A stretch of DNA of 64,000 nucleotides from Candidatus Latescibacterota bacterium (GTDB lineage Bacteria; Latescibacterota; UBA2968), in assembly GCA_965204745.1 (NCBI GenBank), contig OZ242010.1, forward strand, positions 1,344,001-1,408,000. Direction: 5' to 3'. The stretch's first letter is position 1; the number at the start of each line of letters is the position of its first letter. The position numbers were made by a program, and so were the translations under genes. Below, one piece after another: positions 1 through 64,000 of this stretch. The notes beneath the pieces were generated by a model. That model was not told where the DNA came from, made no database searches, and saw nothing but the letters and a program-made list of their open reading frames with translations.

Positions 1-3000
1 GCGGGCAATACGCCACATTTACTCGCGAGATCAACAAGCGGATACACACGCCGACCGTGGTGCTGTTCAAGACCGCAACCGATCTGTTGACCCTATCCTT
101 TGTTCACCGCCGCGAACACAAGCGCGATTCCAACCGCGATGTGCTCGGCCATGTGTCGCTGATCCGAGAGATCGATCCCATCAAGCCGCATCGCGCTCAC
201 TTAGATATTTTGTCCGATTTATCGCTACCGCAACGGTTGGCGTGGATGGACGCCCACGACAAGCCGCACAATTTTGATGGCCTGTTGGCCGCTTGGCTCA
301 ACGCGCTGGATACCGAAGCACTGAACAGGCGGTTCTACGGGGATTTGTTCGGCTGGTTTGAATGCGCCATCCGCGAGGCCCAATTCCCGTCTTCTCGTCA
401 GAAGCGGACGTTGCCACCTGAAGAACATATCATCCGCTTGATCACTCGGTTGATGTTCGTTTGGTTCATCAAGGAAAAAAGATTGATCGCAACGGATCTG
501 TTCATCGAGGATCAGATCGCCAGGTTGCTGAAAAACTATGACCGCGACGCGGGCGATTCGTATTATCGCGCTGTGTTGCAAAATCTGTTTTTCGCTACGC
601 TCAACACCGAGAAAAACAGACGCGGTTTTAGCCAGGGGAGCAACGCCACGCACCGCGATTTCTCCCGCTATCGGTACGAGAACGAGATCGCTGACCCCAC
701 CCAGTTGCTCGACCTGTTCGATCAAACGCCGTTCATCAATGGCGGCCTGTTTGATTGCCTCGACAGCGAGGCGGGCACCCGCGCTGGCGGCTATCGCATC
801 GACTGTTTCACCGACACCCCCGGTCAACGCCGCGACTATTCTATCCCCAACCGCCTGTTTTTTGACCATGACGGGCTGATTCCCCTGTTCAACCGCTACA
901 AGTTCACGGTGGAGGAGAACACGCCTGTCGAGCAAGAAGTCGCGCTTGACCCCGAGCTTCTCGGCAAGGTGTTCGAGAATCTCCTCGCCGCGTACAACCC
1001 CGAAACCCGCGACACCGCCCGCAAGCAAACAGGCTCGTACTACACGCCGCGCCCTGTGGTGGATTACATGGTGGATGAGGCATTGGTCGCGGCGTTGGCT
1101 CAAGCGTGTTCGCCAAGCGATGCCGACACAGGGTTTTGGCAAGATCGGTTGCGCTATTTGTTGGACTACGAGGATGCGTTCAACGACGCCCATGAACTGT
1201 TTGAAGAGGATGAAACCGCGGGCATTGTGCGGGCGATTTCCGAGATTAAAGTGCTCGATCCTGCGGTCGGTTCCGGCGCGTTCCCGATGGGCATGTTGCA
1301 CAAGATGGCGATGGCCTTGCGTCGCCTTGACCCGGATAACCAACGCTGGGCCACCTTGCAAAAAGAACGCGCTCGCGCCAAGGCAGACGCGGCGTTTGAT
1401 ACGAAAAATCAGCGAGAACGCGATGCCGAGTTGCTGGCGATCAGCGAGATCTTCGAGCGGTATTCGGGCGACTTTGGGCGCAAGTTGTATCTGATTCAAA
1501 ACAGCATTTTCGGCGTGGATATTCAGCCTATCGCCACGCAGATCGCCAAGTTGCGATTTTTCATCTCCCTCGCCATCGAGCAAGAGCCGGACGAGAACGC
1601 GCCCAACTTCGGCATCAAGCCCTTGCCCAATTTGGAAACGCGCTTTATCGCCGCGGATACGCTGATGCAACTCAAGGCCGCGGATCAACTGGACTTGTTC
1701 CGCCAACAAATTGAAGCCCTGCAAACAAAACTGACGGAAAACCGCGAGCGACATTTTCACGCGACCACGCGCCCGAAAAAACTCGCGTGCAGAGATGCGG
1801 ACAACCAGTTGCGCCGCGCATTGGCAGACGAACTCAACTCTGCCGGCCTTCCCGAAGATGATGCGAAGAAAATCACGCATTGGGATCCCTACGACCAAAA
1901 CGCCAAAGCCGACTGGTTCGATCCCGAATATATGTTCGGCATCGCGGACGGGTTCGACATCGTGATCGGCAATCCGCCGTATGTCGAGTCGCGGAATAGC
2001 TTGTTGTCGGCTGAACAGAAAACATCCTATTGCAACCGAGTTCTTTCCGATTGGGGAGAAACACTCCCGCGTGGCAGTGATCTGCTGATTTACTTTTATG
2101 CCCGTGCCGCAAAACTATTGTCCGAGACCGGCTGTGGTTGTTTTATTACGCAAAACGCTTGGCTCAGTACCGACTATGGGCAGAAATTTCAAACATTCTC
2201 CATTGGAAAATTCTCATTCGAGAAAATCATCGACACTTCCGCCAAATTTTTTTTGGACGCCAAAAGCCAAAATATCAATGCGGTCATCACACTTTTTACC
2301 CCGAAACCGTTGCAGACCATAGAATACGGAATCGCCAACAGCGATATGGCGATGGCCTCAAAAAGACATATTGCCGCCCGACAAACGATGAAGTGGGGGC
2401 ATCTCTTTGCCATGCCGCCATTCTTCGCAGATATATTGACAACAATGGCTACCAACGCCGGCGCGGGCAATACGATCACCTTCGGACAAGGGCTCAATTT
2501 TCCCTTGAAGAAACGCAACGAGTTGGATGCCGATGTGCCCGTCATTGTCAAAGCCGCCCAGTTTGTCGCGGTTTCGGCTGACGACAAAATCGGGAAAGCG
2601 TTGGTTTCATCTCGCAGAAAAGACAAAATTCCAGCCCTCATTCTGCCGCGTGGAATCGGCAGTAGGCACTATTGCACCTTTAATTTGTGCCGAGCATTTT
2701 CATACAGCCATGTGGAACTCTATCTCCCCGATGACCTTTGGGAATCCGATTTGCACTATTGTCTATGGGCGTACCTGAACTCATCGTTTGTCTGTCTTTT
2801 CCGAGAGATTACGGGGCGGAAAAATCTCGGTGGCGGTATGTTGAAAGCCGAAGCAACGGACATGAAGGCGTTGCCCGTCAATTTTGACTTTGATTTCGCC
2901 GCAGATGCGAAGGAGGTTTTTGACACTGTGACGCACCGAGCACCCTTGCCCATAGCAGAGGAAGTGACCACGCGAGCGCATTTGTCGCTCGATGACATGA

Positions 3001-3104
3001 TTGCCGACTACTTCGGCTTTCGAGGACTAACAGAAACAATTAGACAGACCCTCGTCGAACATGTCCATTTCCGGGTCGACAGAGCACGCGCCCAAAGTGT
3101 CTGA
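1..3104 (+). CDS. Eco57I/type IIG-like N6-adenine DNA methyltransferase with C-terminal specificity region, copy A (5' end outside window)
   Basis: Motifs GSYYTPR, DPAVGSGAF (SAM binding) and IGNPPYV (catalytic). Colinear with 49087-51070 up to NPPYV. Confidence 0.9.
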   Translation, partial: GQYATFTREINKRIHTPTVVLFKTATDLLTLSFVHRREHKRDSNRDVLGHVSLIREIDPIKPHRAHLDILSDLSLPQRLAWMDAHDKPHNFDGLLAAWLNALDTEALNRRFYGDLFGWFECAIREAQFPSSRQKRTLPPEEHIIRLITRLMFVWFIKEKRLIATDLFIEDQIARLLKNYDRDAGDSYYRAVLQNLFFATLNTEKNRRGFSQGSNATHRDFSRYRYENEIADPTQLLDLFDQTPFINGGLFDCLDSEAGTRAGGYRIDCFTDTPGQRRDYSIPNRLFFDHDGLIPLFNRYKFTVEENTPVEQEVALDPELLGKVFENLLAAYNPETRDTARKQTGSYYTPRPVVDYMVDEALVAALAQACSPSDADTGFWQDRLRYLLDYEDAFNDAHELFEEDETAGIVRAISEIKVLDPAVGSGAFPMGMLHKMAMALRRLDPDNQRWATLQKERARAKADAAFDTKNQRERDAELLAISEIFERYSGDFGRKLYLIQNSIFGVDIQPIATQIAKLRFFISLAIEQEPDENAPNFGIKPLPNLETRFIAADTLMQLKAADQLDLFRQQIEALQTKLTENRERHFHATTRPKKLACRDADNQLRRALADELNSAGLPEDDAKKITHWDPYDQNAKADWFDPEYMFGIADGFDIVIGNPPYVESRNSLLSAEQKTSYCNRVLSDWGETLPRGSDLLIYFYARAAKLLSETGCGCFITQNAWLSTDYGQKFQTFSIGKFSFEKIIDTSAKFFLDAKSQNINAVITLFTPKPLQTIEYGIANSDMAMASKRHIAARQTMKWGHLFAMPPFFADILTTMATNAGAGNTITFGQGLNFPLKKRNELDADVPVIVKAAQFVAVSADDKIGKALVSSRRKDKIPALILPRGIGSRHYCTFNLCRAFSYSHVELYLPDDLWESDLHYCLWAYLNSSFVCLFREITGRKNLGGGMLKAEATDMKALPVNFDFDFAADAKEVFDTVTHRAPLPIAEEVTTRAHLSLDDMIADYFGFRGLTETIRQTLVEHVHFRVDRARAQSV

Positions 3105-3156
3105 ATCGCGGATTAAACGGATTACGCGGATGAACGCGGATTGGGTTGGCAGGTAG
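3098..3156. repeat. Palindromic TGTCTGAATCGCGGATT element, left arm only
   Basis: TGTCTGAATCGCGGATTAAACGGATTACGCGGATGAACGCGGATTGGGTTGGCAGGTAG matches the arms at 9617, 48350, 52358 and 54389. Supplies GTC-TGA to the MTase. Confidence 0.85.
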
Positions 3157-3275
3157 AGAGAAGAAAGTGAAATGTAGAGGACGCGAGTCGTGCAGAGAAA
3201 GTGAATGAAAGCGATTTTAGGGGCGTGGTCCCCGTGCCCGCCCAAGGATAATGACACGACAGGGAGTTCTGTAGC

Positions 3276-3560
3276 ATGGATATTGGATTTATATGGGACG
3301 AAGACAAATATCGAGAAGTGCAAAGAAAGCATGATGTCAAGTTTTACGAGGTGGTTTTCGCATTTGATGACCCAAAAGGATACGAAACCTTAGATCCAGA
3401 AGGCCATGAAGATCGGTGGATGTGGGTAGGCGCAACAGTTAATGGTCGGGTGTTGGCTGTGATCTGCTCCGAAGAAGATGCCCCACTCTATCGCCTTATC
3501 ACCGCATTTGATGCAGAAGGGAGATTTCTCAATGAGTACTCCAACAGAAGTGGAATTTGA
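3276..3560 (+). CDS. BrnT-family ribonuclease toxin
   Basis: F.WD..K.....KH.V.F.E....F.DP N-terminus, E.R...VG and RLITA motifs; 94 aa. Confidence 0.8.
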   Translation: MDIGFIWDEDKYREVQRKHDVKFYEVVFAFDDPKGYETLDPEGHEDRWMWVGATVNGRVLAVICSEEDAPLYRLITAFDAEGRFLNEYSNRSGI

Positions 3561-6500
3561 TTATCAAACGTATATGAAGGAAAACACCCCCGAAATTTAT
3601 CGTGGGCCAGAGGCGCGTCGAAAAAGACGAGAGGCCGCCAGAGCGCGGGTTTTTCCAAACAAGACCCACATCGTTCGTGCCGCCGACCTCGAACAATATG
3701 CGAATAGCATAAACAGCCAAACCGTAATACCAGAATTGATCTACTTGCTTGTAAAGCAGTCTATCTCTAATGCCTCTGTGTGCCGCATTCCCTACGGAGA
3801 CGCTGTAAATCAAAGCGGTTGGGATGGGATCGTTGAAGCTGAATCGGCGTTTCTCGAGTTCGTCCCGGATGGCAGATCGTACTGGGAGATCGGCACCGGA
3901 AACGATCCGCAGGCCAAGGCGACCAAAGACTTCAAAAAGAGAACAAGCCAACTCTCCGCCGATGATCGGGCCCAAGGTTCATTTGTTTTTGTGACTCCTC
4001 GTTTCGCTGGGTGGGGAGCACCGGAACAAATAAGGTGGCTGGAACGCAGAAAAGATAAAGGTTGGAAAGATATCCGCATTATCGACGGCGTTAAGCTCGC
4101 CGATTGGTTGCGGGAATTTCCCGCCGTGGGCCAGTGGATGGCAGGAAAGATAGGCTTGTCGAGCAACTCAGGTGTGATTTCTACTCCGAGGGAGCATTGG
4201 GAAAATATCGTCTCTCTGACTAAACTGGGCGATCCCCCCATTCCACCAACACTATTCACTGAAGGGCGTAGCCATGCCTGCAATGCGCTTCAGGCACTAT
4301 TCGAAGGCACCTCGCAAAAGTTGCAGTTGTTGATGTTTGCAGAAGGCGAGCAAGATGTCGCCGATTTCGTTGCAGCTTACATTGAGACTCTTGATGAAGA
4401 TACCGCAAGAGATTACGCCAACCGATGCCTCTATATCGCTGAAGAAGACGCTTGGCGTACGGTTGTAGAAGTTCGGAAATCACATGTTTTGGTCGCTAAT
4501 CCTCGGCTCAATTTGGAGTCGGACGAGCGAGCCGGTCTCCTAACAATCGCCACGCGAAAAGGACACGCGGTCATAGTTCCTCTTTGCGGTGCATTTGCAA
4601 GGGGAAATTCTGAGATCATCAAACTACAAAGTCCATCTCAACTCCAGATAGAAAAGGTTCTGAAAGAGGCAGATTACTCGGATGTACGCTCGCGAGAACT
4701 AGCGGGCATTGGAGGTGATCGACTGTCCGCTTTACTCAGAAACTTACGTGGTTTTGGGGCTGTGCCGCCCTATGCAAAATGGAAAAATGCGAGACTCATT
4801 GCACAGGCAGGGCTCGCCGGAAAGTGGGATGGAAAAAGCGCGGCAGATCGGGAGGCTTTGGAGAGTTTGTTGAAAAAAGAATATGGGGAGTGGATCGAGA
4901 CACTGAGACCTGACGCGCTTCGCTCGGACTCTCCCCTGATTCAACGCGATGAAAAATGGCGATTCGTCGTGCGGGGGGAAGCATGGAGCGCGTTGGGGAA
5001 CAGAATAACGGATGAAGACCTCAATCGGCTCGAAGAGACTGCCGTTGCCGTTCTAGGGGAAAGAGATCCAGAATTTGACTTGCCCAAAGAGAAACGATTC
5101 GCGGCGAGCATTCACGGCAAACAACTGAAACATTCCCGTCTGCTCCGCGAAGGCATGGCAGAAACACTCGCTCTTGTAGGCAGTCGCTCAGAAGCACTTT
5201 CCGAGTGTTCGTTTAGAAAAGCCGAATACGTGGCTGTTCGCACCGTCCAACGACTTTTGGCGAGTGCGAAATGGGACCGCTGGGCGAGTTTGGATTCGCT
5301 GTTGCCACTTCTCGCTGAAGCGGCTCCCAACGAGTTTCTCGCCGCTGTCGAGTCAGCATTGGTGGATTTAGACCAATCTCCATTTCACGAGGTTTTTGCC
5401 CAAGAAAGCAGTGGAGGCATAGGAGGGGGGAACTACATGAGTGGCCTATTGTGGGCTTTGGAAACCCTTGCCTGGCATCCAGATTTCCTTTCTCGGGTAG
5501 CCGTTATCCTATCCGACCTCGCTTCGATTGATCCCGGAGGGAATTGGGCAAATCGGCCGTTTAATTCCCTCTTCGATATCTTCTTACCTTGGCATGTGCA
5601 AACGAGTGCCTCACTCGAGAAACGAAAGGCAGCTATCAAAAACGTGCTCCAAAAGCAACCAGAAGTAGGTTGGCAGTTAATTCTAGGTCTATTACCACAC
5701 AATCATGGTTTCACTATTGGATGCCATCAACCGACTTGGCGGGACTACATTCCGAGAGACTGGAAGGATGATGTCTCGGGGGCAGAGTATTGGGAACAAA
5801 TAACGATTTACACCGAAATGGCAATAGAACTCGCAAAGACGAGCACTGAGAACCTGGGCGAGTTGATCAACTGTATGTCCGATTTACCCAACTCTGCACT
5901 CGATAATCTTCTAGAACACTTAGCCTCAGAAGAGGTCGTAGCTTTGCCCGAGGCTGATCGCGTTTTAATCTGGGAAAGGTTAGATGGTCTAGTGCGCCAA
6001 CACCGAAAATTTGCGGACGCTGAGTGGGCAATGCCGAAAGGCACCATTTCAAGAATTGAGACTGTGGCAAATACCTTGGCACCCGAGACTCCAGTACGGA
6101 AATATTGTTATCTATTTAATAATCAAGGTTTTGATCTTTTTTTTGATGATACGGAAAATTACGAGGAACAAAAAAAACGCCTTGATAAAGCTCAACGGGA
6201 TGCTGTGCAAAAAATTCTCGATACAGGAGGCGTGTCTGCTGTACTGGATTTCGCTCAGAGTGTTGCTATACCTGGCAAAGTTGGAGATGCTTTGAGTAGT
6301 ATCGAAAATGAAGATATTGAGGTGGAAATTCTTCCGTCTCTGCTTAATACTGAAGACGAAACCGCAAAGCGGGTTGTATCTGGATTTGTTCAGGGACGAT
6401 TCCAGAAATCGAGTTGGACTTGGGTTGATCAAGTTCTCGGGAACTCTTGGAACGACACCCAGAAAAATGCGTTCCTAATTTTGCTTCCATTTGAGGATGG

Positions 6501-7467
6501 CGTCTGGAGTCGAGTAGAAGAACACCTCGGCAGAGAGAATGAGAGGCTCTATTGGCAAAAGGTCGCCGTAAATCCGTTTGAACCAGAGCGAGACTTGACT
6601 TTGGCGATTGAGAAGTTGCTCGAATATGAACGGGCTCCCGAAGCTGTCCTTTGTGTTTCTCGCACCGTCAACGACAGAGAAAGATCTAAGGAAGACCTTG
6701 CAATTCGAGCACTTCTCTCGGTGCTGGAGAAGTCTGATGTGGATGTTCAGCTAGATCAATATCAGACTGTCGAGGTGATAAAGTGCCTTCAGAAATCCCC
6801 CTCCGTTGACCGAGAAGTTCTTTGCGAGATTGAGTGGTGCTTCCTATCAATGTTGCGTTTCTCAACCGGATCACCCGTTACACTCGAAAGTCGTCTTGCT
6901 TCGGAGCCTGCCTTCTTCGCTGAGATCGTCGCTTACGCCTTTCGTTCAAAGAACGAGGCTGAAAGCGACGACGAACCGAGCGCAGAAAGGAAGGCGACGG
7001 CCATGAATGCCTACAGACTTCTAAACGAATGGAGAGGGTGCCCCGGCAAACTTTCCGATGACGCCTTTAACAAAAAAATATTCACGAATTGGTTGAATGA
7101 GGCCATGCGAATTACGAAAGAGACCGGTCACAGTGAGATCGCTCAGAATCGGATCGGCCACGTATTGACAAATGCACCCAAAGATCCCAACGGCCTATGG
7201 ATACATCGAGCAGTCGCGTCGGCATTGAACGAAAGAGACGCAGGAAAAATGCGTTCTGGCTTTACGATTGAGCTTTACAATCAGCGAGGCGTCCATGGCT
7301 TCACTGCCGGAAGAGAAGAGCGAGAACTGGCGCAACGAAATCGCGAAAAGGCAGAGGCCCTTGAAACAGCAGGTTATTCGAGATTTGCAACTGCAATGCG
7401 CGAGTTTGCAAGGGGCTATGAACGAGATGCGGAACGTGATGCACAGAGAAGCCCATTCGAAGAGTGA
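3532..7467 (+). CDS. 1311-aa putative defence protein: N-terminal PD-(D/E)XK-like domain plus long helical region, with a ~40-aa antitoxin-like leader
   Basis: Long ORF with RBS GAAGGGAG before ATG 3532, overlapping brnT. GWDG...YWEIG...KAT.D..KR pattern resembles a restriction-nuclease fold. Confidence 0.6.
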   Translation: MSTPTEVEFDYQTYMKENTPEIYRGPEARRKRREAARARVFPNKTHIVRAADLEQYANSINSQTVIPELIYLLVKQSISNASVCRIPYGDAVNQSGWDGIVEAESAFLEFVPDGRSYWEIGTGNDPQAKATKDFKKRTSQLSADDRAQGSFVFVTPRFAGWGAPEQIRWLERRKDKGWKDIRIIDGVKLADWLREFPAVGQWMAGKIGLSSNSGVISTPREHWENIVSLTKLGDPPIPPTLFTEGRSHACNALQALFEGTSQKLQLLMFAEGEQDVADFVAAYIETLDEDTARDYANRCLYIAEEDAWRTVVEVRKSHVLVANPRLNLESDERAGLLTIATRKGHAVIVPLCGAFARGNSEIIKLQSPSQLQIEKVLKEADYSDVRSRELAGIGGDRLSALLRNLRGFGAVPPYAKWKNARLIAQAGLAGKWDGKSAADREALESLLKKEYGEWIETLRPDALRSDSPLIQRDEKWRFVVRGEAWSALGNRITDEDLNRLEETAVAVLGERDPEFDLPKEKRFAASIHGKQLKHSRLLREGMAETLALVGSRSEALSECSFRKAEYVAVRTVQRLLASAKWDRWASLDSLLPLLAEAAPNEFLAAVESALVDLDQSPFHEVFAQESSGGIGGGNYMSGLLWALETLAWHPDFLSRVAVILSDLASIDPGGNWANRPFNSLFDIFLPWHVQTSASLEKRKAAIKNVLQKQPEVGWQLILGLLPHNHGFTIGCHQPTWRDYIPRDWKDDVSGAEYWEQITIYTEMAIELAKTSTENLGELINCMSDLPNSALDNLLEHLASEEVVALPEADRVLIWERLDGLVRQHRKFADAEWAMPKGTISRIETVANTLAPETPVRKYCYLFNNQGFDLFFDDTENYEEQKKRLDKAQRDAVQKILDTGGVSAVLDFAQSVAIPGKVGDALSSIENEDIEVEILPSLLNTEDETAKRVVSGFVQGRFQKSSWTWVDQVLGNSWNDTQKNAFLILLPFEDGVWSRVEEHLGRENERLYWQKVAVNPFEPERDLTLAIEKLLEYERAPEAVLCVSRTVNDRERSKEDLAIRALLSVLEKSDVDVQLDQYQTVEVIKCLQKSPSVDREVLCEIEWCFLSMLRFSTGSPVTLESRLASEPAFFAEIVAYAFRSKNEAESDDEPSAERKATAMNAYRLLNEWRGCPGKLSDDAFNKKIFTNWLNEAMRITKETGHSEIAQNRIGHVLTNAPKDPNGLWIHRAVASALNERDAGKMRSGFTIELYNQRGVHGFTAGREERELAQRNREKAEALETAGYSRFATAMREFARGYERDAERDAQRSPFEE

Positions 7468-7540
7468 CCCGCCTCATTTCTGAGATCACCGCTACGAATC
7501 AGTGCTCGTTTGTCTGCTCATTGACTGAAAGGACTGAAAA

Positions 7541-8020
7541 TTGGAGATACAGATTTTGAGCGTATATGCAGATACGTCTGTTTTCGGGGGCGCATTCGAT
7601 GAAGAATTTGAGCAAGCCAGTCAGTCCTTTTTCGATATGGTTCGACGGGGGGATTTTAACCTGCTAACATCTGTCGTGGTGCAAGAGGAAATTGAGCATG
7701 CACCTGCGAAAATTGGAGAGCTCTTTGACGAGATGCTCAATTTTGCAGAAATTGTAGAGATTTCTGAAGGTGCTTTGCAACTCCAGCGATCTTATTTAGA
7801 TGCAGAAATCGTAACAAAAAAGTGGGCAACAGACGCGCTCCATGTTGCGTTAGCCACTATCGGGGAGTGTTCTATGATCGTAAGTTGGAATTTCAGACAT
7901 ATCGTGCATTTTTCAAAAATTTCGCTCTACAATGCGGTCAACACCCGTTCTGGCTACTCAAATATTGCTATCCATTCTCCTCAAGAGGTGATTGACTATG
8001 AAGACGAAGAAGACTTTTAA
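7541..8020 (+). CDS. PIN-domain (VapC-like) toxin
   Basis: VYADTSVFGG, DALHVALAT and IVSWNFRH motifs. Confidence 0.85.
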   Translation: MEIQILSVYADTSVFGGAFDEEFEQASQSFFDMVRRGDFNLLTSVVVQEEIEHAPAKIGELFDEMLNFAEIVEISEGALQLQRSYLDAEIVTKKWATDALHVALATIGECSMIVSWNFRHIVHFSKISLYNAVNTRSGYSNIAIHSPQEVIDYEDEEDF

Positions 8021-8177
8021 TTGTGTCGAAATGAAACGGCGTGGTGCGAAAATAATCCACGACCAAATCGCAACTCTGACGCCCAAAGAGCAGCTAATTT
8101 TCTGGCAGAAACGCAACGAGTTGCTAAAAAAGCGTCAAAAAAAAATAAAAACGAAGTATAAGAATTCTGCGGATTAA
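7998..8177 (+). CDS. Small basic protein, likely antitoxin partner of the PIN toxin
   Basis: 59 aa, overlaps the PIN gene end, RBS GAGGTG. Stop codon lies inside the palindromic element. Confidence 0.6.
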   Translation: MKTKKTFNCVEMKRRGAKIIHDQIATLTPKEQLIFWQKRNELLKKRQKKIKTKYKNSAD

Positions 8178-8298
8178 GCGGATTAAGCGGATGAACGCGG
8201 ATTGGGTTGGCAGGTGGCGCAAAGGACATAGCGGGTGTGAAGGGCGGTGGGGTTAATCCGCGCAATCTCCTAATCCGCGAAAATCCGCGATTCAGACA
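8166..8298. repeat. Palindromic element with degenerate left arm
   Basis: GCGGATTAAGCGGATTAAGCGGATGAACGCGGATTGGG ... AATCCGCGATTCAGACA. Confidence 0.8.
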
Positions 8299-8343
8299 AG
8301 GGACTGACCACTGCCGAGGCGGTGTTTCTTGAAAGGAACTTTG

Positions 8344-8661
8344 ATGACAGCCCAAACAAAGACAGGTGCCGTTGCGAATATCGTCAGTGAGACCCTGGCG
8401 CAACGCTTCGGAGACGAGTTTGTGTTTGACCCAATTATCGTAGAACCCGAAATAGACCGCGATGGCGAAGAGTACCTGCACATTACCATTGTATTCGACG
8501 GGAACCAGAAACACCTGGACCCAGAATGGACCGCTGGCCTGCTCGGGCGGATTTTTCCAAAATTGATAGAACTGGGAATAGACGATTTCCCAAGCAAGTC
8601 ATTTGTGGAGAAGTCCGAATGGGAGGCACTCCAAAAAGGAAGGTACTTTGAACCCGCGTGA
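8344..8661 (+). CDS. Hypothetical acidic protein, possible atypical MNT-like partner of the HEPN gene
   Basis: RBS AAAGGA; overlaps the downstream HEPN gene. Lacks the canonical GS...DxD motif. Confidence 0.5.
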   Translation: MTAQTKTGAVANIVSETLAQRFGDEFVFDPIIVEPEIDRDGEEYLHITIVFDGNQKHLDPEWTAGLLGRIFPKLIELGIDDFPSKSFVEKSEWEALQKGRYFEPA

Positions 8662-9124
8662 TCTGCTGAGAATCGCCAGACAATTGGCACGCGGGCCCAA
8701 CAGAGGTCGCCCCCGAGAAGCCAACCTGAGACGGGCTGTGAGTGCCACCTATTACGCGCTGTTCCACGCGCTGGCAACCTGTTGCGCCGACATGCTAGCT
8801 GGCACGACCAGAGCCAACCGCAGCCAACAGGCATGGCGGCAAGCATACCGAGCATTGGAACACGGATACGCCAAAAGCCAATGTCTGAATCAATCTGTTA
8901 TGACCAGGTTCCCGGCAGAAATCCGGAAATTTGGTGAAGTGTTCGTAGATATGCAAAGGCAGCGGCACCGCGCCGACTACGACCCTGGCGCGACATTCAC
9001 CCGTTCAGGCGTCCTACTACGCATTGAAGAAACCGAGAAAACCATAAAGCAGTTTGAGCGCACAACGCCAAACGACCGCCGCGCATTCGCCATCTACGTA
9101 CTGCTTAGATTCAGAAATGAGTAA
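8648..9124 (+). CDS. HEPN-domain protein
   Basis: RRAVSATYYALFHA and RHRADY motifs; TTG start after GGAAGG. Confidence 0.75.
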   Translation: MNPRDLLRIARQLARGPNRGRPREANLRRAVSATYYALFHALATCCADMLAGTTRANRSQQAWRQAYRALEHGYAKSQCLNQSVMTRFPAEIRKFGEVFVDMQRQRHRADYDPGATFTRSGVLLRIEETEKTIKQFERTTPNDRRAFAIYVLLRFRNE

Positions 9125-9171
9125 AAAAATCCTGCCAATCCTCAAATCCCAAATAAAGGATGTAGCGAACA

Positions 9172-9313
9172 CAAACGCCGTAAGTAGGGCAGAGGACGCG
9201 GATTGGGTAGCACAGGTAAAACGAAGGGTGCAGGTGGTACGAAGGACATAGCGGTTGTGGGGAGCGGGGTAATCCGTGAAATCCCAAAATCCGCGTAATC
9301 CGCGATTCAGACA
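9172..9313. repeat. Palindromic element, right part only
   Basis: Homologous to ~54470-54613; ends AATCCGCGTAATCCGCGATTCAGACA. Confidence 0.8.
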
Positions 9314-9324
9314 AGAAAAATAAA

Positions 9325-9555
9325 ATGCGGAACATCAAAGCCAAATTTTTTGAAGGCGTGCTCATACCGCAGGAGAAGCTCGACCTCAAAGAAGGTGCGG
9401 ATGTGGTCATAGCCATCACTGCCCCGCCGGATCGCACACTTGAGACGCTGCGAGCAACAGCGGGGGCATGGAAGGGAACACATGATCCAGAAGCATTGAA
9501 ACAGGCCATCTACGCTGGCCGGCGCACTCTTTCTCGGCCTCAACCAAAGTTGTAA
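9325..9555 (+). CDS. DUF104/AF2212-like antitoxin, copy A
   Basis: IKAKFFEGVLIP.E.LDL.EG..V motif; near-identical to 54625-54858; upstream of vapC. Confidence 0.75.
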   Translation: MRNIKAKFFEGVLIPQEKLDLKEGADVVIAITAPPDRTLETLRATAGAWKGTHDPEALKQAIYAGRRTLSRPQPKL

Positions 9556-9558
9556 TGT

Positions 9559-9675
9559 ATGCAATATCTCGTAGATACAGATTGGGTCATTGACCACCTA
9601 CACGGGCGCGGGAAACTGTCTGAATCGCGGATTAAACGGATGACGCGGATGAACGCGGATTGGGTTGGCAGGTAG
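9559..9675 (+). pseudogene. vapC fragment truncated after 17 codons by the palindromic element
   Basis: MQYLVDTDWVIDHLHGR is identical to the start of 54862, then the frame runs into the element. Confidence 0.85.
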
Positions 9676-9840
9676 GGCAGAGGGCGCAGATGACACAGAC
9701 GCCGTAAGTAGGGCAGAGGACGCGGATTGGGTTGGCAGGTGACGCGAAAGGCATAGCAGATCGGAAGGACACAGCGGGTGTGGATGGGTGGGTTTTTAAT
9801 CCGCGTAATCCCCAAATCCGCGTAATCCGCGATTCAGACA
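9617..9840. repeat. Complete palindromic element (224 bp)
   Basis: Terminal inverted repeats TGTCTGAATCGCGGATT / AATCCGCGATTCAGACA. Confidence 0.9.
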
Positions 9841-9928
9841 AGGGGCGATCACAGCCCACTGACCACTTGATCAGGATAGCGCAGTTGCCTTCTCCCCTCT
9901 CCCTTCTTACGTCTCACCGATGTTTTAC

Positions 9929-9954
9929 TAGGTCGTGTTGACATTTTATTTTTT
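9929..9954 (+). repeat. Orphan IS5-like terminal repeat
   Basis: TAGGTCGTGTTGACATTTTATTTTTT is identical at 40441-40466 and resembles the TIR of the adjacent IS5. Confidence 0.6.
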
Positions 9955-9973
9955 TAGCGTTATGGACTGATTA

Positions 9974-10791
9974 GGTTCTGTTGACATTTGGGATATTTTG
10001 AGTTACTCTGTGTGTATGTCAAACCTTATTCTTTCTGCGAACCAGTGGCCTAAAATTCTCGCATTCATCCGCGAATGCCCTCGCGTCTATGTCGGCGAGG
10101 AAGCCGGTTGCAAACGCTTCATTGAAGCGGTTCTGTGGGTGATGCGCTCGGGTGGTCAGTGGCGTCAGTTGCCCGCACAGTACGGGAAGTGGAACACAGT
10201 CTATAAACGCTTTGCTCGCTGGTGCCGGTATGGCGTGTGGGAACGCATGCACCAGCATTTTACGTCTGATCCAGACTTGGCATGTCTGATCATTGACAGC
10301 ACTGTCGTGCGTGCTCATGCCTGTGCAGCGGGTGCCTCAAAAAAAAAGGGGGGCAAGCCGCGCAAGCCCTCGGCAAGAGCCGAGGCGGGTTCAGCACCAA
10401 AATCCATCTCTGCACAGATGCGCGTGGCCTCCCGCTCCGGTTTCGACTCACACCGGGACAAACCCACGATATCACGCAAGCCGAAGCGTTAATCGCTGGG
10501 TATGAGAGCCGATCTGTCATCGCGGATAAGGGCTATGATTCACAAGCGTTTCTGGACGTCCTTTCTCACCATGGACAGGTTGCCGTGATTCCGCCCCGGT
10601 CTTATCGCAAGACCCCGCGTGATTATGATCGCCATCGGTATAAGCAACGCAATTTGATTGAGCGGTTGATTGGAAAAATGAAGCAGTATCGCAGGATATT
10701 TGCTCGCTTTGAGAAACTCAGCACGAGTTATCGAGGCTTTCTCGCTTTTGCGGCCACGCTCATCGCTCTAAAACAAAATGTCAACAGAACC
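9974..10791 (+). mobile_element. IS5-family insertion sequence (IS427-like)
   Basis: Perfect 16-bp TIRs GGTTCTGTTGACATTT / AAATGTCAACAGAACC, each flanked by TA; two-ORF transposase. Confidence 0.9.
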
Positions 10792-10794
10792 TAA
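10016..10794 (+). CDS. IS5 transposase OrfA/OrfB joined by a -1 frameshift
   Basis: WRQLP.QYG.W.TVY.RF.RW, IDST, then A9G6 slippery run at 10339-10353. The -1 frame gives SRGGFSTKIH, ADKGYDS and RNLIER. Confidence 0.85.
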
Positions 10795-10815
10795 CCACTG
10801 ACAAAGGACAATGCG

Positions 10816-11373
10816 ATGGTTTCCACTTCTGATTTTCGCACGGGCATGGTGATTCGCCTGAATGGGCAGCTTTTTTTTCTCACTGAGTTTGAGCATTTTA
10901 AGCCCGGCAAGGGGGCTGCGGTCGTGCGGACCAAACTCAAGAGCGTGCAGTCTGGCGCGGTGATCGACAAGACGTTTCGATCCGGCGACAAGGTGGATGA
11001 TGTGCGCTTGGAAAAACGCAAGAGCCAGTATTTGTACCAACAGGATGCGTTTTACATTTTTATGGATACGCGCACCTACGAGCAGTACGAAGTGCCCCAA
11101 GAGACCGTGGGCGACGCACAAAAGTTGTTGAAGGAAAGCGAGATGGTCGAGGTGCTCGTCGCCGAGGGCAATGCCTTGGGCGTGGAACTGCCCATTTTTG
11201 TGGCGTTGAAAGTCGATCAAACCGATCCCGGGCTGCGCGGAGATACGGCCACGGGCGGCACAAAGCCCGCGCGCGTCGAGACCGGTGCCACAGTACAAGT
11301 CCCGCTGTTTGTCGAGATTGGCGATGTGCTGAAAATCGACACGCGCACCCAGTCTTATGTGGAGCGGGTTTAG
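10816..11373 (+). CDS. efp: Elongation factor P
   Basis: KPGKGAAVVRTK, PGLRGDTATGGTKPA and VPLFV motifs. Confidence 0.97.
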   Translation: MVSTSDFRTGMVIRLNGQLFFLTEFEHFKPGKGAAVVRTKLKSVQSGAVIDKTFRSGDKVDDVRLEKRKSQYLYQQDAFYIFMDTRTYEQYEVPQETVGDAQKLLKESEMVEVLVAEGNALGVELPIFVALKVDQTDPGLRGDTATGGTKPARVETGATVQVPLFVEIGDVLKIDTRTQSYVERV

Positions 11374-11436
11374 GCCCTTCCCAAGGTTTGAGACAGTGCA
11401 TTTTGCGAGACGATAAACTACTCAAGGAGAAAGCGC

Positions 11437-11910
11437 GTGAAAATTTCCAAACAAGTGATGACCGTGGTCAAAGACCTCATCGACCTCATCGGGGCTGATG
11501 AGGTGCAGGAAGTCGAAATCGAGCGCAAGTTCTTCGGACGCGGGCGCATTCGCGTGGTGCGTGCGAACGGGCAGGTTCCCATCGTGCAAACGCTGGGCGC
11601 GCCGGCCCCTGCCGAAGCACAAGAGCCGCAGGCAGAAGACGATGCGGTAAGCGAAGACGAGAGCCGGTACCACACCTTGCGGTCGCCGATGGTGGGGATG
11701 TTTTACCAATCGCCAAGCCCGGACGCGCTGCCCTATGTCACAGAAGGCGACGAGGTGACGCGCGGGCAGACCTTGTGCATCATCGAAGCCATGAAAATCA
11801 TGAATGAAATCGAGAGCGATGTAAATGGCCGGGTGGTGCGCGTGCTGGTCGATAATACCTCGCCCGTGGAATACAATACCCCCCTGTTTTTGATCGACCC
11901 ACAATCGTAA
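11437..11910 (+). CDS. accB: Acetyl-CoA carboxylase biotin carboxyl carrier protein
   Basis: SPMVG.FY and IIEAMKIMNEI biotinylation motif. Confidence 0.95.
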   Translation: MKISKQVMTVVKDLIDLIGADEVQEVEIERKFFGRGRIRVVRANGQVPIVQTLGAPAPAEAQEPQAEDDAVSEDESRYHTLRSPMVGMFYQSPSPDALPYVTEGDEVTRGQTLCIIEAMKIMNEIESDVNGRVVRVLVDNTSPVEYNTPLFLIDPQS

Positions 11911-11920
11911 CCGCTCTTTC

Positions 11921-12380
11921 AAATCGTAACATCTTGTAACATCTTGTCACAAATCGCACAATTTGAATAGACGCTTCATCGGGCTTGCGTCCTGACTCCG
12001 TATAGCGTCAGTCCGTCTTACAGCACCTCCACGTCCGTTTTTTACTTGCTCGGAGAAGCTCGCCGCGCAAGTGATAGTTGGTTATTACCATCATTCCTTT
12101 GGATTTTACGCTGGCAGGAGATTTTAGGTCTGTCGCTTGGTTATCGCTGTCACAGACGTTCCTTCGCCAGCAACCACATATCCCGCTTCACTTGTCAAAG
12201 AACAAGAAAAACAAAAAATCCGCCGATGGTTGAGACCAAAGCCACGCTTTGCCACCGGCGGAATGAGATAAATACAAATAGGGCGTGGCTGTTGGTCTCG
12301 TTACTTAGATGACCGCAAACCGCAAAAGGTTTCACTTATTTGTGCGATTTGTGATGATTTGTTACCATTTGTTACGATTT
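11921..12380. other. ORF-less structured element with ~40-bp imperfect terminal inverted repeats
   Basis: AAATCGTAACA...TCACAAATCGCACAA at the left and its complement at 12339-12380. Several internal hairpins, a minus-strand terminator and a boxA-like motif. Confidence 0.55.
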
Positions 12381-12421
12381 TCGCACACTGTTAAAAGCCC
12401 TCCATTTTCGAGATCATAACC

Positions 12422-13765
12422 TTGTTCAAAAAAGTTCTCATTGCGGACCGCGGCGAAATCGCGTTGCGGATTATCCGCGCCTGCAAAGAGTTGGGCTTGC
12501 AGACGGTCGCCATTTACTCGGAGGCCGACAGCAATTCCCTGCACGTCGGGATGGCTGATGAAGATGTGTGTATTGGCCCGCCCCCGGGCGATCAGAGCTA
12601 TCGCAACATCCCGCGCATTTTGAGCGCGGCTGAAGTGACCGATGCAGACGCGATTCATCCCGGGTACGGGCCCCTGGCTGAAAATGCCGAGTTCGCTGAA
12701 ATTTGCGGCACATGCGGGGTCGCGTTTATCGGCCCGTCTGCGGATGCCATCCGCAAAATGGGGGACAAGGCCATCGCGCGCGAGACCATGCAACGAGCCG
12801 GAGTGCCGGTCGCGCCGGGCACGGGTGTTTTGGAAAGCTATGCCGACGCGCAAAACGCAACGCGCCGCTTGGGGTATCCGGTGCGCCTCAAGGCCGTTGC
12901 AGGCGGCGGGGGCAGGGGCATGCGAACCGTGTTTTCCGAAGGCGAGTTGGAACGCGCCTGGCACATGGCGCAAGCCGAAGCGCGGGCCGCCTTTACGTCC
13001 GGCGCGCTCTATTTGGAAAAAGAAATCGCGCAACCTCGGCATGTCGAGATTCAGGTGTTGGGCGATTTGTCCGGGCGCATCGTGCATTTGGGCGAGCGCG
13101 AGTGTTCGGTGCAGCGGCGGCATCAAAAGCTCATCGAAGAATCGCCTTCGCCTGTGGTCGATGATGGCTTGCGCGAGCGCATGGGGCAGGCGGCCCTCAA
13201 AGGCGCGTCTGCGGTTGGGTACGCCAGCGCGGGCACGGTAGAGTTTTTGCTCGACGCGTCCGGCGAATTTTACTTTTTGGAGATGAACACGCGCATTCAA
13301 GTCGAGCATCCCGTAACCGAGATGGTGACCGGCTTGGACCTCGTCAAATGGCAGATTCGCATTGCGGCCGGCGCGTCCTTGCCGCGCGCCCAAGATCTGT
13401 TCGCGTTCAAGGGACACGCGATAGAGTGCCGCATCAATGCCGAGGATCCCGACCACCACTTCAGACCCTCGCCCGGCACGATTGCCACGTTTCACATGCC
13501 GGGCGGGCCGGGCATTCGCGTGGATTCACACGTCTATGCGGGGTACACCGTGCCGCCGCAATACGATTCCCTCTTGGCAAAGCTCATCGGGTACGGGGAC
13601 ACGCGCGACGAGGCCATTGCCCGGGCGGTGCGCGCGCTCGACGAGTTTGTGATCGAAGGCGTGCCCACGACCATTCCGTTTCACTTGCACGCCTTGCAAC
13701 ACGAGGATTTTAGAACGGGCCGAACCACGACGGAATTTGTGAACGAGTTGGGGTACGGGGGATGA
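12422..13765 (+). CDS. accC: Biotin carboxylase
   Basis: [36 protein letters not shown] and [13 protein letters not shown] motifs. Confidence 0.97.
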
Positions 13766-13792
13766 GTTGCAGGCCATTCAAAGGAGGCAGAG

Positions 13793-14176
13793 ATGGCGCA
13801 TATACCGGAAGATCTGTACTATAACAGCGATCACGATTGGGTGCGGATCGAGGGCGATGTGGGCACTTGCGGGATTACGGATTACGCGCAGGGCGAATTG
13901 GGCGACATCGTGTTTTTGGAATTGCCCGAGGTCGGCGATTGGGTTGTGCAAGGCGAATCCTACGGCACGATTGAGGCGGTCAAGACCGTGTCCGATCTCA
14001 TCGCCCCGGTCTCGGGCGAGGTGATCGACGTCAACGTGGAACTGACAGACGACGCGGCTTTGGTCAATGCCGAACCCTACGAAGACGGGTGGATGATCCA
14101 AGTGCGCCTGTCCGACCCCTCCGAAACAGATGCCCTGATGGACGCCCCTGCTTATACCGGCCTTCTCGATGAATGA
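13793..14176 (+). CDS. gcvH: Glycine cleavage system H protein
   Basis: GITDYAQ.ELGDIVF and IEAVKTVSD lipoyl motif. Confidence 0.95.
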   Translation: MAHIPEDLYYNSDHDWVRIEGDVGTCGITDYAQGELGDIVFLELPEVGDWVVQGESYGTIEAVKTVSDLIAPVSGEVIDVNVELTDDAALVNAEPYEDGWMIQVRLSDPSETDALMDAPAYTGLLDE

Positions 14177-14188
14177 GAAAGTGACCCA

Positions 14189-14632
14189 ATGAGTCTTGTA
14201 CTGACACAGCGGGAAGCCGATTCCCTTTTGAACCGCGACAAGCATTACATGGGAAACGAACAATTTTCCTTTCCCGGTTTGGGCGGCGCGTTGCGAATCC
14301 CGTTGTATTCCAATGATCGCCGCGAGGAATTTAGCTTGGACATCACCCGAGGGCGCATCGAACTGCGAAAGAATACGTTCCAAACACGGGCGCGACGAGT
14401 CGCGATTTTGGCGCGTGTCGATATTGGGGGTCCACCGCACCGCAATCCAGATGGGAGAGAAATTCCCTGCCCACACCTACATATTTATCGGGAGGGATAT
14501 GGTGACAAATGGGCGATACCTTTGCCTGATAACTTCAAAAATTATCGGGATGCGTGGCAGACCTTAATGGACTTCATGGATTATTGCCATGTGGTCACTC
14601 GACCCCCCATTCAGCCGGAGTTGTTCCCATGA
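14189..14632 (+). CDS. DUF6978-like protein
   Basis: LARVDIGGPPHRNPDG..IPCPHLHIYREGYGDKWA motif. Confidence 0.65.
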   Translation: MSLVLTQREADSLLNRDKHYMGNEQFSFPGLGGALRIPLYSNDRREEFSLDITRGRIELRKNTFQTRARRVAILARVDIGGPPHRNPDGREIPCPHLHIYREGYGDKWAIPLPDNFKNYRDAWQTLMDFMDYCHVVTRPPIQPELFP

Positions 14633-15399
14633 TGATTCGAGAAATCGCTAAACTGGTCAATGAGTACACGCGCTGGTTGGGGGATAAAACCATTTTTAAG
14701 GAGATCGATACGGCTTGGGTCGAGATCACGACGCCGTATCTGGATCGGCATAACGACTGCTTGCAGATCTATGCGTGCAGGGAAGGCAATGGATTCGTTC
14801 TGACAGATGATGGTTATATCATCAATGATCTCATCAACTCGGGTTGCCCTCTCGATACGCCGAAACGTCGCGCATTGTTAAAGACAACGCTGGCGGGATT
14901 TGGCGTGCAGATGGCGGGAGATCAATTGACTGTCCACACCACGCGAGAAAATTTTTCGATAAAAAAACACAATATCATCCAAGCCATGCTATCGGTAAAC
15001 GACCTTTTCTTTTCAGCTTCTCCTTATGTCGCCAGTCTCTTTTTGGAAGATGTAACGAACTGGTTGGAGTCGTCGGATATTCGTTATACGCCGCATATCA
15101 AGTTCACGGGCAAGAGTGGTTACGATCACATGTTTAATTTTGTGATCCCCAAGTCTCGCAGCCAGCCCGAGCGCATTGTGCAAGCCGTGGCAAATCCTCA
15201 AAAAAATTCAGCGGAAGCACTCGTGTTCAAATGGCTGGATACCAGAGAAATGAGGTCGCCCGATGCCATGCTGTTTGCCTTTCTAAACGATAGCAATCTC
15301 AAAGTCTCGCAATCGGCGATTGGGGCGTTGGAAAATTACGATCTTAAACCCGTGCTTTGGTCACGACGAGAAGAATCCAGGGAGTTATTAGCGGCATGA
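14629..15399 (+). CDS. DUF1828/DUF1829 protein (C-terminal restriction-endonuclease-like fold)
   Basis: ITTPYLDRHND, LTDDG and GKSG..H.FNFVI motifs; ATGA overlap with the upstream gene. Confidence 0.7.
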   Translation: MMIREIAKLVNEYTRWLGDKTIFKEIDTAWVEITTPYLDRHNDCLQIYACREGNGFVLTDDGYIINDLINSGCPLDTPKRRALLKTTLAGFGVQMAGDQLTVHTTRENFSIKKHNIIQAMLSVNDLFFSASPYVASLFLEDVTNWLESSDIRYTPHIKFTGKSGYDHMFNFVIPKSRSQPERIVQAVANPQKNSAEALVFKWLDTREMRSPDAMLFAFLNDSNLKVSQSAIGALENYDLKPVLWSRREESRELLAA

Positions 15400-16604
15400 A
15401 TCGACTTGATGTTTTTTCTCAAATCGCCCTCGGCGAAGACAGCACTCGGCAGTTCAAGGTCGATGTACGCAACAGTACGTCGCTGGCCGCAGAGATGGCG
15501 GCGTTTGCCAATTCCAAGGGCGGCACAATTTTTATCGGCGTGGCAGATGACGGGACTGCACCGGGGCTTGGTAGCGAGGATGTCTCTCGCATCAACCAAC
15601 TCATCGGCAACGCCGCGAGTCAATTAGTGCGTAGCCCTTTGACGGTACAGACGGAAAATGTGGCACTAAAAAATGGTCGCCTCGTGATTGTGCTGACCGT
15701 GCCCAATGGGATTGACAAACCCTATTTCGACAAAAACGGCGTGATTTGGCTGAAGACCGGCTCGGACAAGCGGCGGGTGAACGCCAAGGAAGAACTGCGG
15801 CGGTTGTTCCAATTTTCTGCACAGTTCTACGCCGATGAATTACCCACCAAAGCGGGTATTGACAAACTGGACAAATTGCGCTTTCGCGATTTTCTGCGCG
15901 ATGTCTATCATTGGGAATATCCAGATTCCGCCGCAGAAATGACCCGCCTGCTCCAGAATATGAATCTCGCCACCGAGGACGGACAGTTGAACTTGGCGGG
16001 CGTACTGCTGTTCGCCGAACAGCCAGCGTGGATCGCGCCGCAGTTTGTCGTAAAGGCCATCCGCTATCCCGGCAACGAGATTCACGCGACAGACTACGTC
16101 GATACCGAGGTTTTCGACGGGCCATTGCCCAAGAGCTTTGACGATGCCTTGGCTTTTGTGATGCGAAACCTGCACAAAGTACAGGCCGGACGCGGGGTCA
16201 ATGCGCCGGGCTTGCCGGAAATCCCGCCAAGCGCGTTTGAGGAGTTGCTGGTCAACGCGCTGGTGCATCGAGACTATTTGGTAAGCGCGCCAATTCGCCT
16301 GTTCATTTTTGACAACCGCATCGAGATCATCAGCCCTGGGCATTTGCCCAACAACTTGACCGTGGAGAAAATTCGCACCGGCAATTCCAATATTCGCAAC
16401 CCGATTCTCATTTCTTATGTGGCGAAGGGGTTGTTGCCCTATCACGGCCTCGGTTCCGGCATCAAGCGCGCCCTAGACGTATGGCCGCAGATCGATTTTT
16501 GCGATGATCGCGAGGGCTGTTTGTTCACCGCAACCGTACACCGCAAGCCCGTAGAAAAGTTGAGATTGGCGGATGTTTCTCCCCGAGGTGTGGCAAAAAT
16601 TTGA
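15396..16604 (+). CDS. Schlafen/AlbA_2 domain protein with RecG-C/HATPase_c_4-like domain
   Basis: GED...QFK, AAFANSKGGTIFIGVADDG, ELLVNALVHRDY, EIISPG and RNP motifs; ATGA overlap. Confidence 0.8.
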   Translation: MNRLDVFSQIALGEDSTRQFKVDVRNSTSLAAEMAAFANSKGGTIFIGVADDGTAPGLGSEDVSRINQLIGNAASQLVRSPLTVQTENVALKNGRLVIVLTVPNGIDKPYFDKNGVIWLKTGSDKRRVNAKEELRRLFQFSAQFYADELPTKAGIDKLDKLRFRDFLRDVYHWEYPDSAAEMTRLLQNMNLATEDGQLNLAGVLLFAEQPAWIAPQFVVKAIRYPGNEIHATDYVDTEVFDGPLPKSFDDALAFVMRNLHKVQAGRGVNAPGLPEIPPSAFEELLVNALVHRDYLVSAPIRLFIFDNRIEIISPGHLPNNLTVEKIRTGNSNIRNPILISYVAKGLLPYHGLGSGIKRALDVWPQIDFCDDREGCLFTATVHRKPVEKLRLADVSPRGVAKI

Positions 16605-16672
16605 GACGCAATCCCCGATGTCCCATGCCATCACATGGTCGCCAAACTTCAGAAATATCAGTGCATTAAGTC

Positions 16673-16700
16673 TTGACACGCTTTGGGCAATGCGTATCAT
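16673..16700 (+). promoter_or_regulatory. sigma70-type promoter
   Basis: TTGACA-N16-TATCAT upstream of the HNH-trpS operon. Confidence 0.55.
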
Positions 16701-16816
16701 AGAGCCTTATGCCGAGGCTGAGAAGGATCCCCTGTGCCAAAAAAAAGACACTGGACGCCGGCGTTGGCTACGCCTGTGTGCGTCGGAATGACGAAGGGGT
16801 TGGTTGGGCGAGGTGG

Positions 16817-16861
16817 ACTGACAACTGACAACTGACAACTGACAACTGACAACTGACAACT
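16817..16861. repeat. Heptamer microsatellite (ACTGACA)x6
   Basis: Direct reading. Confidence 0.95.
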
Positions 16862-16884
16862 CGAGGCTTGCAATGCAAGTGACG

Positions 16885-17400
16885 ATGCCCACAATTCTCA
16901 ATCAAGCCGTACTGGTGCTCAATCAGAGTTACGAACCGTTGCATGTGTGTTCTGTGCGCCGGGCCATTGTGCTGATTTTTCGGGGCCGCGCCGAGGTGGT
17001 CGAAGAGCTCGATTTGCGGATTCGCACGGTGAGCGAGTCCTTTCCGGTGCCGAGCGTGGTGCGCTTGGCGGTCTATGTGCGCGTGCCGCCCAAGCCGCTC
17101 GCGTTGACCAAGCGCAACATCCTCAAGCGCGATGGGTTTCAGTGTCAATACTGCGGTGTTCGGCGCGGGCCATTTACCATCGACCACGTCATCCCGCGCT
17201 CGCACAATGGTCGCGATACTTGGGACAATCTGGTGTGTGCATGTCATCGATGCAACAATCGCAAGGGCGACCGCACGCCCGCAGAGACCGGCTTGGCTCT
17301 GTTGCGAAAGCCGAAGTCGCCCAACCGCGTGACCTTTATTCGCCACCACATCGGCATACCGGATCGCCGCTGGCGGCCGTATCTTTTTATGGATGATTGA
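16885..17400 (+). CDS. HNH endonuclease (McrA-like)
   Basis: RD...[14 protein letters not shown] and W.NLV.AC..CN..KG motifs. Confidence 0.9.
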
Positions 17401-17435
17401 CCCTCTACGAGGGCATAACCGAAACCGGATCGCTC

Positions 17436-18497
17436 ATGAAAAAACGCATTTTAACAGGTGATCGGCCCACGGGGCGACTGCATTTGGGGCACTATGTGGG
17501 GTCCTTGAAAAACCGCGTGGCCCTGCAAGACGAGTACGAGTGCTACTTTTTAGTGGCTGATTTGCACACCTTGACCACGCAGCCGCAACGGGAATACATC
17601 CACGCCTTGCGGGAGAATATCCACGACATGGTCTTGGATTATTTGGCCGTGGGCATCGACCCGGAAAAATCGACCATTTACTTGCAGTCCGCGATTCCCG
17701 CGGTCTATGAGCTGAATTTGTTTTTTGAGATGCTGGTGACATTGCCCCGGGTGGCGCGGTTGCCGAGTGTGAAAGAGATGGCGCGCGCGGCGAATATGAC
17801 GGACGAGGCGATTCCGTTTGGCCTGATTGGGTATCCGGTGCTTCAAAGCGCGGATATTTTGATGCCCCGCGCCCATCTCGTGCCGGTGGGCAAAGACAAT
17901 GAGGCGCATGTGGAAGTCACGCGAGAAATTGCGCGGCGGTTCAACCACTACTACGGCGACGTGTTTCCCATTCCCGATCCCCTCATCGGCGACGTGCCTT
18001 CGTTGGTGGGCACGGACGGTCAGGCAAAGATGAGCAAGAGCCTGGGCAATGCGATCTTTTTGTCTGACGCTGAAAAGAGCGTCCACAAAAAAGTGCGCGG
18101 GATGTACACGGATCCCAACCGCATTCGCGCCGATATTCCGGGCAGGGTGGAAGGCAACCCCGTGTTCGCGTATCACGATGCGTTTAATCCGGATGTGGAT
18201 GAGGTCGCCGATCTCAAAGCCCGGTACCGCAAGGGCCGCGTGGGCGACGTGGAGGTCAAAGACAAATTGGCCCGCGCGCTCAATCGGTTTCTCGATCCCA
18301 TCCGGGAACGCCGAGCGCATTTTGCCGCGCAGTCGGGATATGTCGAACAGGTGATTTACGAAGGCACGCTCAAAACGCAAGCACTGGCGAGCGAAACGCG
18401 CTCTGCCGTGAAAAAGGCGATGGGATTCACGGGAATATGGAATCGGATTTCCCGCAAAGCGCGAGATCGAATCAAAAAACGCGAGAGGGAAGTTTAG
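17436..18497 (+). CDS. trpS: Tryptophan-tRNA ligase
   Basis: TGDRPTG.LHLGH, YPVLQ.ADI and KMSKS motifs. Confidence 0.96.
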
Positions 18498-18618
18498 CCA
18501 CGAGCGGGGTATGTAGGGCCGACGCCCCGTGCTCGCCCAAAGAGACGAGAAGGCATGACACTGCGCCAAAGTCGAAACCACGCGGCTTTTGTCGCGTACT
18601 CTGAGAAAGGAGAATCAC

Positions 18619-19188
18619 ATGATTTTAATCATTGCTTTTACGCTGATCGTATCGGCCTTGTTGCCTGTTCGCGTTGAGGCGTCCGATAGCTTGATAGTGG
18701 TGCATTTGGAGTATATTCGTAAAGATATATCCGAACTCAAAACCGATATGTCCAAACTCAAAACCGATGTGTCCGAACTCAAAACCGATGTAGCCGAACT
18801 CAAAACCGATGTAGCCGAACTCAAAACCGATGTGTCCAAACTCAAAACCGATGTAGCCGAACTCAAAACCGATGTGTCCAAACTCAAAACCGATGTAGCC
18901 GAACTCAAAACCGATGTGTCCAAACTCAAAACCGATGTAGCCGAACTCAAAGACGATATGAACAAGCGTTTTGACGGTGTAGATAAGCGTATAACTGCAA
19001 ATACGGATCGGCTTTTTTACAGTAACTTGATGGTCATGGTTACAGCAATAGGGGTCGTAATCACAGCAATAGGGGTCATCGTTTCAATATGGCTTTCGGT
19101 TAGGCCAACAAAGACGCCTAACGCTCCTGGAGTTGTGCCACAAATCAACAATCCTTTGGAGACGCAAAACGCGCCGGCCGCGCCTTAG
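18619..19188 (+). CDS. Membrane-anchored coiled-coil protein with ~11 tandem 21-nt heptad repeats
   Basis: RBS AAAGGAG; N-terminal signal/TM segment, (KTDV[AS][EK]L)n at ~18724-18960, C-terminal TM segment. Confidence 0.8.
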   Translation: MILIIAFTLIVSALLPVRVEASDSLIVVHLEYIRKDISELKTDMSKLKTDVSELKTDVAELKTDVAELKTDVSKLKTDVAELKTDVSKLKTDVAELKTDVSKLKTDVAELKDDMNKRFDGVDKRITANTDRLFYSNLMVMVTAIGVVITAIGVIVSIWLSVRPTKTPNAPGVVPQINNPLETQNAPAAP

Positions 19189-19230
19189 AATTGTCAACAA
19201 AAGGCCCACAATTCAAATGACGAGAAACTT

Positions 19231-20016
19231 ATGCTGATCACATCCCAAGCGCAGATCGATCTGGATGCCGCGCCTTATGGCGTGAAGCTCGCGTTGTTTG
19301 AAGGCCCGCTGGATCTCTTGCTCTTTCTCATTCGGAAAAATGAGATCGACATTTACGACATTCCCATTGCTGAAATTACGCGGCAATTCTTGGAATACGT
19401 GGAGATCATGCAACGCCTCAACTTGGAGGTGGCCGGCGATTTTGTGGTGATGGCCGCCACGTTGATGCGGATCAAATCCCGCATGTTGTTGCCTACTGAT
19501 CCAGATGCCGATGAGGATGAAGGCGATCCGCGCGAGGAACTGGTGCGCCGCTTGTTGGAATACCAGCAATTTCGGGAGGTGGCCGCGTGGATGGAAGACC
19601 AGCAAGCGGAATACCGCGATGTGTTTTATCGGGGTGCGTCAATGGATTTGGCGGATGTTCGGCAACAGCAGGCGGCCGAGGCCATGGGCTTTCGGCCCGT
19701 GAGCCTGTTCGAGTTGATCCGCGCCTTTAAGCAGGCGATAGACGCCGCGCCGAAAACCGAGTTTCACGAGGTCACGCGGGTCGATGTGACGACCGAGGAG
19801 CGCGCCGAATACGTGCTCGACGTTTTGACGCGACAAGGCCGCGTGCCATTTGGGGACCTGATTGTGAACGTGCATCGCGTGGTTGCTATCGTGACGTTTA
19901 TCGCCCTGCTCGACTTGATGAAAGACGGCCAGATCTCGGTGCAACAGGCCGGCGTGGATGGCGAGATTTGGGTGTACCCCCGCGATGCTTTCGAGGAGGT
20001 GGGCGCCGATGGCTGA
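19231..20016 (+). CDS. scpA: Segregation/condensation protein A
   Basis: FEGPLDLLL.LI, F.VMAATL..IKSR.LLP and FIALL.L motifs. Confidence 0.93.
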   Translation: MLITSQAQIDLDAAPYGVKLALFEGPLDLLLFLIRKNEIDIYDIPIAEITRQFLEYVEIMQRLNLEVAGDFVVMAATLMRIKSRMLLPTDPDADEDEGDPREELVRRLLEYQQFREVAAWMEDQQAEYRDVFYRGASMDLADVRQQQAAEAMGFRPVSLFELIRAFKQAIDAAPKTEFHEVTRVDVTTEERAEYVLDVLTRQGRVPFGDLIVNVHRVVAIVTFIALLDLMKDGQISVQQAGVDGEIWVYPRDAFEEVGADG

Positions 20017-20755
20017 CATGGACGACGCGCGCATCGCGCGTTTGGCAACAGACGAAGCAGCGCGCAACAAGGGCGTGGTTGAGGCGTTGTTGATCGCCGC
20101 CGATGATCCCTTGGGCGCGGCGCGTCTGTCTTCGGTTTTGGGATCGCAGACCGGAGCCAGGGAGATTCGCGCTTATGTCGATGATCTCAATGACGAGTAC
20201 GCACAGACGGGCCGCAGTTTTCGGATTGTGGAAGTCGCCGGCGGATTTCAACTGGCTGTCCACAGCGAATTTGCGCCGTGGTTGCGGCAACTGATGCGCG
20301 AAAAAGTCGCGCCGCGCCTGTCCCAAGCATCTTTGGAAACCCTCGCGATTTTGGCGTTTAAGCAACCCGTGACCAAAGCCGAAGTCGAGCATATTCGCGG
20401 CGTGTCTGTGGATGGGGTTTTGCGGCAGTTGATGGAAAAGGGGCTGATCCGCATTTCCGGGCGGTCAGACGCGCCGGGGCGGCCCTTGTTATACGGCACG
20501 ACGCGGGACTTTTTGAAGCATTTCGGGCTGAAGACCCTGTCTGATTTGCCCAGGATCCGCGAGTTGGAAGAATTGCTCCGCGAAGAAGAACAACGGGTGG
20601 CCGACGGCAAAGACAGCCCCATAACCGAGGTGCTCAATGCCGGCGGCGAGAACGTGCGAGACGACCATGACAGAGCGTCTGAACCGGTTTCTGGCCCGAG
20701 CAGGGGTGGCGTCGCGCAGGGCGAGCGAGCGGCTCATCCAAACGGGCAACGTTAA
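20009..20755 (+). CDS. scpB: Segregation/condensation protein B
   Basis: LS.A.LETLAI.A..QPVT and PGRP.LYGTT..FL.HFGL motifs. Confidence 0.93.
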   Translation: MADMDDARIARLATDEAARNKGVVEALLIAADDPLGAARLSSVLGSQTGAREIRAYVDDLNDEYAQTGRSFRIVEVAGGFQLAVHSEFAPWLRQLMREKVAPRLSQASLETLAILAFKQPVTKAEVEHIRGVSVDGVLRQLMEKGLIRISGRSDAPGRPLLYGTTRDFLKHFGLKTLSDLPRIRELEELLREEEQRVADGKDSPITEVLNAGGENVRDDHDRASEPVSGPSRGGVAQGERAAHPNGQR

Positions 20756-21392
20756 ACTCAATGGCGCGGTTGTGACGCATCCGGGCGTGCGGGTCAATCC
20801 GGATGGGGACAGCGTGTGTGTCCACGGTCAGCCGGTGCGAGCGGTTGATCGACAAACTTATGTTTTGTTGCACAAACCCCCTGGATATCTGGTGTCGGCA
20901 CGCGATCCGCATCATGGCCGAACAATTTACGAATTGTTGCGCGGCATTGATGCGCGGATTTTTCCGGCCGGCCGGCTCGATCTGGATACCCGCGGGGTTT
21001 TGTTGTTGACGGATGATGGGGATTTGGCTTTTCGCCTGACCCATCCGCGCTATGGCGTGGCGAAAATTTATCGCGCTTGGGTGCGCGGGCATCCCAAGGC
21101 TACGGCTTTGACCGCACTGCGAACAGGCATCGCGCTCGACGAGGGCGCGTCCGCTCCAGCACGGGTTCGGGTCGTGCGCGTCAAGGATGGCAATGCGGAG
21201 TTGGAATTGGTGTTGCACGAGGGCCGAAAACGACAGGTGAAACAGATGTGCATGGCCGTGGGCCATCGCGTGCAATCCCTAACGCGCACGCACTTTGCCG
21301 GCCTGACGACCCGCCACCTGCGCCAAGGCCAATGGCGACACCTGACGCATGCAGAAGTCAAAAGGCTACGGGAACAGGTCGGGTTGGCGTAG
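20667..21392 (+). CDS. rluB: rRNA pseudouridine synthase (RluB/RsuA family)
   Basis: S4 domain RL...LA..G..SRR, GRLD catalytic motif, EGR.RQV; follows scpAB. Confidence 0.85.
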   Translation: MTERLNRFLARAGVASRRASERLIQTGNVKLNGAVVTHPGVRVNPDGDSVCVHGQPVRAVDRQTYVLLHKPPGYLVSARDPHHGRTIYELLRGIDARIFPAGRLDLDTRGVLLLTDDGDLAFRLTHPRYGVAKIYRAWVRGHPKATALTALRTGIALDEGASAPARVRVVRVKDGNAELELVLHEGRKRQVKQMCMAVGHRVQSLTRTHFAGLTTRHLRQGQWRHLTHAEVKRLREQVGLA

Positions 21393-21405
21393 CAAGAAGA
21401 AAAGC

Positions 21406-21514
21406 GTAAGAGGTAAGAGGCAAGAGGCAAGAGGCAAGAGGCAAGACGCAAGACGCAAGACGCAAGAGGCAAGACGTAAGACGTAAGACGCAAGACGTAA
21501 GACGCAAGACGTAA
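21406..21514. repeat. Heptamer microsatellite G[CT]AAGA[GC] x ~15
   Basis: Direct reading. Confidence 0.95.
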
Positions 21515-21635
21515 AAGGGCCAAATCCACTGCGCGTTTCGATGAACGGCTGGCGCAGTTGTACCATCGTTCCGCTAATGAACTGACTCGAGAGACCGCCA
21601 ATTGTACACCGCTCCGCTGATTCGCATGTTGCCCC

Positions 21636-22115
21636 ATGATTATCACCCGCAATATTCTGCTCGTTTTTTTGGCCCTGCTTTTCCAAGCGTCTTGGGCGCA
21701 TGGCCTCGCCATTTACGGGATCGTGCCAGATCTCGTGATCATAACCCTGGTGTTTATCGCCATCAGCCGAGGGCAAATTGAAGGCACTGTGCTGGGGTTC
21801 GTATCGGGGTTGCTCATCGACTTATACGACCCCGGCGCGCGGTTGGGCATCAATGCCTTGGGCAACAGCTTGATCGGTTTTTGCGTGGGGTATAGCCGCC
21901 TTGGCATCGTCGCAGAATCCCTGCGCGTGCAGGCTGTGATTCTGTTTTTTGCCACGCTTTTGCACGATGTCATTTTTTTTCTGTTTTCTTCAGACCCGAT
22001 CAAAATTTTGAGCATCGGGTTGGGCACTAGCTTTTACACAGCCGCGCTGGGCACGGCATTGTCGTTTGCCTTTGCCCGCATCATTGGAATGGGACGCCAT
22101 GCAACGCGACTATGA
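21636..22115 (+). CDS. mreD: Rod shape-determining protein MreD
   Basis: Hydrophobic; PDL, GF..GLL.D and G.NAL motifs; upstream of PBP2. Confidence 0.85.
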   Translation: MIITRNILLVFLALLFQASWAHGLAIYGIVPDLVIITLVFIAISRGQIEGTVLGFVSGLLIDLYDPGARLGINALGNSLIGFCVGYSRLGIVAESLRVQAVILFFATLLHDVIFFLFSSDPIKILSIGLGTSFYTAALGTALSFAFARIIGMGRHATRL

Positions 22116-23955
22116 CAACAGCCTGCGAGAACGCCACGCGCACATCCTGATGGGTGTGATCGCGTTGCTCTTTGGCATTTTGGGCGTGCGTCTCTACATG
22201 TTGCAAATTGCCGGCGGGGATCAGTATCGCATCCAGTCAAAAAAAAACACCATGCAACCGGTCGTCATTCAGGCCAATCGCGGCCTGATCCGCGACCGCA
22301 ATGGCGCGATCTTGGTCGATAACAGTCCGTCTTATGCCATTTCTGTGATTCCCCCGCGCCTGTTGGCTAATATTGAAGAAGGCGCGTGCGATGGCCTTCT
22401 TGAACGCCTGGGACAAATTGTGGACCTGCCATGTGAGAGCATCGCGGAAAAACTGCAATCGCGCCATCTGCATTTTTACGATCCGGTCAAACTCAAACGC
22501 GATGTGGATTTTAAGGCCATTTCCATTGTCGAAGAAAACCGCTACGATTTGCCGGGTGTGGAAATCCAAACGGAAGTCCGAAGGGGCTATCCCATTTTTG
22601 ACCCTCTGGCTTTGATACCCGCCGAGTCGCCGCACCCCTTCCCCTTAGCCCCGCATATCTTGGGCTATGTGGGGTTGATCAGCCCAGCGCAATATGCCCA
22701 GTTGAAACCCTTGGGCTATCGCTATGACGATCAGATTGGAAAGCGCGGGATCGAGCGCCTCTTTGAAGACCGCATGCGGGGATCTAAGGGCATCAAATAT
22801 ATCGAAGTCAATGCCAAGGGGCGTGAAGTGGGCAGTTTTCCAGAACAAACATCTCCGCCCATCCCTGGCGAAGACATATCCCTGACGCTCGACTGGCGCG
22901 TGCAGTGGGTTGCCGAGCACGCATTTGCCGACAGCATGCGCGGTAGCTTGGTGGCGATGAACCCACAGACCGGCGCAATTCTCGCGATAGTCAGCAAACC
23001 GAGTTTTCACCCGCGTTCCATCCGCGACCCCAAGGCCTGGCACCTCTTGCAAACAGACCCGGCCATTCCCTTGCTCAACCGCAGCCTTCAGGGCGAATAT
23101 CCACCCGCGTCGGTTTTCAAAATGGTCGCATCTATCGCCGCGTTGGACATGGGCCTTTTCGAGGCGGGCGATTATCGCTTCCGCCCGTGCAGGGGGGGCA
23201 TGGTTTTTGGCAATCGCCGGTTTGGTTGCCACAACAAAAAGGGCTGTGGAAAAATCAACTTGCGCGAGGCCCTCGCCAAGTCGTGCGATGTGGTTTTTTA
23301 TCAACTCGGCATGGAAATGGGCATTGAAAACTGGCATCGGTACGCCCACATGTTTGGCTTTGGGGAAGTGACAAAGATCGACATTGCATCCGGCGGCGAT
23401 GGCGAAGCCCGCGGCCTGTTGCCCAACCGCACCTATTACGAACAGCGGCACGGCGCCTGGACGAGGGGGTACATGCTCAACTTGGTCATTGGACAAGGGG
23501 AACTTTTGGCGACGCCCATTCAGGTGGCGCGCTACGTCAGCGCGTTGGCAACGGGTCGGCTACCCACGCCTTATGTGATCAAAGGCACGCAGAGCCAAAC
23601 CGCGCCCCTTCCCATCTCGGCATCGGCCATCCAAACCGTGCAAAGCATGATGTGGGATGTGGTCAACAGCCCAAGTGGCACGGGCCGCAACGCTCAGGTA
23701 CCCGATATTGCCGTTGCGGGAAAAACCGGTACCGCGCAAAATCCACACGGGGAAGACCACGCATGGTTTGTCGCATTCGCGCCCGTGCAAAACCCGCGCA
23801 TTGCCCTAGCGGTCATCGTTGAAAACAGCGGTTCGGGTGGCGCGATAGCCGCGCCCATTGCCCAAAAAACGCTCGCCGCCTATTTTGAATACGCCGATCC
23901 AAGATCCGCTGGGGAATGGGTTGTCGATGATCAAAAAGCGCGAGGGGATGAATAG
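22099..23955 (+). CDS. mrdA: Penicillin-binding protein 2
   Basis: RG.I.DRNG, YPPASVFK (SxxK), SCD and KTGTAQ motifs. Confidence 0.93.
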   Translation: MQRDYDNSLRERHAHILMGVIALLFGILGVRLYMLQIAGGDQYRIQSKKNTMQPVVIQANRGLIRDRNGAILVDNSPSYAISVIPPRLLANIEEGACDGLLERLGQIVDLPCESIAEKLQSRHLHFYDPVKLKRDVDFKAISIVEENRYDLPGVEIQTEVRRGYPIFDPLALIPAESPHPFPLAPHILGYVGLISPAQYAQLKPLGYRYDDQIGKRGIERLFEDRMRGSKGIKYIEVNAKGREVGSFPEQTSPPIPGEDISLTLDWRVQWVAEHAFADSMRGSLVAMNPQTGAILAIVSKPSFHPRSIRDPKAWHLLQTDPAIPLLNRSLQGEYPPASVFKMVASIAALDMGLFEAGDYRFRPCRGGMVFGNRRFGCHNKKGCGKINLREALAKSCDVVFYQLGMEMGIENWHRYAHMFGFGEVTKIDIASGGDGEARGLLPNRTYYEQRHGAWTRGYMLNLVIGQGELLATPIQVARYVSALATGRLPTPYVIKGTQSQTAPLPISASAIQTVQSMMWDVVNSPSGTGRNAQVPDIAVAGKTGTAQNPHGEDHAWFVAFAPVQNPRIALAVIVENSGSGGAIAAPIAQKTLAAYFEYADPRSAGEWVVDDQKARGDE

Positions 23956-24227
23956 ACGGAACGGTGTACAACTGCGTAGGAGTTCATCGACGAATCGGGT
24001 AGGTCTGCGGTTTATCCGCGAATCCCGTCCCAACTCAAAGCGCGAAATACATCGTAGAGGCGCGGCCCCGTGCCCGCCCGAATCAGCGAATCGGATCCCA
24101 GCTCGAGGCAGTTGTCAGGACACCCCGTAAAGTTGCAACAAACTGCTTTGACCCCGAGGGCGAAAGCCTGCGGCAGAGCCACACCATATCCCCGTGCTGA
24201 AGCGACGGGGTTTCACGGGCTATTTAG

Positions 24228-25451
24228 ATGAACCTTTCTCGATTTGTCAGACGCGACCTCGATATTGGCCTCATCGCGGCGATATGTTTGGGCCTTGGCG
24301 CGGGCGTTACCGTTCTTTACAGTGCCAGTTACGATTGGGATTCGGGCCTGCCCAGCGACATTTATGAAAAGCAGATGACTTGGGTGTTGGTCGGGTGGAT
24401 GGCCCTCGCTATCGCCATGGGCATTCCCATCAAATTCTTTTACGCCTTTGCCTATATTTTTTACGGGCTTGCGGTTGCACTTTTGATTTTGGTGTTCGAA
24501 TGGGGCAACCAACGCTGGTTCAACTTCGGCCCCATTTACCTTCAACCCTCTGAACTGGCTAAGATCGCGACTGTCTTGGCACTCGCGCGCTATTTGTCCT
24601 ATAGCAACCGCGACCTGACCCGGGTGCTGGCCTTTGTCCCGCCGTTGTTGCTCGTGCTCGTTCCCATCCTCTTGGTTTTTAAGCAGCCCGATTTGGGCAC
24701 GGCCCTGGTATTTGGCGCGCTGGTCTTGCCCATGTTCTTCTGGGCCGGTGCAAAACCCCTGCACTTGTTCTTTCTCATCTCCCCCGTTCTCACCTTGATC
24801 TGCGCCTTCCATCCCTGGACCCTCGCGCCGATGATGCTCTTGCTCATCGCCAGCCAGTTCATCGCACGCCCCCGCTTGTTCGCCAGCATGGCCTTGATGC
24901 TGGTCAACCTCATCGTCGCCATTGGCGCGCCGTACATGTGGGAACACAAACTCCACGACTACCAAAAACGCCGCGTCCTCACCTTCCTCGATCCGGATAC
25001 GGACAAACTCGGCGCGGGGTACCAGGTCATCCAATCCAAAATCGCCATTGGCTCCGGCGGCCTCACCGGCAAGGGGTTTTTGGACGGCACGCAGACCAAA
25101 CTCGCGTTTTTGCCCGAACAACACACCGACTTCATCTTCGCCGTGATCTGCGAAGAGTTCGGGTTTGTCGGCGCGCTGTTCGTCTTGGCCCTGTTTATGT
25201 TCATCCTTTGGCGCGCCCTGTCTATCTCGGTGCAAGCCAAAAGCCGCTTCTCGAGCTTGGTCGCCGTGGGCTTGGCGAGCATCCTCCTCTTTCACATTTT
25301 CGTCAACATCGGCATGACTATCGGCATCATGCCTGTCACTGGCCTGCCCCTGCCCTTCCTGAGCTACGGCGGCTCAACCCTCACCATGAACATGGTCCTC
25401 TGCGGCCTCCTCCTCAACATCTACGCAAGTAGGTATAAAGAGGATTATTAG
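24228..25451 (+). CDS. rodA: Rod shape-determining protein RodA
   Basis: QPSE.AK, QPDLGT, GYQVIQS.IAIGSGG, LPE.HTDFIF and LP..SYGG motifs. Confidence 0.95.
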   Translation: MNLSRFVRRDLDIGLIAAICLGLGAGVTVLYSASYDWDSGLPSDIYEKQMTWVLVGWMALAIAMGIPIKFFYAFAYIFYGLAVALLILVFEWGNQRWFNFGPIYLQPSELAKIATVLALARYLSYSNRDLTRVLAFVPPLLLVLVPILLVFKQPDLGTALVFGALVLPMFFWAGAKPLHLFFLISPVLTLICAFHPWTLAPMMLLLIASQFIARPRLFASMALMLVNLIVAIGAPYMWEHKLHDYQKRRVLTFLDPDTDKLGAGYQVIQSKIAIGSGGLTGKGFLDGTQTKLAFLPEQHTDFIFAVICEEFGFVGALFVLALFMFILWRALSISVQAKSRFSSLVAVGLASILLFHIFVNIGMTIGIMPVTGLPLPFLSYGGSTLTMNMVLCGLLLNIYASRYKEDY

Positions 25452-25556
25452 AGGCGGAGCAACCACGCTCTGACGAAAGCCCGCCCCTACCTGCTTATTG
25501 GGTGGCCGGGCCGGGACTGACAACTGACAATGCGAATAAAGCGTTGAATCCTTATT

Positions 25557-25743
25557 GGGACCTACCCCCCTGGCCCCCCTTCCTGCGAGGAAGGGGGGAA
25601 TGGCGAGAGGTTGTGCGAGGGGTTTGGGTTTCCAGAGCGTGATCTATTCGCTCAAAGCCATCAGAACAGCCAGGGAGACAACCCTTCAAAAAGCCATGCG
25701 CTCCCCCTTTCCTTGTAGGAAAGGGGGCCGGGGGGATAGGTCC
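25557..25743. repeat. Second palindromic element family (GGACCTA-CCCCC...GGGGG-TAGGTCC ends)
   Basis: Inverted termini, each with a CCCC(C/T)TTCCT...AGGA(A)AGGGG hairpin; an inverted homolog lies at 40560-40887. Confidence 0.75.
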
Positions 25744-25889
25744 TACGAGGAAGGGGAAGAACCTCTCTCGTTGCGGAGAGGAGCCGGATGACTCGTCCAT
25801 GTCTTTGGGCGATTGGTCTCGGCTTGCTTCCTACTCGCTTTCTACTCTTAATTCGCATTGACCACTGACAACTACCCCAGGAGTTCTCC

Positions 25890-27146
25890 ATGGCTTCCGA
25901 CAAACCAAACATCATCCTCATTCTAGCCGATGACTTGGGCTACGAATGCCTCGGCTGTTACGGCGGCGAATCGTATCAAACGCCCGTGCTCGACGGGTTG
26001 GCCCAAGCGGGCATGCGATTTGACCATGCGTACGCCCTGCCCCTGTGTACGCCCACGCGCCTGCAACTGATGACCGGCAAATACAATTTTCGCAACTGGC
26101 GCGCCTTTGGCGTGATGGATCCCCACGAGCGAACCTTTGGGCATCTGATGAAAGCGGCCGGCTATCAAACGTGCATTTCGGGCAAATGGCAAATGTACAG
26201 CTACAAGTACAGCTACAATCCCCCAGATTTTGAACCCGAATGGCGCGGGAAAGGCCAGCGGCCCGAAGAGTCCGGGTTTGACGAATATTGCTTGTGGCAC
26301 ACTGAACACACCGAGGACAAGGGGTCGCGGTACGCGGATCCGGTGATTCAGCAAAATGGGGCGTATTTGACGGATACAGAAGGCGAGTACGGGCCTGATA
26401 TTTTTACGGCCTATATTTGCGATTTTATCGAACGGCATCAGAACGATCCGTTTTTTGTGTACTACCCCATGGCCCTGACCCACGGCCCATTTGAACCCAC
26501 GCCCCACAGCGCGATTTGGCCTGAAAATCGGCACGATAGCGGCGCGAAATATTTTGCGGATATGGTCGAGTACATGGACGTGGTGATCGGGCGCATTGTC
26601 GATAAATTGGACGCCCTCGGTTTGCGCGAAAACACCTTGCTCCTGTTTTTGGGCGATAATGGATCCCCGCGTCAGATCACGTCCATCCTCAACGGCCGCG
26701 CGTTCCAAGGGGGCAAGGGCCTTTCGACAGACGCGGGCACCCGCGTGCCCCTCATCGCCAGTTGCCCGGGCGCGATTCCCCCCGGCTCGGCGTGTGGCGA
26801 TTTGATCGATTGCAGCGACTTTTTGCCCACGATGATGGCACTGGCCGGCGCGCCTTTGCCCGAAGACGACGCGTTCGATGGCGTATCGTTCTCGCCGCAA
26901 CTAAAGGGTGAATCGGGCACCCCGCGCGAGTGGATTTTCGCGCACCACGATCCCCTTCCCGGCTGGGGCAAAGAGGGCTATTACCTGAAACGCTGGGCAC
27001 AAGATACGCGCTGGAAACTCTACGACACGGGCGACCTGTACGACGTGGTAGAAGACGAACTGGAAGAACATCCCATCACAGATCACAATGCCGAAGCCAC
27101 CGCCGCACGCCAAAAATTACAAGCCGTGCTGGATCGGATGCAGTAG
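25890..27146 (+). CDS. Sulfatase
   Basis: PNII.ILADDLG, CTPTR formylglycine motif, GKW and GDNG. Confidence 0.92.
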   Translation: MASDKPNIILILADDLGYECLGCYGGESYQTPVLDGLAQAGMRFDHAYALPLCTPTRLQLMTGKYNFRNWRAFGVMDPHERTFGHLMKAAGYQTCISGKWQMYSYKYSYNPPDFEPEWRGKGQRPEESGFDEYCLWHTEHTEDKGSRYADPVIQQNGAYLTDTEGEYGPDIFTAYICDFIERHQNDPFFVYYPMALTHGPFEPTPHSAIWPENRHDSGAKYFADMVEYMDVVIGRIVDKLDALGLRENTLLLFLGDNGSPRQITSILNGRAFQGGKGLSTDAGTRVPLIASCPGAIPPGSACGDLIDCSDFLPTMMALAGAPLPEDDAFDGVSFSPQLKGESGTPREWIFAHHDPLPGWGKEGYYLKRWAQDTRWKLYDTGDLYDVVEDELEEHPITDHNAEATAARQKLQAVLDRMQ

Positions 27147-27221
27147 TCAGTAGTCAGTAGTCAGTAGTCAGTAGTCAGTAGTCAGTAGTCAGTAGTCAGT
27201 AGTCAGTAGTCAGTAGTCAGT
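27141..27221. repeat. Heptamer microsatellite (CAGTAGT)x11; contains the sulfatase stop codon
   Basis: Direct reading. Confidence 0.95.
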
Positions 27222-27250
27222 CCCCTCACCGCCCCACCGCATTCAAAAAA

Positions 27251-27284
27251 CAAAAAGCGGCGATCCGAAGATCACCGCTTTTTG
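27251..27284. terminator. Bidirectional intrinsic terminator
   Basis: CAAAAAGCGGCGATC-CGAA-GATCACCGCTTTTTG between convergent genes. Confidence 0.75.
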
Positions 27285-27338
27285 TTTGTACGCAAACCAT
27301 CGGGGGCAAGTGCTCAACCTACCAGAGGTTCATACAGG

Positions 27339-27563
27339 CTACCCATACAAATATTTATCGTGTTGTTCAGACGCATCTGAAACATCGCATTCAATTGGGT
27401 CTTTGCCCAAGTTCCAAATGGGATCGTTTTGAACCGTCGGCACAAGTGTAATCACGCCATTTTCCTTTTTGAGTTCGACTTCCTCGATGCCTTCCAACAA
27501 CTGCCGAGGAATCAAAACCCCTTGCGCCGTCACGCTTATCTTAATCGTTTCGTCCATCACCAA
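27339..27563 (-). CDS. AbrB/MazE-like antitoxin, orphan
   Basis: GVLIPRQLL..V.L..E.G.I.L.P swapped-hairpin pattern and DASEQHDKYLY tail; no toxin gene follows. Confidence 0.55.
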   Translation of the reverse strand: MVMDETIKISVTAQGVLIPRQLLEGIEEVELKKENGVITLVPTVQNDPIWNLGKDPIECDVSDASEQHDKYLYG

Positions 27564-27754
27564 ACCCTTTCACAATGGCGGGGAAGCAATCGCGTATCGC
27601 AAAAATAACGGATTGTAAAACAACGGGCAACTTTTTGTTTTGCCGCGCAATCCGTTTCATCTGCGGATCCCCATTGTGAACAGATCGTTCAATGCCGATG
27701 CGCTTGGTGATGGGGTATTTGTTTTGTGAACAACGAGTTATGTTGCAAGGGGTG

Positions 27755-27771
27755 CTGGCACGTTCCTTGCC
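27755..27771 (+). promoter_or_regulatory. sigma54 (-24/-12) promoter
   Basis: TGGCAC-GTTCC-TTGC at 27756-27770, ~50 nt upstream of comM. Confidence 0.6.
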
Positions 27772-27819
27772 TGATTGCATGTGGTTTTCGGTTCGTTCAC
27801 TTCTTGCAAGGAGGGTGTG

Positions 27820-29358
27820 ATGACAGCGCGCGTATTGAGTTGTGCAACGCTGGGTATTGATGCGTATATCGTGCATATTGAGGCGGATATTTCGCAACAA
27901 CTGCCCGCGTTTTCCGTGGTGGGGCTGCCCGATAGCGCGGTGAAGGAAAGCCGGGATCGGGTGATGGCCGCGATTAAAAATGCCGGGCGATCCTTTCCGA
28001 GCAACCGCATCACCGTGAACTTGGCACCGGCGGACATTCGGAAGGAAGGTTCGGCATTTGACTTGCCCATCGCCATTGGCATCATCGCGGCGATGAGCAG
28101 TTGTGTTTCGCCCGAGAAATTGTCGCAATACATCATCTTGGGCGAGTTGGCCTTAGACGGCACGGTGCGCCCGATTCGCGGCGCGTTGTCCATGGCCGTG
28201 GAAGCCAAACGGGCCGGCCTCAAGGGGTTGATCATGCCAGTGGAAAATGCGCGGGAAGCGGCGATAGCCGGCGGGATGGAGGTGTTGCCCGTGCGCGATT
28301 TGACCGAGGCACTGGACTTTTTGGAGGGGTATTGCGACATCATGCCCTTTGAAATCAACAGCGACGCGATTTTTCGGCAGGCCATGACGCATCGGGTGGA
28401 TTTTAAGGATGTGCGCGGGCAAGAACACGCCAAGCGCGCGCTGGAGGTGGCCGCCGCAGGCGCGCACAACGCGATCCTCATGGGGCCGCCCGGATCCGGC
28501 AAGACCATGCTCTCGCGGAGATTGCCGACCATCTTGCCGGACCTGACATTGGACGAGGCCCTTCAGACCACAAAAATTCACTCGGTGGCCGGCTTGTTGC
28601 CCCCGGACACCGCGCTGGTGGCAACGCGGCCCTTTCGCTCCCCGCATCACACGATTTCAGACGCGGGCCTGATCGGCGGCGGCCCCTATCCCCGCCCCGG
28701 CGAGGTGTCGCTAGCCCATCACGGAGTGCTGTTTTTGGACGAGTTGCCCGAGTTCAAAAAGCAGGTGCTGGAATCCCTGCGCCAACCCATTGAGGACAGT
28801 TTTGTCACCATAGCACGCGCCGCGATCTCGCTTTCGTATCCCGCGTGCTTTATGCTCGTTTGCGCGATGAATCCGTGCCCGTGTGGGTATTTGGGCGATC
28901 CGAGCCACGAGTGTATCTGCTCGCCCCCGGTGATCCAACGCTATCTCAACAAAATTTCAGGCCCGCTGATGGATCGCATCGACATTCATGTGGAAGCCCC
29001 TGCGGTGCCTTACGAAGAACTGGCGGATGAACCCGCAGGCGAGTCCTCCGCAGACATCCGCAAGCGCGTGCAAGCCGCCCGCCAAACCCAACTGGATCGC
29101 TTTGGGGAGTATCCCGACCTGTTTAGCAACGCGCACATGGGCCCGCGCGAGATTCGGTCGTTTTGCAAAATAGATGGCAAGAGCGAGGAGTTGTTGCGGA
29201 TGGCAATTACGCGCTTGGGCCTGTCGGCCCGCGCCTATGATCGGATATTAAAAGCGAGCCGCACCATAGCAGACCTCGAAGGCGAAGCGGAGATTCAATC
29301 GCGCCATGTGGCCGAGGCCATTCAATACCGCAGTTTGGACAGGAGATTGTGGGAGTGA
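27820..29358 (+). CDS. comM: YifB/ComM Mg-chelatase-like AAA ATPase
   Basis: VGLPD.AVKES..RV, NLAPAD..K.G..FDLPIA, GPPGSGKT and LFLDELPEF motifs. Confidence 0.92.
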   Translation: MTARVLSCATLGIDAYIVHIEADISQQLPAFSVVGLPDSAVKESRDRVMAAIKNAGRSFPSNRITVNLAPADIRKEGSAFDLPIAIGIIAAMSSCVSPEKLSQYIILGELALDGTVRPIRGALSMAVEAKRAGLKGLIMPVENAREAAIAGGMEVLPVRDLTEALDFLEGYCDIMPFEINSDAIFRQAMTHRVDFKDVRGQEHAKRALEVAAAGAHNAILMGPPGSGKTMLSRRLPTILPDLTLDEALQTTKIHSVAGLLPPDTALVATRPFRSPHHTISDAGLIGGGPYPRPGEVSLAHHGVLFLDELPEFKKQVLESLRQPIEDSFVTIARAAISLSYPACFMLVCAMNPCPCGYLGDPSHECICSPPVIQRYLNKISGPLMDRIDIHVEAPAVPYEELADEPAGESSADIRKRVQAARQTQLDRFGEYPDLFSNAHMGPREIRSFCKIDGKSEELLRMAITRLGLSARAYDRILKASRTIADLEGEAEIQSRHVAEAIQYRSLDRRLWE

Positions 29359-29394
29359 ATCGCCATTGTAAAACCACGTATCGAGCGTTATATT

Positions 29395-29715
29395 ATGGTA
29401 TTCATCGAAACATCCGTATTTACGCGTTGCGTTCAAAATGCCCTGACCGACGAGCATTATCGCAGTCTGCAACACCTTTTGGTCCATCGCCCGGATATCG
29501 GCGTTGTCATTCCCAACAGCGGTGGTTTGAGGAAGATGCGATGGTCCATACCAGGGCGGGGCAAGCGCAGTGGTGTTCGTATCATTTACTTTTGGGCTGT
29601 GAGGCAAAATCAAATTCTGATGCTTTTGGTATATTCCAAAAACGAAAAAGACGACTTAACGCCAAGGGAACTCAGGGCGTTAAGACGCATTGTTGAGGAG
29701 GAGTATCCGAAATGA
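29395..29715 (+). CDS. RelE/HigB-family toxin
   Basis: FIET..F, G.VIP.SGGLRK.RW, GKR.G.RIIY and YSKNE..DL motifs. Confidence 0.85.
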   Translation: MVFIETSVFTRCVQNALTDEHYRSLQHLLVHRPDIGVVIPNSGGLRKMRWSIPGRGKRSGVRIIYFWAVRQNQILMLLVYSKNEKDDLTPRELRALRRIVEEEYPK

Positions 29716-30059
29716 AAAAAGAATTATTTGACGATCTACTTCAAAGTGTGCGCGAGGCGGGTGCGATCATGCAAGGCGAGACAGCGCCGAGTCGCGTGTT
29801 TGATTTTGCGCCGCTGGACGTCAAAGCCATTCGCAAAAAGCTCAACAAATCTCAGCGCGAATTTGCACTCATGATCGGTGTGAGCACGTCAAAATTGCAA
29901 AATTGGGAACGGGGATGTTGCATGCCTCATGGGCCTGTCCAGGCATTGTTAAAAATAGCAAAAAAAAATCCCCGAGCATTTGTCGAGGCATTGGAGGAGT
30001 GGGAGAATCCGCTTTTGGCAAATCAGCGGATTTCGTCCGGGCAACAGGATCAAAAATGA
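29712..30059 (+). CDS. HigA-like XRE HTH antitoxin
   Basis: IRKKL..SQ.EFA..IGVS...LQNWE.G; ATGA overlap with the toxin. Confidence 0.85.
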   Translation: MKKELFDDLLQSVREAGAIMQGETAPSRVFDFAPLDVKAIRKKLNKSQREFALMIGVSTSKLQNWERGCCMPHGPVQALLKIAKKNPRAFVEALEEWENPLLANQRISSGQQDQK

Positions 30060-30068
30060 TCTATGAAC

Positions 30069-30106
30069 CAAAAAGCGGTGCATCGGCAGGTGCGCCGCTT
30101 TTTTTA
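30069..30106 (+). terminator. Intrinsic terminator
   Basis: AAAAAGCGGTGCATC...GGTGCGCCGC followed by a T run. Confidence 0.7.
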
Positions 30107-30114
30107 GGCACAAT

Positions 30115-32268
30115 ATGAAACGAGACGCAAAAAAAATGATCATCCCAGGCGTAGTGGGCGAGGTGTGTATCAAGCGCGGGGCGCACGGGTTTCCGCATAT
30201 CGCGGCGCGGGATGAACGAGATCGGTATTACGGCTTGGGATATGCCCACGGCAGGGATCGGCAAATGCACATGGGCTTGCTCAAGCTCATCGGACGGGGG
30301 CAGGCATCCGCGCATCTAAAAGCGAGTGATCCCTTGATCGCATCGGACAAATACATGCGCTGGCTCGATTTGGCAGGCGACGCGGCAGGGGAAGCGCGGC
30401 ATGTATCCGCGGAGGTGAAAGCGGTATTGGATGCGTATTGCAAAGGCGTCAACGACGCGGTTCGCGCCGCGGGAAGGCCGTTTGAGTTTGCATTGATGGG
30501 CTATCGACCCGACGACTGGACCCCGGCAGATGTCTTGCTGATGGTCAAATTGATAGGATTCGCGGGCCTGTCGCAAAGCCAGGCCGATCTGGAAAAATTG
30601 ATCGTTCAGATGATTCGACAAGGCGTGGCACCCGAGCGATTGAAAGCCCTCTTTCCGGCGATTCGGGAAGCGATACCCGACTCGCTCATCGACCTGCTCA
30701 AAAGCGCGCATCTCACCCATCCGATCATCCCGGCCACTGCGCGCGAGGTCTTGCCCAATTTTTCATCGAGCAACAACTGGGCAGTGCGTCCACAAAAAAC
30801 CGCGTCTGGACAGGCGATGTTGTGCGGGGATCCGCATTTGGCACTGCAACTGCCATCCGTGTGGTACCCGGCCGTGCTGGCTGGCGAGGGCGATTATTTG
30901 ATGGGCGCGACCCTGCCGGGCGTGCCCTTTGTGGCTATCGGACGCACGCGGCGATTGGCGTGGGCCGCGACTTATGGCACTGCGGATGTGTGCGATTATT
31001 TTGTCGAGGAAGTGAAAGCGGGAAAGTACAGAAGCGGGGATCAGTGGATGCCCCTGCGCGTGCGCGAGGAGATCATTCGGCCCAAAAATCGGGCGGCGAT
31101 AACACTCCGCGTTTGCGAAACAGAGCGCGGCTTGATCGAAGGCGAAGTCCAAGCGGATGGGTATTATCTCTGCTATGCGTGGACCGGCAAGCAAGTCAAG
31201 GGAACGGCCGCGGAATCACTAAACCGCATCTTGCAAATCGTGAAAGCACGGGACGCGGCAGAAGCGCGGGATGCGTTTGCAGGGCTGACATTCGCCCCGT
31301 TTAATTGGGTATTCGCAGACGCCGCCGGGAACATCGGCTACCAACTCGGCGGGCTGGTGCCCAAACAACCCGCAGGCACGTCCGGCTTGCTGCCGTATTT
31401 GGGATGGGAAAAAGAACAAAATTGGGATGGCATGGTCGATCCGAAATGGTACCCCCGCGCATTCAATCCGGCATGCGGATTTCTCGTCACGGCAAACAAC
31501 GACCTCAACCACTTGGGACGAGTCGCGCCGATGAAATTGCCCATCTCCTCGTATCGCGCAGACCGCATCCGCGACCTGTTGCGGGAAAAAGACGACCTGA
31601 CTGTGGCAGACATGAAGCGGATTCAAAACGACCGCTACGCACGTCAGGCAAAGGTGTTCATGGAGGTTATACGGCCGTTATTGCCCGAATCGAAAAACGG
31701 GGATATTTTGCGAAACTGGGATTTGCGTTACGATGCGGACTCGCTGGGTGCGACGCTTTTTGAGCGCGTTTATCGAGAACTCGTTTTGCTCGTTTTTGGG
31801 GATTGCGGATTGGGCCGCGAGGTCATCGCACATTTATTGAACGAGACCATGTTGTTCAACATCCTGCACGGGTATTTTGACCGCATTCTGTTGCGCGAGG
31901 CATCGGCGTCGCGCAAGGCCATGCAGACGGCGATAGAACGGGGGTTGCGAGAAAAAGCCATCCCCCACGGCGAGGCGCGCAAAATTTATGTCGAGCATCT
32001 GTTTTTTCGGGGCGCGTTGCCGCGATTTCTGGGATTTGATCGCGCCCTCGCAAATATCGGCAGTTGGTCCACCGTATCGCAAGCCAGCGTTTGCAACGCC
32101 GGTGCCCTCGCCGCGACGTTTCGGATGATCTGCGATTTTGCCGAAGATGCGCTCCACACCACCGTCGCAGGCGGCGCGTCCGACAGGCGTTTTTCCAAAT
32201 ACTACGCATCGGGATTGGAGGCGTGGAAACGGGGCGAGTACGAGGTGTTAGAGCCATTTGAGATTTAG
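30115..32268 (+). CDS. Penicillin acylase family Ntn-hydrolase
   Basis: G.PHI.A, GYAH..DR, SNNWAV nucleophile, DPHL and TANN motifs. Confidence 0.9.
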   Translation: MKRDAKKMIIPGVVGEVCIKRGAHGFPHIAARDERDRYYGLGYAHGRDRQMHMGLLKLIGRGQASAHLKASDPLIASDKYMRWLDLAGDAAGEARHVSAEVKAVLDAYCKGVNDAVRAAGRPFEFALMGYRPDDWTPADVLLMVKLIGFAGLSQSQADLEKLIVQMIRQGVAPERLKALFPAIREAIPDSLIDLLKSAHLTHPIIPATAREVLPNFSSSNNWAVRPQKTASGQAMLCGDPHLALQLPSVWYPAVLAGEGDYLMGATLPGVPFVAIGRTRRLAWAATYGTADVCDYFVEEVKAGKYRSGDQWMPLRVREEIIRPKNRAAITLRVCETERGLIEGEVQADGYYLCYAWTGKQVKGTAAESLNRILQIVKARDAAEARDAFAGLTFAPFNWVFADAAGNIGYQLGGLVPKQPAGTSGLLPYLGWEKEQNWDGMVDPKWYPRAFNPACGFLVTANNDLNHLGRVAPMKLPISSYRADRIRDLLREKDDLTVADMKRIQNDRYARQAKVFMEVIRPLLPESKNGDILRNWDLRYDADSLGATLFERVYRELVLLVFGDCGLGREVIAHLLNETMLFNILHGYFDRILLREASASRKAMQTAIERGLREKAIPHGEARKIYVEHLFFRGALPRFLGFDRALANIGSWSTVSQASVCNAGALAATFRMICDFAEDALHTTVAGGASDRRFSKYYASGLEAWKRGEYEVLEPFEI

Positions 32269-32306
32269 CGGATGGGCACGCACAGGGGAGGACGGAAGGG
32301 TGGGGC

Positions 32307-32344
32307 GGACTGACTACTGACCACTGACTACTGACTACTGACCA
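32307..32344. repeat. Heptamer microsatellite (CTGAC[TC]A)n; overlaps the rlmN stop codon
   Basis: Direct reading. Confidence 0.85.
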
Positions 32345-33380
32345 TTTCCTGATACAACTGTCCACACCCGGCCGCGATGTCGTCGCCTTTGCTGTAGCGG
32401 ACGGTTGCGGTTAGTTGCGCTTGGGTCAAGATGGCGACGAATTGGTCTATCGCACGTTGCGGAGGGCGTTGATAGGGCGCATCGTCAATGGGATTCCAGG
32501 GGATGACATTGATTTTGCACGGGATGTCGCGCACGAGGTCGATCAATCTGTGGGCGTCTTCGGGGGTATCGTTGAAGCCGTGTAGCAATACGTACTCAAA
32601 CGTCACCCATCGCTTGATCTGATCGTAGTAGGCGCGCACGGCGGACAGGAGTTCGGCAATGGGCCACTTGCGGTTGATCGGCATAATTTGGGACCGTTGC
32701 ACGTCGGTCGTCGCGTTGAGGGATACGGCGAGTCCGATTTTGAGTTTTTCGCGGGCGAGTTTTGCAATGCCCGGCACATGCCCCACGGTCGAGAGGGTGA
32801 TGCGGCGGATGCCGATGGCCGCGCCATAGTCCAGATTGATCAAGCGGATGGCCCGAAGCACCTGATCGAAATTGAGCAGGGGTTCGCCCATGCCCATCAT
32901 GACCACATGGGTCAATTCATCGCCTCGTTCGCGCAAAAATCGCTGCGCGTACAAAACTTGCTCGATGATCTCTGCCGCTGTCAAATTGCGGAGCAAGCCC
33001 ATGCGTGCGGTCGCGCAAAACTGGCAATCGAGCGGACAGCCCACTTGCGAGGACACGCACAGGGTTCGGCGTTTGCCATCCCGCATCAAAACGCTTTCCA
33101 CGCGCCGCTTGTCGGGCAACTCAAACAAGAACTTCTCGGTGTCTCGTGACGCGGATTCAATTTTTTCAACGCGGTTCAATGTCAAGAGTTTGAATTGGGC
33201 ATCCAACCGCGCACGCACGGCTTTGGACAAATTCGTCATGGACGTAAAATCCGTGACGCCCTTGTTGTAGAGCCAGTCGATCAGTTGCCGGGTTCTGTAC
33301 CTCTCCAAACCCATCTTGGACACATGTTGTGCCAATTCTTCGGGAAACAAGCCTTTGAGTTCAATTTTTTCAGCATCCAT
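32328..33380 (-). CDS. rlmN: 23S rRNA/tRNA m2A methyltransferase RlmN
   Basis: CVSSQVGCPLDCQFCAT radical-SAM motif, MGMGEP and G.DI.A.CGQL. Confidence 0.95.
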   Translation of the reverse strand: MDAEKIELKGLFPEELAQHVSKMGLERYRTRQLIDWLYNKGVTDFTSMTNLSKAVRARLDAQFKLLTLNRVEKIESASRDTEKFLFELPDKRRVESVLMRDGKRRTLCVSSQVGCPLDCQFCATARMGLLRNLTAAEIIEQVLYAQRFLRERGDELTHVVMMGMGEPLLNFDQVLRAIRLINLDYGAAIGIRRITLSTVGHVPGIAKLAREKLKIGLAVSLNATTDVQRSQIMPINRKWPIAELLSAVRAYYDQIKRWVTFEYVLLHGFNDTPEDAHRLIDLVRDIPCKINVIPWNPIDDAPYQRPPQRAIDQFVAILTQAQLTATVRYSKGDDIAAGCGQLYQEMVSSQ

Positions 33381-33535
33381 TTTCCGTCCTTTGTTCGGTT
33401 CGGATTACAACATATAGATATGCCCAACGCTGGAACCCTATATAATGCGGTTGACGTATCTGGCGATATGGTTTATTGTTTGGCGCACGTTCAGTCGGGA
33501 ATTGCGTCCATACTTTCACCGAGGGTCCCTCCCCC

Positions 33536-34957
33536 ATGTCGATTTACGATTACAGCCGTATCCCCTCATCCACTGAGCCGCGCAGGCAACGCAAGCAACG
33601 CAAACCGCGCAAACCGCGCAAACCGCGCCGGTGGTTCTTCCTCTTTTTGCTCATGGCGGTCAGCGCGATTTTTGGGCTTAACAACAATGCCGAAGAATAC
33701 GCATCGGCAAAAGCAAGTCCGGTCGGCGATGTCGCCGCAGAACTGCGCGCGGTCAAAGCGGCACTCGTCCCGCCGCCCGTTGTGCAAAATACCAAATTTT
33801 CGGGCTACATCGGCGCGAAAGAAAACCTCACGGAAGTATTGATGCGCGAAGGCATCTCGCGCGACGAGGTGCTCGAACTCGTCCGCGCATTTCGCAAAGG
33901 CGTGCCCCGCTCTGTATTCAACCCCAATGTGGTGCGGCGCGGCGACCACTACGAAGTGAGCATCGACGACGAGTATGCGATTCAGAATCTCAAATACATC
34001 AAGCACGGGGACCACGTAACCCGGGTCATCGCCAAGCGCGAAAATGGCGTGCTCAAGGCGTGGAAAGAAACCCTGCCCTTGCGCCGAGAGGTCGTGGTCG
34101 TATCGGGGCGGGTTCACGATTCGATATGGAACGCGCTTCAAAAAACAGGCGAAAATCCCGCGCTTTTGTGCGACAAGCTCGGATATATTTTTGAGTATTA
34201 TATCGACTTCTACAACGATTGTCAAAAAGGCGACCAGTTTTCTTTTGCCGTTGAAAAACTCTACGGCAAGTCCGGCGCCTTTGTGCGTTATGGCGATATT
34301 CTCGCGGCCGAGTACAAAGGCGGGAAGGAATCTTTTCAGGCATTTCGCTATGTGGATCCCACTGGCAATGACAATTATTACGACTCAAAAGGTCGGTCTT
34401 TGCAAGGGCTTTTCCTACGCAAGCCCCTAAATTTTACGCGCATCAGTTCCAAATTTGCCGCCCGCCGGTTTCACCCCATTTTGAAAAAGTACATCCCCCA
34501 TCACGGCGTGGATTATGCCGCGCCCCACGGCACGAAAATTTGGGCCATTGCCGATGGCACGGTTTCCTTTGTCGGCCGCAAAGGCGCGCTCGGCCACTAC
34601 GTGGAAATCAAGCACAACAATGGGTATAAAACCGGCTATGGGCACTTGAGCCGCTACGCGCGCGGCCTGAAACCGGGGCAGCGCGTAAAACAAAAACAGA
34701 CTATCGGGTATGTGGGTGCAACGGGCCGCGCGACCGGCCCGCACTTGCACTTCAATTTTTACGCGACGATCAATGGCAAATACAAACTGACCAATCCCAC
34801 GCGGACGATCAACCGGCCCACCGGCAGCCCGGTGCCCGCGAAGTACATGGCGCATTTCCGCCAGCAACGCGATCAGTACTTCGCGCTGTTAGACCGCACG
34901 GGCGGTTCGGTCGTCACTGCCATCTTGCCCCCGATCCCAACAGTCGCAGCCGAATGA
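33536..34957 (+). CDS. M23 family peptidoglycan endopeptidase (MepM-like)
   Basis: HHGVDYAAP, YGHLS and TGRATGPHLHF motifs; N-terminal TM segment after RKP repeats. Confidence 0.9.
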   Translation: MSIYDYSRIPSSTEPRRQRKQRKPRKPRKPRRWFFLFLLMAVSAIFGLNNNAEEYASAKASPVGDVAAELRAVKAALVPPPVVQNTKFSGYIGAKENLTEVLMREGISRDEVLELVRAFRKGVPRSVFNPNVVRRGDHYEVSIDDEYAIQNLKYIKHGDHVTRVIAKRENGVLKAWKETLPLRREVVVVSGRVHDSIWNALQKTGENPALLCDKLGYIFEYYIDFYNDCQKGDQFSFAVEKLYGKSGAFVRYGDILAAEYKGGKESFQAFRYVDPTGNDNYYDSKGRSLQGLFLRKPLNFTRISSKFAARRFHPILKKYIPHHGVDYAAPHGTKIWAIADGTVSFVGRKGALGHYVEIKHNNGYKTGYGHLSRYARGLKPGQRVKQKQTIGYVGATGRATGPHLHFNFYATINGKYKLTNPTRTINRPTGSPVPAKYMAHFRQQRDQYFALLDRTGGSVVTAILPPIPTVAAE

Positions 34958-34994
34958 TTGCGCCGACCGGTTTTGTCGAAGAGGAATCGCGGTT

Positions 34995-36146
34995 ATGAAA
35001 GTGGCCTATTTCGACTGTTTTGCCGGCATCAGCGGCGACATGACCTTGGGCGCGCTCGTGGATGCGGGGCTTTCTTTTTCTGCCTTAAAATCCGAACTCG
35101 ACAAACTGGCTGTGCGCGAATTTGCCATTTCCCGGCGGCGCGTTGAAAAACACGGCATCGCTGGCACAAAAGTCGATGTCCACGCACGGGAAGGCCACGT
35201 TCACCGCCACTTGAAGCACGTCCTTGAAATCATCGACAGCAGTTCTATTTCTCCCTCGGCCAAAGAAAGCGCGGGCCGCGTTTTTCAGAAACTCGCCGAA
35301 GCCGAAGCCGAAGTTCACGGCACGACCATTGACGCGGTTCACTTTCACGAGGTGGGGGCGGTGGATGCCATCGTCGATGTCGTCGGCGCGGTTGTGGGCT
35401 TGGAATTGCTCGGCATCGAAGCGGTCTATGCCTCCAGATTCCGGTTTGGGTCGGGCCAAACCCGGGGCGCGCACGGCGCGATGCCTGTCCCGGTGCCCGC
35501 TGTCGTCGAAATGACAAAGGGCTTCCCCACCGAACGCACGGATATACCCCATGAACTCGTCACGCCCACGGGTGCCGCTCTCCTCACGGCACTCGCATCG
35601 GGCATTGGCGACGATATTCGGCTTCGCACGGAAAGTACGGGATACGGCGCGGGCGCGCGCGATGTCGAGCAAGTGCCCAATCTCCTGCGCGTGGAGATCG
35701 GCGAACTCGTTGCGGATTCGCGGACAGACGCTCCCATTTTGTTGGAGACGAATATCGACGATATGTCCCCGGAAATTTACGGATATCTCATCGACCGCTT
35801 GTTTGAAGCCGGCGCGCGCGACGCTTTTCTCACGCCCGTGATCATGAAAAAAGGCCGCCCAGGCATTCAACTCACGGTTCTGGTCGACCCAAACAAAGAA
35901 ACCGAACTCACGGAACTCATCTTTTTGGAAACCACCACCCTCGGCATTCGCCGCATGCCGGTTCAACGCCACCTGCTCGAGCGGCATTCAGACACCCTCC
36001 AAACGCCCTTTGGCCCTGTTCGCGTCAAAATCGCCACTATCGGCGGCAAACGGCGCGTCTCACCCGAATACGACGACTGTGCGCGCATTGCCCGCGAAAA
36101 ACACCTGCCCATCCTCGACGTGTACAAAGCCATCCACTCACCATAA
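34995..36146 (+). CDS. larC: Nickel pincer cofactor biosynthesis protein LarC
   Basis: YFDC..GISGDM.LGAL, HFHEVGA.D, TPTGAA, ETNIDD, MKKGRP and PEYDDC motifs. Confidence 0.92.
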   Translation: MKVAYFDCFAGISGDMTLGALVDAGLSFSALKSELDKLAVREFAISRRRVEKHGIAGTKVDVHAREGHVHRHLKHVLEIIDSSSISPSAKESAGRVFQKLAEAEAEVHGTTIDAVHFHEVGAVDAIVDVVGAVVGLELLGIEAVYASRFRFGSGQTRGAHGAMPVPVPAVVEMTKGFPTERTDIPHELVTPTGAALLTALASGIGDDIRLRTESTGYGAGARDVEQVPNLLRVEIGELVADSRTDAPILLETNIDDMSPEIYGYLIDRLFEAGARDAFLTPVIMKKGRPGIQLTVLVDPNKETELTELIFLETTTLGIRRMPVQRHLLERHSDTLQTPFGPVRVKIATIGGKRRVSPEYDDCARIAREKHLPILDVYKAIHSP

Positions 36147-36334
36147 CGTGCGAACATCCCAAATATCAGCACCCAATGGGGAGACGATATCCACTTCCTC
36201 GAGGACTGTTCCTTTCAATGTCCCCGGTGTTGCTACCCCCTCTGAAACATTTGTCAGGATCACGGGTTCGCCTGTTTGAACGATCTGTTCCAAAATACCC
36301 TGTGTCCGAATTCCTTCACGCTCCATATCTCCAT
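36138..36334 (-). pseudogene. Frameshifted Phd/YefM-like antitoxin
   Basis: MEIWSVKEF after RBS GGAGGGAG; a second frame continues ILEQIVQTGEPVILT...GTLKGTV...DIVSP. Confidence 0.45.
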
Positions 36335-36635
36335 CACTCCCTCCATTCGTTTTACTCTTTTTCCATTCCTTCCAGCACGCACAGCAGATTTGCCAGCGAT
36401 ACGATTTCTCCTTTGGTTGCAATGGGTGCAACGTCTTCCTCTGCTGTGCCGAACACAAACCATTCAAACTCGCGCAAGAACGCCAAGCAATGCCATTGGC
36501 CCGTGCGCGCGTGGTCTTCGCTACACAATTCCCGGGGAATCGGGCATCCGTCGTACAAGCCGCGTGGGCAGGGTCTGCGCTTTTTGGGCATGGCTGTGTC
36601 CGTTGGGAAAAGGCGAATATTCGCGGTGGAGAGGG

Positions 36636-37979
36636 CTACAGGATTTTGAGGTACTGATCCAGTTCGTAACCCGTTACCTGTGCCCTGTAATTCGCCCATT
36701 CGATCTTTTTGTTTGCGATGAATTTTTCAAAGACGTGATCGCCCAAGGCATTGCGGAGCAGATCGCTGTGCTCGGCGCGTTCAATGGCCTGTGAGAGATC
36801 CAGGGGCAGGGTTTGAATGCCCGCTTTTTCGCGCTCGGTGCTGGACATCTCGGCGACATTCTTTTCCATTTGCGGGGGCAATGGATAGCGGTTTTCAATG
36901 CCTTCTAACCCGGCGGCCAGCATCATGGCAAATGCCAGATAGGGATTGCAGGCCGGGTCGGGCGACCGGTATTCGACTCGCGTCGTGCTCGCTTTGCCCG
37001 GGGAGTAGGCGGGCACGCGCACCAGGTCCGAGCGGTTGACCGCGGACCAGGTGGTGTATAGCGGGGCTTCATACCCCGGCACCAGTCGCTTGTAGGAATT
37101 GACCCACTGATTGGTCACCAAGGTCATCTCGCAGGCATGGGCGAGGAGGCCGGCGATAAAGAATTGGGCGGTCTCCGACAGGTGATACGCATTGCGCTCG
37201 TCGTAAAACGCATTGGTTTCGCCTTGAAACAGGGACATGTTCGCGTGCATGCCATTGCCGTTGACGCCGAAGACCGGCTTGGGCATGAACGTGGCCCAAA
37301 CCCCGTGTTTTACGGCGATTTCTTTTACCACCAAGCGGTAGGTCATCGCATTGTCGGCCATGGTCAGCGCGTCCGTATAGAGCAAGTCGATTTCGTGCTG
37401 GCTGGGCGCGTCTTCGTGATGGCTGGACGCCACCTCAATGCCCATTTTCTCCAGGGTCAGCACGGTATCCCGGCGCAAATCGCTCGCCACGTCCAAAGGC
37501 GTCAGGTCGAAATATCCGCCTTCGTCCAAGCCCTTGAGCGGGGCTTCGGGTTTTTGAAAATAGAAAAACTCCATTTCTGGACTCACGTAAAACGCAAAGC
37601 CCAGATCGCCTGCGCGTTTGAGATTTTTTTTGAGCACCCAACGCGGGTCTCCCGGATAGGGGTTGCCGCCCGGCTGCCGAATGTCGCAAAACATCCGCGC
37701 CACCGTGCCTTCTTCCTGCGGGCGAAAGGGCAACACCTGAAAGGTATTGGGATCGGGCATGGCGATCATGTCGCTCTCGTCCATGCGCGCAAAGCCCTCT
37801 ACGGACGACCCGTCAAACCCAATGCCTTCGGTGAGTGCCTCGTGGAGTTGCTCGACGGGAATGGCCACGCTTTTTAAGAGTCCCAAAATGTCGGTGAACC
37901 AGAGTCGGATAAATTTGACCCGGTGTTCTGACGCGGCGTTCAACACGTATTCACGGCTTCCTGCATCCATCGTTCTCAC
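36636..37979 (-). CDS. glnA: Glutamine synthetase type I
   Basis: FDGSS.EG, HHE.A..QHEI, TFMPKP, NSYKRLVPGYEAP and EYRSPDP..NPYLA motifs. Confidence 0.95.
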   Translation of the reverse strand: MRTMDAGSREYVLNAASEHRVKFIRLWFTDILGLLKSVAIPVEQLHEALTEGIGFDGSSVEGFARMDESDMIAMPDPNTFQVLPFRPQEEGTVARMFCDIRQPGGNPYPGDPRWVLKKNLKRAGDLGFAFYVSPEMEFFYFQKPEAPLKGLDEGGYFDLTPLDVASDLRRDTVLTLEKMGIEVASSHHEDAPSQHEIDLLYTDALTMADNAMTYRLVVKEIAVKHGVWATFMPKPVFGVNGNGMHANMSLFQGETNAFYDERNAYHLSETAQFFIAGLLAHACEMTLVTNQWVNSYKRLVPGYEAPLYTTWSAVNRSDLVRVPAYSPGKASTTRVEYRSPDPACNPYLAFAMMLAAGLEGIENRYPLPPQMEKNVAEMSSTEREKAGIQTLPLDLSQAIERAEHSDLLRNALGDHVFEKFIANKKIEWANYRAQVTGYELDQYLKIL

Positions 37980-38032
37980 CTGTCTGTGGGGGTGAACAGC
38001 GCAACTATGACGGGCAAACGTACGCTTCTTAT

Positions 38033-38059
38033 ATTTCGGGCGGGTTTCACGGGTGTTTC
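38033..38059 (-). promoter_or_regulatory. Three GAAAY direct repeats at 11-bp period upstream of glnA
   Basis: Minus strand GAAAC-acccgt-GAAAC-ccgccc-GAAAT. Confidence 0.35.
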
Positions 38060-38083
38060 ACCGAGATTAAGAATCGGCATGGT

Positions 38084-38108
38084 AAAAAAAAAACGCGGCA
38101 TCGCCGCG
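38084..38108 (-). terminator. Intrinsic terminator
   Basis: Minus strand CGCGGC-GAT-GCCGCG followed by T10. Confidence 0.65.
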
Positions 38109-38131
38109 CTCTTTTAATCGACATCCTATTC

Positions 38132-38638
38132 CTATTGAACCCGCGTCCACGTATCGACCCAGGCCCCGTTGTATGAGGTCGTTAGGGTATTGCCTTGAAA
38201 AACCCATTGCCGGTCGTCGTGTGCGATTTCGATTTTGTCGCCCTCAACCGTGATTTTGCCCTTTATTGTTTTGCCTTTGGGATAGATCGACATCGGGGCT
38301 TCGGCGGATGAGCGATACCCTTGGCGCACCAGCACGTAACGGGCCCGGGTAATGGCCGACGTGGAAATTTCATAGGTGCTGGCGGCATAGTTGAATCGCC
38401 GGGGCGTGCCGTCCTGCAAATCTTCGAGCAGATTGAGGGCGATGTGGGCTTTGCGGGAACTGATCGGCTCCCAAAAGAGCGCGCCTTTGATCTGCGGGTC
38501 GCGCAACACAGTGCCATCTTGCAACTGGCGATTTTGCAAGAGCCATGTGCCCGCCAACTGGGTTTGCATGTCCGACAAACGATCACTACATCCCTGCGTT
38601 GCGAACGCAAAAAAGAGGAATACCATCAGGCGTTTCAT
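38132..38638 (-). CDS. Putative lipoprotein (lipocalin-like)
   Basis: MKR plus hydrophobic stretch plus TQGC lipobox-like motif; LAGTW motif. Confidence 0.6.
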   Translation of the reverse strand: MKRLMVFLFFAFATQGCSDRLSDMQTQLAGTWLLQNRQLQDGTVLRDPQIKGALFWEPISSRKAHIALNLLEDLQDGTPRRFNYAASTYEISTSAITRARYVLVRQGYRSSAEAPMSIYPKGKTIKGKITVEGDKIEIAHDDRQWVFQGNTLTTSYNGAWVDTWTRVQ

Positions 38639-38712
38639 CTCGACCTCCGTAGCAAGTTATCACCTCAAAACGAACGGATACAGTATATTTTTGGATTTGC
38701 ACCCTGTCAAGC

Positions 38713-38743
38713 CAAAAAAAGAGCACCCGAAGGTGCTCTTCTT
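38713..38743 (-). terminator. Intrinsic terminator after the sigma factor gene
   Basis: AAGAGCACC-CGAA-GGTGCTCTT with an A run on the + strand. Confidence 0.75.
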
Positions 38744-38757
38744 CAACGCTCAAAAAA

Positions 38758-39609
38758 TCAGGTCGTTTCCAACAAGGGCTCGAGTTGCGAGCGCCGGCGC
38801 GGATGGCGCAATCGGCGGAGTGCTTTCTCCTTGATTTGCCGCACGCGCTCTCGGGTCAAATTGAAGCGCACGCCGATCTCTTCCAGCGTGAGTGGCTCTT
38901 CGCCGCCCAGGCCGAAATACAGGCGCAACACTTTGATCTCGCGGTCATCCAAAGAGGTGAGCACGTCTCTGACTTGTTCGCGCACCGAGTTTTGCACGAC
39001 TTCCGCATCGGGTGCTTTCTGCGTTTCGTCGGGCAACACATGCAACAGGCTGTGGTCGTCTTCCTCGCGGAAAGACGCATCCAGAGAATAGACGTCGCGC
39101 GCGCGCAGGAGCGTATCTTTCACCATCTCGACTGACACGCCGAGTTCTTTGGCGACGGTTTCGGGTTCGGGTTCGGCCTCGCTCGCTTGCCGCAGTTCAC
39201 GCGACACTTTTGAAATGTTGTGCAACAAGTCGATGCGGTTGATGGGCAAGCGCACGACCCGCGCGTCCTGTGCCAAGCTCTGGTGAATCGCCTGACGGAT
39301 CCACCACACGGCATAGGAGATAAACTTAAAACCGCGCGTGCCATCAAATCGCTCGGCCGCCGTCATGAGGCCCATGTTTCCCGCGCTGATCAAATCGGCC
39401 AGGGGCACGCCGTGGTTTTGATATTCGCGGGCCACGCTCACCACAAAGCGGAGGTTGGCCGCCACCAGTTTATCTCGGGATCTCTGGCAACCTTTATGGA
39501 TTTTCTTTGCAAGTGCAATTTCCTCTGCGCTCGAAAGGGGTTCGGACGAGGCAATGTCTCGCAAATACAGGTCCAAAGACTCACTGTCTTGAATCATAAT
39601 TCTAGGCAA
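38758..39609 (-). CDS. RpoD/SigA-family sigma70 factor lacking region 1.1
   Basis: NLRFVVSVA, DLI..GN.GL..AAERFD, FISYAVWWIRQ and TRERVRQI motifs. Confidence 0.92.
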   Translation of the reverse strand: MPRIMIQDSESLDLYLRDIASSEPLSSAEEIALAKKIHKGCQRSRDKLVAANLRFVVSVAREYQNHGVPLADLISAGNMGLMTAAERFDGTRGFKFISYAVWWIRQAIHQSLAQDARVVRLPINRIDLLHNISKVSRELRQASEAEPEPETVAKELGVSVEMVKDTLLRARDVYSLDASFREEDDHSLLHVLPDETQKAPDAEVVQNSVREQVRDVLTSLDDREIKVLRLYFGLGGEEPLTLEEIGVRFNLTRERVRQIKEKALRRLRHPRRRSQLEPLLETT

Positions 39610-39640
39610 GGGGAAACCTCCTAAAAGAGATGGGGAGATG

Positions 39641-40132
39641 CTAAACAGAATGGGGCGCAGACAGTTGCGCGAGGTGTTCGGTCATAAATTGGTACATGCT
39701 CATCGACGAGCGGCATGCCATCAACCCCGCGCGCACATCGGATTTTTTGAACAGCAGGGCCAAATTGCTCAACATCGACAAATAGGGCACGGGCACGGCG
39801 TCGGGGACTGCGACCATGCATATCACGTGAATGCGTGCTGCATCTGGGGGAAAAGCGACGCCCGTTTGCGAGATGCCCAATGCCACGCTGGGCTGTGCGA
39901 CGGACCGGCAACGCGCATGGGGCAGGGCGACGCCGCGGCCCAAAACCGTGCTGATCTGATCTTCGCGGTCCAAAATCGTTTGCAAGAAGCGCAGACTATC
40001 GACCACTTTGCGGCAACCGTAGAGCCGATCCACCAGTTCTTTGATGGCACCCATGCGGTCTGTGGATCGCAAATTGGGTACGAGGAGCGAAGCCTCGAGA
40101 TGAAAAACATCGTCTTCGAGTGTCGGAATCAC
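39641..40132 (-). CDS. PTS EIIA (Ntr/Fru-type) domain protein
   Basis: RE...ST.LG.GVALPHAR phospho-His motif; start codon uncertain. Confidence 0.8.
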   Translation of the reverse strand: MIPTLEDDVFHLEASLLVPNLRSTDRMGAIKELVDRLYGCRKVVDSLRFLQTILDREDQISTVLGRGVALPHARCRSVAQPSVALGISQTGVAFPPDAARIHVICMVAVPDAVPVPYLSMLSNLALLFKKSDVRAGLMACRSSMSMYQFMTEHLAQLSAPHSV

Positions 40133-40288
40133 ATGGCCCCCATGCAAAAAACGCAGAATTTGCACCTTTAAGCCTCAAGACGCGGATTACACGGTGGCGG
40201 CTAACGCATTAACGTCTGGAAAAACAAGGGTTAAAACGAGGCGTCGCCAAAACACCGCCAAACCGCGATAAACGCAGGGCATCATAAA

Positions 40289-40305
40289 AGCAATACGAGT
40301 GCCAA
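40289..40305 (-). promoter_or_regulatory. sigma54 (-24/-12) promoter
   Basis: Minus strand TTGGCAC-TCGTA-TTGCT, upstream of the EIIA-sigma operon. Confidence 0.7.
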
Positions 40306-40392
40306 GATGTGATGAACTGCCGTAACCGCTTGTTTAAGATACAAATAGGTCAGAGAAGTAAATTTACACCCCGATTTTTCCCGCTCCGTTGT

Positions 40393-40437
40393 ATGCAAAA
40401 ATTGCATCGCACGGATCGTCAAAATGCAAAAATTGCG
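40393..40437. promoter_or_regulatory. Paired palindromic enhancer-like sites
   Basis: ATGCAAAAATTGCAT (40393) and ATGCAAAAATTGCG (40424), 31 bp apart and ~90-130 bp upstream of the sigma54 site. Confidence 0.55.
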
Positions 40438-40440
40438 TTT

Positions 40441-40466
40441 TAGGTCGTGTTGACATTTTATTTTTT
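40441..40466 (+). repeat. Orphan IS5-like terminal repeat, second copy
   Basis: 26 bp identical to 9929-9954. Confidence 0.6.
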
Positions 40467-40559
40467 ATTTCACGTTACGCATAGAGTAGCAAATGTGTTG
40501 CTTGCTCATTTAAGGCGTTTCCTTTGATGGCTTAGGTTGCTCTGATGGCGTTTTGCGAG

Positions 40560-40887
40560 GGGACCTATCCCCCGGCCCCTTTCCTACGAGGAAAGGGGAG
40601 TAAAGTTCCTTTGATGGCTTCTCGCTCTGGTTGCTCTGATGGCATTGACCGAGGGCATAAAGCGATTAAATATCCCTCATCAATACCCTCGCAAAACCGC
40701 TCACAGTTCCCCCTTCCTCCCAGGAAAAGGGGAGTAAAGCTCCTTTGATGGCTTCTCGCTCTGGTTGCTCTGATGGCGTTGACCGAGGGCATAAAGCGAT
40801 TAAATATCCCTCACGCTATATCCCCTCGCAAAACCGCTCACTATTCCCCCCTTCCTCGCAGGAAGGGGGGTTAGGGGGGTAGGTCCC
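40560..40887. repeat. Second palindromic element family, with internal tandem duplication
   Basis: Inverted homolog of 25557-25743; CCTTTGATGGCTT...CTCTGATGGC unit recurs at ~40521, 40608 and 40742. Confidence 0.75.
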
Positions 40888-41000
40888 GACAAGGAGCGAC
40901 TGATTGAAGGACGTCGGATTTTGTGGGATGTGCGGGATGACTTGCTACGTTGCGTTGTAGGCCACGCCTATTCGTCCATTCGACCAAGCACGGGGGGGGG

Positions 41001-41072
41001 CATCGCCTAAAAAGGTGAGAAGTGAGAGGCAAGAAGGCCACCCTTCTCCCCTCTTGCGTCTCCCCTCTTGCC
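41001..41072. repeat. CATCGCC[CT]AAAAAGGTGA-heptamer repeat family
   Basis: Homologous to the reverse complement of 44974-45060 and to ~60347-60390. Confidence 0.7.
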
Positions 41073-41082
41073 TTTTGTGTTT

Positions 41083-42468
41083 TTATCCCTTTTGTGGCAA
41101 ATTCGCTTTTTGCATTTTTTCCGACAGATTGTACGCCTTGATCTTGTATTGCAACGCACGGACGCTGATCCCCAGCATCGCCGCGGCCGCTTTGCGATTT
41201 GCAGGCCCTTGGGCGAGCGTCTTTTCGATGAGGGCGCGTTCTGCGTCTGCGAGCGATGACCCGAGTTGAATCGCGATGGTATCTGTCTCGCCTTGGGCAT
41301 CGCGCACGCGAGAGGGCAGATGATCGACATCGACCTTGTGATCCGCGCAGGTTACGACCATGCGCTCGATAGTATTTTTCAACTCGCGCACATTGCCGGG
41401 CCATGAATAGGCCAGCACCTTGTCCATGGCTTCGGGCGTCAATTCCTTGCGCGGTTTGTGGTGCAACACGCAGAGGTTTTCGAAGAACACATCGATCAAG
41501 AGCGGAATGTCTTCAACGCGCGCTCGAAGCGGCGGCACGCGAATGGGCACGACATTGATGCGATAGTACAAGTCCTCTCTGAATCGCCCGTTCGCCACTT
41601 CATGCTCGAGATCGCGATTGGTGACAAAAATGGTTCGCACATCTGCGCTCACCGATTTGGTGCTGCCCACCGGGCGATAGGCTTTTTCTTCCAAGACGCG
41701 GAGGAGATCGACCTGATTGGACAAGGGGATTTCGCCCACTTCGTCAAAGAAAAGCGTGCCCCCTTCCGCGGCCGCAAAATGCCCGGCCTTGTCCGCTGTC
41801 GCGCCGGTGAACGCGCCTTTGACATATCCGAACAACTCGCTGCCAAAGAGCGTTTCGGCAAATGCCCCGCAGTTCATCGCCACCAAGGGGGCGTTTCGCC
41901 GCGCGCTGGCCTGGTGAATCGCCCGCGCCACGAGTTCTTTTCCGGTGCCGGTTTCCCCGGTGATCAGCACGGGCACGTCGGTCATGCCCGCTTGCGCGAT
42001 GGTGTCGCAGACGTGTTCCATGACCGCGCTTCGATGCACGATCTCGCCATTGCCCCCATTGGAATCCAGCCGCGCGCGCAAGGCGCGGTTTTCAGCGACC
42101 AGGGCTCGGTGGTCCAGCAATCGCGCTAAGGACAAGTGCAATCGCTTCAGGTCCACGGGCTTGGTCAAATAATCATAGGCCCCGCGCCGCATGGCTTCGA
42201 CAGCGGTTTCTACTTCGCCGTAAGCCGTGATTACGATGATGCCGATGTCGAGATTGGCTTCGCGCACCCATTTCAAAAGCGCGAGTCCGTCACGGCCCGG
42301 CATTTTGAGGTCGATGATCGCGGCGTCATATCCATGGGTTTCCATCAGGGTTTTCGCCTTGCGCCCGTCGTAGGCCACGTCGACGCGATAGCCGTTTTTG
42401 ACCATGGCCTCCCGCAATCCTTCGCAGATGTAGTACTCGTCGTCTGCAATTAAAATCCGAATGTCCAT
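41083..42468 (-). CDS. NtrC-family sigma54-dependent response regulator
   Basis: Receiver (ADDE, DLKMP), GETGTGKE, GAFTGA, FREDLYYR, WPGNVREL and a Fis-type HTH. Confidence 0.95.
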   Translation of the reverse strand: MDIRILIADDEYYICEGLREAMVKNGYRVDVAYDGRKAKTLMETHGYDAAIIDLKMPGRDGLALLKWVREANLDIGIIVITAYGEVETAVEAMRRGAYDYLTKPVDLKRLHLSLARLLDHRALVAENRALRARLDSNGGNGEIVHRSAVMEHVCDTIAQAGMTDVPVLITGETGTGKELVARAIHQASARRNAPLVAMNCGAFAETLFGSELFGYVKGAFTGATADKAGHFAAAEGGTLFFDEVGEIPLSNQVDLLRVLEEKAYRPVGSTKSVSADVRTIFVTNRDLEHEVANGRFREDLYYRINVVPIRVPPLRARVEDIPLLIDVFFENLCVLHHKPRKELTPEAMDKVLAYSWPGNVRELKNTIERMVVTCADHKVDVDHLPSRVRDAQGETDTIAIQLGSSLADAERALIEKTLAQGPANRKAAAAMLGISVRALQYKIKAYNLSEKMQKANLPQKG

Positions 42469-42476
42469 AACTGGCC

Positions 42477-43547
42477 TCAAGGGGTGTTTGCGTCCCGTGC
42501 GTCTGGTATGGGCAAATAGATCCAAAAAGTCGTGCCGTGTCCTGGGGTGCTTTCCACGTCGATGTGCCCGCCGTGCTGGTAGATGATGCGCTGGGCAATG
42601 GACAACCCCAACCCGGTGCCTTCGTCTTTGGTCGTGTAATAAAACTCGAAAATGCGATCCACTTCTTCTTCGGGAATGCCGCATCCCGTGTCTGTGAGCA
42701 TCAGACAAACCTGCGCGTGTTCCGGTTGCGTTCGGACGATGAGGTCCCCGCCGTCTGCCATGGACTGAAAGGCATTGACCGCGATGTTGAGCACGGCTTG
42801 CCCGAGTTGATCCTCGTCTCCATTTATTACGGGCAGGGCGTTGGAAAGTTCCAAACGCAATGCGACATCGCGCTCGCGTGCTTCGGGCGCGACCAATTCA
42901 AACACATGGCGGACAATGTCGTTGACCGACACATGGCGCAGGTGGAGTTTGGGGGTGCGCGAGAACCGCAGAAAGTTGTGTACGATGCGGTCGAGGCGTT
43001 TCATCTCGGTTTGGGCGATGTTGAGCCGCTGCAAGAGACGCGCTTTGGAGGAGCTCGTCAATGCGCCGAGGTCGTCTGCTAGCAGTTGTAGCTGAATGTC
43101 AATCGCCCCCAGTGGGTTGCGAACTTCATGGGCGACCGACGCGGCCAGCCTGCCCAGCGCGGTCATTTTTTCCACTTGAAAAATTTCCCATTCCATCCGC
43201 TTTAGTTGCGAGACGTCGCGCACGGACAGCACCAGCCCTGCCCGGGTTTCGGCGTCCAAAAACGACGTGCTCACGCGCAGGTGTTGCAACCCCCCGTCGG
43301 CATTGTGATCCACCAAGTCCGCGTCTGATGCCAATTCTTTTTGTCTCAATCCCCGATGCAAAATCCGCAGGAGTTCGGGCCGCTGGACAAACAATTGCTC
43401 TGGGGATGCCCCGTAAACGGTTTGCTCGGCCCAGCCCATCAAGGTGGTCAGATGCACGTTGACCATCACGGCCCGATGCGTTTTGTCAAAGGCTATGATG
43501 CCCTCGCCCAAGCCCTGCAAAATCGAGGCGCTATAATCCGTGTCCAT
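42477..43547 (-). CDS. PAS sensor histidine kinase (NtrB-like)
   Basis: AHEVRNPL H-box, LN..VNA, D.G.GI, F.TTK and GTGLGL motifs. Confidence 0.92.
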   Translation of the reverse strand: MDTDYSASILQGLGEGIIAFDKTHRAVMVNVHLTTLMGWAEQTVYGASPEQLFVQRPELLRILHRGLRQKELASDADLVDHNADGGLQHLRVSTSFLDAETRAGLVLSVRDVSQLKRMEWEIFQVEKMTALGRLAASVAHEVRNPLGAIDIQLQLLADDLGALTSSSKARLLQRLNIAQTEMKRLDRIVHNFLRFSRTPKLHLRHVSVNDIVRHVFELVAPEARERDVALRLELSNALPVINGDEDQLGQAVLNIAVNAFQSMADGGDLIVRTQPEHAQVCLMLTDTGCGIPEEEVDRIFEFYYTTKDEGTGLGLSIAQRIIYQHGGHIDVESTPGHGTTFWIYLPIPDARDANTP

Positions 43548-43696
43548 GCGCGTTCCCTCGTCTGTTCTGTGCGTGCAATGCGTTCGCGGGCAATTTTCCA
43601 CATTTCCACCCCAAACGCAAGCCCAAACTGGTTGACACATGATCGCGGATTGAGCAGATTGGCAAGAGGGGAGAGGTAAGATACTCTCTTAAAAGG

Positions 43697-44704
43697 TCAA
43701 GGGGTTTTCGGGGTGATTCGATAGAATTTTTCGCCCTCAAAATCTTGGTCATGGCGCAACATGCCCCAGATCGAATGGAGCAACTTTCGCATCACCGCAA
43801 CGATAGCCTGCAAAGGTTTCTTGCCGCGGGCGATGAGTTGGTCATAGAAGGCTTTGACATGGCCTTCGTGTCTGATGGCCACCCAGGCAGGCATATAGAG
43901 GGCATGGCGGAGGTACTTATTCCCGGTTTTCGAGATGCGTCTTTGTGGATTGGCGGTTCCGGATTGTTTGGGTTTGGGATCCAGGCCTGCATGTGCGACC
44001 CACTGGGGCGGTTGCATCTCCTCTGGCAAAAGGGTCAACTCGGCCAAGAGCCGCAAGGCACTCGTTTGCGCGATGCCAGGCGTCGAGCAGAGGCGTTGGT
44101 AGGCACGCTTGAGGGGCTCATCGTGCAAAACGAGATCGAGGGCTTGGCTTTCCAAGTATGCAATCCGGCGTTTGAAGTGTCGAATATTCACCTGAATATC
44201 GCGTGCGATGAGACGTGTGCTGCGGATGTGGTAGCTCTGCGCGTGGTTGCGGCTCTGTTCGCGGATGATCTCCTGCTTGAGTTGGTCAATGCGTCTGGTG
44301 AGGGCTTGCAGTTGAAGCCGTTGCTCGCTCGGCGCTTGCCAAGGCACAAAAGGCATGCGCTCGGCATAGTCGAGGATCAACAACGCATCCTTCGCATCCG
44401 TCTTCGCCCGTTGCATGCAGGCTTGGGCGTACTTGCTCATCGCTTTGGGATTGACGACCATGACCTTTGTGTGGCGATGCCGATGCAAGGCCAAGGCCAC
44501 CCCCAAACTGTAAAGCCCGGTCGCTTCGAGGCACACAGAGACCATGTGCCCGCCCTTCGTGAGCCACTTCAGCAACCGCTTATGCGCTTGGGGATCATTG
44601 GCAAAGGTCGCTTGCATGACAGCTTGTCCGGGTCTGGACAGGGCAACGGACAACGTGCGGGCACTGACATCAATGCCGGCAAAAGCGGGGTGAGATTTCG
44701 ACAT
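43697..44704 (-). CDS. IS110 DEDD recombinase
   Basis: GIDVS, CLEATG, KTD..DA, PGI and GL.P...QSG...ISK.GN..LR..LY motifs. Confidence 0.95.
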   Translation of the reverse strand: MSKSHPAFAGIDVSARTLSVALSRPGQAVMQATFANDPQAHKRLLKWLTKGGHMVSVCLEATGLYSLGVALALHRHRHTKVMVVNPKAMSKYAQACMQRAKTDAKDALLILDYAERMPFVPWQAPSEQRLQLQALTRRIDQLKQEIIREQSRNHAQSYHIRSTRLIARDIQVNIRHFKRRIAYLESQALDLVLHDEPLKRAYQRLCSTPGIAQTSALRLLAELTLLPEEMQPPQWVAHAGLDPKPKQSGTANPQRRISKTGNKYLRHALYMPAWVAIRHEGHVKAFYDQLIARGKKPLQAIVAVMRKLLHSIWGMLRHDQDFEGEKFYRITPKTP

Positions 44705-44769
44705 GGGGGCCTCCTGTGATGAGGGGGTTGTAAGGGATCTGGTGCGCGCTCGGGGTCGCGTCCCGACCA

Positions 44770-44950
44770 TTGACGCCAAGTCTACCGGTCTTGTATATGC
44801 AGCCTCAAGGGGCTTAGATACTCTTCGGCATAGACCCGGCGGTCGGGGGGCCTATCTTACCTACAAGGTCATCGCCTTCAAGAGGGGCCGGCCTTCCCCG
44901 AGCCGGGCATCAAGATGGCTTATCTCGATACGAGGGCGCAACTCCTAATT
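44770..44950 (-). ncRNA. Putative IS110 bridge RNA (boundaries approximate)
   Basis: Two internal loops whose guides match the target (GGCCCCTCT, AGGTAAG) and the donor (AGAGTATCT, ATACAAG). Confidence 0.75.
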
Positions 44951-45107
44951 AACCCTTACTTCCAAGATACAAGAGGGGAGACGCAAGACGTAAGAGGCAA
45001 GAGGCAAGAGGGGTGGCCTTCTCATGTCTTGCCTCTCACCTTTCACCTTTTTGGGCGATGCGTGGTGCTCGCCCGAAGATACAAGCGTCTGGACTGGGGA
45101 GTATCAA

Positions 45108-48100
45108 ATGCAGAGGGACAAACACATCTTGGACAATCGCCGCGCTACGGTTGTGGGTTATCTGCGCGAACAGTTGCGTGCCGCAGAGGTATTCCGGCTG
45201 GTATCGGCGTATTTTACGATTTACGGGTATGGCGCACTGCAAAGCGAATTGCGCGGCATTGGGGATGTGCGTTTTCTCTTTGGGGATCCGGCATCGGTGG
45301 GCGAGGTGGATCCCGGTGGAAAGCAGGAACAATCCTTTGCGTTGACCGAAGGCGGTCTGTCGCCGAATCTCGCATTGTCACAAAAATGGCTTGCGCGGCA
45401 ATGCGCGGACTGGGTGCGTCGCAAAGGAGTCAAAATCCGCTCGGTCGGCAAATCCAATTTTCTGCACGGCAAAATGTACCTCGCCGAATCTGCCCAGGGC
45501 CGCGCGGCAGTGGTCGGCAGTTCCAACTTTACCCGCAATGGCTTGGGCGGCGGGACGAGTGCAAATGTGGAAATCAACTTGGCGACCCGAGATGCTGGTG
45601 TGTGCGCGGAACTGCGGGCGTGGTTCGACGACCTGTGGGCGGACGAGGCGTTGACTGTGGATGTGAAACGAGACGTGTTGGCGGCCCTGAACCGCATCGG
45701 CGAGGATCACGCGCCGGAGTTTATTTATTTTAAGACGCTGTACGAGTTGTTCCGCGCAGATATCGAGGAGAGACAGGACGGGGAAACCCAACTGGCAGAG
45801 ACGCATCTTTACGATACTGAAATTTGGAATGCCCTGTACGGTTTTCAGAAGGACGGGGCCAAAAGCGCGATTGCCCGCTTGTTGCGGCACAACGGGTGCA
45901 TTTTGGCCGATAGCGTGGGCTTGGGCAAGACCTACACCGCGCTGGCCGCGATCAAGTTCTTCGAGTTGCGAAACGAGCGCGTGCTGGTCTTGTGCCCGAA
46001 AAAACTGCGCGAAAACTGGGCCTTGTATCCGGTGGCGAACGCCCATGTTCACAATCCCTTTCCCGCGGATCGCTTTGGGTACACCCTGCTCTCGCATACG
46101 GACTTGTCCCGCAACAGCGGGCGCGCAGGCGATATTGATTTGGCGCATTTCAACTGGCGCAATTTCGATCTGGTGGTCATTGACGAGTCGCACAATTTTC
46201 GCAACGACACCAAGCCGCGCACGGGCGACGACGGCGAGATTCGCCACAGCCGGTACTCGCGGCTGTTGGAAGAGGTGATTGAGGAAGGCACGAAAACAAA
46301 GGTGCTGATGCTTTCGGCAACGCCGGTCAACACCTCGCTGATCGACCTTCGCAACCAGATCTATTTGATGACCGAAAAGCGCGAGGATGTGTTCCGAGAC
46401 AGCTTGGGCATCGGGGATATCGGCGCGTTGCTCGCGCAGGCTCAACGGGCGTTTAAGGCTTGGGAGACCAAGGCGGATTCCAAAAGAGATAAGTCCGAGT
46501 TGGCGGCGATGCTCGGCGCGGATTTTTTTGGGTTGCTCGGCGGGGTTTCCATTGCCCGGTCGCGGCGGCAGATCGAAATGTTTTACGCCGAGGAAATGGA
46601 CCGAATCGGAAAATTCCCCGCGCATCAAAAGCCGGAAAATGCCTATCCGAAAACCGATCTCTGCGGCGACTTGTCCTATCAAAAGTTGTCCGATCAAATT
46701 GGGCAATTCGCCTTGTCCATCTATCGCCCATCCAGCTATGTGACCGGCGAAGAAGCGAAGAAACGCTTGGCAAAAGAAAAAAAAGACCTGCACTTCAATC
46801 AGGCGGACCGCGAGCGGTTTCTCATCGGCATGATGCGGACGAACTTTCTCAAGCGTTTGGAGAGTTCCGCGCATTCGCTTGCGAAAACCCTCGGGCGCAC
46901 CGTTGGCAAAATCGACGATATGGTTGCAAAAATAGACCGCTACGCGCAACGGACCGCGCAGGACGCCCGAGCCGATATTTTGCCGGACGATGACGAAGAC
47001 GACGAGGAGTTTCTCGTCAATCGGGCGCGCACGCCCTACCACCTGCGCGAGTTGGACTTGGATGCGTGGAAAAGGGATTTGCAGAGAGACCGCGCAATTC
47101 TCACCTCGGTGTGGGAAAGGGTCAAAGCCATCGACCCGCAACGGGATGGCAAGCTCAGGGCGATTGCGGAACGCATTCGAAACAAGGCGCGCAATCCGAC
47201 GCGTAACCGCGATGGCAAGCCCAACCGCAAGATGCTGGTGTTCACCACGTTCAAAGACACGGCGCGCTATTTGTACGACAACCTGACCGGTCTGGCCCGC
47301 GAACTGAATATCGACATTGCGATGGTCTCTGGCGACGAAACGCACACCTCGGTTGGCGACAACGATTTCAACGCCATCCTCACCGACTTCGCCCCTGTCG
47401 CACGCAACCGCGGGGCAACAGATGACACCGCTGAAATCGACCTGCTGATCGCCACGGACTGCATTTCAGAAGGGCAGAATTTGCAGGACTGCGACACCGT
47501 GCTCAACTACGATATTCACTGGAACCCGGTGCGCCTCATCCAGCGACTCGGGCGCGTTGACCGCATTGGCAGTCGCAACCCCTTTGTGCAGATGATCAAC
47601 TATTGGCCCACGCGGGATATGGATGTTTATTTGCGCCTGCAACACCGGGTTGAAGCCCGCATGGCCTTGGCCGATGCAGCGGCCAGCGGGGACGACGATC
47701 CGTTGCGCGAAGACGCCGCACAGACGGAGATCAATTTCCGAGACGAACAACTGAAGAAATTGCGCGAAGAGGTGGTGGATTTTGACGCCTTATCCGATGG
47801 CGTCGTGATGAGCGATTTTACGTTCGATTACTTTTTTGCGCAGTTGTTGCGGTATTTGGAGAAAAACAAGGCCGCGCTGGAAGCAATGCCCAATGGGGTT
47901 TATGCCATCACCCGTGGGCATGGCGATACCGCACGCCCGGGCGCGATATTTTTCTTTCGCCAGCGAGACGCGAGCGCGGACAGACGAGAAAAAGCCGCCA
48001 GCCCGGTGCATCCCTACTACGCGGTGTATGTGCGCGACAGCGGCGATATTCGCTACGGTTGTGCCCATGCCAGACAGGTGTTGGAATTGTTTGAATCGGT

Positions 48101-48356
48101 CGCCGTTGGAAAAACCGAACCCCTGCAAAAACTCTGCGACCAGTTTGACCACGAAACCCAAAACGGTCGAGACATGACCCGTTACAACCGACTTTTGGAC
48201 GCGGTGATGGCCCACATCAGCGGGGCGAATAAGACGACTTACATCCAACACCTGGGCCTCCGCGGCCCACGCGATTTCAAGCTACCGGCAAAAACCAAAG
48301 CCCAAAATGCCACCTTGGATTTTGAACTGGTAACGTGGCTGGTGATAACTGTCTGA
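45108..48356 (+). CDS. PLD-nuclease / SNF2-like helicase fusion
   Basis: HGKMY...GSSNFT (PLD), ADSVGLGKT, DESH, SATP, SEGQNLQ and QRLGRVDRIG motifs. Confidence 0.9.
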   Translation: MQRDKHILDNRRATVVGYLREQLRAAEVFRLVSAYFTIYGYGALQSELRGIGDVRFLFGDPASVGEVDPGGKQEQSFALTEGGLSPNLALSQKWLARQCADWVRRKGVKIRSVGKSNFLHGKMYLAESAQGRAAVVGSSNFTRNGLGGGTSANVEINLATRDAGVCAELRAWFDDLWADEALTVDVKRDVLAALNRIGEDHAPEFIYFKTLYELFRADIEERQDGETQLAETHLYDTEIWNALYGFQKDGAKSAIARLLRHNGCILADSVGLGKTYTALAAIKFFELRNERVLVLCPKKLRENWALYPVANAHVHNPFPADRFGYTLLSHTDLSRNSGRAGDIDLAHFNWRNFDLVVIDESHNFRNDTKPRTGDDGEIRHSRYSRLLEEVIEEGTKTKVLMLSATPVNTSLIDLRNQIYLMTEKREDVFRDSLGIGDIGALLAQAQRAFKAWETKADSKRDKSELAAMLGADFFGLLGGVSIARSRRQIEMFYAEEMDRIGKFPAHQKPENAYPKTDLCGDLSYQKLSDQIGQFALSIYRPSSYVTGEEAKKRLAKEKKDLHFNQADRERFLIGMMRTNFLKRLESSAHSLAKTLGRTVGKIDDMVAKIDRYAQRTAQDARADILPDDDEDDEEFLVNRARTPYHLRELDLDAWKRDLQRDRAILTSVWERVKAIDPQRDGKLRAIAERIRNKARNPTRNRDGKPNRKMLVFTTFKDTARYLYDNLTGLARELNIDIAMVSGDETHTSVGDNDFNAILTDFAPVARNRGATDDTAEIDLLIATDCISEGQNLQDCDTVLNYDIHWNPVRLIQRLGRVDRIGSRNPFVQMINYWPTRDMDVYLRLQHRVEARMALADAAASGDDDPLREDAAQTEINFRDEQLKKLREEVVDFDALSDGVVMSDFTFDYFFAQLLRYLEKNKAALEAMPNGVYAITRGHGDTARPGAIFFFRQRDASADRREKAASPVHPYYAVYVRDSGDIRYGCAHARQVLELFESVAVGKTEPLQKLCDQFDHETQNGRDMTRYNRLLDAVMAHISGANKTTYIQHLGLRGPRDFKLPAKTKAQNATLDFELVTWLVITV

Positions 48357-48722
48357 ATCGCGGATTACGCGGATTACGCGGATGAACGCGGATTGGGTTG
48401 GCAGGTAGGGCGGAGGCGCAGAAAATACAAACGCCGCAAGTGGGGTAAAGGAAGGACGCGGATTGGGGAGCGCAGATAGGGCGGAGGGCGCAGATGATAC
48501 AGACGCCGCAAGTGGGCAGAGGAAGCGGATGAAAAGCGAAAGGCACAGCATTCAGCCCTCGTCACTCCGGCGGAAGCCGCTTTTGTTTTTTGTTCGTCCA
48601 AAGATAAGCGGAGGATGTAGCGGGTGCGAAGGTCGTAGGTGGTGCGGAGGACGCAGTAGGTGCGGGGTTGGTGCGGGGTAATCCGTGCAATCCCCTAATC
48701 CGCGTAATCCGCGATTCAGACA
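48350..48722. repeat. Complete palindromic element (373 bp)
   Basis: Both TIRs present; supplies the helicase stop codon. Confidence 0.9.
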
Positions 48723-48734
48723 AATGGACCATCC

Positions 48735-51700
48735 ATGAATAACAACATCAGAGAACAAATCGGGCATGCCTTGGGCGCGCTGGCGGATGGGGATTTTGTG
48801 GTGGGGGCGCGAGACATGCTCGCGGTGCTCGGCTATGAAAGCACGCGCACCTTAGACATCTCGGGCAGGGTGAATGATTTTATCTCTCAATTCCCCGCGC
48901 CAAACGAGAACACGCAGACCGAGCAAGTGTTCCGTGAGAACGCCCAATCCGTGCGGATTCTCTTTCAGGTGACGGATACTGAAATCGCGGCGCAGAATAC
49001 GCTGTTTGACACGGACGATTTTGACCGTGGCAATGCGCGGAGTTTTCTCTTTGTCGCTGTGGCGGTGAACGGCGCGTCCTATTCGCGCGGGCAATACGCC
49101 ACATTTACTCGCGAGATCAACAAGCGAATCAACGTGCCGACTGTGGTGCTGTTCAAGACCGCAACCGATCTGTTGACCCTATCCTTTGTTCACCGCCGCG
49201 AACACAAGCGCGATTCCAACCGCGATGTGCTCGGCCATGTGTCGCTGATCCGAGAGATCGATCCCATCACTCCGCATCGCGCTCACTTAGATATTTTGTC
49301 CGATTTGTCGCTACCGCAACGCTTGGCGTGGATGAACGCCTACGACAAGCCGCACAATTTTGACGGCCTGTTGACCGCTTGGCTCAACGCGCTGGATACC
49401 GAGGTGCTGAACAGGCGGTTTTACGGGGATTTGTTCGGCTGGTTTGAACGCGCCATCCGAGAAGCCACATTCCCGTCTTCTCGTCAGAAGCGGACGTTGC
49501 CGCCTGAAGAACATATCATCCGCTTGATCACTCGGTTGATGTTCGTTTGGTTCATCAAAGAGAAAAGACTGATCGCAACGGATCTGTTCATCGAGGAGCG
49601 GATCGCCAGTTTGCTGAAGAATTACGACCGCGACGCGGGCGATTCGTATTATCGCGCTGTGTTGCAAAATCTGTTTTTCGCTACGCTCAACACCAAGAAA
49701 AACAGCCGCGGTTTTAGCCAGGGGAGCAACGCCACGCACCGCGATTTCTCCCGCTATCGGTACGAGAATGAAATCGCTACTCCCGACCAGTTGCTCGGCC
49801 TGTTCAAGCAAACGCCGTTCATCAATGGCGGCCTGTTTGATTGCCTCGACAGCGAGGCGGGCACCCGCGCTGGCGGCTATCGCATCGACTGTTTTACCGA
49901 CAACCCTGCCCAACGCCGCGATTATTCTATCCCCAATCGCCTGTTCTTCGACGATGATGGGCTGATTCCCCTGTTCAACCGCTACAAGTTCACGGTGGAG
50001 GAGAACACGCCTGTCGAGCAAGAAGTCGCGCTTGACCCCGAGCTTCTCGGCAAGGTGTTCGAGAATCTCCTCGCCGCGTACAACCCCGAAACCCGCGACA
50101 CCGCACGCAAGCAGACAGGCTCGTACTACACGCCGCGCCCTGTGGTGGATTATATGGTGGATGAGGCATTGGTGGCAACACTGGCTCAAGCGTGTTCGCC
50201 AAGCGATAGCGACACAGATTTTTGGCAAGATCGATTGCGCTATTTGCTGGACTACGAGGATGCGTTCAACGACGCCCATGAACTGTTTGAGGAAGGGGAA
50301 ACCGCGGGCATTGTGCGGGCGATTTCCGAGATTAAAGTGCTCGATCCGGCGGTCGGTTCCGGCGCATTCCCAATGGGCATGTTGCACAAGATGGCTATGG
50401 CCTTGCGTCGTCTTGATCCGGACAACCAACGCTGGGCAACCTTGCAAAAAGAACGCGCTCGCACAAAGGCAGACGCGGCGTTTGATACGAAAAATCAGCG
50501 AGAACGCGATGCCGAGTTGTTGGCGATCAGCGAGACCTTCGAGCGGTATTCGGGCGACTTTGGGCGCAAGTTGTATCTGATTCAGAACAGCATTTTCGGC
50601 GTGGATATTCAGCCTATCGCCACGCAGATCGCCAAGCTGCGATTTTTCATCTCCCTCGCTATCGAGCAAGAGCCAAACGAGGACGCGGACAACTTCGGCA
50701 TCAAACCCTTGCCCAATTTGGAAACGCGCTTTATCGCCGCGGATACGCTGATGCAACTCAAAGCCGCGGATCAACTGGACTTGTTCCGCCAACAGATTGA
50801 TGCCCTGCAAACAAAACTGACGGAAAACCGCGAGCGACATTTTCACGCGACCACGCGCCCGAAAAAACTCGCGTGCAGAGATGCGGACAACCAGTTGCGT
50901 CGCGCATTGGCAGGCGAACTCAACTCTGCCGGCCTTCCCGAAGATGATGCGAAGAAAATCACGCATTGGGATCCCTACGATCAAAACGCCAAAGCCGACT
51001 GGTTCGATCCCGAGTATATGTTCGGCATCGCGGACGGGTTCAACATCGTGATCGGCAATCCGCCGTATGTGCGTCAGGAAAATATCGGCCCGCACAAGTC
51101 CTCCATCCTCGCCCTCTATTCTAATGCCGCGACTGCCCGTTCTGACCTGTACTGCTACTTTTACGCACGCGGCCTGCAACTGTTGCGCGATGGTGGAATG
51201 CATGTTTTCGTCTGTTCTAATAGCTGGCTGGACGTGGGCTACGGGGCGAAACTCCAAGACCTTCTGTTGAAAAACGCCCATATACAAGCCATCTACGAAA
51301 GTGCTGTCGAGCGGCAGTTTTCCACAGCGGACATCAACACCATCATCAGCGTCATTCGCAAGACAACCGCCAATGACGACGATGCCACCCGGTTCGTACA
51401 TCTGCTGGAATCCTTTGAAGCCGCCGTTGCCGAAGGCGGCAAGCGTCGAGAAATCGTCAAAAGCCGGGAGGAACTCATCGCGGCGGCGACCAACCCACAA
51501 AGCAAAAAATTCATCGGCGACAAGTGGGGCGGCAAATACCTGCGTGCGCCGAACATCTATCATGCCATTCTGAACAAGTGCGCCGACAAGTTGGTTCGCT
51601 TGGGCGATATCGCGAAAGTGCGACGCGGGATAACTACCGGGGCTAACGACTTCTTTTACCTGACCCGCGACCGGATTGCCGGGTTTGGCATTGAGCCAGA

Positions 51701-52364
51701 TTTTTGCCATCCGGTGATGACCAGTCCACAAGAATCCCGCCGTATCGCCATCGACCCGGCAGAACTGCCGCGGCGGTTGTTTATGTGCCATGAGAACAAG
51801 GCGACACTGGTTGGCACGGGAGCATTGGCGTATATCGAATGGGGCGAGGCACAGGGGTATCACCAGCGGCGGAGCGTCGCCTCGCGGCGACGGTGGTATG
51901 ACTTGGGCAATAACCTTGATACGAAGCTGGCTTTGGGTTGCCGGGTGGACACGACAAGCCGTACAATGCTAGCAGTCGACGGTCTATGCTTTGACAAGGC
52001 ATTTTACAAGATAGATAGTGGAAAGTTACCGACTGTGCAGATGTGCGCGGTGCTAAACTCGACAATGACCCAACTTATGATTAACATAGAAGGGCGGGCA
52101 AATTTCGGTGGGGGCCTGCTAGAAATTGTGGTTTATGAAACGGCGCACTTGGCTGTTTTGAACCCGTCGCTACTGCCTGCGTTGGATGCGGAGCTATTCG
52201 CCTCCTCAGATTGGGATGTGCTGACGCCATCGCCGGAGCGTCGGCACATTGACGACGCCGTGTTCGATGCGTTGGCGTTGACAGCGGGCGAGCGCGAGGC
52301 GGTATATGCCGGCGTTGCCGAGTTGGTGAACAACCGGAAGCAACGGGCGCGGGTAACTGTCTGA
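48735..52364 (+). CDS. Eco57I/type IIG-like N6-adenine methyltransferase, copy B
   Basis: GSYYTPR, DPAVGSGAF, IGNPPYVRQE, DLYCYF and RGITTGANDFF motifs. Confidence 0.92.
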   Translation: MNNNIREQIGHALGALADGDFVVGARDMLAVLGYESTRTLDISGRVNDFISQFPAPNENTQTEQVFRENAQSVRILFQVTDTEIAAQNTLFDTDDFDRGNARSFLFVAVAVNGASYSRGQYATFTREINKRINVPTVVLFKTATDLLTLSFVHRREHKRDSNRDVLGHVSLIREIDPITPHRAHLDILSDLSLPQRLAWMNAYDKPHNFDGLLTAWLNALDTEVLNRRFYGDLFGWFERAIREATFPSSRQKRTLPPEEHIIRLITRLMFVWFIKEKRLIATDLFIEERIASLLKNYDRDAGDSYYRAVLQNLFFATLNTKKNSRGFSQGSNATHRDFSRYRYENEIATPDQLLGLFKQTPFINGGLFDCLDSEAGTRAGGYRIDCFTDNPAQRRDYSIPNRLFFDDDGLIPLFNRYKFTVEENTPVEQEVALDPELLGKVFENLLAAYNPETRDTARKQTGSYYTPRPVVDYMVDEALVATLAQACSPSDSDTDFWQDRLRYLLDYEDAFNDAHELFEEGETAGIVRAISEIKVLDPAVGSGAFPMGMLHKMAMALRRLDPDNQRWATLQKERARTKADAAFDTKNQRERDAELLAISETFERYSGDFGRKLYLIQNSIFGVDIQPIATQIAKLRFFISLAIEQEPNEDADNFGIKPLPNLETRFIAADTLMQLKAADQLDLFRQQIDALQTKLTENRERHFHATTRPKKLACRDADNQLRRALAGELNSAGLPEDDAKKITHWDPYDQNAKADWFDPEYMFGIADGFNIVIGNPPYVRQENIGPHKSSILALYSNAATARSDLYCYFYARGLQLLRDGGMHVFVCSNSWLDVGYGAKLQDLLLKNAHIQAIYESAVERQFSTADINTIISVIRKTTANDDDATRFVHLLESFEAAVAEGGKRREIVKSREELIAAATNPQSKKFIGDKWGGKYLRAPNIYHAILNKCADKLVRLGDIAKVRRGITTGANDFFYLTRDRIAGFGIEPDFCHPVMTSPQESRRIAIDPAELPRRLFMCHENKATLVGTGALAYIEWGEAQGYHQRRSVASRRRWYDLGNNLDTKLALGCRVDTTSRTMLAVDGLCFDKAFYKIDSGKLPTVQMCAVLNSTMTQLMINIEGRANFGGGLLEIVVYETAHLAVLNPSLLPALDAELFASSDWDVLTPSPERRHIDDAVFDALALTAGEREAVYAGVAELVNNRKQRARVTV

Positions 52365-52549
52365 ATCGCGGATTAAACGGATTACGCGGATGAACGCGGA
52401 TTGGGTTAGCAGGTAGGGCGGAGGGCGCAGATGGCATAGACGCCGCAAGTGGGGCAAAGGGCGCAGGTGGTGCGAAAGACACAGCGGGGGCAGGGGGTAG
52501 CGGGGTAATCCGTGCAATCCCCAAATCCGCGTAATCCGCGATTCAGACA
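52358..52549. repeat. Complete palindromic element (192 bp)
   Basis: Both TIRs present; supplies the MTase stop codon; followed directly by RBS GAGGAGG. Confidence 0.9.
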
Positions 52550-52562
52550 AGAGGAGGACAAC

Positions 52563-54395
52563 ATGAGCGAACCACTTAAAATTTTCATTACCTATGCACA
52601 TAGGAATACATCAGAAAAAGAAGAATTGAAAACACGCCTTACTTTCATGGAGCAACAAGACGAGATAACGATCTGGCACGACAACGAAATTCTTCCGGGC
52701 GACAGATGGCGGGAAGCAATTTCCAATAATCTCGCTGAATCGGACATTTTGCTTTACCTCGTCTCCGCTGATAGCCTTGTCTCCGAGAACTGCAACAAGG
52801 AATTGTCCGAAGCTATAAAAAATACGGACAAAAATATAATCATCCCTATCATACTTGAGGATTGCGATTGGCAACAACATCAACTTAGCAATTTTCAAGC
52901 CCTTCCTGACAGAGGCAAGCCGATTAACGAATGGCAACCTGAGAGCACAGGTTGGCAACGTGTCGTAAAGGGGATCCGAAAAGTTGTAAAAAATATTGTT
53001 GATTCCCGGGGAAAAGTCACCTCCGATCAACAAGATGCAAAAGAACAGTTGGCGGGTTTAGGCCGACAACATCTACTATCCATGGGCAACTTTAGGATGA
53101 TGTTGGGGCAAGTGGAAGTAGCCGTAGAAACCTATTCGTATGCAATCAAACTGCAACCGAATTTTGCTGAAGCCTATAACAACCGCGGCGTTGCTTATAG
53201 CGACAAAGGCAAACTTGACCAAGCGATACAAGACTTCAATGAGGCCATAAAACTGAAACCAGATTATGCCGATGCCTATTACAATCGCGGCATTGCTTAC
53301 GTCAAAAAAGATGACTTAGCCCAGGCGATACAAGACTTCAATGAAGCCATAAAACTGAAACCAGATTTTGCCGATGCCTATAACAACCGCGGCTTTGCTT
53401 ACGCCAAAAAAGGCAACTTTGAACAGGCGATACAAGACTACAATGAGGCGATAGAACTGGAGCCAAACTATGCTGAAGCCTATTTCAATCGGGGCATTGC
53501 TTACAGGATCAAAGGCAACTTTGAACAGGCGATACAAGACTTTAATGAGGCGATAGAACTGGAGCCAGATTTTGCCGATGCCTATAACAATCGCGGCATT
53601 TCTTACAGCAACAAAGGCGAATTTGACCAAGCGATACAAGACTACAACAAAGCCGTAGAACTCAATCCGAATGATGCTGAAGCCTATAACAACCGCGGCG
53701 ATGCTTACAGCAACAAAGGCGAATTTGACCAAGCGATACAAGACTTTAATGAGGCGATAGAACTGGAGTCAGATTTTGCCGAAGCCTATTACAATCGCGG
53801 CATTGCTTACAGCAACAAAGGCGAATTTGACCAAGCGATACAAGACTACAGCAAGGCCATAGAACTGGAGTCAGATTTTGCTGAAGCCTATTACAATCGT
53901 GGCGTTGCTTACGGCAACAAAGGCGAATTTGACCAAGCGATACAAGATTACAACAAAGCCGTGGAACTCCATCCGAATGATGCTGAAGCCTATTACAACC
54001 GCGGCGATGCTTACAGGATCAAAGGCAACTTTGAACAGGCGATACAAGACTACACCAAAGCGATAGAACTCAACCCGAATGATGCCTATGCCTATAACAA
54101 CCGCGGCAATGCTTACAGGATCAAAGGCAAACTTGATCAAGCGATACAAGACTTTAATGAGGCCATAGAATTGAAGCCAGATTTTGCTGGAGCCTATTTC
54201 AATCGGGGCTACACTTGGTTACATTTGGGCGAATGGGAAAAGGCCAGAGCAGACTTGACCACCGCCAAGAATATGGGTATGGACATTGCCGATTTCTTTC
54301 GTGCCGACCACAAGAGCGTTGCGGACTTTGAGCGGAAATACGACCTTGAGTTGCCGGAAGACATCGCGGACATGTTGACGGGGGAAACTGTCTGA
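52563..54395 (+). CDS. TIR domain plus ~11 TPR repeats
   Basis: IFITYAH, W.D..I.PG..W, LLYLVS...S..C.KEL and IIPIIL motifs, then 34-aa AEAY.NRG.AY repeats. Confidence 0.9.
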   Translation: MSEPLKIFITYAHRNTSEKEELKTRLTFMEQQDEITIWHDNEILPGDRWREAISNNLAESDILLYLVSADSLVSENCNKELSEAIKNTDKNIIIPIILEDCDWQQHQLSNFQALPDRGKPINEWQPESTGWQRVVKGIRKVVKNIVDSRGKVTSDQQDAKEQLAGLGRQHLLSMGNFRMMLGQVEVAVETYSYAIKLQPNFAEAYNNRGVAYSDKGKLDQAIQDFNEAIKLKPDYADAYYNRGIAYVKKDDLAQAIQDFNEAIKLKPDFADAYNNRGFAYAKKGNFEQAIQDYNEAIELEPNYAEAYFNRGIAYRIKGNFEQAIQDFNEAIELEPDFADAYNNRGISYSNKGEFDQAIQDYNKAVELNPNDAEAYNNRGDAYSNKGEFDQAIQDFNEAIELESDFAEAYYNRGIAYSNKGEFDQAIQDYSKAIELESDFAEAYYNRGVAYGNKGEFDQAIQDYNKAVELHPNDAEAYYNRGDAYRIKGNFEQAIQDYTKAIELNPNDAYAYNNRGNAYRIKGKLDQAIQDFNEAIELKPDFAGAYFNRGYTWLHLGEWEKARADLTTAKNMGMDIADFFRADHKSVADFERKYDLELPEDIADMLTGETV

Positions 54396-54613
54396 AGCGC
54401 GGATTAAACGGATTACGCGGATGAACGCGGATTGGGTTGGCAGACAGAGCAGAGGGCGCAGATGACACAGACGCCGTAAGTGGGGCAGAGGACGCGGATT
54501 GGGGAAGCGCAGGTAGGGCAAAGGTCGCAGGTGACACGAAAGACACAGCGGGGGCAGGGGGTAGCGGGGTAATCCGCGAAATCCTTAAATCCGCGTAATC
54601 CGCGATTCAGACA
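54389..54613. repeat. Complete palindromic element (225 bp)
   Basis: Both TIRs present (one mismatch); supplies the TIR-TPR stop codon. Confidence 0.9.
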
Positions 54614-54624
54614 AGGAAAATAAA

Positions 54625-54858
54625 ATGCGGAACATCAAAGCCAAATTTTTTGAAGGCGTGCTCATACCGCAGGAGAGGCTCGACCTCAAAGAAGGCGCGG
54701 ATGTGGTTATAGCTATCACAGGCCCGCCGCCGGATCGCACCCTTGAGACGCTGCGAGCAACAGCGGGGGCGTGGAAGGGAACACATGATCCAGAAGCATT
54801 GAAACAGGCCATCTACACTGGCCGGCGCACCCTCTCTCGGCCTCAACCAAAGTTGTAA
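54625..54858 (+). CDS. DUF104/AF2212-like antitoxin, copy B
   Basis: Near-identical to 9325-9555. Confidence 0.75.
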   Translation: MRNIKAKFFEGVLIPQERLDLKEGADVVIAITGPPPDRTLETLRATAGAWKGTHDPEALKQAIYTGRRTLSRPQPKL

Positions 54859-54861
54859 TGT

Positions 54862-55247
54862 ATGCAATATCTCGTAGATACAGATTGGGTCATTGACCAC
54901 CTACACGGCCGCGAGCGAGTGGTCAGACAGCTCGAGGAACTCGAACCGGAAGGTATCGGCTTAAGCGTCGTGTCGCTAGCCGAACTTTACGAGGGCGTGT
55001 TCTATTCTACGACGCCTCAAGACAACGAAAAGGCACTTCAGGATTTCCTATACGGCGTTGAGGTCTTGACACTAAATGACGACATCTGCCGGATATTTGC
55101 CCAGGAAAGAGGCAGGTTGAGGACCGCCGGCCTTCTCATCGGCGACTTTGACCTTCTGCTACTGCGATATGCTATGGCCTCACGTTGCTCACCAATAATC
55201 GCCGACACTTTGAACGCTTGGATGGATTGTCCATCATTTCTGTTTAG
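54862..55247 (+). pseudogene. Frameshifted vapC
   Basis: YLVDTD...SLAEL...IGDFDLL; the expected tail ATAICYGLTLLTNNRRHFER...* is in another frame (break at ~55157). Confidence 0.8.
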
Positions 55248-55254
55248 GCAAGGT

Positions 55255-55493
55255 GTGAAGGGTGGTGGGTTTAATCCGCGTAATCCCCAAATCCGTGAAA
55301 ATCCGCGATCCAGACAAGGGGGCAGAGGACGCAGATTGGACAGCGCAGGTGGTGCGAAGGACATAGCGGCGATGTAGGGCGGTGGGCCGGTCTCGCCTCT
55401 TACCTCTTGCCTCTTACTCGGGGATAGGGCTTGCGGTAGGGCGGCGGGGTAATCCGCGTAATCCCCAAATCCGCGTAATCCGCGATCCAGACA
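55255..55493. repeat. Two right-arm remnants of the palindromic element
   Basis: AATCCGCGATCCAGACA ending at 55316 and at 55493. Confidence 0.75.
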
Positions 55494-55508
55494 AATAAGG
55501 ATGATTCA

Positions 55509-58211
55509 ATGACCAAACAAACAGCCGCAAACCGGGCGGAGATGGCCGCGTCTGAGACTTTGAACCGCGAATTGATCGCGGCGAGAAAAACGTGTTTATC
55601 GGGCGCGTGGGCAGGAGAACGCCTGTCGCGGTTGCGCGCGTACCTCGATACCACTTGGGAACGCATTTACGCGGATCACCGCCGCGGGGCATCGGGCGGC
55701 GAGGTGGTTGCCGCGTTGACGCAGCGCGTGGATGTTCTCATCGGCGCGCTCTATGCAGAAGCGGTTGCGGAACACGGCGCGCAAGCCGGGTTTGCGGTTC
55801 TCGCCCAAGGGGGCTATGGCCGGGGCGCGCTCAATCCCTGGTCGGACATCGACCTGTTGTTTCTCTTTCGCAGAAAAGTCAATGAAAAGGACCCCATCAC
55901 GCGGGCCATTCTCCACACCTTGTGGGATTTGCGCTTTGAAGTGGGGTACAGCACGCGCACCCTGTCCGATTGCATCATCGCGGCGCAAGGCGATACGGAC
56001 TCGCTCACCGCCATGCTCGAAACGCGCCATCTCGTGGGCGATGCGGCATTGGAATGCCAACTGCGAGACGCGCTCGCACGTCGATTCTTTGGCAGGCGCG
56101 CGCGCGGTTTTGTCACGCAAAAAATGCGGGAACGGACGCAGCGACACAGCCGATCCAAGTTCTCCACGCAACTCCTCGAACCCAATGTCAAAGAAAGCCC
56201 GGGCGGGTTGCGCGATGTTCACACCGCGGGTTGGTTCTCGATGGCGAGACGCGGCCTTCGCGCGCCCGAGGGGTTGCGCGAAAGCCATGTGCTCACGCGC
56301 AGAAATTATCGCCTGTACATGGATGCGTTTGATTTTCTGCTGCGCGTTCGCAATGAATTGCACTTTCACACGGGCAAATACTTCGACGTGCTCGAGCACG
56401 ACCTCCAACCGGCGATTGCAAAAAACCTGGGGTACGAAGACCGGGGCAATGAATTGGGGGTCGAACACTTTATGCGCTCCTACTACGCGCATGCGCGGGT
56501 TGTGAAACACCTGTGCGACCTGATCTGCGAACGCCTCAAAGGTCAATCCTCCGCAGGTCGGGCCGTGGGCCTGCTCGTGCGTAGGCAACTCGACGACGGC
56601 TCTGTATTGCACCACACGCACATTGCCTTGCCCAAAAAGAGACGCGGTTTTTTCCAGGACGCGCCCCATCGCCTCCTCTCGCTTTTTCTCAATGCACAGC
56701 GGTTTGGCGTTCCCCTCAATGAAGCGGCCAAACAAGCGGTCAAAGACCACCTCGACCTCATCGACGACGCGTTTCGGTCGTCCGAGCGCGCGCGCTGTGT
56801 TTTTCTCGACATCTTGCACGCGCCCGGGGGCATTGGCGCGACTTGGCGCGCCATGCACGAACTCGATATTTTGGGTACTTACGTGCCCGAGTTTGGCAGC
56901 CTGACCTGCCTGGTGCAGTACAACCGCTATCACATCTACACCGCCGACGAACACACCTTGGTCGCGGTGGAGCATCTCGATCACCTCGCGCGGTCGCCGG
57001 CTTTGCCCGACAGCGTGCAGCATCTCAGGCGCGTGTACAATGAAATTTCGAGAAAGGAACTCCTCTATCTCGCGATGTTGATGCACGATGTGGGGAAATC
57101 CGTGCGCGGCGAGGATCACAGCGTTGTGGGGGCAGAGATGACCCGGCGTTTTCTCGACCGCCTGCGCTTGCCGGATGAGCATGTCAAAACCGTCGTTTTT
57201 CTCGTGCGCGAGCACCTCACGATGGCGAGCATTTCGCAGCGGCGCGACTTGGCTGACCAGCGCATGATCCGCGAATTTGCCAGCAGATTTTCCCATCCCG
57301 ACGTGTTGCGGATGCTCTACGTGCTGACCTACGCGGACTTGTCTGCGGCCACGCACACCGCTTGGACCTCGTGGAAGAGCCACCTCTTGCGCGAACTGTA
57401 CGAAAAGACCTTTGCGACCCTCACGCAGAGCGCGTCTGCGGACTTGGAGCGGCCGGAAGAACGAGAGATTTGGGAAATCCTCACCGCACTGGAAACGCGC
57501 ATCCCCCGCCAGACCTTGGTCGAGCACCTCAACAACATGCCGCCGCGCTACCCCGAGCAAAATGGCCCGGAGGAAATCGCACGGCACTTGCACCTCATCA
57601 ACGCGATGGGGGCGTCGCTAGTCGCGGTCAGCGTCCAACCGAGCGGAACATTTTCGGAAATCGCGGTTTGCACGCGCGACCACCCCTTTCGCCTGTCCGA
57701 GATTTGCGGGGTGTTGGCAACGCGGGACATCGACATTTTTAACGCGCACGCGTACACGCGCAGAGATGGCACGGTGATCGACATTTTCCAAGTCACCCGG
57801 AGGGACGATTCAGAGGATCACCTCGCACTCCAAGCGCGCATTCAGCAAACCCTCACGGATGTTTTTCAACAAAAAGTGCGCGTATCCGATTTGTTCGACC
57901 ACCACACCCGGCGGTGGGCACTGCGGCGGCGGCCCGCCATTCCCATCGCCCCGAAGATCGCATTTGAGAATGCCGTGTCGGCGCGTTATACCGTCATCGA
58001 CATCAGCGCGCGAGACGCCACCGGGTTGCTGTACACCATCACGCGGACCTTGTCCGAACTCGGCTTGGATATTTACACGGCGCGCATTGGCACGCAAGGC
58101 GACCGCGCTGTCGATGCTTTTTACGTGCGGAAAAATGGCACTAAGATCACGGACGCCGCGGAGATTGAACACATCACTCGATCTCTGATTCGGGCGATTG
58201 GGAAGTTGTGA
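55509..58211 (+). CDS. glnD: [Protein-PII] uridylyltransferase
   Basis: GGYGRG.L.PWSDIDL, EPNVKESPGGLRD, YH.YT.DEH, HD domain and two ACT domains. Confidence 0.95.
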   Translation: MTKQTAANRAEMAASETLNRELIAARKTCLSGAWAGERLSRLRAYLDTTWERIYADHRRGASGGEVVAALTQRVDVLIGALYAEAVAEHGAQAGFAVLAQGGYGRGALNPWSDIDLLFLFRRKVNEKDPITRAILHTLWDLRFEVGYSTRTLSDCIIAAQGDTDSLTAMLETRHLVGDAALECQLRDALARRFFGRRARGFVTQKMRERTQRHSRSKFSTQLLEPNVKESPGGLRDVHTAGWFSMARRGLRAPEGLRESHVLTRRNYRLYMDAFDFLLRVRNELHFHTGKYFDVLEHDLQPAIAKNLGYEDRGNELGVEHFMRSYYAHARVVKHLCDLICERLKGQSSAGRAVGLLVRRQLDDGSVLHHTHIALPKKRRGFFQDAPHRLLSLFLNAQRFGVPLNEAAKQAVKDHLDLIDDAFRSSERARCVFLDILHAPGGIGATWRAMHELDILGTYVPEFGSLTCLVQYNRYHIYTADEHTLVAVEHLDHLARSPALPDSVQHLRRVYNEISRKELLYLAMLMHDVGKSVRGEDHSVVGAEMTRRFLDRLRLPDEHVKTVVFLVREHLTMASISQRRDLADQRMIREFASRFSHPDVLRMLYVLTYADLSAATHTAWTSWKSHLLRELYEKTFATLTQSASADLERPEEREIWEILTALETRIPRQTLVEHLNNMPPRYPEQNGPEEIARHLHLINAMGASLVAVSVQPSGTFSEIAVCTRDHPFRLSEICGVLATRDIDIFNAHAYTRRDGTVIDIFQVTRRDDSEDHLALQARIQQTLTDVFQQKVRVSDLFDHHTRRWALRRRPAIPIAPKIAFENAVSARYTVIDISARDATGLLYTITRTLSELGLDIYTARIGTQGDRAVDAFYVRKNGTKITDAAEIEHITRSLIRAIGKL

Positions 58212-58287
58212 AAAGAATTGTAGGCTACGCCTACGAGGAAGGGAAAGATCCGGAGGGGGACATCCATCGCTTTGGGCGGACGGGTGG

Positions 58288-58323
58288 GGACTGACCACTG
58301 ACCACTGACTACTGACCACTGAC
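58288..58323. repeat. Heptamer microsatellite (CTGAC[CT]A)n
   Basis: Direct reading. Confidence 0.85.
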
Positions 58324-58329
58324 GCACGG

Positions 58330-59067
58330 TCAAATCGGCCTTCGCGCCAAGCTAAATGTCTGCGCTGTCGGGCCGCCATCTAATTGGGTGGCTAGAAAGA
58401 GCGCGAGAGGGACCACATCTTCTGGGGCCTTGATCACTTCGCTCGGCGCGAAAGGCGGGGGGCCGCCCACCTGCATGCGGTCCTGCGTGAGATGCGTGGC
58501 AACCGGGCCGGGGATGAGTTCGTTGACCGTGATATTGTGTTCCCACACTTCTTCTGCCAAGCACTGGGTCAGCATCCACATGCCGGCCTTGCCGACGTGA
58601 TAGGCCGAGCTGTTCGGCGTGGGACGGTGGCCCATGCCCGAACCCATGTTGATCACGCGGCCCCCGCCCGCGTCGATCATCAGCGGCAACAGGGCACGAG
58701 AGACCAGGTACGCGCTGATGCAATTCACCGTGACATCCGCGATCCAAAGCTCCGGATCGCTGTCGAGAATGCGGGCGCGCTCAATGCCTCCGCCCGCGTT
58801 GTTGACGAGGATATCGAGGCGACCGTATTCCGTGCGGACAGTTTCGGCCAGCGCATCCACGCTTGCGCGATCCGTGACATCGGTTTGCGCGGTCAAGGCG
58901 CGACAGCCAAGGGCGCGAATCTCTGCGGCGACCGCATCGAGTTGTTCGGCCGTCCGTGCGGCGAGCACGAGGTTCGCGCCTTCTCGGGCAAAGGCAATGG
59001 CGATGGCCCGACCAATCCCGCGCCCACTGCCCGTCACCAAAGCGATTTTCCCAGCGAGTTTTGACAT
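58330..59067 (-). CDS. Short-chain dehydrogenase/reductase
   Basis: TGSGRGIG, NNAG and YxxxK (YHVGK) motifs. Confidence 0.92.
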   Translation of the reverse strand: MSKLAGKIALVTGSGRGIGRAIAIAFAREGANLVLAARTAEQLDAVAAEIRALGCRALTAQTDVTDRASVDALAETVRTEYGRLDILVNNAGGGIERARILDSDPELWIADVTVNCISAYLVSRALLPLMIDAGGGRVINMGSGMGHRPTPNSSAYHVGKAGMWMLTQCLAEEVWEHNITVNELIPGPVATHLTQDRMQVGGPPPFAPSEVIKAPEDVVPLALFLATQLDGGPTAQTFSLARRPI

Positions 59068-59088
59068 AAGCGATCTCCTTGTGCTGTT

Positions 59089-60210
59089 TTACCAATCGAT
59101 CACGGACCCGTCGTCCGGGTGATAGGATTTTCGATTGGTCCAGTCGTGGTCGATTTTGTCTTCCATTTTGTCGTCGTCGAGTTCGATCCCCAAGCCCGGG
59201 CCTTTGGGCAGGGCCACGTACCCATCCGCAAATTGAAACGGTTCTTTGAGATAATCCTCGCCAAACATGGTGTGTTCTTGCGCGAGGAAATTGGGGATGC
59301 TCGCGTCGAGTTGGATGCAGGCGGCCAATGAAATCGGACCGAGCGGGCAATGCGGGGCAACGGCTGCGTAATAGGATTCGGCCATGCCCGCGATAAGGCG
59401 CGTCTCAAAAATGCCGCCCGCGTGCGACAAGTCGGGTTGCACGATGGAACACGCGCGTTTTTCCAACAAATCGCGGAACCCCCACTTGGTAAAAACGCGC
59501 TCGCCCGTCGCAATGGGCAAATGGGTCTTGCGGGCGAGTTCGGCCATCCCCTCCACATCTTGGCACTGAATCGGCTCTTCGACAAACATCGGCTGGTACG
59601 GCTCGAGGGCCTTGATGAGCACCGCCGCAGTTTGCGGGGAAACCGCGCCGTGAAAGTCGATGGCAATGTCGAAATCCGCGCCCCCGGCTTCGCGCATCGC
59701 AGCAAAGGTCTTGACCGCGTGGTCGATAAAGGCCGGATTTTCGACAATGCGCGGCGGCCGGATTTTGGCCGGCCCGGTCTTGATGGCAATAAACCCCTGT
59801 GCCTTGCGCTCTTTGACCGCGGCCGCGGCCTGTTCGGGTGTGCTCGCGCCCGTGCCCTTGTACATCTTGATGCGGTCGCGCAAAGGCCCGCCGAGCATCT
59901 CGTAAACCGGCATGCCCGCTGCTTTGCCCGCGAGATCCCACAGGGCTTGCTCCACGCCGGACAGGGCACTGGTGAGAATGGGCCCGCCGCGATAAAATGC
60001 GTGGCGATACATGGCCTGCCAGTGATGCACCACGCGCCGCGGGTCTTTGCCGATGAGATAGGGCGCGAGTTCGGCCACGGCTTGCGCGCATGTGCGGGCG
60101 CGGCCTTCGAGGATGGGCTCTCCCAGGCCGACGAGGCCCTCGTCCGTGTGCATCTTCAAAAACAACCAGCGCGGCTTGACGAGAAAGGTTTCGAGTTTTG
60201 TGATTTTCAT
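59089..60210 (-). CDS. dgoD: Galactonate dehydratase (enolase superfamily)
   Basis: MKITKLETF..PRWLFLK, FYRGGP, DFHG, EEP, TGER, QPDLSHAGG and HCPLGP motifs. Confidence 0.85.
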   Translation of the reverse strand: MKITKLETFLVKPRWLFLKMHTDEGLVGLGEPILEGRARTCAQAVAELAPYLIGKDPRRVVHHWQAMYRHAFYRGGPILTSALSGVEQALWDLAGKAAGMPVYEMLGGPLRDRIKMYKGTGASTPEQAAAAVKERKAQGFIAIKTGPAKIRPPRIVENPAFIDHAVKTFAAMREAGGADFDIAIDFHGAVSPQTAAVLIKALEPYQPMFVEEPIQCQDVEGMAELARKTHLPIATGERVFTKWGFRDLLEKRACSIVQPDLSHAGGIFETRLIAGMAESYYAAVAPHCPLGPISLAACIQLDASIPNFLAQEHTMFGEDYLKEPFQFADGYVALPKGPGLGIELDDDKMEDKIDHDWTNRKSYHPDDGSVIDW

Positions 60211-60462
60211 GATAGCTCCTTGAAGCGGTCAGCGGTCAGCAATGCGTCAATATAAAAATGTAGGGTATAGCGTGCAACCACTGATTAACGCTACAACTGC
60301 CTCATCATCGCCTCTCCCCTCTTGTATCTTTGGGCGAGCACGGGGACATCGCCCAAAAAGGTGAGAGGTGAGAGGCAAGACGGGAGAAGACCTACACTCA
60401 CTGCTCGCCTTTGAACAGGCTGTCGCCAGTTGTACCCCGCTCGTGCCTTTTGCGGCTAACCC

Positions 60463-60553
60463 CCTCTTACGTCTTGCCTCTTACGTCTTGCCTCTTACGT
60501 CTTGCCTCTTACGTCTTGCCTCTCACCTCTTGCCTCTTACGTCTTACGTCTCA
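60463..60553. repeat. Heptamer microsatellite C[CG]TCTT[AG] (reverse of the GCAAGAG family); contains the folB stop codon
   Basis: Direct reading. Confidence 0.9.
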
Positions 60554-60890
60554 CCTCCACTTCAACGCCATCGAAGTTGACGGGTACTGGTGGGTTGGGT
60601 TTTCGCACGCGCACCAGCAGGTTTATCAAGCCCAATTCCGATTGCAAGACGTCGGCGATGCGGTCCGCCAAGGCTTCGATCAGGCCGAATCGCTCGCCTG
60701 TCACCACTTGCTCAACCAGCGTGCAAACGTGCGGGTAATCCACGGTTTGCGGGGGATTGCCGCGGGCGAATCCGCTAAAGTCGCCATAGACCTCGACATC
60801 GACCTCAAATTTCTGGCCGAGTTTGGCTTCTTCTTCAAACAAGCCGTGGTGCGCGTAAAAGGCCATGTTTTTGATTCTGAGAATGTCCAT
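60537..60890 (-). CDS. folB: Dihydroneopterin aldolase
   Basis: FYAHHG...EE..LGQ.F.VD, TVDY, LIE.LA and VRKP motifs. Confidence 0.93.
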   Translation of the reverse strand: MDILRIKNMAFYAHHGLFEEEAKLGQKFEVDVEVYGDFSGFARGNPPQTVDYPHVCTLVEQVVTGERFGLIEALADRIADVLQSELGLINLLVRVRKPNPPVPVNFDGVEVEVRRKT

Positions 60891-60902
60891 TATGCGTCCC
60901 TT

Positions 60903-61877
60903 TCACGTTTGCACAAAGGGCAATGCGACCACTTCGGCTTGGGCATTGTCCGAGAGCAACACCCGTTGCCCTGCCTCGTGATACCCTCGGCGCATAATGG
61001 CGAGCGCGATGATGCGATTGAGGCCGAGTGAGTTCACGCACGTCGTGATGCGGCCAACGGGTTTGCCATTGACCGTCACATCGCCGCTCGTTGCGTGATT
61101 CAGCAACAGGCCGGTTAGGTAGCGGCGAGGGCGCCCGCGAAAGTGCATTTTGGCGATCACCTCTTGCCCGATGTAGCATCCCTTGTCAAAATCCACCGCG
61201 CCGTACAAGCCCGCCTCGAGGGGCGCGACCGACTCGTCGATCTCCGCGCCGTATCGGGGAATCCCGGCTTCAACCCGAAGGATTTCCGCGACCTGTTGCC
61301 CTATCGGCGTCCCCCCGGCTGAGACGAGGGCCTGCCACAGGGAATCGGCACGATCTCGCGCAATGTGGAGGTCGCATCCCGGTTCGCCGGTAAATGACCG
61401 CGCCGTGACCCAAACCGGGACACCCTCAAAATCCCGCACAAGCGTATGGTGTTCGGGCAAATCAGGGGACACGTTGCCGACGACTTGACCGAGCACGGCT
61501 CGGGCTTCCGGCCCCTGCACCCCAAAAATTGCCCACGCATCGGATTCGTCTGACAGCGCGACATCGTCCGCGATCAAATACCGATCCAGCGTGTCGATGA
61601 GTTTTGCAACAAGCCCGGCCTCTGTTTCCAGCCAAACGCCGTTTTCCAAGCGGTGGACCCAAACATCCAACAGGGTTTGTCCCCGTGCGGACACGACTGT
61701 TGCGTAATTGCCTTGGTTTTCAGCCAGGGATTCAACAGCGTTGGTGACCATGCCGTGCAAGAATCGCAGACAATCCGCCCCGGTTGCACGCACTTTGCCC
61801 CGGTTGCTACGGTTGAACACCCCCGCGCCTTCCCGAACAGCGCGATACTGCGTTTCCACATCTCGAAGCAATGTCAT
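60903..61877 (-). CDS. Folate-binding GcvT/YgfZ-family protein
   Basis: G.D..RFL.G..TN, R.EAG.P and KGCYIGQE motifs. Confidence 0.88.
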   Translation of the reverse strand: MTLLRDVETQYRAVREGAGVFNRSNRGKVRATGADCLRFLHGMVTNAVESLAENQGNYATVVSARGQTLLDVWVHRLENGVWLETEAGLVAKLIDTLDRYLIADDVALSDESDAWAIFGVQGPEARAVLGQVVGNVSPDLPEHHTLVRDFEGVPVWVTARSFTGEPGCDLHIARDRADSLWQALVSAGGTPIGQQVAEILRVEAGIPRYGAEIDESVAPLEAGLYGAVDFDKGCYIGQEVIAKMHFRGRPRRYLTGLLLNHATSGDVTVNGKPVGRITTCVNSLGLNRIIALAIMRRGYHEAGQRVLLSDNAQAEVVALPFVQT

Positions 61878-62004
61878 AGATGCTCCTTTCTTTTGTGGAT
61901 GCCATTATCATTCTGTTGCCTAATCCGCGCAATGTCTATATAATAAGCGGTCAGTTGTCAGTTGTCAGTTGTCAGTTGTCAGTTGTCAGTTGTCAGTTGT
62001 CAGT

Positions 62005-62631
62005 GGCGTTGTTGCATAAATGTTGTCGTGGCTAAGTTCGTCCCTTTCCCGCTAGATTTAAGCCCCTCTTTCTATGGGATAGGACACGGGTTTCGCGCTC
62101 ATCATCAGGCGATTGAGCACCGCACATCCTAACCGCGCTTCCACATTCAAATCGCCCTGTCGCCGGCAGAGGGTCGTATGATCGGGCACGCGCAAAGCCA
62201 CCCCCATCAACGCCAGGATGGACGTGAGAAACCCCTCGGTTTGACGCAGGGGCAAGGCAGAGACCAAGCGCACCATCAACGCCGTTTGAATAGCCAAATC
62301 TGAAAAGGTGTTTTGCCTCCCCCGTTGCGTTGGCCCTTGATGGTACCACCCCCGAAGAGCTTGCGGCGTGATCCAAAACGTCAGACTGCCCCGCTGCTTG
62401 AGACCGGCCTCGTAGGCCGCCCAGTTCCGAACCCGATAGACAGGCTCACAGCGCGGGCGACGAAGGCGACGAGGGGCCTTGACGGCGGTCTTGGAAGCGG
62501 TTATCTTGGGCATGACAGGTTCCTGGTGAGAAAGGGTGAGTGGTTTCGGTGCTCCATATGCCCAATCTACGAAGGAGCCTGTCTTTTTGCAATCCCAACT
62601 CGCAGGCAATAGCGATTTATGCAACAACGCC
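62005..62631 (-). mobile_element. Internally deleted IS5-family (IS903-like) element
   Basis: Perfect 17-bp TIRs GGCGTTGTTGCATAAAT; 9-bp target duplication GTTGTCAGT. Confidence 0.9.
62058..62513 (-). pseudogene. IS903-like transposase lacking the DDE core
   Basis: Y.V.NW..Y..GL..RGSLTFW, LRQTEGF and PD.TTL.RR fused directly to the C-terminal VLNR segment. Confidence 0.85.
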
Positions 62632-62713
62632 GTTGTCAGTGGTCAGTGGTCAGTGGTCAGTGGTCAGTCCTCTCAACCCCCAGTCCCGCTCGTGGCTAAA
62701 CCATCTACGTCTT

Positions 62714-63892
62714 ATGGAATCCGAACGCAATATTCTCGATCACCTTTCCGTTCTCGCACGTTGGCGGCGGATGATTTTTTTTTGTGTTTTTGCGGTCACG
62801 CTGGTCACGGCCGGGATTTCCCTGATCTTGCCCAAAGCGTACCGTGCGTATGCCACGGTCTATCCCCCGCAGGAAACCGGCAGTGGCCTTGGCGGGTTGT
62901 CTGCCCTGTTGCAAGAACTGCCCATCAACCTGATGGGCTTGGGCGGCGCGGCCATATCCGCGATGGAATTTGTACCTGTGGTGGAAAGCGAAAGCGTGCG
63001 TTTGGCCGTTGCCAAGCGGTTTGACTTGGGCGCGCACTACGAGGCCAGTCACCAGAGCGAGTTGCTCGACATGATCGCCCAACGCCTGATCATCGACCTC
63101 TCGCGCGAGCAATTTCTCACCATTTCCTACGAAGCCGACACCCCTGAACGCGCGGCGATGTTGACCAATGCCTTTGTCGAGGAACTCGAAAACGCCCTCC
63201 AGCAGCGCAACCAGCAACAGACGCGCACGTACCTCGCCTATCTCACAGAACGGCTCAAAGAAGCGGAACGAGACATGCTCGATGCCGAGCGACGGTATCG
63301 GGATTTTCAGAACGAGCACATGGTCTTAAACGTAGAGGCCCAAGCCACGACCCAGTTGGAAATCGCGTCCACGCTCATCAGCCCGCTCGCAGAGTTGATC
63401 GTCAAGCGCGACGTGCAAGCGCAACTGATGACCGCAGACAATCCCAAACTCAAAGCCCTCGACCTCGAAATCCAAACCACGCGCCAAGTGCTCGACGATT
63501 TGCTCATGGGACAATTCCCGGACACCCTGAACACCGCGGACCCCTCGGCGCAACTGCCACCGGTTTTCAAACCCTTTCGGCACCTGCCCGACTTGGGCCT
63601 GACCGCGTTGCAACACCTCCGGGAGATTCAAATCCAAAACGCCATCTATCAATTCGTCAAACAAGAGTACGAAAAGACCCGGTTTGAAGATGAAAAAGGC
63701 AGCCATCTCGTCATCGTCTTAGACCACGCCCGACCTCCGGACACGCGCAGCTATCCCCGCCGCACCCTCATGGTCGGCCTCGCCGGCGGGCTTAGTCTGA
63801 CATTGAGTTGCGTGCTGGCCTTTGTCTTTGAAGCGATGCGGAACTTGACTCCGGACAACCGGGCGAAACTCGAGGCCATTGGAAAAAGGTAA
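62714..63892 (+). CDS. Wzz/GumC-like polysaccharide chain-length determinant
   Basis: N-terminal TM with P..Y.A, a coiled coil, then VLD.A.PP...S.P.R and a C-terminal TM. Confidence 0.85.
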   Translation: MESERNILDHLSVLARWRRMIFFCVFAVTLVTAGISLILPKAYRAYATVYPPQETGSGLGGLSALLQELPINLMGLGGAAISAMEFVPVVESESVRLAVAKRFDLGAHYEASHQSELLDMIAQRLIIDLSREQFLTISYEADTPERAAMLTNAFVEELENALQQRNQQQTRTYLAYLTERLKEAERDMLDAERRYRDFQNEHMVLNVEAQATTQLEIASTLISPLAELIVKRDVQAQLMTADNPKLKALDLEIQTTRQVLDDLLMGQFPDTLNTADPSAQLPPVFKPFRHLPDLGLTALQHLREIQIQNAIYQFVKQEYEKTRFEDEKGSHLVIVLDHARPPDTRSYPRRTLMVGLAGGLSLTLSCVLAFVFEAMRNLTPDNRAKLEAIGKR

Positions 63893-63893
63893 G

Positions 63894-64000
63894 ATACTCT
63901 CTTAAAAGGTCAAGGGGTTTTCGGGGTGATTCGATAGAATTTTTCGCCCTCAAAATCTTGGTCATGGCGCAACATGCCCCAGATCGAATGGAGCAACTTT
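63894..64000 (-). mobile_element. Second IS110 copy (right end; runs off the window)
   Basis: Identical to 43681 onward; preceded by the same AGGTA-AG. Confidence 0.92.

Follow-up and report, generated by a model that had tools for sequence, protein, structure and literature searches.

Genes and features of the locus

The window analyzed here is the whole stretch of 64,000 nucleotides from a Candidatus Latescibacterota genome, and all positions given below refer to it. The ORF list and its translations placed brnT, encoding 94 amino acids, at 3276..3560 on the + strand, and a chimeric ORF of 1311 amino acids plus stop at 3532..7467 (+). The long ORF begins with a conserved ATG at 3532, 8 nt 5' of which an SD-like GGGAGA is located, and ends with the stop codon at 7465-7467. 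These coordinates confirm the statement of the sequence-only reading that the long ORF overlaps brnT by 29 nt (3532..3560, +).

The region 5' of brnT is occupied by a type IIG restriction-modification-like methyltransferase gene (3..3104, +), which is cut by the window start and was recognized with Pfam (Eco57I, E 1.2e-28) and PADLOC (REase_MTase_IIG, E 2.8e-64). The left-end fragment of a REP/MITE-like palindromic intergenic repeat (repeat families D1/D2) lies at 3094..3182 (+) and marks the 5' edge of a brnT module that is duplicated in the same genome. Homology to the second copy begins near 3096 and ends near 3640-3650. The REP/MITE-like family is matched 78 times in the genome, and the module is situated in a shuffled island in which repeat elements are abundant.

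The BrnT toxin

The BrnT of the window matched Pfam BrnT_toxin (PF04365) with an E value of 1.3e-13 and 51.4 bits (cut-off 34.5), and it was also above the cut-off (51.1 bits) in the family search of its own genome. In addition, it matched the PDB entry 7vd7_A, named 'toxin', with an E value of 4.7e-7. Of the 15 copies of module-type brnT, 14 are intact ORFs and that of genome G081 is partial; the mean column identity of the protein was 80% among the 13 copies aligned.

According to passages in PMC10714953 and PMC13284704, the residues relevant to toxicity and RNase activity in BrnT relatives are a Lys-His pair, a conserved Phe and Arg72 of the Brucella protein. K18, H19 and F30 are present in the BrnT of the window, and H19 and F30 are invariant in the 13 copies. 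The position that corresponds to Arg72, that is, the arginine of 'ISAR', is F78 throughout the subfamily. The window BrnT has 'ITAFDA' where the 'ISAR' stretch is usual and belongs to an acidic subfamily; its pI is 4.5 and its net charge is -9, and the pI ranges from 4.3 to 5.1 across the module-type subfamily. A basic 'ISARR...RER' stretch is carried by the two further BrnT proteins of this genome but is lacking in the module-type BrnT. Because the Arg72 equivalent is F78 and the toxin is acidic, the activity of this subfamily may differ from that of the BrnT proteins studied so far.

The junction between brnT and the long ORF

BrnT is usually paired with a small antitoxin gene, brnA, located directly after the toxin gene. 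We compared the junction in the window with 80 metagenome loci whose BrnA is canonical and belongs to the same subfamily; both genes could be placed in 56 of these loci. The overlap between brnT and brnA was 29 nt in 29 of these 56 loci, 20 nt in 19 and 23 nt in 4; overlaps of 26 nt and 17 nt were found once each, and a gap of 69 nt twice. Since the same 29 nt occurs in 29 of 56 canonical loci, the overlap in the window is not a matter of chance. Furthermore, the same BrnT subfamily lies upstream of the canonical BrnA, with overlapping genes, in 68 of the 80 loci, and the window therefore retains the native junction of toxin and antitoxin.

When the window was searched by tblastn with six canonical BrnA proteins, a match was obtained only at 3532-3609, which corresponds to the N-terminal segment, and the ribbon-helix-helix (RHH) part of BrnA was absent across the whole window. 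The lack of a separate brnA, which had been noticed from the letters of the DNA, was thus confirmed by this search.

It might be supposed that there is no fusion at all and that translation of the large protein begins downstream of the BrnA-like peptide, a point which the sequence-only reading had raised. Most members of the protein family begin at 'MDHTHIV', their usual start, which matches residues 42-48 of the window protein. In the window, however, the start codon of this motif has been lost, and the first in-frame ATG, GTG or TTG after codon 15 is found only at codon 69, both in the window and in its orthologue L002. Codon 69 already lies in the nuclease domain, within its conserved first helix. 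Because an in-frame start is missing between codons 15 and 69, the fusion is obligate, and we consider that the supposition of a downstream start is almost certainly wrong.

The N-terminal segment of the long protein

The BrnA N-terminal segment, or tip, comprises codons 1-42 (3532..3657, +) and consists of an EFDYQTYM motif and, after it, an Arg-rich helix; the tip is presumed to be the element that neutralizes BrnT. Its Arg-rich part reads 'ARRKRREAARAR', and the net charge of residues 24-40 is +6.

A search of 1.84 billion proteins with the peptide profile (A1) gave 89 cluster representatives, of which 25 carry Pfam BrnA_antitoxin (PF14384), and in these Pfam-positive proteins the peptide sits at the N-terminus. 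The window peptide aligns to BrnA residues 1-~42 and stops just ahead of the RHH strand (alignment A3). F9, D10, Y11, I22, G25, R32 and E34 are conserved at 90% or more in both the canonical and the chimeric forms (40 aligned). The Pfam BrnA model gave no match on the isolated window peptide; the chimeric protein has no Pfam match and lacks the C-terminal RHH domain of BrnA. Judging from the profile matches and the alignment, the tip and the N-terminus of a BrnA antitoxin subfamily are homologous, as had been proposed for the first ~40 amino acids.

We counted the substitutions in tip codons 11-38. Between the window and the second genomic copy there were 10 synonymous changes per 19 sites and 3 non-synonymous changes per 65 sites, and between the window and L002 there were 6 per 19.3 and 1 per 64.7, respectively. 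By these counts, purifying selection acts on the tip, at positions where true BrnA is conserved as well. The pooled pN/pS of the tip was 0.31 without BrnT and 0.49 with BrnT, as calculated over 28 codons from pairs that are kin. Since the value without BrnT is no higher than that with BrnT, the constraint on the tip does not visibly depend on a toxin in cis.

The body of the 1311-residue protein

The sequence-only reading had described a nuclease-like domain followed by a long helical body, and the AlphaFold2 models (pLDDT 84 and 88, the latter for the alpha-solenoid part) agree with this description, showing folds at residues 48-198 and 213-415 and an all-alpha structure from ~421.

Residues 48-198 (3673..4125, +) are predicted, from the model, structure matches and conservation, to form a PD-(D/E)xK nuclease fold. 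The core of such nucleases is alpha-beta-beta-beta-alpha-beta, with an acidic residue on strand 2, a Glu on strand 3 and a Lys. The fold matched AF1548 (Z 9.1), R.BspD6I (8.7) and the FokI cleavage domain (8.7) in VIA-align; in the family, D98, E119 and K129 do not vary and E68 hardly does. The fold together with D98 and E119 agrees with the PD-(D/E)xK pattern, but the Lys of the predicted nuclease is not part of an ExK triad, K129 being located 10 residues later, in the next helix.

Residues 213-415 (4168..4776, +) form an AAA+/STAND-like alpha/beta domain without a Walker A loop, as indicated by AlphaFold2, Foldseek and VIA-align (ClpB NBD1, Z 8.5; RFC, Z 7.9). The P-loop GxxxxGK[ST] was absent in 57 of 57 aligned family members, in which the loop following strand 1 is 'AEGEQD/AESxxD'. 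Residues 421-1311 (4792..7464, +; pLDDT 88) comprise a short helix/strand unit and then a HEAT/ARM-like alpha-solenoid of ~890 amino acids, whose Foldseek matches were of the karyopherin/CAND1 type (E ~1e-5, generic HEAT/ARM).

The top Foldseek match of the body was Avs4 (8dgf_A, E 3.6e-6), covering residues 49-445. PADLOC PD-Lambda-4_A (= Avs8; PDLC03991) gave a short and weak match to the window protein (E 0.0029) and weak matches to 7 of 18 homologues (E 0.0011-0.0099), that is, to 8 of 19 members including the window protein; these matches are colinear though weak (profile ~561-737 against protein ~562-769, in a profile of 1283 positions). Taking the nuclease, the AAA+/STAND-like domain and the alpha-solenoid together, we therefore regard the family as Avs-like, in line with the earlier impression of a defence protein; it looks like an Avs-type protein that has lost its P-loop. 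Pfam and NCBIfam searches of the body gave no match. The family is uncharacterized and lacks a Pfam or NCBIfam model; it numbers at least 747 relatives and is found on plasmids as well as in many phyla.

Origin of the fusion

The BrnA tip is joined at about the fourth residue of a complete member of this widespread ~1270-residue family. The fusion is common to 7 cluster representatives of 85-100% identity and to a second species of the genus. In a tree made from the body only, the 7 forms that carry the full peptide grouped with 4 that carry part of it and with 1 'MSTHIV' form in one clade with a support of 100. Because these forms are united in one clade, the tree indicates a single fusion followed by erosion of the peptide. 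In the eroded form L001, the sole eroded form with DNA at hand, brnT is absent.

The sequence-only reading had also offered a recent in-frame insertion of a large gene into an intact brnA. The junction does lie inside brnA, just 5' of the RHH strand, but the 3' half of brnA is absent both downstream and elsewhere in the window, and the RHH remainder is absent in L002 as well. In addition, the fusion is shared by cluster representatives of 85-97% identity and by the second species of the genus, and it is older than the split from the partial-peptide clade. We rejected this candidate as very improbable.

Distribution in related genomes

In a survey of 168 genomes of the phylum, module-type brnT was present in 14 genomes, in 15 copies. 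All 15 copies were followed by an ORF in which the peptide is joined to another protein, namely 2 Avs-like, 6 FRG(+TPR), 6 TPR and 1 AbiLi/PDC-M38A ATPase. A canonical BrnA followed none of the 15 copies in these 168 genomes, and no RHH partner of the same type was found for the two module copies in the genome of the window. The search for the same fusion elsewhere, which had been suggested from the window, was thus positive: every module brnT copy precedes a defence chimera, and the second species shares the Avs-like fusion itself.

The peptide was also found apart from brnT, at the N-terminus of a type II REase and of a type IIG enzyme in related genomes. Among metagenome proteins, peptide-TIR fusions are present. 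Module-type BrnT was missing genome-wide in 11 of the 24 peptide-bearing genomes, and decayed short peptide ORFs of 53-66 amino acids exist. Wherever the peptide was seen, it was in frame with a defence gene or represented such a fusion in visible decay. A native start region is retained inside the ORFs of the REase and AbiLi partners, whose profile matches begin at residues 55 and 81, and unfused REase and AbiLi protein may also be made from these starts.

These observations bear on the explanation that the tip is a relic, in which a 5' piece of brnA, left after truncation of the gene by recombination, supplies only an RBS, a start codon and a tolerated extension, while BrnT is inactive or otherwise handled and is uncoupled from the large protein. 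The peptide ORFs in 11 genomes without any module-type BrnT, the decayed short ORFs, the erosion or loss of the peptide in the Avs-like clade while the body stays, the Phe at the Arg72 equivalent and the position of the module among repeats in a shuffled island are all in accord with it. However, brnT is intact in 14 of 15 copies and the mean column identity of its product is 80%, purifying selection acts on the peptide where true BrnA is conserved, and the peptide is in frame with a defence gene, or is a decayed fusion of this kind, in all contexts seen. We consequently consider a relic rather unlikely.

A proposed chimeric antitoxin

Toxin-antitoxin pairs and large NLR-like sensors are commonly viewed as separate defence devices. 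Here, the two are physically connected, and the connection recurs on at least seven kinds of defence protein. We propose, with a probability of about 0.6, that the long ORF is a rebuilt brnA and that its product is a chimeric antitoxin, that is, a defence protein by which BrnT is held with the help of the BrnA tip. From brnA, the start codon, the 29-nt overlap with brnT and the first ~40 codons have been retained, and the RHH DNA-binding half has been swapped for a complete defence-type protein of ~1270 amino acids. If the tip still binds and neutralizes BrnT, its basic helix being packed against the strongly acidic toxin, the Avs-like protein itself would be the antitoxin. The activity of BrnT would then be set by the synthesis, turnover or conformational state of the defence protein. 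One option is addiction, in which loss or silencing of the defence gene would free the RNase. The other is that activation or degradation of the sensor upon infection would free BrnT, which would then act on RNA as a second effector in addition to the nuclease of the sensor itself.

In favor of a chimeric antitoxin, we count the homology of the tip to BrnA, the native junction, the purifying selection and the obligate start. We also count the 15 of 15 copies followed by a peptide-bearing ORF, the single-clade fusion, the retention of K18, H19 and F30, the opposite charges of -9 and +6, and the absence of brnT beside the eroded form L001. Against it, we count the constraint on the tip where BrnT is missing, F78 and the acidity of the toxin, and the failure of the Pfam BrnA model to match the tip. 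The loss of the RHH, which removes the operator-binding domain, and the native starts inside the REase and AbiLi ORFs are counted on the same side, and the 11 of 24 peptide-bearing genomes without module-type BrnT weaken this reading further.

If the tip neutralizes BrnT, it defines a minimal BrnT-binding peptide and means that an antitoxin can exchange its DNA-binding domain for a sensor. Release of the toxin might then be under the control of an immune receptor, or the toxin might make the defence gene hard to lose.

A broader idea, which we hold only tentatively, is that the BrnA tip of ~40 residues is a portable docking and inhibition peptide, by which one RNase toxin is plugged in trans onto many unrelated sensors and effectors of immunity; BrnT would be freed when the sensor meets a phage ligand, oligomerizes or is degraded. 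Such an arrangement would amount to a modular 'plug-in effector' layer of immunity derived from a dismantled toxin-antitoxin pair. The partners of the peptide include the Avs-like P-loop-less STAND relative, FRG/TPR proteins, TIR, the AbiLi ATPase and restriction enzymes.

It can also be imagined that the tip is a recruitment tag, by which BrnT is attached to defence proteins and serves them in trans as an RNase subunit, the active form being the complex and not free BrnT. A basic C-terminal helix is present in other BrnT proteins but not in this acidic one, which the tip may even complete with its Arg-rich helix. The low pI of the subfamily (4.3-5.1), its lack of 'ISARR...RER' and the presence of 'ARRKRREAARAR' in the tip fit this idea, and some partners (TPR, FRG+TPR) are sensor-only, having no enzymatic effector of their own. 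The same BrnT subfamily, however, pairs with a small RHH-bearing BrnA in 68 of 80 metagenome loci, which is the classical autoregulated layout, and a recruitment tag therefore appears improbable to us.

Comparison with known systems

The locus shares with BrnT/BrnA (Brucella abortus brnTA; PF04365/PF14384) the order of the genes, toxin first, with the antitoxin gene overlapping the 3' end of the toxin gene. It also shares a BrnT-family toxin with the K-H pair and a downstream ORF whose first ~40 residues are homologous to the BrnA N-terminus. It differs in that the C-terminal RHH of BrnA, a domain that binds the operator according to passages in PMC11980606 and PMC10714953, is replaced by the ~1270-residue protein, and in the Phe at the Arg72 equivalent. 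The BrnT-BrnA single-chain fusions described in part of PMC11980606 join toxin and antitoxin, not an antitoxin and a defence protein.

The body shares with Avs4 (PDB 8DGF) and Avs8 (= PD-lambda-4), which belong to the antiviral STAND (Avs) proteins of pattern recognition, an N-terminal PD-(D/E)xK-type nuclease, an AAA+/STAND-like domain and helical repeats in the same order. In contrast to Avs, the window family has no P-loop (57 of 57 aligned), and its PADLOC E values of 1e-3 to 1e-2 are far from membership. KpAvs8 has degenerate Walker motifs, according to a section of a bioRxiv preprint (10.64898/2026.01.04.697583). Our literature search found no description of an Avs protein with an N-terminal antitoxin segment.

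In the multidomain antitoxins, small domains neutralize the toxin, and Panacea may act as a sensor, according to PMC10440598; CapRel is presented as a capsid-sensing system in a section of the above preprint (10.64898/2026.01.04.697583). Panacea antitoxins and CapRel share with the window protein, whose tip is presumed to neutralize, a short neutralizing element together with a separate domain that is proposed to sense or regulate. The window differs from them in adding a whole defence protein that also occurs independently, and in that the same presumed neutralizing segment is spread over Avs-like, FRG/TPR, TIR, AbiLi ATPase, REase and type IIG proteins.

The brnT gene and its junction with the large ORF

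The brnT gene occupies positions 3276-3560 of the forward strand (94 codons; Pfam BrnT_toxin, E 1.3e-13, score 51.4 bits where the cut-off is 34.5). On the same strand, an ORF of 1311 codons runs from the ATG at 3532 to 7467. Its start lies 29 nt before the brnT stop, and an SD-like GGGAGA is located 8 nt 5' of this ATG. The ORF coordinates, the Pfam match and a search of the 64-kb window, in which no further brnA-like sequence was found, show that the sequence-only reading was correct as written in describing brnT as overlapped by 29 nt by a 1311-codon ORF, without a separate brnA. That reading had also offered a recent in-frame insertion into brnA as an alternative, which was rejected because no other brnA-like sequence was found in the window. 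A promoter and terminator scan of 2900-8300 gave two promoter-like sites, against 4.7 expected, and hence no usable signal.

A metagenome scan recovered 80 loci encoding a canonical BrnA of the same type as the peptide, that is, residues 1 to ~42 of the 1311-aa protein. A BrnT of the same subfamily lies upstream in 68 of the 80 (54 of the 68 matches being near full length), and a 'RIITAFDAEGRW.DEY'-like C-terminal motif marks the upstream BrnT of these 68 loci. In the 56 loci that allowed both genes to be placed, brnT and brnA overlap by 29 nt in 29 and by 20 nt in 19. Since the canonical loci have the same BrnT subfamily and often the same overlap, the native toxin/antitoxin junction is retained in the window. 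By these comparisons, the window corresponds to an ordinary brnTA pair up to codon ~40 of the antitoxin, with toxin and overlap in place, and the rest of the antitoxin has been exchanged.

Origin of the N-terminal extension

In a scan of one genome per species, eight loci matched the query over residues 1 to ~40 (or 1-69) only. A profile of 11 such peptides matched 89 proteins at E<=0.001, 33 of them at E<=1e-10, among 1.84 billion cluster representatives. According to Pfam, 25 of the 89 carry BrnA_antitoxin; these are ~105-120 aa long, with the peptide first and the ribbon-helix-helix (RHH) part after it. TPR repeats were found in 17, FRG in four (three of them also with TPR) and TIR_2 in two, and the remaining matches are short or without a Pfam family. 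In an alignment of 40 sequences, the window peptide corresponds to BrnA residues 1 to ~42, the alignment ending just before the 'RITIRID'-type strand, and canonical and chimeric forms alike retain F9, D10, Y11, I22, G25, R32 and E34. The alignment and the profile matches identify the extension as BrnA-derived, corresponding to the N-terminal segment of that antitoxin.

Pfam assigned no family to the isolated window peptide even at E<=10, and no relative of the peptide was found in viral contigs. PDB sequence searches with the large protein, a canonical peptide-type BrnA and the genome's other BrnA gave nothing usable, and none of them led to a solved BrnA or BrnTA complex. In the AlphaFold2 model, peptide 1-44 forms two short helices at low confidence. 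Co-folds of BrnT with peptide 1-48 scored 0.29 and 0.22, both under the mark of 0.32, and are informative in neither direction. Two metagenome cluster representatives show other arrangements: P0123 (118 aa) has two tandem copies of the peptide, and P0136 (314 aa) has BrnT, the peptide and TPR repeats in one ORF.

Translation, selection and history of the fusion

After codon 15, no in-frame ATG, GTG or TTG occurs until codon 69, both in the window and in the orthologue L002, and codon 69 falls within the first nuclease-domain helix, which is conserved. This gap makes the fusion obligate, and a translation start downstream of the peptide was therefore rejected. Substitutions were counted over codons 11-38, outside the brnT overlap. 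Against the second copy in the same genome, the window has 10 synonymous changes on 19 sites and 3 non-synonymous changes on 65; against L002, it has 6 on 19.3 and 1 on 64.7. The direction of these counts is clear despite the few sites and the relatedness of the sequences, and indicates that the tip is under purifying selection.

A word-seeded search with 8000 candidates scored gave at least 747 relatives of the large protein at E<=0.001. Most of the 120 relatives listed are 1261-1282 aa long with 95-97% query coverage, and their sources include Gemmatimonadota, Idiomarina and Verrucomicrobiota. When 42 N-termini were read, 30 started with 'MDHTHIV' or something very similar; in the alignment, this start falls at window residues 42-48. 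These data indicate that the large protein is a member of a widespread family that is normally without the first ~42 residues. The full extension is present in 7 of the 42 (the window protein and six others, 85-97% identity), a shortened related extension in four and a 'MSTHIV' start in one. On a maximum-likelihood tree of the body only, from which the N-termini had been removed before inference, these 12 forms make up one clade (SH-aLRT 100), and the 'MSTHIV' form is nested among full-extension forms. The single clade and the nesting fit one fusion event, followed by erosion of the tip. In L001, the only eroded form of which the DNA was examined, brnT is absent. This Limisphaerales homologue (L001 5926-9822) is broken into three overlapping frames and is thus likely a pseudogene; it follows a split Eco57I-type methylase akin to the gene upstream in the window.

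Structure and family of the large protein

Neither Pfam nor NCBIfam assigns the large protein to a family. AlphaFold2 models from a 57-row alignment reached pLDDT 84 for residues 1-450 and 88 for residues 421-1311. With VIA-align, residues 48-198 matched restriction-endonuclease folds, namely AF1548 (Z 9.1, rmsd 2.8 over 112 residues), R.BspD6I (8.7), the FokI cleavage domain (8.7) and MspJI (7.9). D98, E119 and K129 do not vary across the family alignment, and E68 is nearly invariant. Residues 213-415 matched AAA+ modules (ClpB NBD1, Z 8.5; RFC, Z 7.9), and for the remainder of the body, a helical solenoid, all matches were generic ones of the karyopherin/CAND1 type. The models and structural matches thus bear out the nuclease-like domain and long helical body noticed in the sequence-only reading.

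The top Foldseek match overall was Avs4 (8dgf_A, E 3.6e-6), which aligned over residues 49-445 with Z 6.8 (319 residues, VIA-align). The PADLOC profile PD-Lambda-4_A (1283 positions) matched the window protein weakly (E 0.0029) and, always at corresponding positions, 7 of 18 homologues (E 0.0011-0.0099). PD-lambda-4 is described as Avs8, a capsid-sensing STAND protein, and one Avs8 is described as having degenerate Walker motifs (bioRxiv 10.64898/2026.01.04.697583). The large family shares the plan of parts of Avs proteins but differs from them at the P-loop: GxxxxGK[ST] occurs in 0 of 57 aligned members, and the position reads 'AEGEQD' in the window protein and 'AESxxD' or similar in others. 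We read the family as Avs-like in plan but lacking the P-loop, and so as no more than a candidate member of Avs.

Homologues of the large family occur in 24 plasmid records. Distant homologues (27-31% identity) with an N-terminal HTH_3 are found at L009 5683-9759 and on rhizobial and other plasmids, whose annotation labels them transcriptional regulators; the homologue in Rhizobium pPR4 is followed by another hypothetical protein, of ~1280 aa. Look-alikes labelled 'HigA antitoxin' in the ESM Atlas were considered as a second toxin coupling. PADLOC assigns the homologues' HTH to the R-M control-protein type, and no toxin gene lies directly upstream of the HTH_3 homologue in L009, pPR4 or a Thalassospira plasmid; for these two reasons the HTH_3 forms give no support to such a coupling, and it was rejected.

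Recurrence of the module with other partners

A search for the same fusion elsewhere, as the sequence-only reading had proposed, found the module (brnT with the overlapping peptide-coding start) again in the source genome and in other genomes of the phylum, joined to several defence partners. The second copy in the source genome (L021; G000:C1:1550094-1550456 and downstream) shows 89% identity across brnT and the opening ~35 codons of the fused ORF, where the partner is a protein with FRG and TPR, more than 543 aa long. The repeat fragment found upstream of the window module precedes this copy as well. Among the contexts, DNA homology extends from ~30 nt before brnT to about window position 3640-3650 and then ends.

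The peptide is present in 24 of 168 genomes of the phylum, and brnT of this subfamily in 14 (15 copies, 58-100% identity, leaving out a 35-residue fragment in G145). Downstream of every one of the 15 copies lies an ORF in which the peptide is joined to another protein; a canonical BrnA follows none of them. The partner is Avs-like in two cases (the window and genome G082), FRG with or without TPR in six (one being PDC-S15 by PADLOC, E 1.7e-24), TPR in six (one with an internal deletion in the peptide) and an ATPase in one (PADLOC PDC-M38A, E 4.2e-76; AbiLi, 2e-45). Without brnT, the peptide precedes a type II restriction enzyme (PADLOC REase_II, E 8.8e-101, match from residue 55), a type IIG enzyme and short decayed ORFs, and TIR fusions occur among metagenome proteins. 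The native start region is still inside the ORF in the restriction enzyme and AbiLi partners. Apart from the partial G081 copy, brnT looks intact wherever it is present beside the tip. Peptide loci come from Latescibacterota, Poribacteria and Gemmatimonadota MAGs.

Possible role as a chimeric antitoxin

The RHH part, the sole other part of BrnA, is described as its DNA-binding domain (PMC11980606, PMC10714953), and the tip would thus be the toxin-binding part. BrnT is strongly acidic (net charge -9, pI 4.5) and would face the basic helix region of the tip (residues 24-40, net +6). BrnT also retains K18, H19 and F30, and changes at the matching positions are described as lowering toxicity or RNase activity in BrnT relatives (PMC10714953, PMC13284704). 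The BrnA-derived tip, the opposite charges and the kept residues favour the view that the large protein is a chimeric antitoxin, to which we give a probability of roughly 0.6. The defence protein would hold BrnT through the tip. This might make the cell dependent on the defence gene (addiction) or might set BrnT free during infection, the sequence being compatible with both.

Several observations count against a chimeric antitoxin. Phe stands throughout the BrnT subfamily at the position equivalent to Brucella R72, the RHH part is lost and autoregulation with it, and the restriction enzyme and AbiLi partners retain their native start regions within the ORF. In addition, 11 of the 24 genomes with the peptide have peptide ORFs without a subfamily BrnT. 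Pooled pN/pS is 0.31 for these orphan peptides and 0.49 for linked ones; since the orphan value is not the higher, the tip may have a use independent of a toxin in cis, or may guard against an incoming brnT.

Single-chain BrnT-BrnA fusions (PMC11980606) and multidomain antitoxins with a separate sensor-like domain (PMC10440598) have already been published. At the level of titles, abstracts and the passages cited, we found no description of defence proteins, Avs-like or other, that carry the N-terminal segment of a BrnA; Table S2 of PMC11980606 concerns multidomain BECR-fold proteins and may bear on the novelty of such fusions.

Genomic surroundings

Homologues of the large family often have restriction or defence genes as neighbours: an Eco57I-type type IIG enzyme in the window and loci L001, L002 and L007, a type III system with an SNF2 helicase in L003, Dam with a PD-(D/E)xK protein in L005, and Mrr, caspase and HSP70-like genes in L010. 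Neighbours in L004, L006 and L011 are ordinary.

Intergenic repeat elements of ~150-230 nt with 25-26-nt inverted ends have 78 matches in the genome, grouped in a few regions. In the window they lie at 3094-3182, 8155-8300, 9169-9315 and 9613-9842 and near 48347, 52355, 54385 and 55252, all in one orientation and between defence-type genes, like the punctuation of a cassette array. Given the shared orientation and inverted ends, these palindromic elements may be integron attC-like sites. A left-end fragment (3094-3182) lies just upstream of brnT, and a right-hand part without the left end lies at 9169-9315; the two halves thus bracket ~6 kb with brnT, the large gene, a PIN gene and two small genes.

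The PIN-domain gene (7541-8020; PIN_3, E 3.2e-6) directly follows the large ORF, and a 61-codon ORF (7992-8177) overlaps its 3' end; the two may form a toxin-first PIN pair. An ORF of 110 aa without a family (8329-8661) and an overlapping one of 173 aa (8603-9124) come next. A homologue of the former adjoins the large gene in L002 (10296-10613), so the pair travels with the locus, though the gene order differs. An AF2212-like small protein (9325-9555; PF01954, E 3.5e-7) stands alone between repeat elements. At the border of the island and housekeeping-looking genes is a split IS4/IS5-type transposase (9998-10492 and 10585-10794; DUF4096 and a DDE_Tnp_1_2 tail). A second defence-type cluster with the same repeat elements between its genes, at 45024-55374, includes a PLD and SNF2 helicase protein (1110 aa), an Eco57I-type type IIG enzyme (1209 aa), a TIR and TPR protein (627 aa) and a PIN gene.

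Follow-up and report, generated by a model that had tools for sequence, protein, structure and literature searches.

A 1293-bp element in the genome of an uncultured Latescibacterota bacterium is very probably an intact insertion sequence of the IS110 group, mobilised by bridge-RNA-guided recombination. Its anatomy, copy number and target specificity, as well as the covariation of guides with targets and of the two sides of its RNA stems, can be read directly from the sequence. In the window (the whole stretch of 64,000 nucleotides that was analysed), the element lies on the minus strand (Table 1), and element position p corresponds to window position 44972-p. An earlier note on this DNA had interpreted the element as an RNA-guided IS110 bridge recombinase, and all features of this interpretation that can be tested in the sequence were found. 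The mechanism is a known one (Durrant 2024, Hiraizumi 2024), and the element represents a clean natural example of it, not a new mechanism. Its local features are a microsatellite landing pad, a right target guide of 7 nt and the diversification of guides within one genome.

Table 1. Features of the element and its immediate flanks in the window
Feature	Positions	Strand	Description
Whole IS110-group element	43679..44971	-	1293 bp; TGTAT... to ...AGAGTAT-CT, one copy of the CT core counted at the right end
Recombinase gene	43697..44704	-	335 aa (P0001); DEDD RuvC-like and Tnp domains (Pfam; alignment to IS621 chain 8wt6_A)
Predicted bridge RNA	44773..44958	-	~185 nt; two 5′ hairpins, then target-binding and donor-binding stem-loops (MFE fold, consensus fold)
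Target-binding stem-loop	44843..44901	-	Outer stem 44901-44890 with 44852-44843; inner hairpin 44878-44865; helices 1 and 2
Donor-binding stem-loop	44775..44840	-	Outer stem 44840-44826 with 44787-44775; inner hairpin 44814-44801; helices 3 and 4
Left target guide	44881..44889	-	GGCCCCUCU; effective part CCCCU+CU, same sense as left target, pairs with bottom strand; C-to-U and C-to-G variants of subfamilies match their own flanks
Right target guide	44856..44862	-	AGGUAAG, pairs with top strand CT+TACCT; its variants AGGUGAG and AAGUAAG occur with the flanks CACCT and TACTT, respectively
Left donor guide	44816..44824	-	AGAGUAUCU, 9/9 identical to the last 9 bases of the element
Right donor guide	44790..44796	-	AUACAAG, 7/7 reverse complement of CT+TGTAT
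Candidate handshake guide	44853..44855	-	AUA directly 3′ of the right target guide, complementary to left donor TAT (concept from the cited part of PMC11208158)
Left target + core	44972..44980	-	CTCCCCT-CT, last unit of the flanking heptamer array (runs to ~45010)
Right target	43674..43678	-	TACCT; the heptamer array goes on to ~43662
Left donor + core	43679..43687	-	AGAGTAT + CT, right terminus of the element
Right donor	44967..44971	-	TGTAT, left terminus of the element
-35-like box	43695..43700	-	TTGACC in the right end, overlaps the stop codon; would face left-end TATCTT only once circularised
-10-like box	44964..44969	-	TATCTT, element positions 3-8

Boundaries, copies and recombinase of the element

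On the minus strand, the left junction reads ...CTCCCCT-CT+TGTAT... and the right junction ...AGAGTAT-CT+TACCT..., both as previously claimed. When the element is taken out together with one CT, the heptamers return to register, which bears out the claimed outcome of excision and corresponds to a scarless insertion. A boundary 7 nt further inward, which had been left as an alternative, is excluded because the subfamily with 89% identity reads TGTATGT there and therefore lacks CT at that point; it is at the outer boundary that the right donor guide finds its partner, CT+TGTAT. The non-coding left end is 267 nt long, the right end extends 18 nt past the stop codon, and no long terminal or subterminal inverted repeats were found, as is characteristic of the IS110 group in the cited part of its description (PMC11208160).

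A blastn search of the whole genome detected 52 full-length copies, all aligning from base 1 (or 3) to base 1293, and ~20 truncated ones. Identity is at least 99% in 37 of the full-length copies, 96.1% in eight, 95.7% in one, 94.8% in one and ~89% in five. In 51/52, the reading frame stays open over at least 359 aa. The genome contains 57 matches to PF01548, all from the family of this element, and no second IS110 family was found among them. In public contigs, unitigs stop at 43679-43681, at the element end, and in the contigs of run X2 the depth inside the element is 25-30 times that of the flanks. The element is intact and has multiplied very recently. A second copy lies 18.9 kb away in the window on the same strand, and the segment between the two copies holds three defence genes; the neighbouring defence genes were verified as real.

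The recombinase matches PF01548 (DEDD_Tnp_IS110) with an E value of 1.2e-24 (87.3 bits, against a cut-off of 29) and PF02371 (Transposase_20, the C-terminal Tnp domain) with an E value of 4.8e-20. Its catalytic residues D12, E60, D103, D106 and S248 align to D11, E60, D102, D105 and S241 of IS621, and S248-G249 to the conserved serine-glycine S241-G242. In phmmer searches, the ISCro4 transposase (E = 7.6e-40) and, over its full length, the IS621 transposase (E = 5.8e-36) were retrieved. Plasmid-borne relatives of the recombinase are at best 52% identical.

TTGACC-N18-TATCTT would arise where the right end is joined to the left, as the earlier note had stated, and at the sequence level this holds. 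The pattern TTGAnn-N17/18-TA[TC]CTT is conserved across the end junction in all lineages except the element's own 89% subfamily, which has TATGTT. That integrated copies use a -35 box supplied by the heptamer flank was considered and rejected, with TTGCCT at N18 in just 4/52 copies and no consistent -35 box in the flanks of the integrated state.

These flanks raise the question of whether the family is a fossil, namely a genuine and recently expanded bridge-recombinase element that is now silent or disabled and no longer moves or rearranges DNA. The ~20 truncated copies would fit such a state. Likewise, no RNA run was found among the public runs that hold the stretch in whole or in part (20 rows from 8 studies, all Logan contigs), and neither a circle junction nor an empty site was found in the assembled contigs of 4 of the 24 listed runs, contigs being uninformative on excision. 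Two intervening-sequence records in these contigs proved to be other repeat loci, one of them a hairpin module. Against a fossil stand 31 copies that are 100% identical over 1291-1293 bp, the identical recombinase protein encoded by 34/52 copies, the integrity of all five catalytic residues, and the filling of 20 of 25 perfect targets, as if a recent burst had nearly saturated them. Moreover, IS621 is likewise weakly expressed from integrated copies, according to the cited part of PMC13626964. We therefore regard a silenced family as improbable.

Predicted guide RNA in the left end

The left end is predicted to encode a bridge RNA, whose 5′ end was deduced from the position of the -10 box. When 25 sequences were folded jointly with RNAalifold, the consensus comprised two stem-loops with internal loops. 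Over 30 stem pairs, 95.2% of cells are paired, compared to 28-53% when one side is slid. Compensatory changes occur in 14/30 stem pairs, a value reached by 0/500 shuffles, and in the outer stem of the donor-binding loop they affect 9/13 pairs. The stems are thus kept by compensatory changes, and the guide segments in the loops vary. The fold of the single sequence is weakly better than those of shuffled sequences (z = -1.86; 12/200 shuffles fold as well). The earlier note had proposed a two-loop layout of the IS621 type, and this is what was found, with the target loop preceding the donor loop in the left end and both carried on covarying stems. The hairpins AAGG-CGATGA-CCTT and AGCC-CCTTGA-GGCT are present, and compensatory changes keep both in relatives.

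An Rfam scan of positions 43400-45300 (E up to 10) returned nothing on the left end; the best E value was 0.19, all matches were far below gathering scores, and Rfam 15 may hold no bridge-RNA model. Matches to microRNA models were rejected as chance matches on the palindromic heptamer arrays.

Four guide motifs had been assigned to the left end, GGCCCCTCT at 44889-44881, AGGTAAG at 44862-44856, AGAGTATCT at 44824-44816 and ATACAAG at 44796-44790, and each was found at exactly these coordinates. GGCCCCTCT agrees with CTCCCCT+CT at 7/9 positions, and AGAGTATCT is identical to the left donor with the core; AGGTAAG and ATACAAG are the reverse complements of CT+TACCT and CT+TGTAT, respectively. Because the first two bases (GG) of the 9-nt window of the left target guide never match, left recognition comprises just 5+2 nt. 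The core-pairing CU of this guide lies one base farther from the inner hairpin than in most relatives. In L064, both the left donor guide and the right end carry AAAC in place of GTAT, so that the donor ends in AAC, and the candidate handshake triplet is GUA, not AUA. In IS621, handshake bases that pair with cognate DNA inhibit exchange, as described in the cited part of PMC11208158. Position 7 is T in target and donor alike in the present element, where cognate and non-cognate pairing of the candidate handshake bases are thus indistinguishable and these bases could also pair with cognate DNA.

Target choice in heptamer arrays

The guide pair of the element is carried by 45 copies, of which 44 were parsed; the copy at G 5198949, whose left terminus contains one additional base, was left out. 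The left flank is CCCCTCT in 40/44 copies, and the right flank is TACCT in 24/44 and TGCCT in 16/44. By site, 20 copies lie at CCCCTCT+TACCT, 16 at CCCCTCT+TGCCT, four at TACCTCT+TACCT and two at CCCCTCT+CCCGT, and single copies have TACTT or TGCCC as the right flank. Collecting all genomic copies and tallying their targets, the check that the earlier note had proposed, thus placed 36/44 exactly at CCCCT-CT-T[A/G]CCT, and the other 8/44 occupy sites with 1-3 mismatches. The arrays had also been described as a landing pad; indeed, of all junction types in the YRCCTCT heptamer family, only one receives insertions. The targets reside in structured repeat modules, often adjoining the palindromic centre.

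CCCCTCT accounts for only 242/6671 heptamer units counted in the arrays. We found that 20/25 CCCCT-CT-TACCT junctions are occupied, compared to 16/81 CCCCT-CT-TGCCT junctions (Fisher p = 7e-8). Occupancy falls to 3/136 for nine other right units after CCCCTCT and to 0/700 for eight other left units before T[AG]CCT; for the other nine heptamer left units as a whole, it is 4/840. A U:G wobble with the right target guide explains the use of TGCCT sites; a U:A pair in place of this wobble predicts that TACCT should be favoured, as observed.

Guides and flanks also vary together. The subfamily with 89% identity carries the guides [CU]GCCUCU and AAGUAAG; its left flanks before CT are CGCCT, CACCT or TACCT, and its right flank is TACTT in 4/5 copies. 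The copy at G 1297036 combines the guides UCCCUCU and AGGUGAG with the flanks TCCCT-CT and CACCT. In 11 other genomes, the guides of relatives each match their own flanks. Over the 12 non-core positions, guides match their own flanks at 9.5 positions on average and those of other lineages at 5.5, and none of 20000 lineage permutations reached the observed guide-flank sum. These matches exceed chance. At least ten independent guide variants change with the flanks, and some of the targets involved are not heptamers. Within this genome, at least four target-loop variants coexist, each with matching sites. For the copy at G 602782, its own guides fit the flanks at 7/12 positions, and the guides of another subfamily fit them at 10/12.

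Site choice might instead reside in the protein or in DNA structure at the arrays, the guide-like segments being bystanders such as captured pieces of target. The location of the targets in structured modules, often by a palindromic centre, would agree with this, as would the reported additional need of ISPpu10 for a structural match (cited part of a 2026 preprint) and the partial pairing of the left and right target guides with each other in the RNAalifold result. However, bystander segments would hardly change with the flanks in at least ten independent variants, non-heptamer targets included, nor would one expect compensatory changes to maintain stems around variable loop segments. The same strand logic and internal-loop position have been demonstrated for IS621, and the preference for TACCT over TGCCT fits U:A versus U:G pairing. 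Guide-independent choice is thus very improbable. The least credible alternative, which the repetitive heptamer flanks could support, explains the spread of the copies by segmental duplication or by homologous recombination among the arrays in place of transposition. Against it, identity stops at the same two bases in 52/52 copies, sequence past a few heptamer units differs from copy to copy, and the CT core bounds every copy, at both junctions.

Beyond bridge-RNA-guided insertion itself, the recombinase and the intergenic repeats may be co-evolving. The diversified target loops of the subfamilies in one cell would then partition the junction types of a fast-evolving heptamer microsatellite, and the RNAs would act in trans on one another's DNA, as the donor ends shared by the subfamilies would allow and as the copy at G 602782, in a site suited to the guides of another subfamily, may illustrate; hairpin modules beginning with CT+TGTATCTT would be products or substrates of half-site ('half-match') recombination. 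We consider this extension speculative and rather unlikely. If true, a bridge recombinase shapes the repeat architecture of its host.

Proposed transposition cycle and comparison with known systems

From homology to IS621 and ISCro4, we infer that the element is transcribed, forms a circle and is catalytically competent. In the proposed cycle, an integrated copy would be excised or copied into a circle, and the joined right and left ends would form a sigma-70-type promoter, TTGACC-N18-TATCTT, from which the ~185-nt left-end RNA and then the recombinase gene behind it would be transcribed. The RNA would fold into two stem-loops with internal loops, and its donor loop (AGAGUAUCU and AUACAAG) would read the element's own joined ends. 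A recombinase tetramer with a DEDD/serine active site (D12, E60, D103, D106 and S248) would exchange strands at the shared CT. The circle would thereby insert scarlessly and in one orientation at CCCCT-CT-TACCT, or at TGCCT via the U:G wobble, that is, at one specific junction of two unit types in YRCCTCT arrays.

IS621 from Escherichia coli, as far as the cited parts of its published descriptions go, shares with this element the same two Pfam domains and five catalytic residues. Both have the RNA in a long left end, with 5′ hairpin(s), a target-binding loop and a donor-binding loop in this order, left guides that pair with the bottom strand and right guides that pair with the top strand, the core being included in both, and a promoter split across the circle junction; both target a genomic repeat family, which is REP for IS621 (PMC11208160). 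The earlier note had called the IS621 donor very similar, which stands to the extent that it is verifiable, for A6 and T7 before the core and for the CT core (PMC11208158). At the protein level, the similarity to IS621 is distant, as the above phmmer E value indicates. The left end has no blastn match in 5,426 E. coli genomes, so a direct nucleotide comparison with the IS621 RNA is impossible. Different from IS621, the right target guide has 7 nt (2+5) instead of 4 nt and the effective left target guide 7 nt instead of 9 nt (PMC11208160, cited part), the target is a heptamer microsatellite junction instead of a REP hairpin, and 52 copies are present in one genome.

The ISCro4 transposase (PDB 9t56) is the best relative with a solved structure, aligning over residues 7-326, and was compared as a protein alone. 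ISPpu9 and ISPpu10 from Pseudomonas putida, compared by description, are likewise multi-copy IS110 elements homing to one position of a dispersed intergenic repeat, but they insert into palindromic units of the REP type and not into tandem heptamers (cited parts of PMC12288879 and 10.64898/2026.03.19.712850). A limited literature search, carried out once, found no IS110 element that targets a heptamer microsatellite. The IS1111 group (seekRNA/bridge RNA) has the recombinase family and the RNA-guided logic in common with this element, whereas its RNA lies in a long right end and its subterminal inverted repeats are 7-17 bp long (PMC11208160, cited part).

Bridge recombinases are under development as programmable tools for writing genomes, and what such a system tolerates can be learned from natural examples. 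Here, a compact recombinase from an uncultured sponge-associated Latescibacterota lineage comes with a fully readable guide layout. The arrays amount to a near-natural specificity experiment, in which each of 246 candidate sites (two left-unit types) and 700 controls is either occupied or empty; the tally reveals a strong preference for U:A over U:G at one guide position and nearly no insertion at other left units. The target-loop variants coexisting in one genome illustrate natural reprogramming. In addition, 52 copies of a 1.3-kb repeat together with a site-specific recombinase are an obvious potential source of host inversions and deletions, which may involve, for example, the 18.9-kb segment.

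In the genome, CT+TGTATCTT followed by a hairpin marks the start of more than 100 non-IS modules. They were considered as miniature elements inserted via the target loop, which is unsupported as stated, with T[AG]CCT on the right in 3/32 paired modules and 9/95 right ends; the recurrent right end, …GGCTAAAATCCCATCT, occurs in 95 copies and is followed by many different heptamers. The left flanks of the modules have a consensus resembling the left target CTCCCCT-CT, and within the genus, only the three genomes with this element contain the modules in abundance.

Element boundaries and recombinase

Reading the minus strand over 43400-45300, we found a heptamer array ending in ...CTCCCCT-CT followed by TGTATCTTGG..., and, about 1.29 kb further on, ...AAGAGAGTAT-CT followed by TACCTCT and further heptamers (element position p is window 44972-p). 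A blastn search of the whole 5.48-Mb genome with the 1293-bp element returned 77 alignments, 52 of them full length and the others fragments. Identity is at least 99% in 37 full copies, 96.13% in eight, 95.75% and 94.83% in one each, and 88.5-89.1% in five (the 89% subfamily). All full copies have TGTAT as their first bases, preceded by a flanking CT, and AGAGTATCT as their last, and their flanks are unrelated past a few heptamer units, which fixes the element's ends and rules out segmental duplication as the source of the copies. The alternative boundary 7 nt inward, which the earlier note had allowed, was discarded: TGTATGT stands there without CT in the 89% subfamily, and the CT+TGTAT with which the guide ATACAAG pairs lies at the outer boundary. 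The sequence features that the note describes were otherwise borne out: its four guide-like segments lie exactly where it had placed them, the small hairpins between them are both there, removal of the element with one CT keeps the heptamer register, and joining the right end to the left end gives TTGACC, 18 bases and TATCTT.

The product of the sole long frame matches Pfam DEDD_Tnp_IS110 (1.2e-24) and Transposase_20 (4.8e-20) and, over its full length, the solved structures of the ISCro4 (7.6e-40) and IS621 (5.8e-36) transposases. The composite active site reported for IS621, D11, E60, D102, D105 and S241 (PMC11208158, in the part consulted; the chain in the structure file is numbered with an offset of two residues), aligns with D12, E60, D103, D106 and S248 of the element. 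Of the 52 copies, 34 encode an identical protein; 51 retain an open frame of 359 aa or more, and the remaining one is cut to 311 aa. All 57 PF01548 matches in the genome come from this element family.

Positions of the element, its guides and neighbouring features in the window
Feature	Position	Strand	Basis or remark
IS110-group element	43679-44971	-	1293 bp
Recombinase frame	44704-43697	-	335 aa
Left target guide GGCCCCTCT	44889-44881	-	read from sequence
Right target guide AGGTAAG	44862-44856	-	read from sequence
Left donor guide AGAGTATCT	44824-44816	-	read from sequence
Right donor guide ATACAAG	44796-44790	-	read from sequence
Mosaic repeat module	45083-45011	-	
Segment between two direct copies	44972-63891		18.9 kb
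Defence-type islet	45024-54395	+	directly beside element
HKD/PLD+SNF2 helicase, DrmD-like	within 45024-54395	+	PADLOC C3a139, 2.9e-106
Eco57I-like type IIG restriction-methylase	within 45024-54395	+	1.9e-70
TIR-TPR protein, ThsB-like TIR	within 45024-54395	+	4.1e-27
Second copy, 100% identical	63892-64000	-	runs past window end (G000:C1:1407892-1409184)

Predicted bridge RNA and split promoter

The single sequence was predicted to fold into a pair of 5' hairpins and two long stem-loops, a structure only slightly better than that of shuffled sequences (z = -1.86). The consensus of 25 aligned left ends (mean column identity 80%) shows two stem-loops, both of which contain an internal loop and an inner hairpin of 4 bp. 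Over 30 stem pairs, counted without four guide-to-guide pairs added by RNAalifold, 95.2% of cells are paired versus 28-53% after a shift of the 3' partner by 1-3 columns; 14 of the 30 are changed on both sides, and none of 500 shuffles reached the observed stem value on any measure. The guide segments sit in the internal loops, target loop before donor loop, as described for IS621 in the part of PMC11208160 consulted. Between the donor loop and the element's ends, 9/9 and 7/7 positions match, and in L064, a relative in another genome, AAAC replaces GTAT in the right end as well as in the left donor guide. The triplet that follows the right target guide, AUA, is complementary to donor TAT and is GUA in L064, a pattern that would agree with the handshake guides in the consulted part of PMC11208158; with T at position 7 of both partners in the element, these bases could also pair with their cognate DNA. 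RNAalifold also paired two left-target-guide bases with two right-target-guide bases (alignment A1, columns 26-27 with 49-50), with apparent covariation (e.g. CG 10, UA 5, GC 4) that may simply arise where targets are direct repeats.

In every lineage except the 89% subfamily (TATGTT), the joined ends read TTGAnn, 17 bases (18 in the element) and TA[TC]CTT, matching the IS621-type split promoter published in PMC11208160, as far as the consulted part describes it, and no consistent -35 box was found in the flanks of integrated copies. As far as sequence can test, the element has all the features that define IS110-group bridge-recombinase elements, and it belongs to this known type. We infer its transcription, circles, empty sites and current activity; the listed public runs include none of RNA, and no joints were found in the assembled contigs of 4 of the 24. 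Rfam "microRNA" near-matches at 44986-45049 (E = 0.19-0.7) were rejected as genes, the inverted heptamer arrays there forming a long palindrome around GGCC.

Target specificity and guide-target covariation

Counting arrays of at least four NNNNNCT units, we found 1008 arrays with 6671 units, in two separate families, one of YRCCTCT/CCCGTCT-type and one of GACAACT-type units. The second, unrelated family (GACAACT / GACCACT / GACTACT; 1679 array units) is never used by the element. The element's guide pair is carried by 45 copies, of which 44 were parsed, one being dropped for an extra base in its left terminus. The left unit CCCCTCT is followed by TACCT in 20 copies, TGCCT in 16, CCCGT in two, and TACTT and TGCCC in one each, and the remaining four have TACCTCT on the left and TACCT on the right.

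Occupancy was taken as filled sites against filled plus uninterrupted sites remaining in the genome. It is 20/25 for CCCCT-CT-TACCT versus 16/81 for CCCCT-CT-TGCCT (Fisher p = 7e-8) and 3/136 for CCCCTCT with nine other right units, as predicted from the guide AGGUAAG, which forms U:A at TACCT, a U:G wobble at TGCCT and mismatches elsewhere. For T[AG]CCT it is 4/140 after TACCTCT and 0/700 after eight other left units, as predicted from the left guide CCCCUCU. GG, the first two bases of the 9-nt left guide window, never match, so left recognition spans 5+2 nt; right recognition spans 2+5 nt. The element is useful as a natural specificity data set. Two near-identical copies, G000:C1:1927368 and 5150716, have CCCGT rather than T[AG]CCT on the right, with three guide mismatches, explained perhaps by off-target insertion or by slippage that later removed one heptamer unit. 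In a head-to-tail pair at G000:C1:1121591-1124180 (96.1% and 100% identity), only TACCTCT separates the copies, the second having inserted into the heptamer unit that adjoins the right end of the first.

Relatives were taken from public MAGs (two Latescibacterota chromosomes and one Gemmatimonadota contig) and from other genomes of the phylum, where 12 of 168 have one at E <=1e-40, 3 of them among the 21 genomes of the genus (the present genome is part of both counts). Each lineage has a left guide that repeats its left flank and a right guide equal to the reverse complement of CT together with the first 3-5 bases of the flank. Over 12 non-core positions guides match their own flanks at 9.5 on average versus 5.5 for other lineages' flanks, and 0 of 20000 lineage permutations reached the observed sum, the lineages not all being independent, as in two pairs of rows the members represent copies of a single element. 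The copy at genome position 1297036 has both guides altered (UCCCUCU and AGGUGAG), and both match its site, TCCCT-CT followed by CACCT. In the 89% subfamily CGCCUCU or UGCCUCU is combined with AAGUAAG; on the left, the CT core is preceded by CGCCT, CACCT or TACCT, which differ by bottom-strand G:T wobbles, and the right flank is TACTT in four of five copies and TACCT in one. Old fragments with the left flank ...TTCCCCCT have guides UCCCCC or UUCCCC.

The exception is the copy G000:C1:602782-604074 (94.8% identity), whose flanks fit its own guides at 7/12 positions and those of the 1297036 copy at 10/12. This could be due to mobilisation in trans or to later left-end exchange between copies; its left end resembles the 89% subfamily. 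In a 54%-identical relative, two copies in one genome (L073 and L078) have AT at the left junction and as left-guide core bases with CT at the right junction, and a third (L063) has CT on the left; target and donor may have unequal cores there.

Host repeats, comparison with IS621 and neighbouring genes

Within the genus, three genomes and no others carry the element, namely the present one, G091 and G082. YRCCTCT arrays are abundant only in the present genome (625 pattern matches) and G091 (296), with none in G082 and 0-4 in the other 18. In G091, guides CUCGCCUCU and GGGAG accompany sites with CTYRCCT-CT before CCCGT, another heptamer junction. In array-free G082, UCCUCCU or UCCCCCU with AGAAAAG accompany sites with ...CCTCCT before TTTCT, beside a different repeat. 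The target loop thus follows what each host has to offer.

A mosaic repeat module, found next to the element and at more than 100 other places in the genome, starts with CT and TGTATCTT, 8 bases identical to the element's left terminus, followed by a hairpin GGGCGAGCAC...GCATCGCCC and then inverted and direct heptamers. CTTGTAT[CG]TT occurs 217 times versus about 21 expected, only 61 being IS left ends. The bases preceding the module's CT (consensus CTCCCCT) resemble the element's left target, and the right ends of the modules do not fit its target loop. A 21-nt module pattern has 66, 94 and 195 matches in the three element-bearing genomes and 0-2 in the remaining 18; the three may just be closely related to one another.

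The element differs from IS621 in quantitative features: its right guide has 7 nt rather than 4, its effective left guide is shorter, and its target is a tandem heptamer junction rather than a REP unit. Right guides of 7 nt in place of 4 were noted for some orthologues by Durrant et al. (PMC11208160, in the part consulted, also for the IS621 length). No nucleotide similarity was seen when the element's left end was searched against 5,426 E. coli genomes, and a literature search for IS110 elements linked to heptamer microsatellites found no paper. The whole or partial element was also seen in public contigs (runs X1-X20, 8 studies, several labelled sponge or marine metagenome), and in run X2 summed contig depth within it is 25-30x that of the flanks.

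Between the two direct copies lie three defence-type genes and housekeeping genes (GlnD-like, SDR, enolase-superfamily, GcvT-like and Wzz-like). It is plausible that the element could rearrange DNA adjoining the defence genes. The first islet gene probably starts further downstream than the listed 45024, as this position is within the repeat module.
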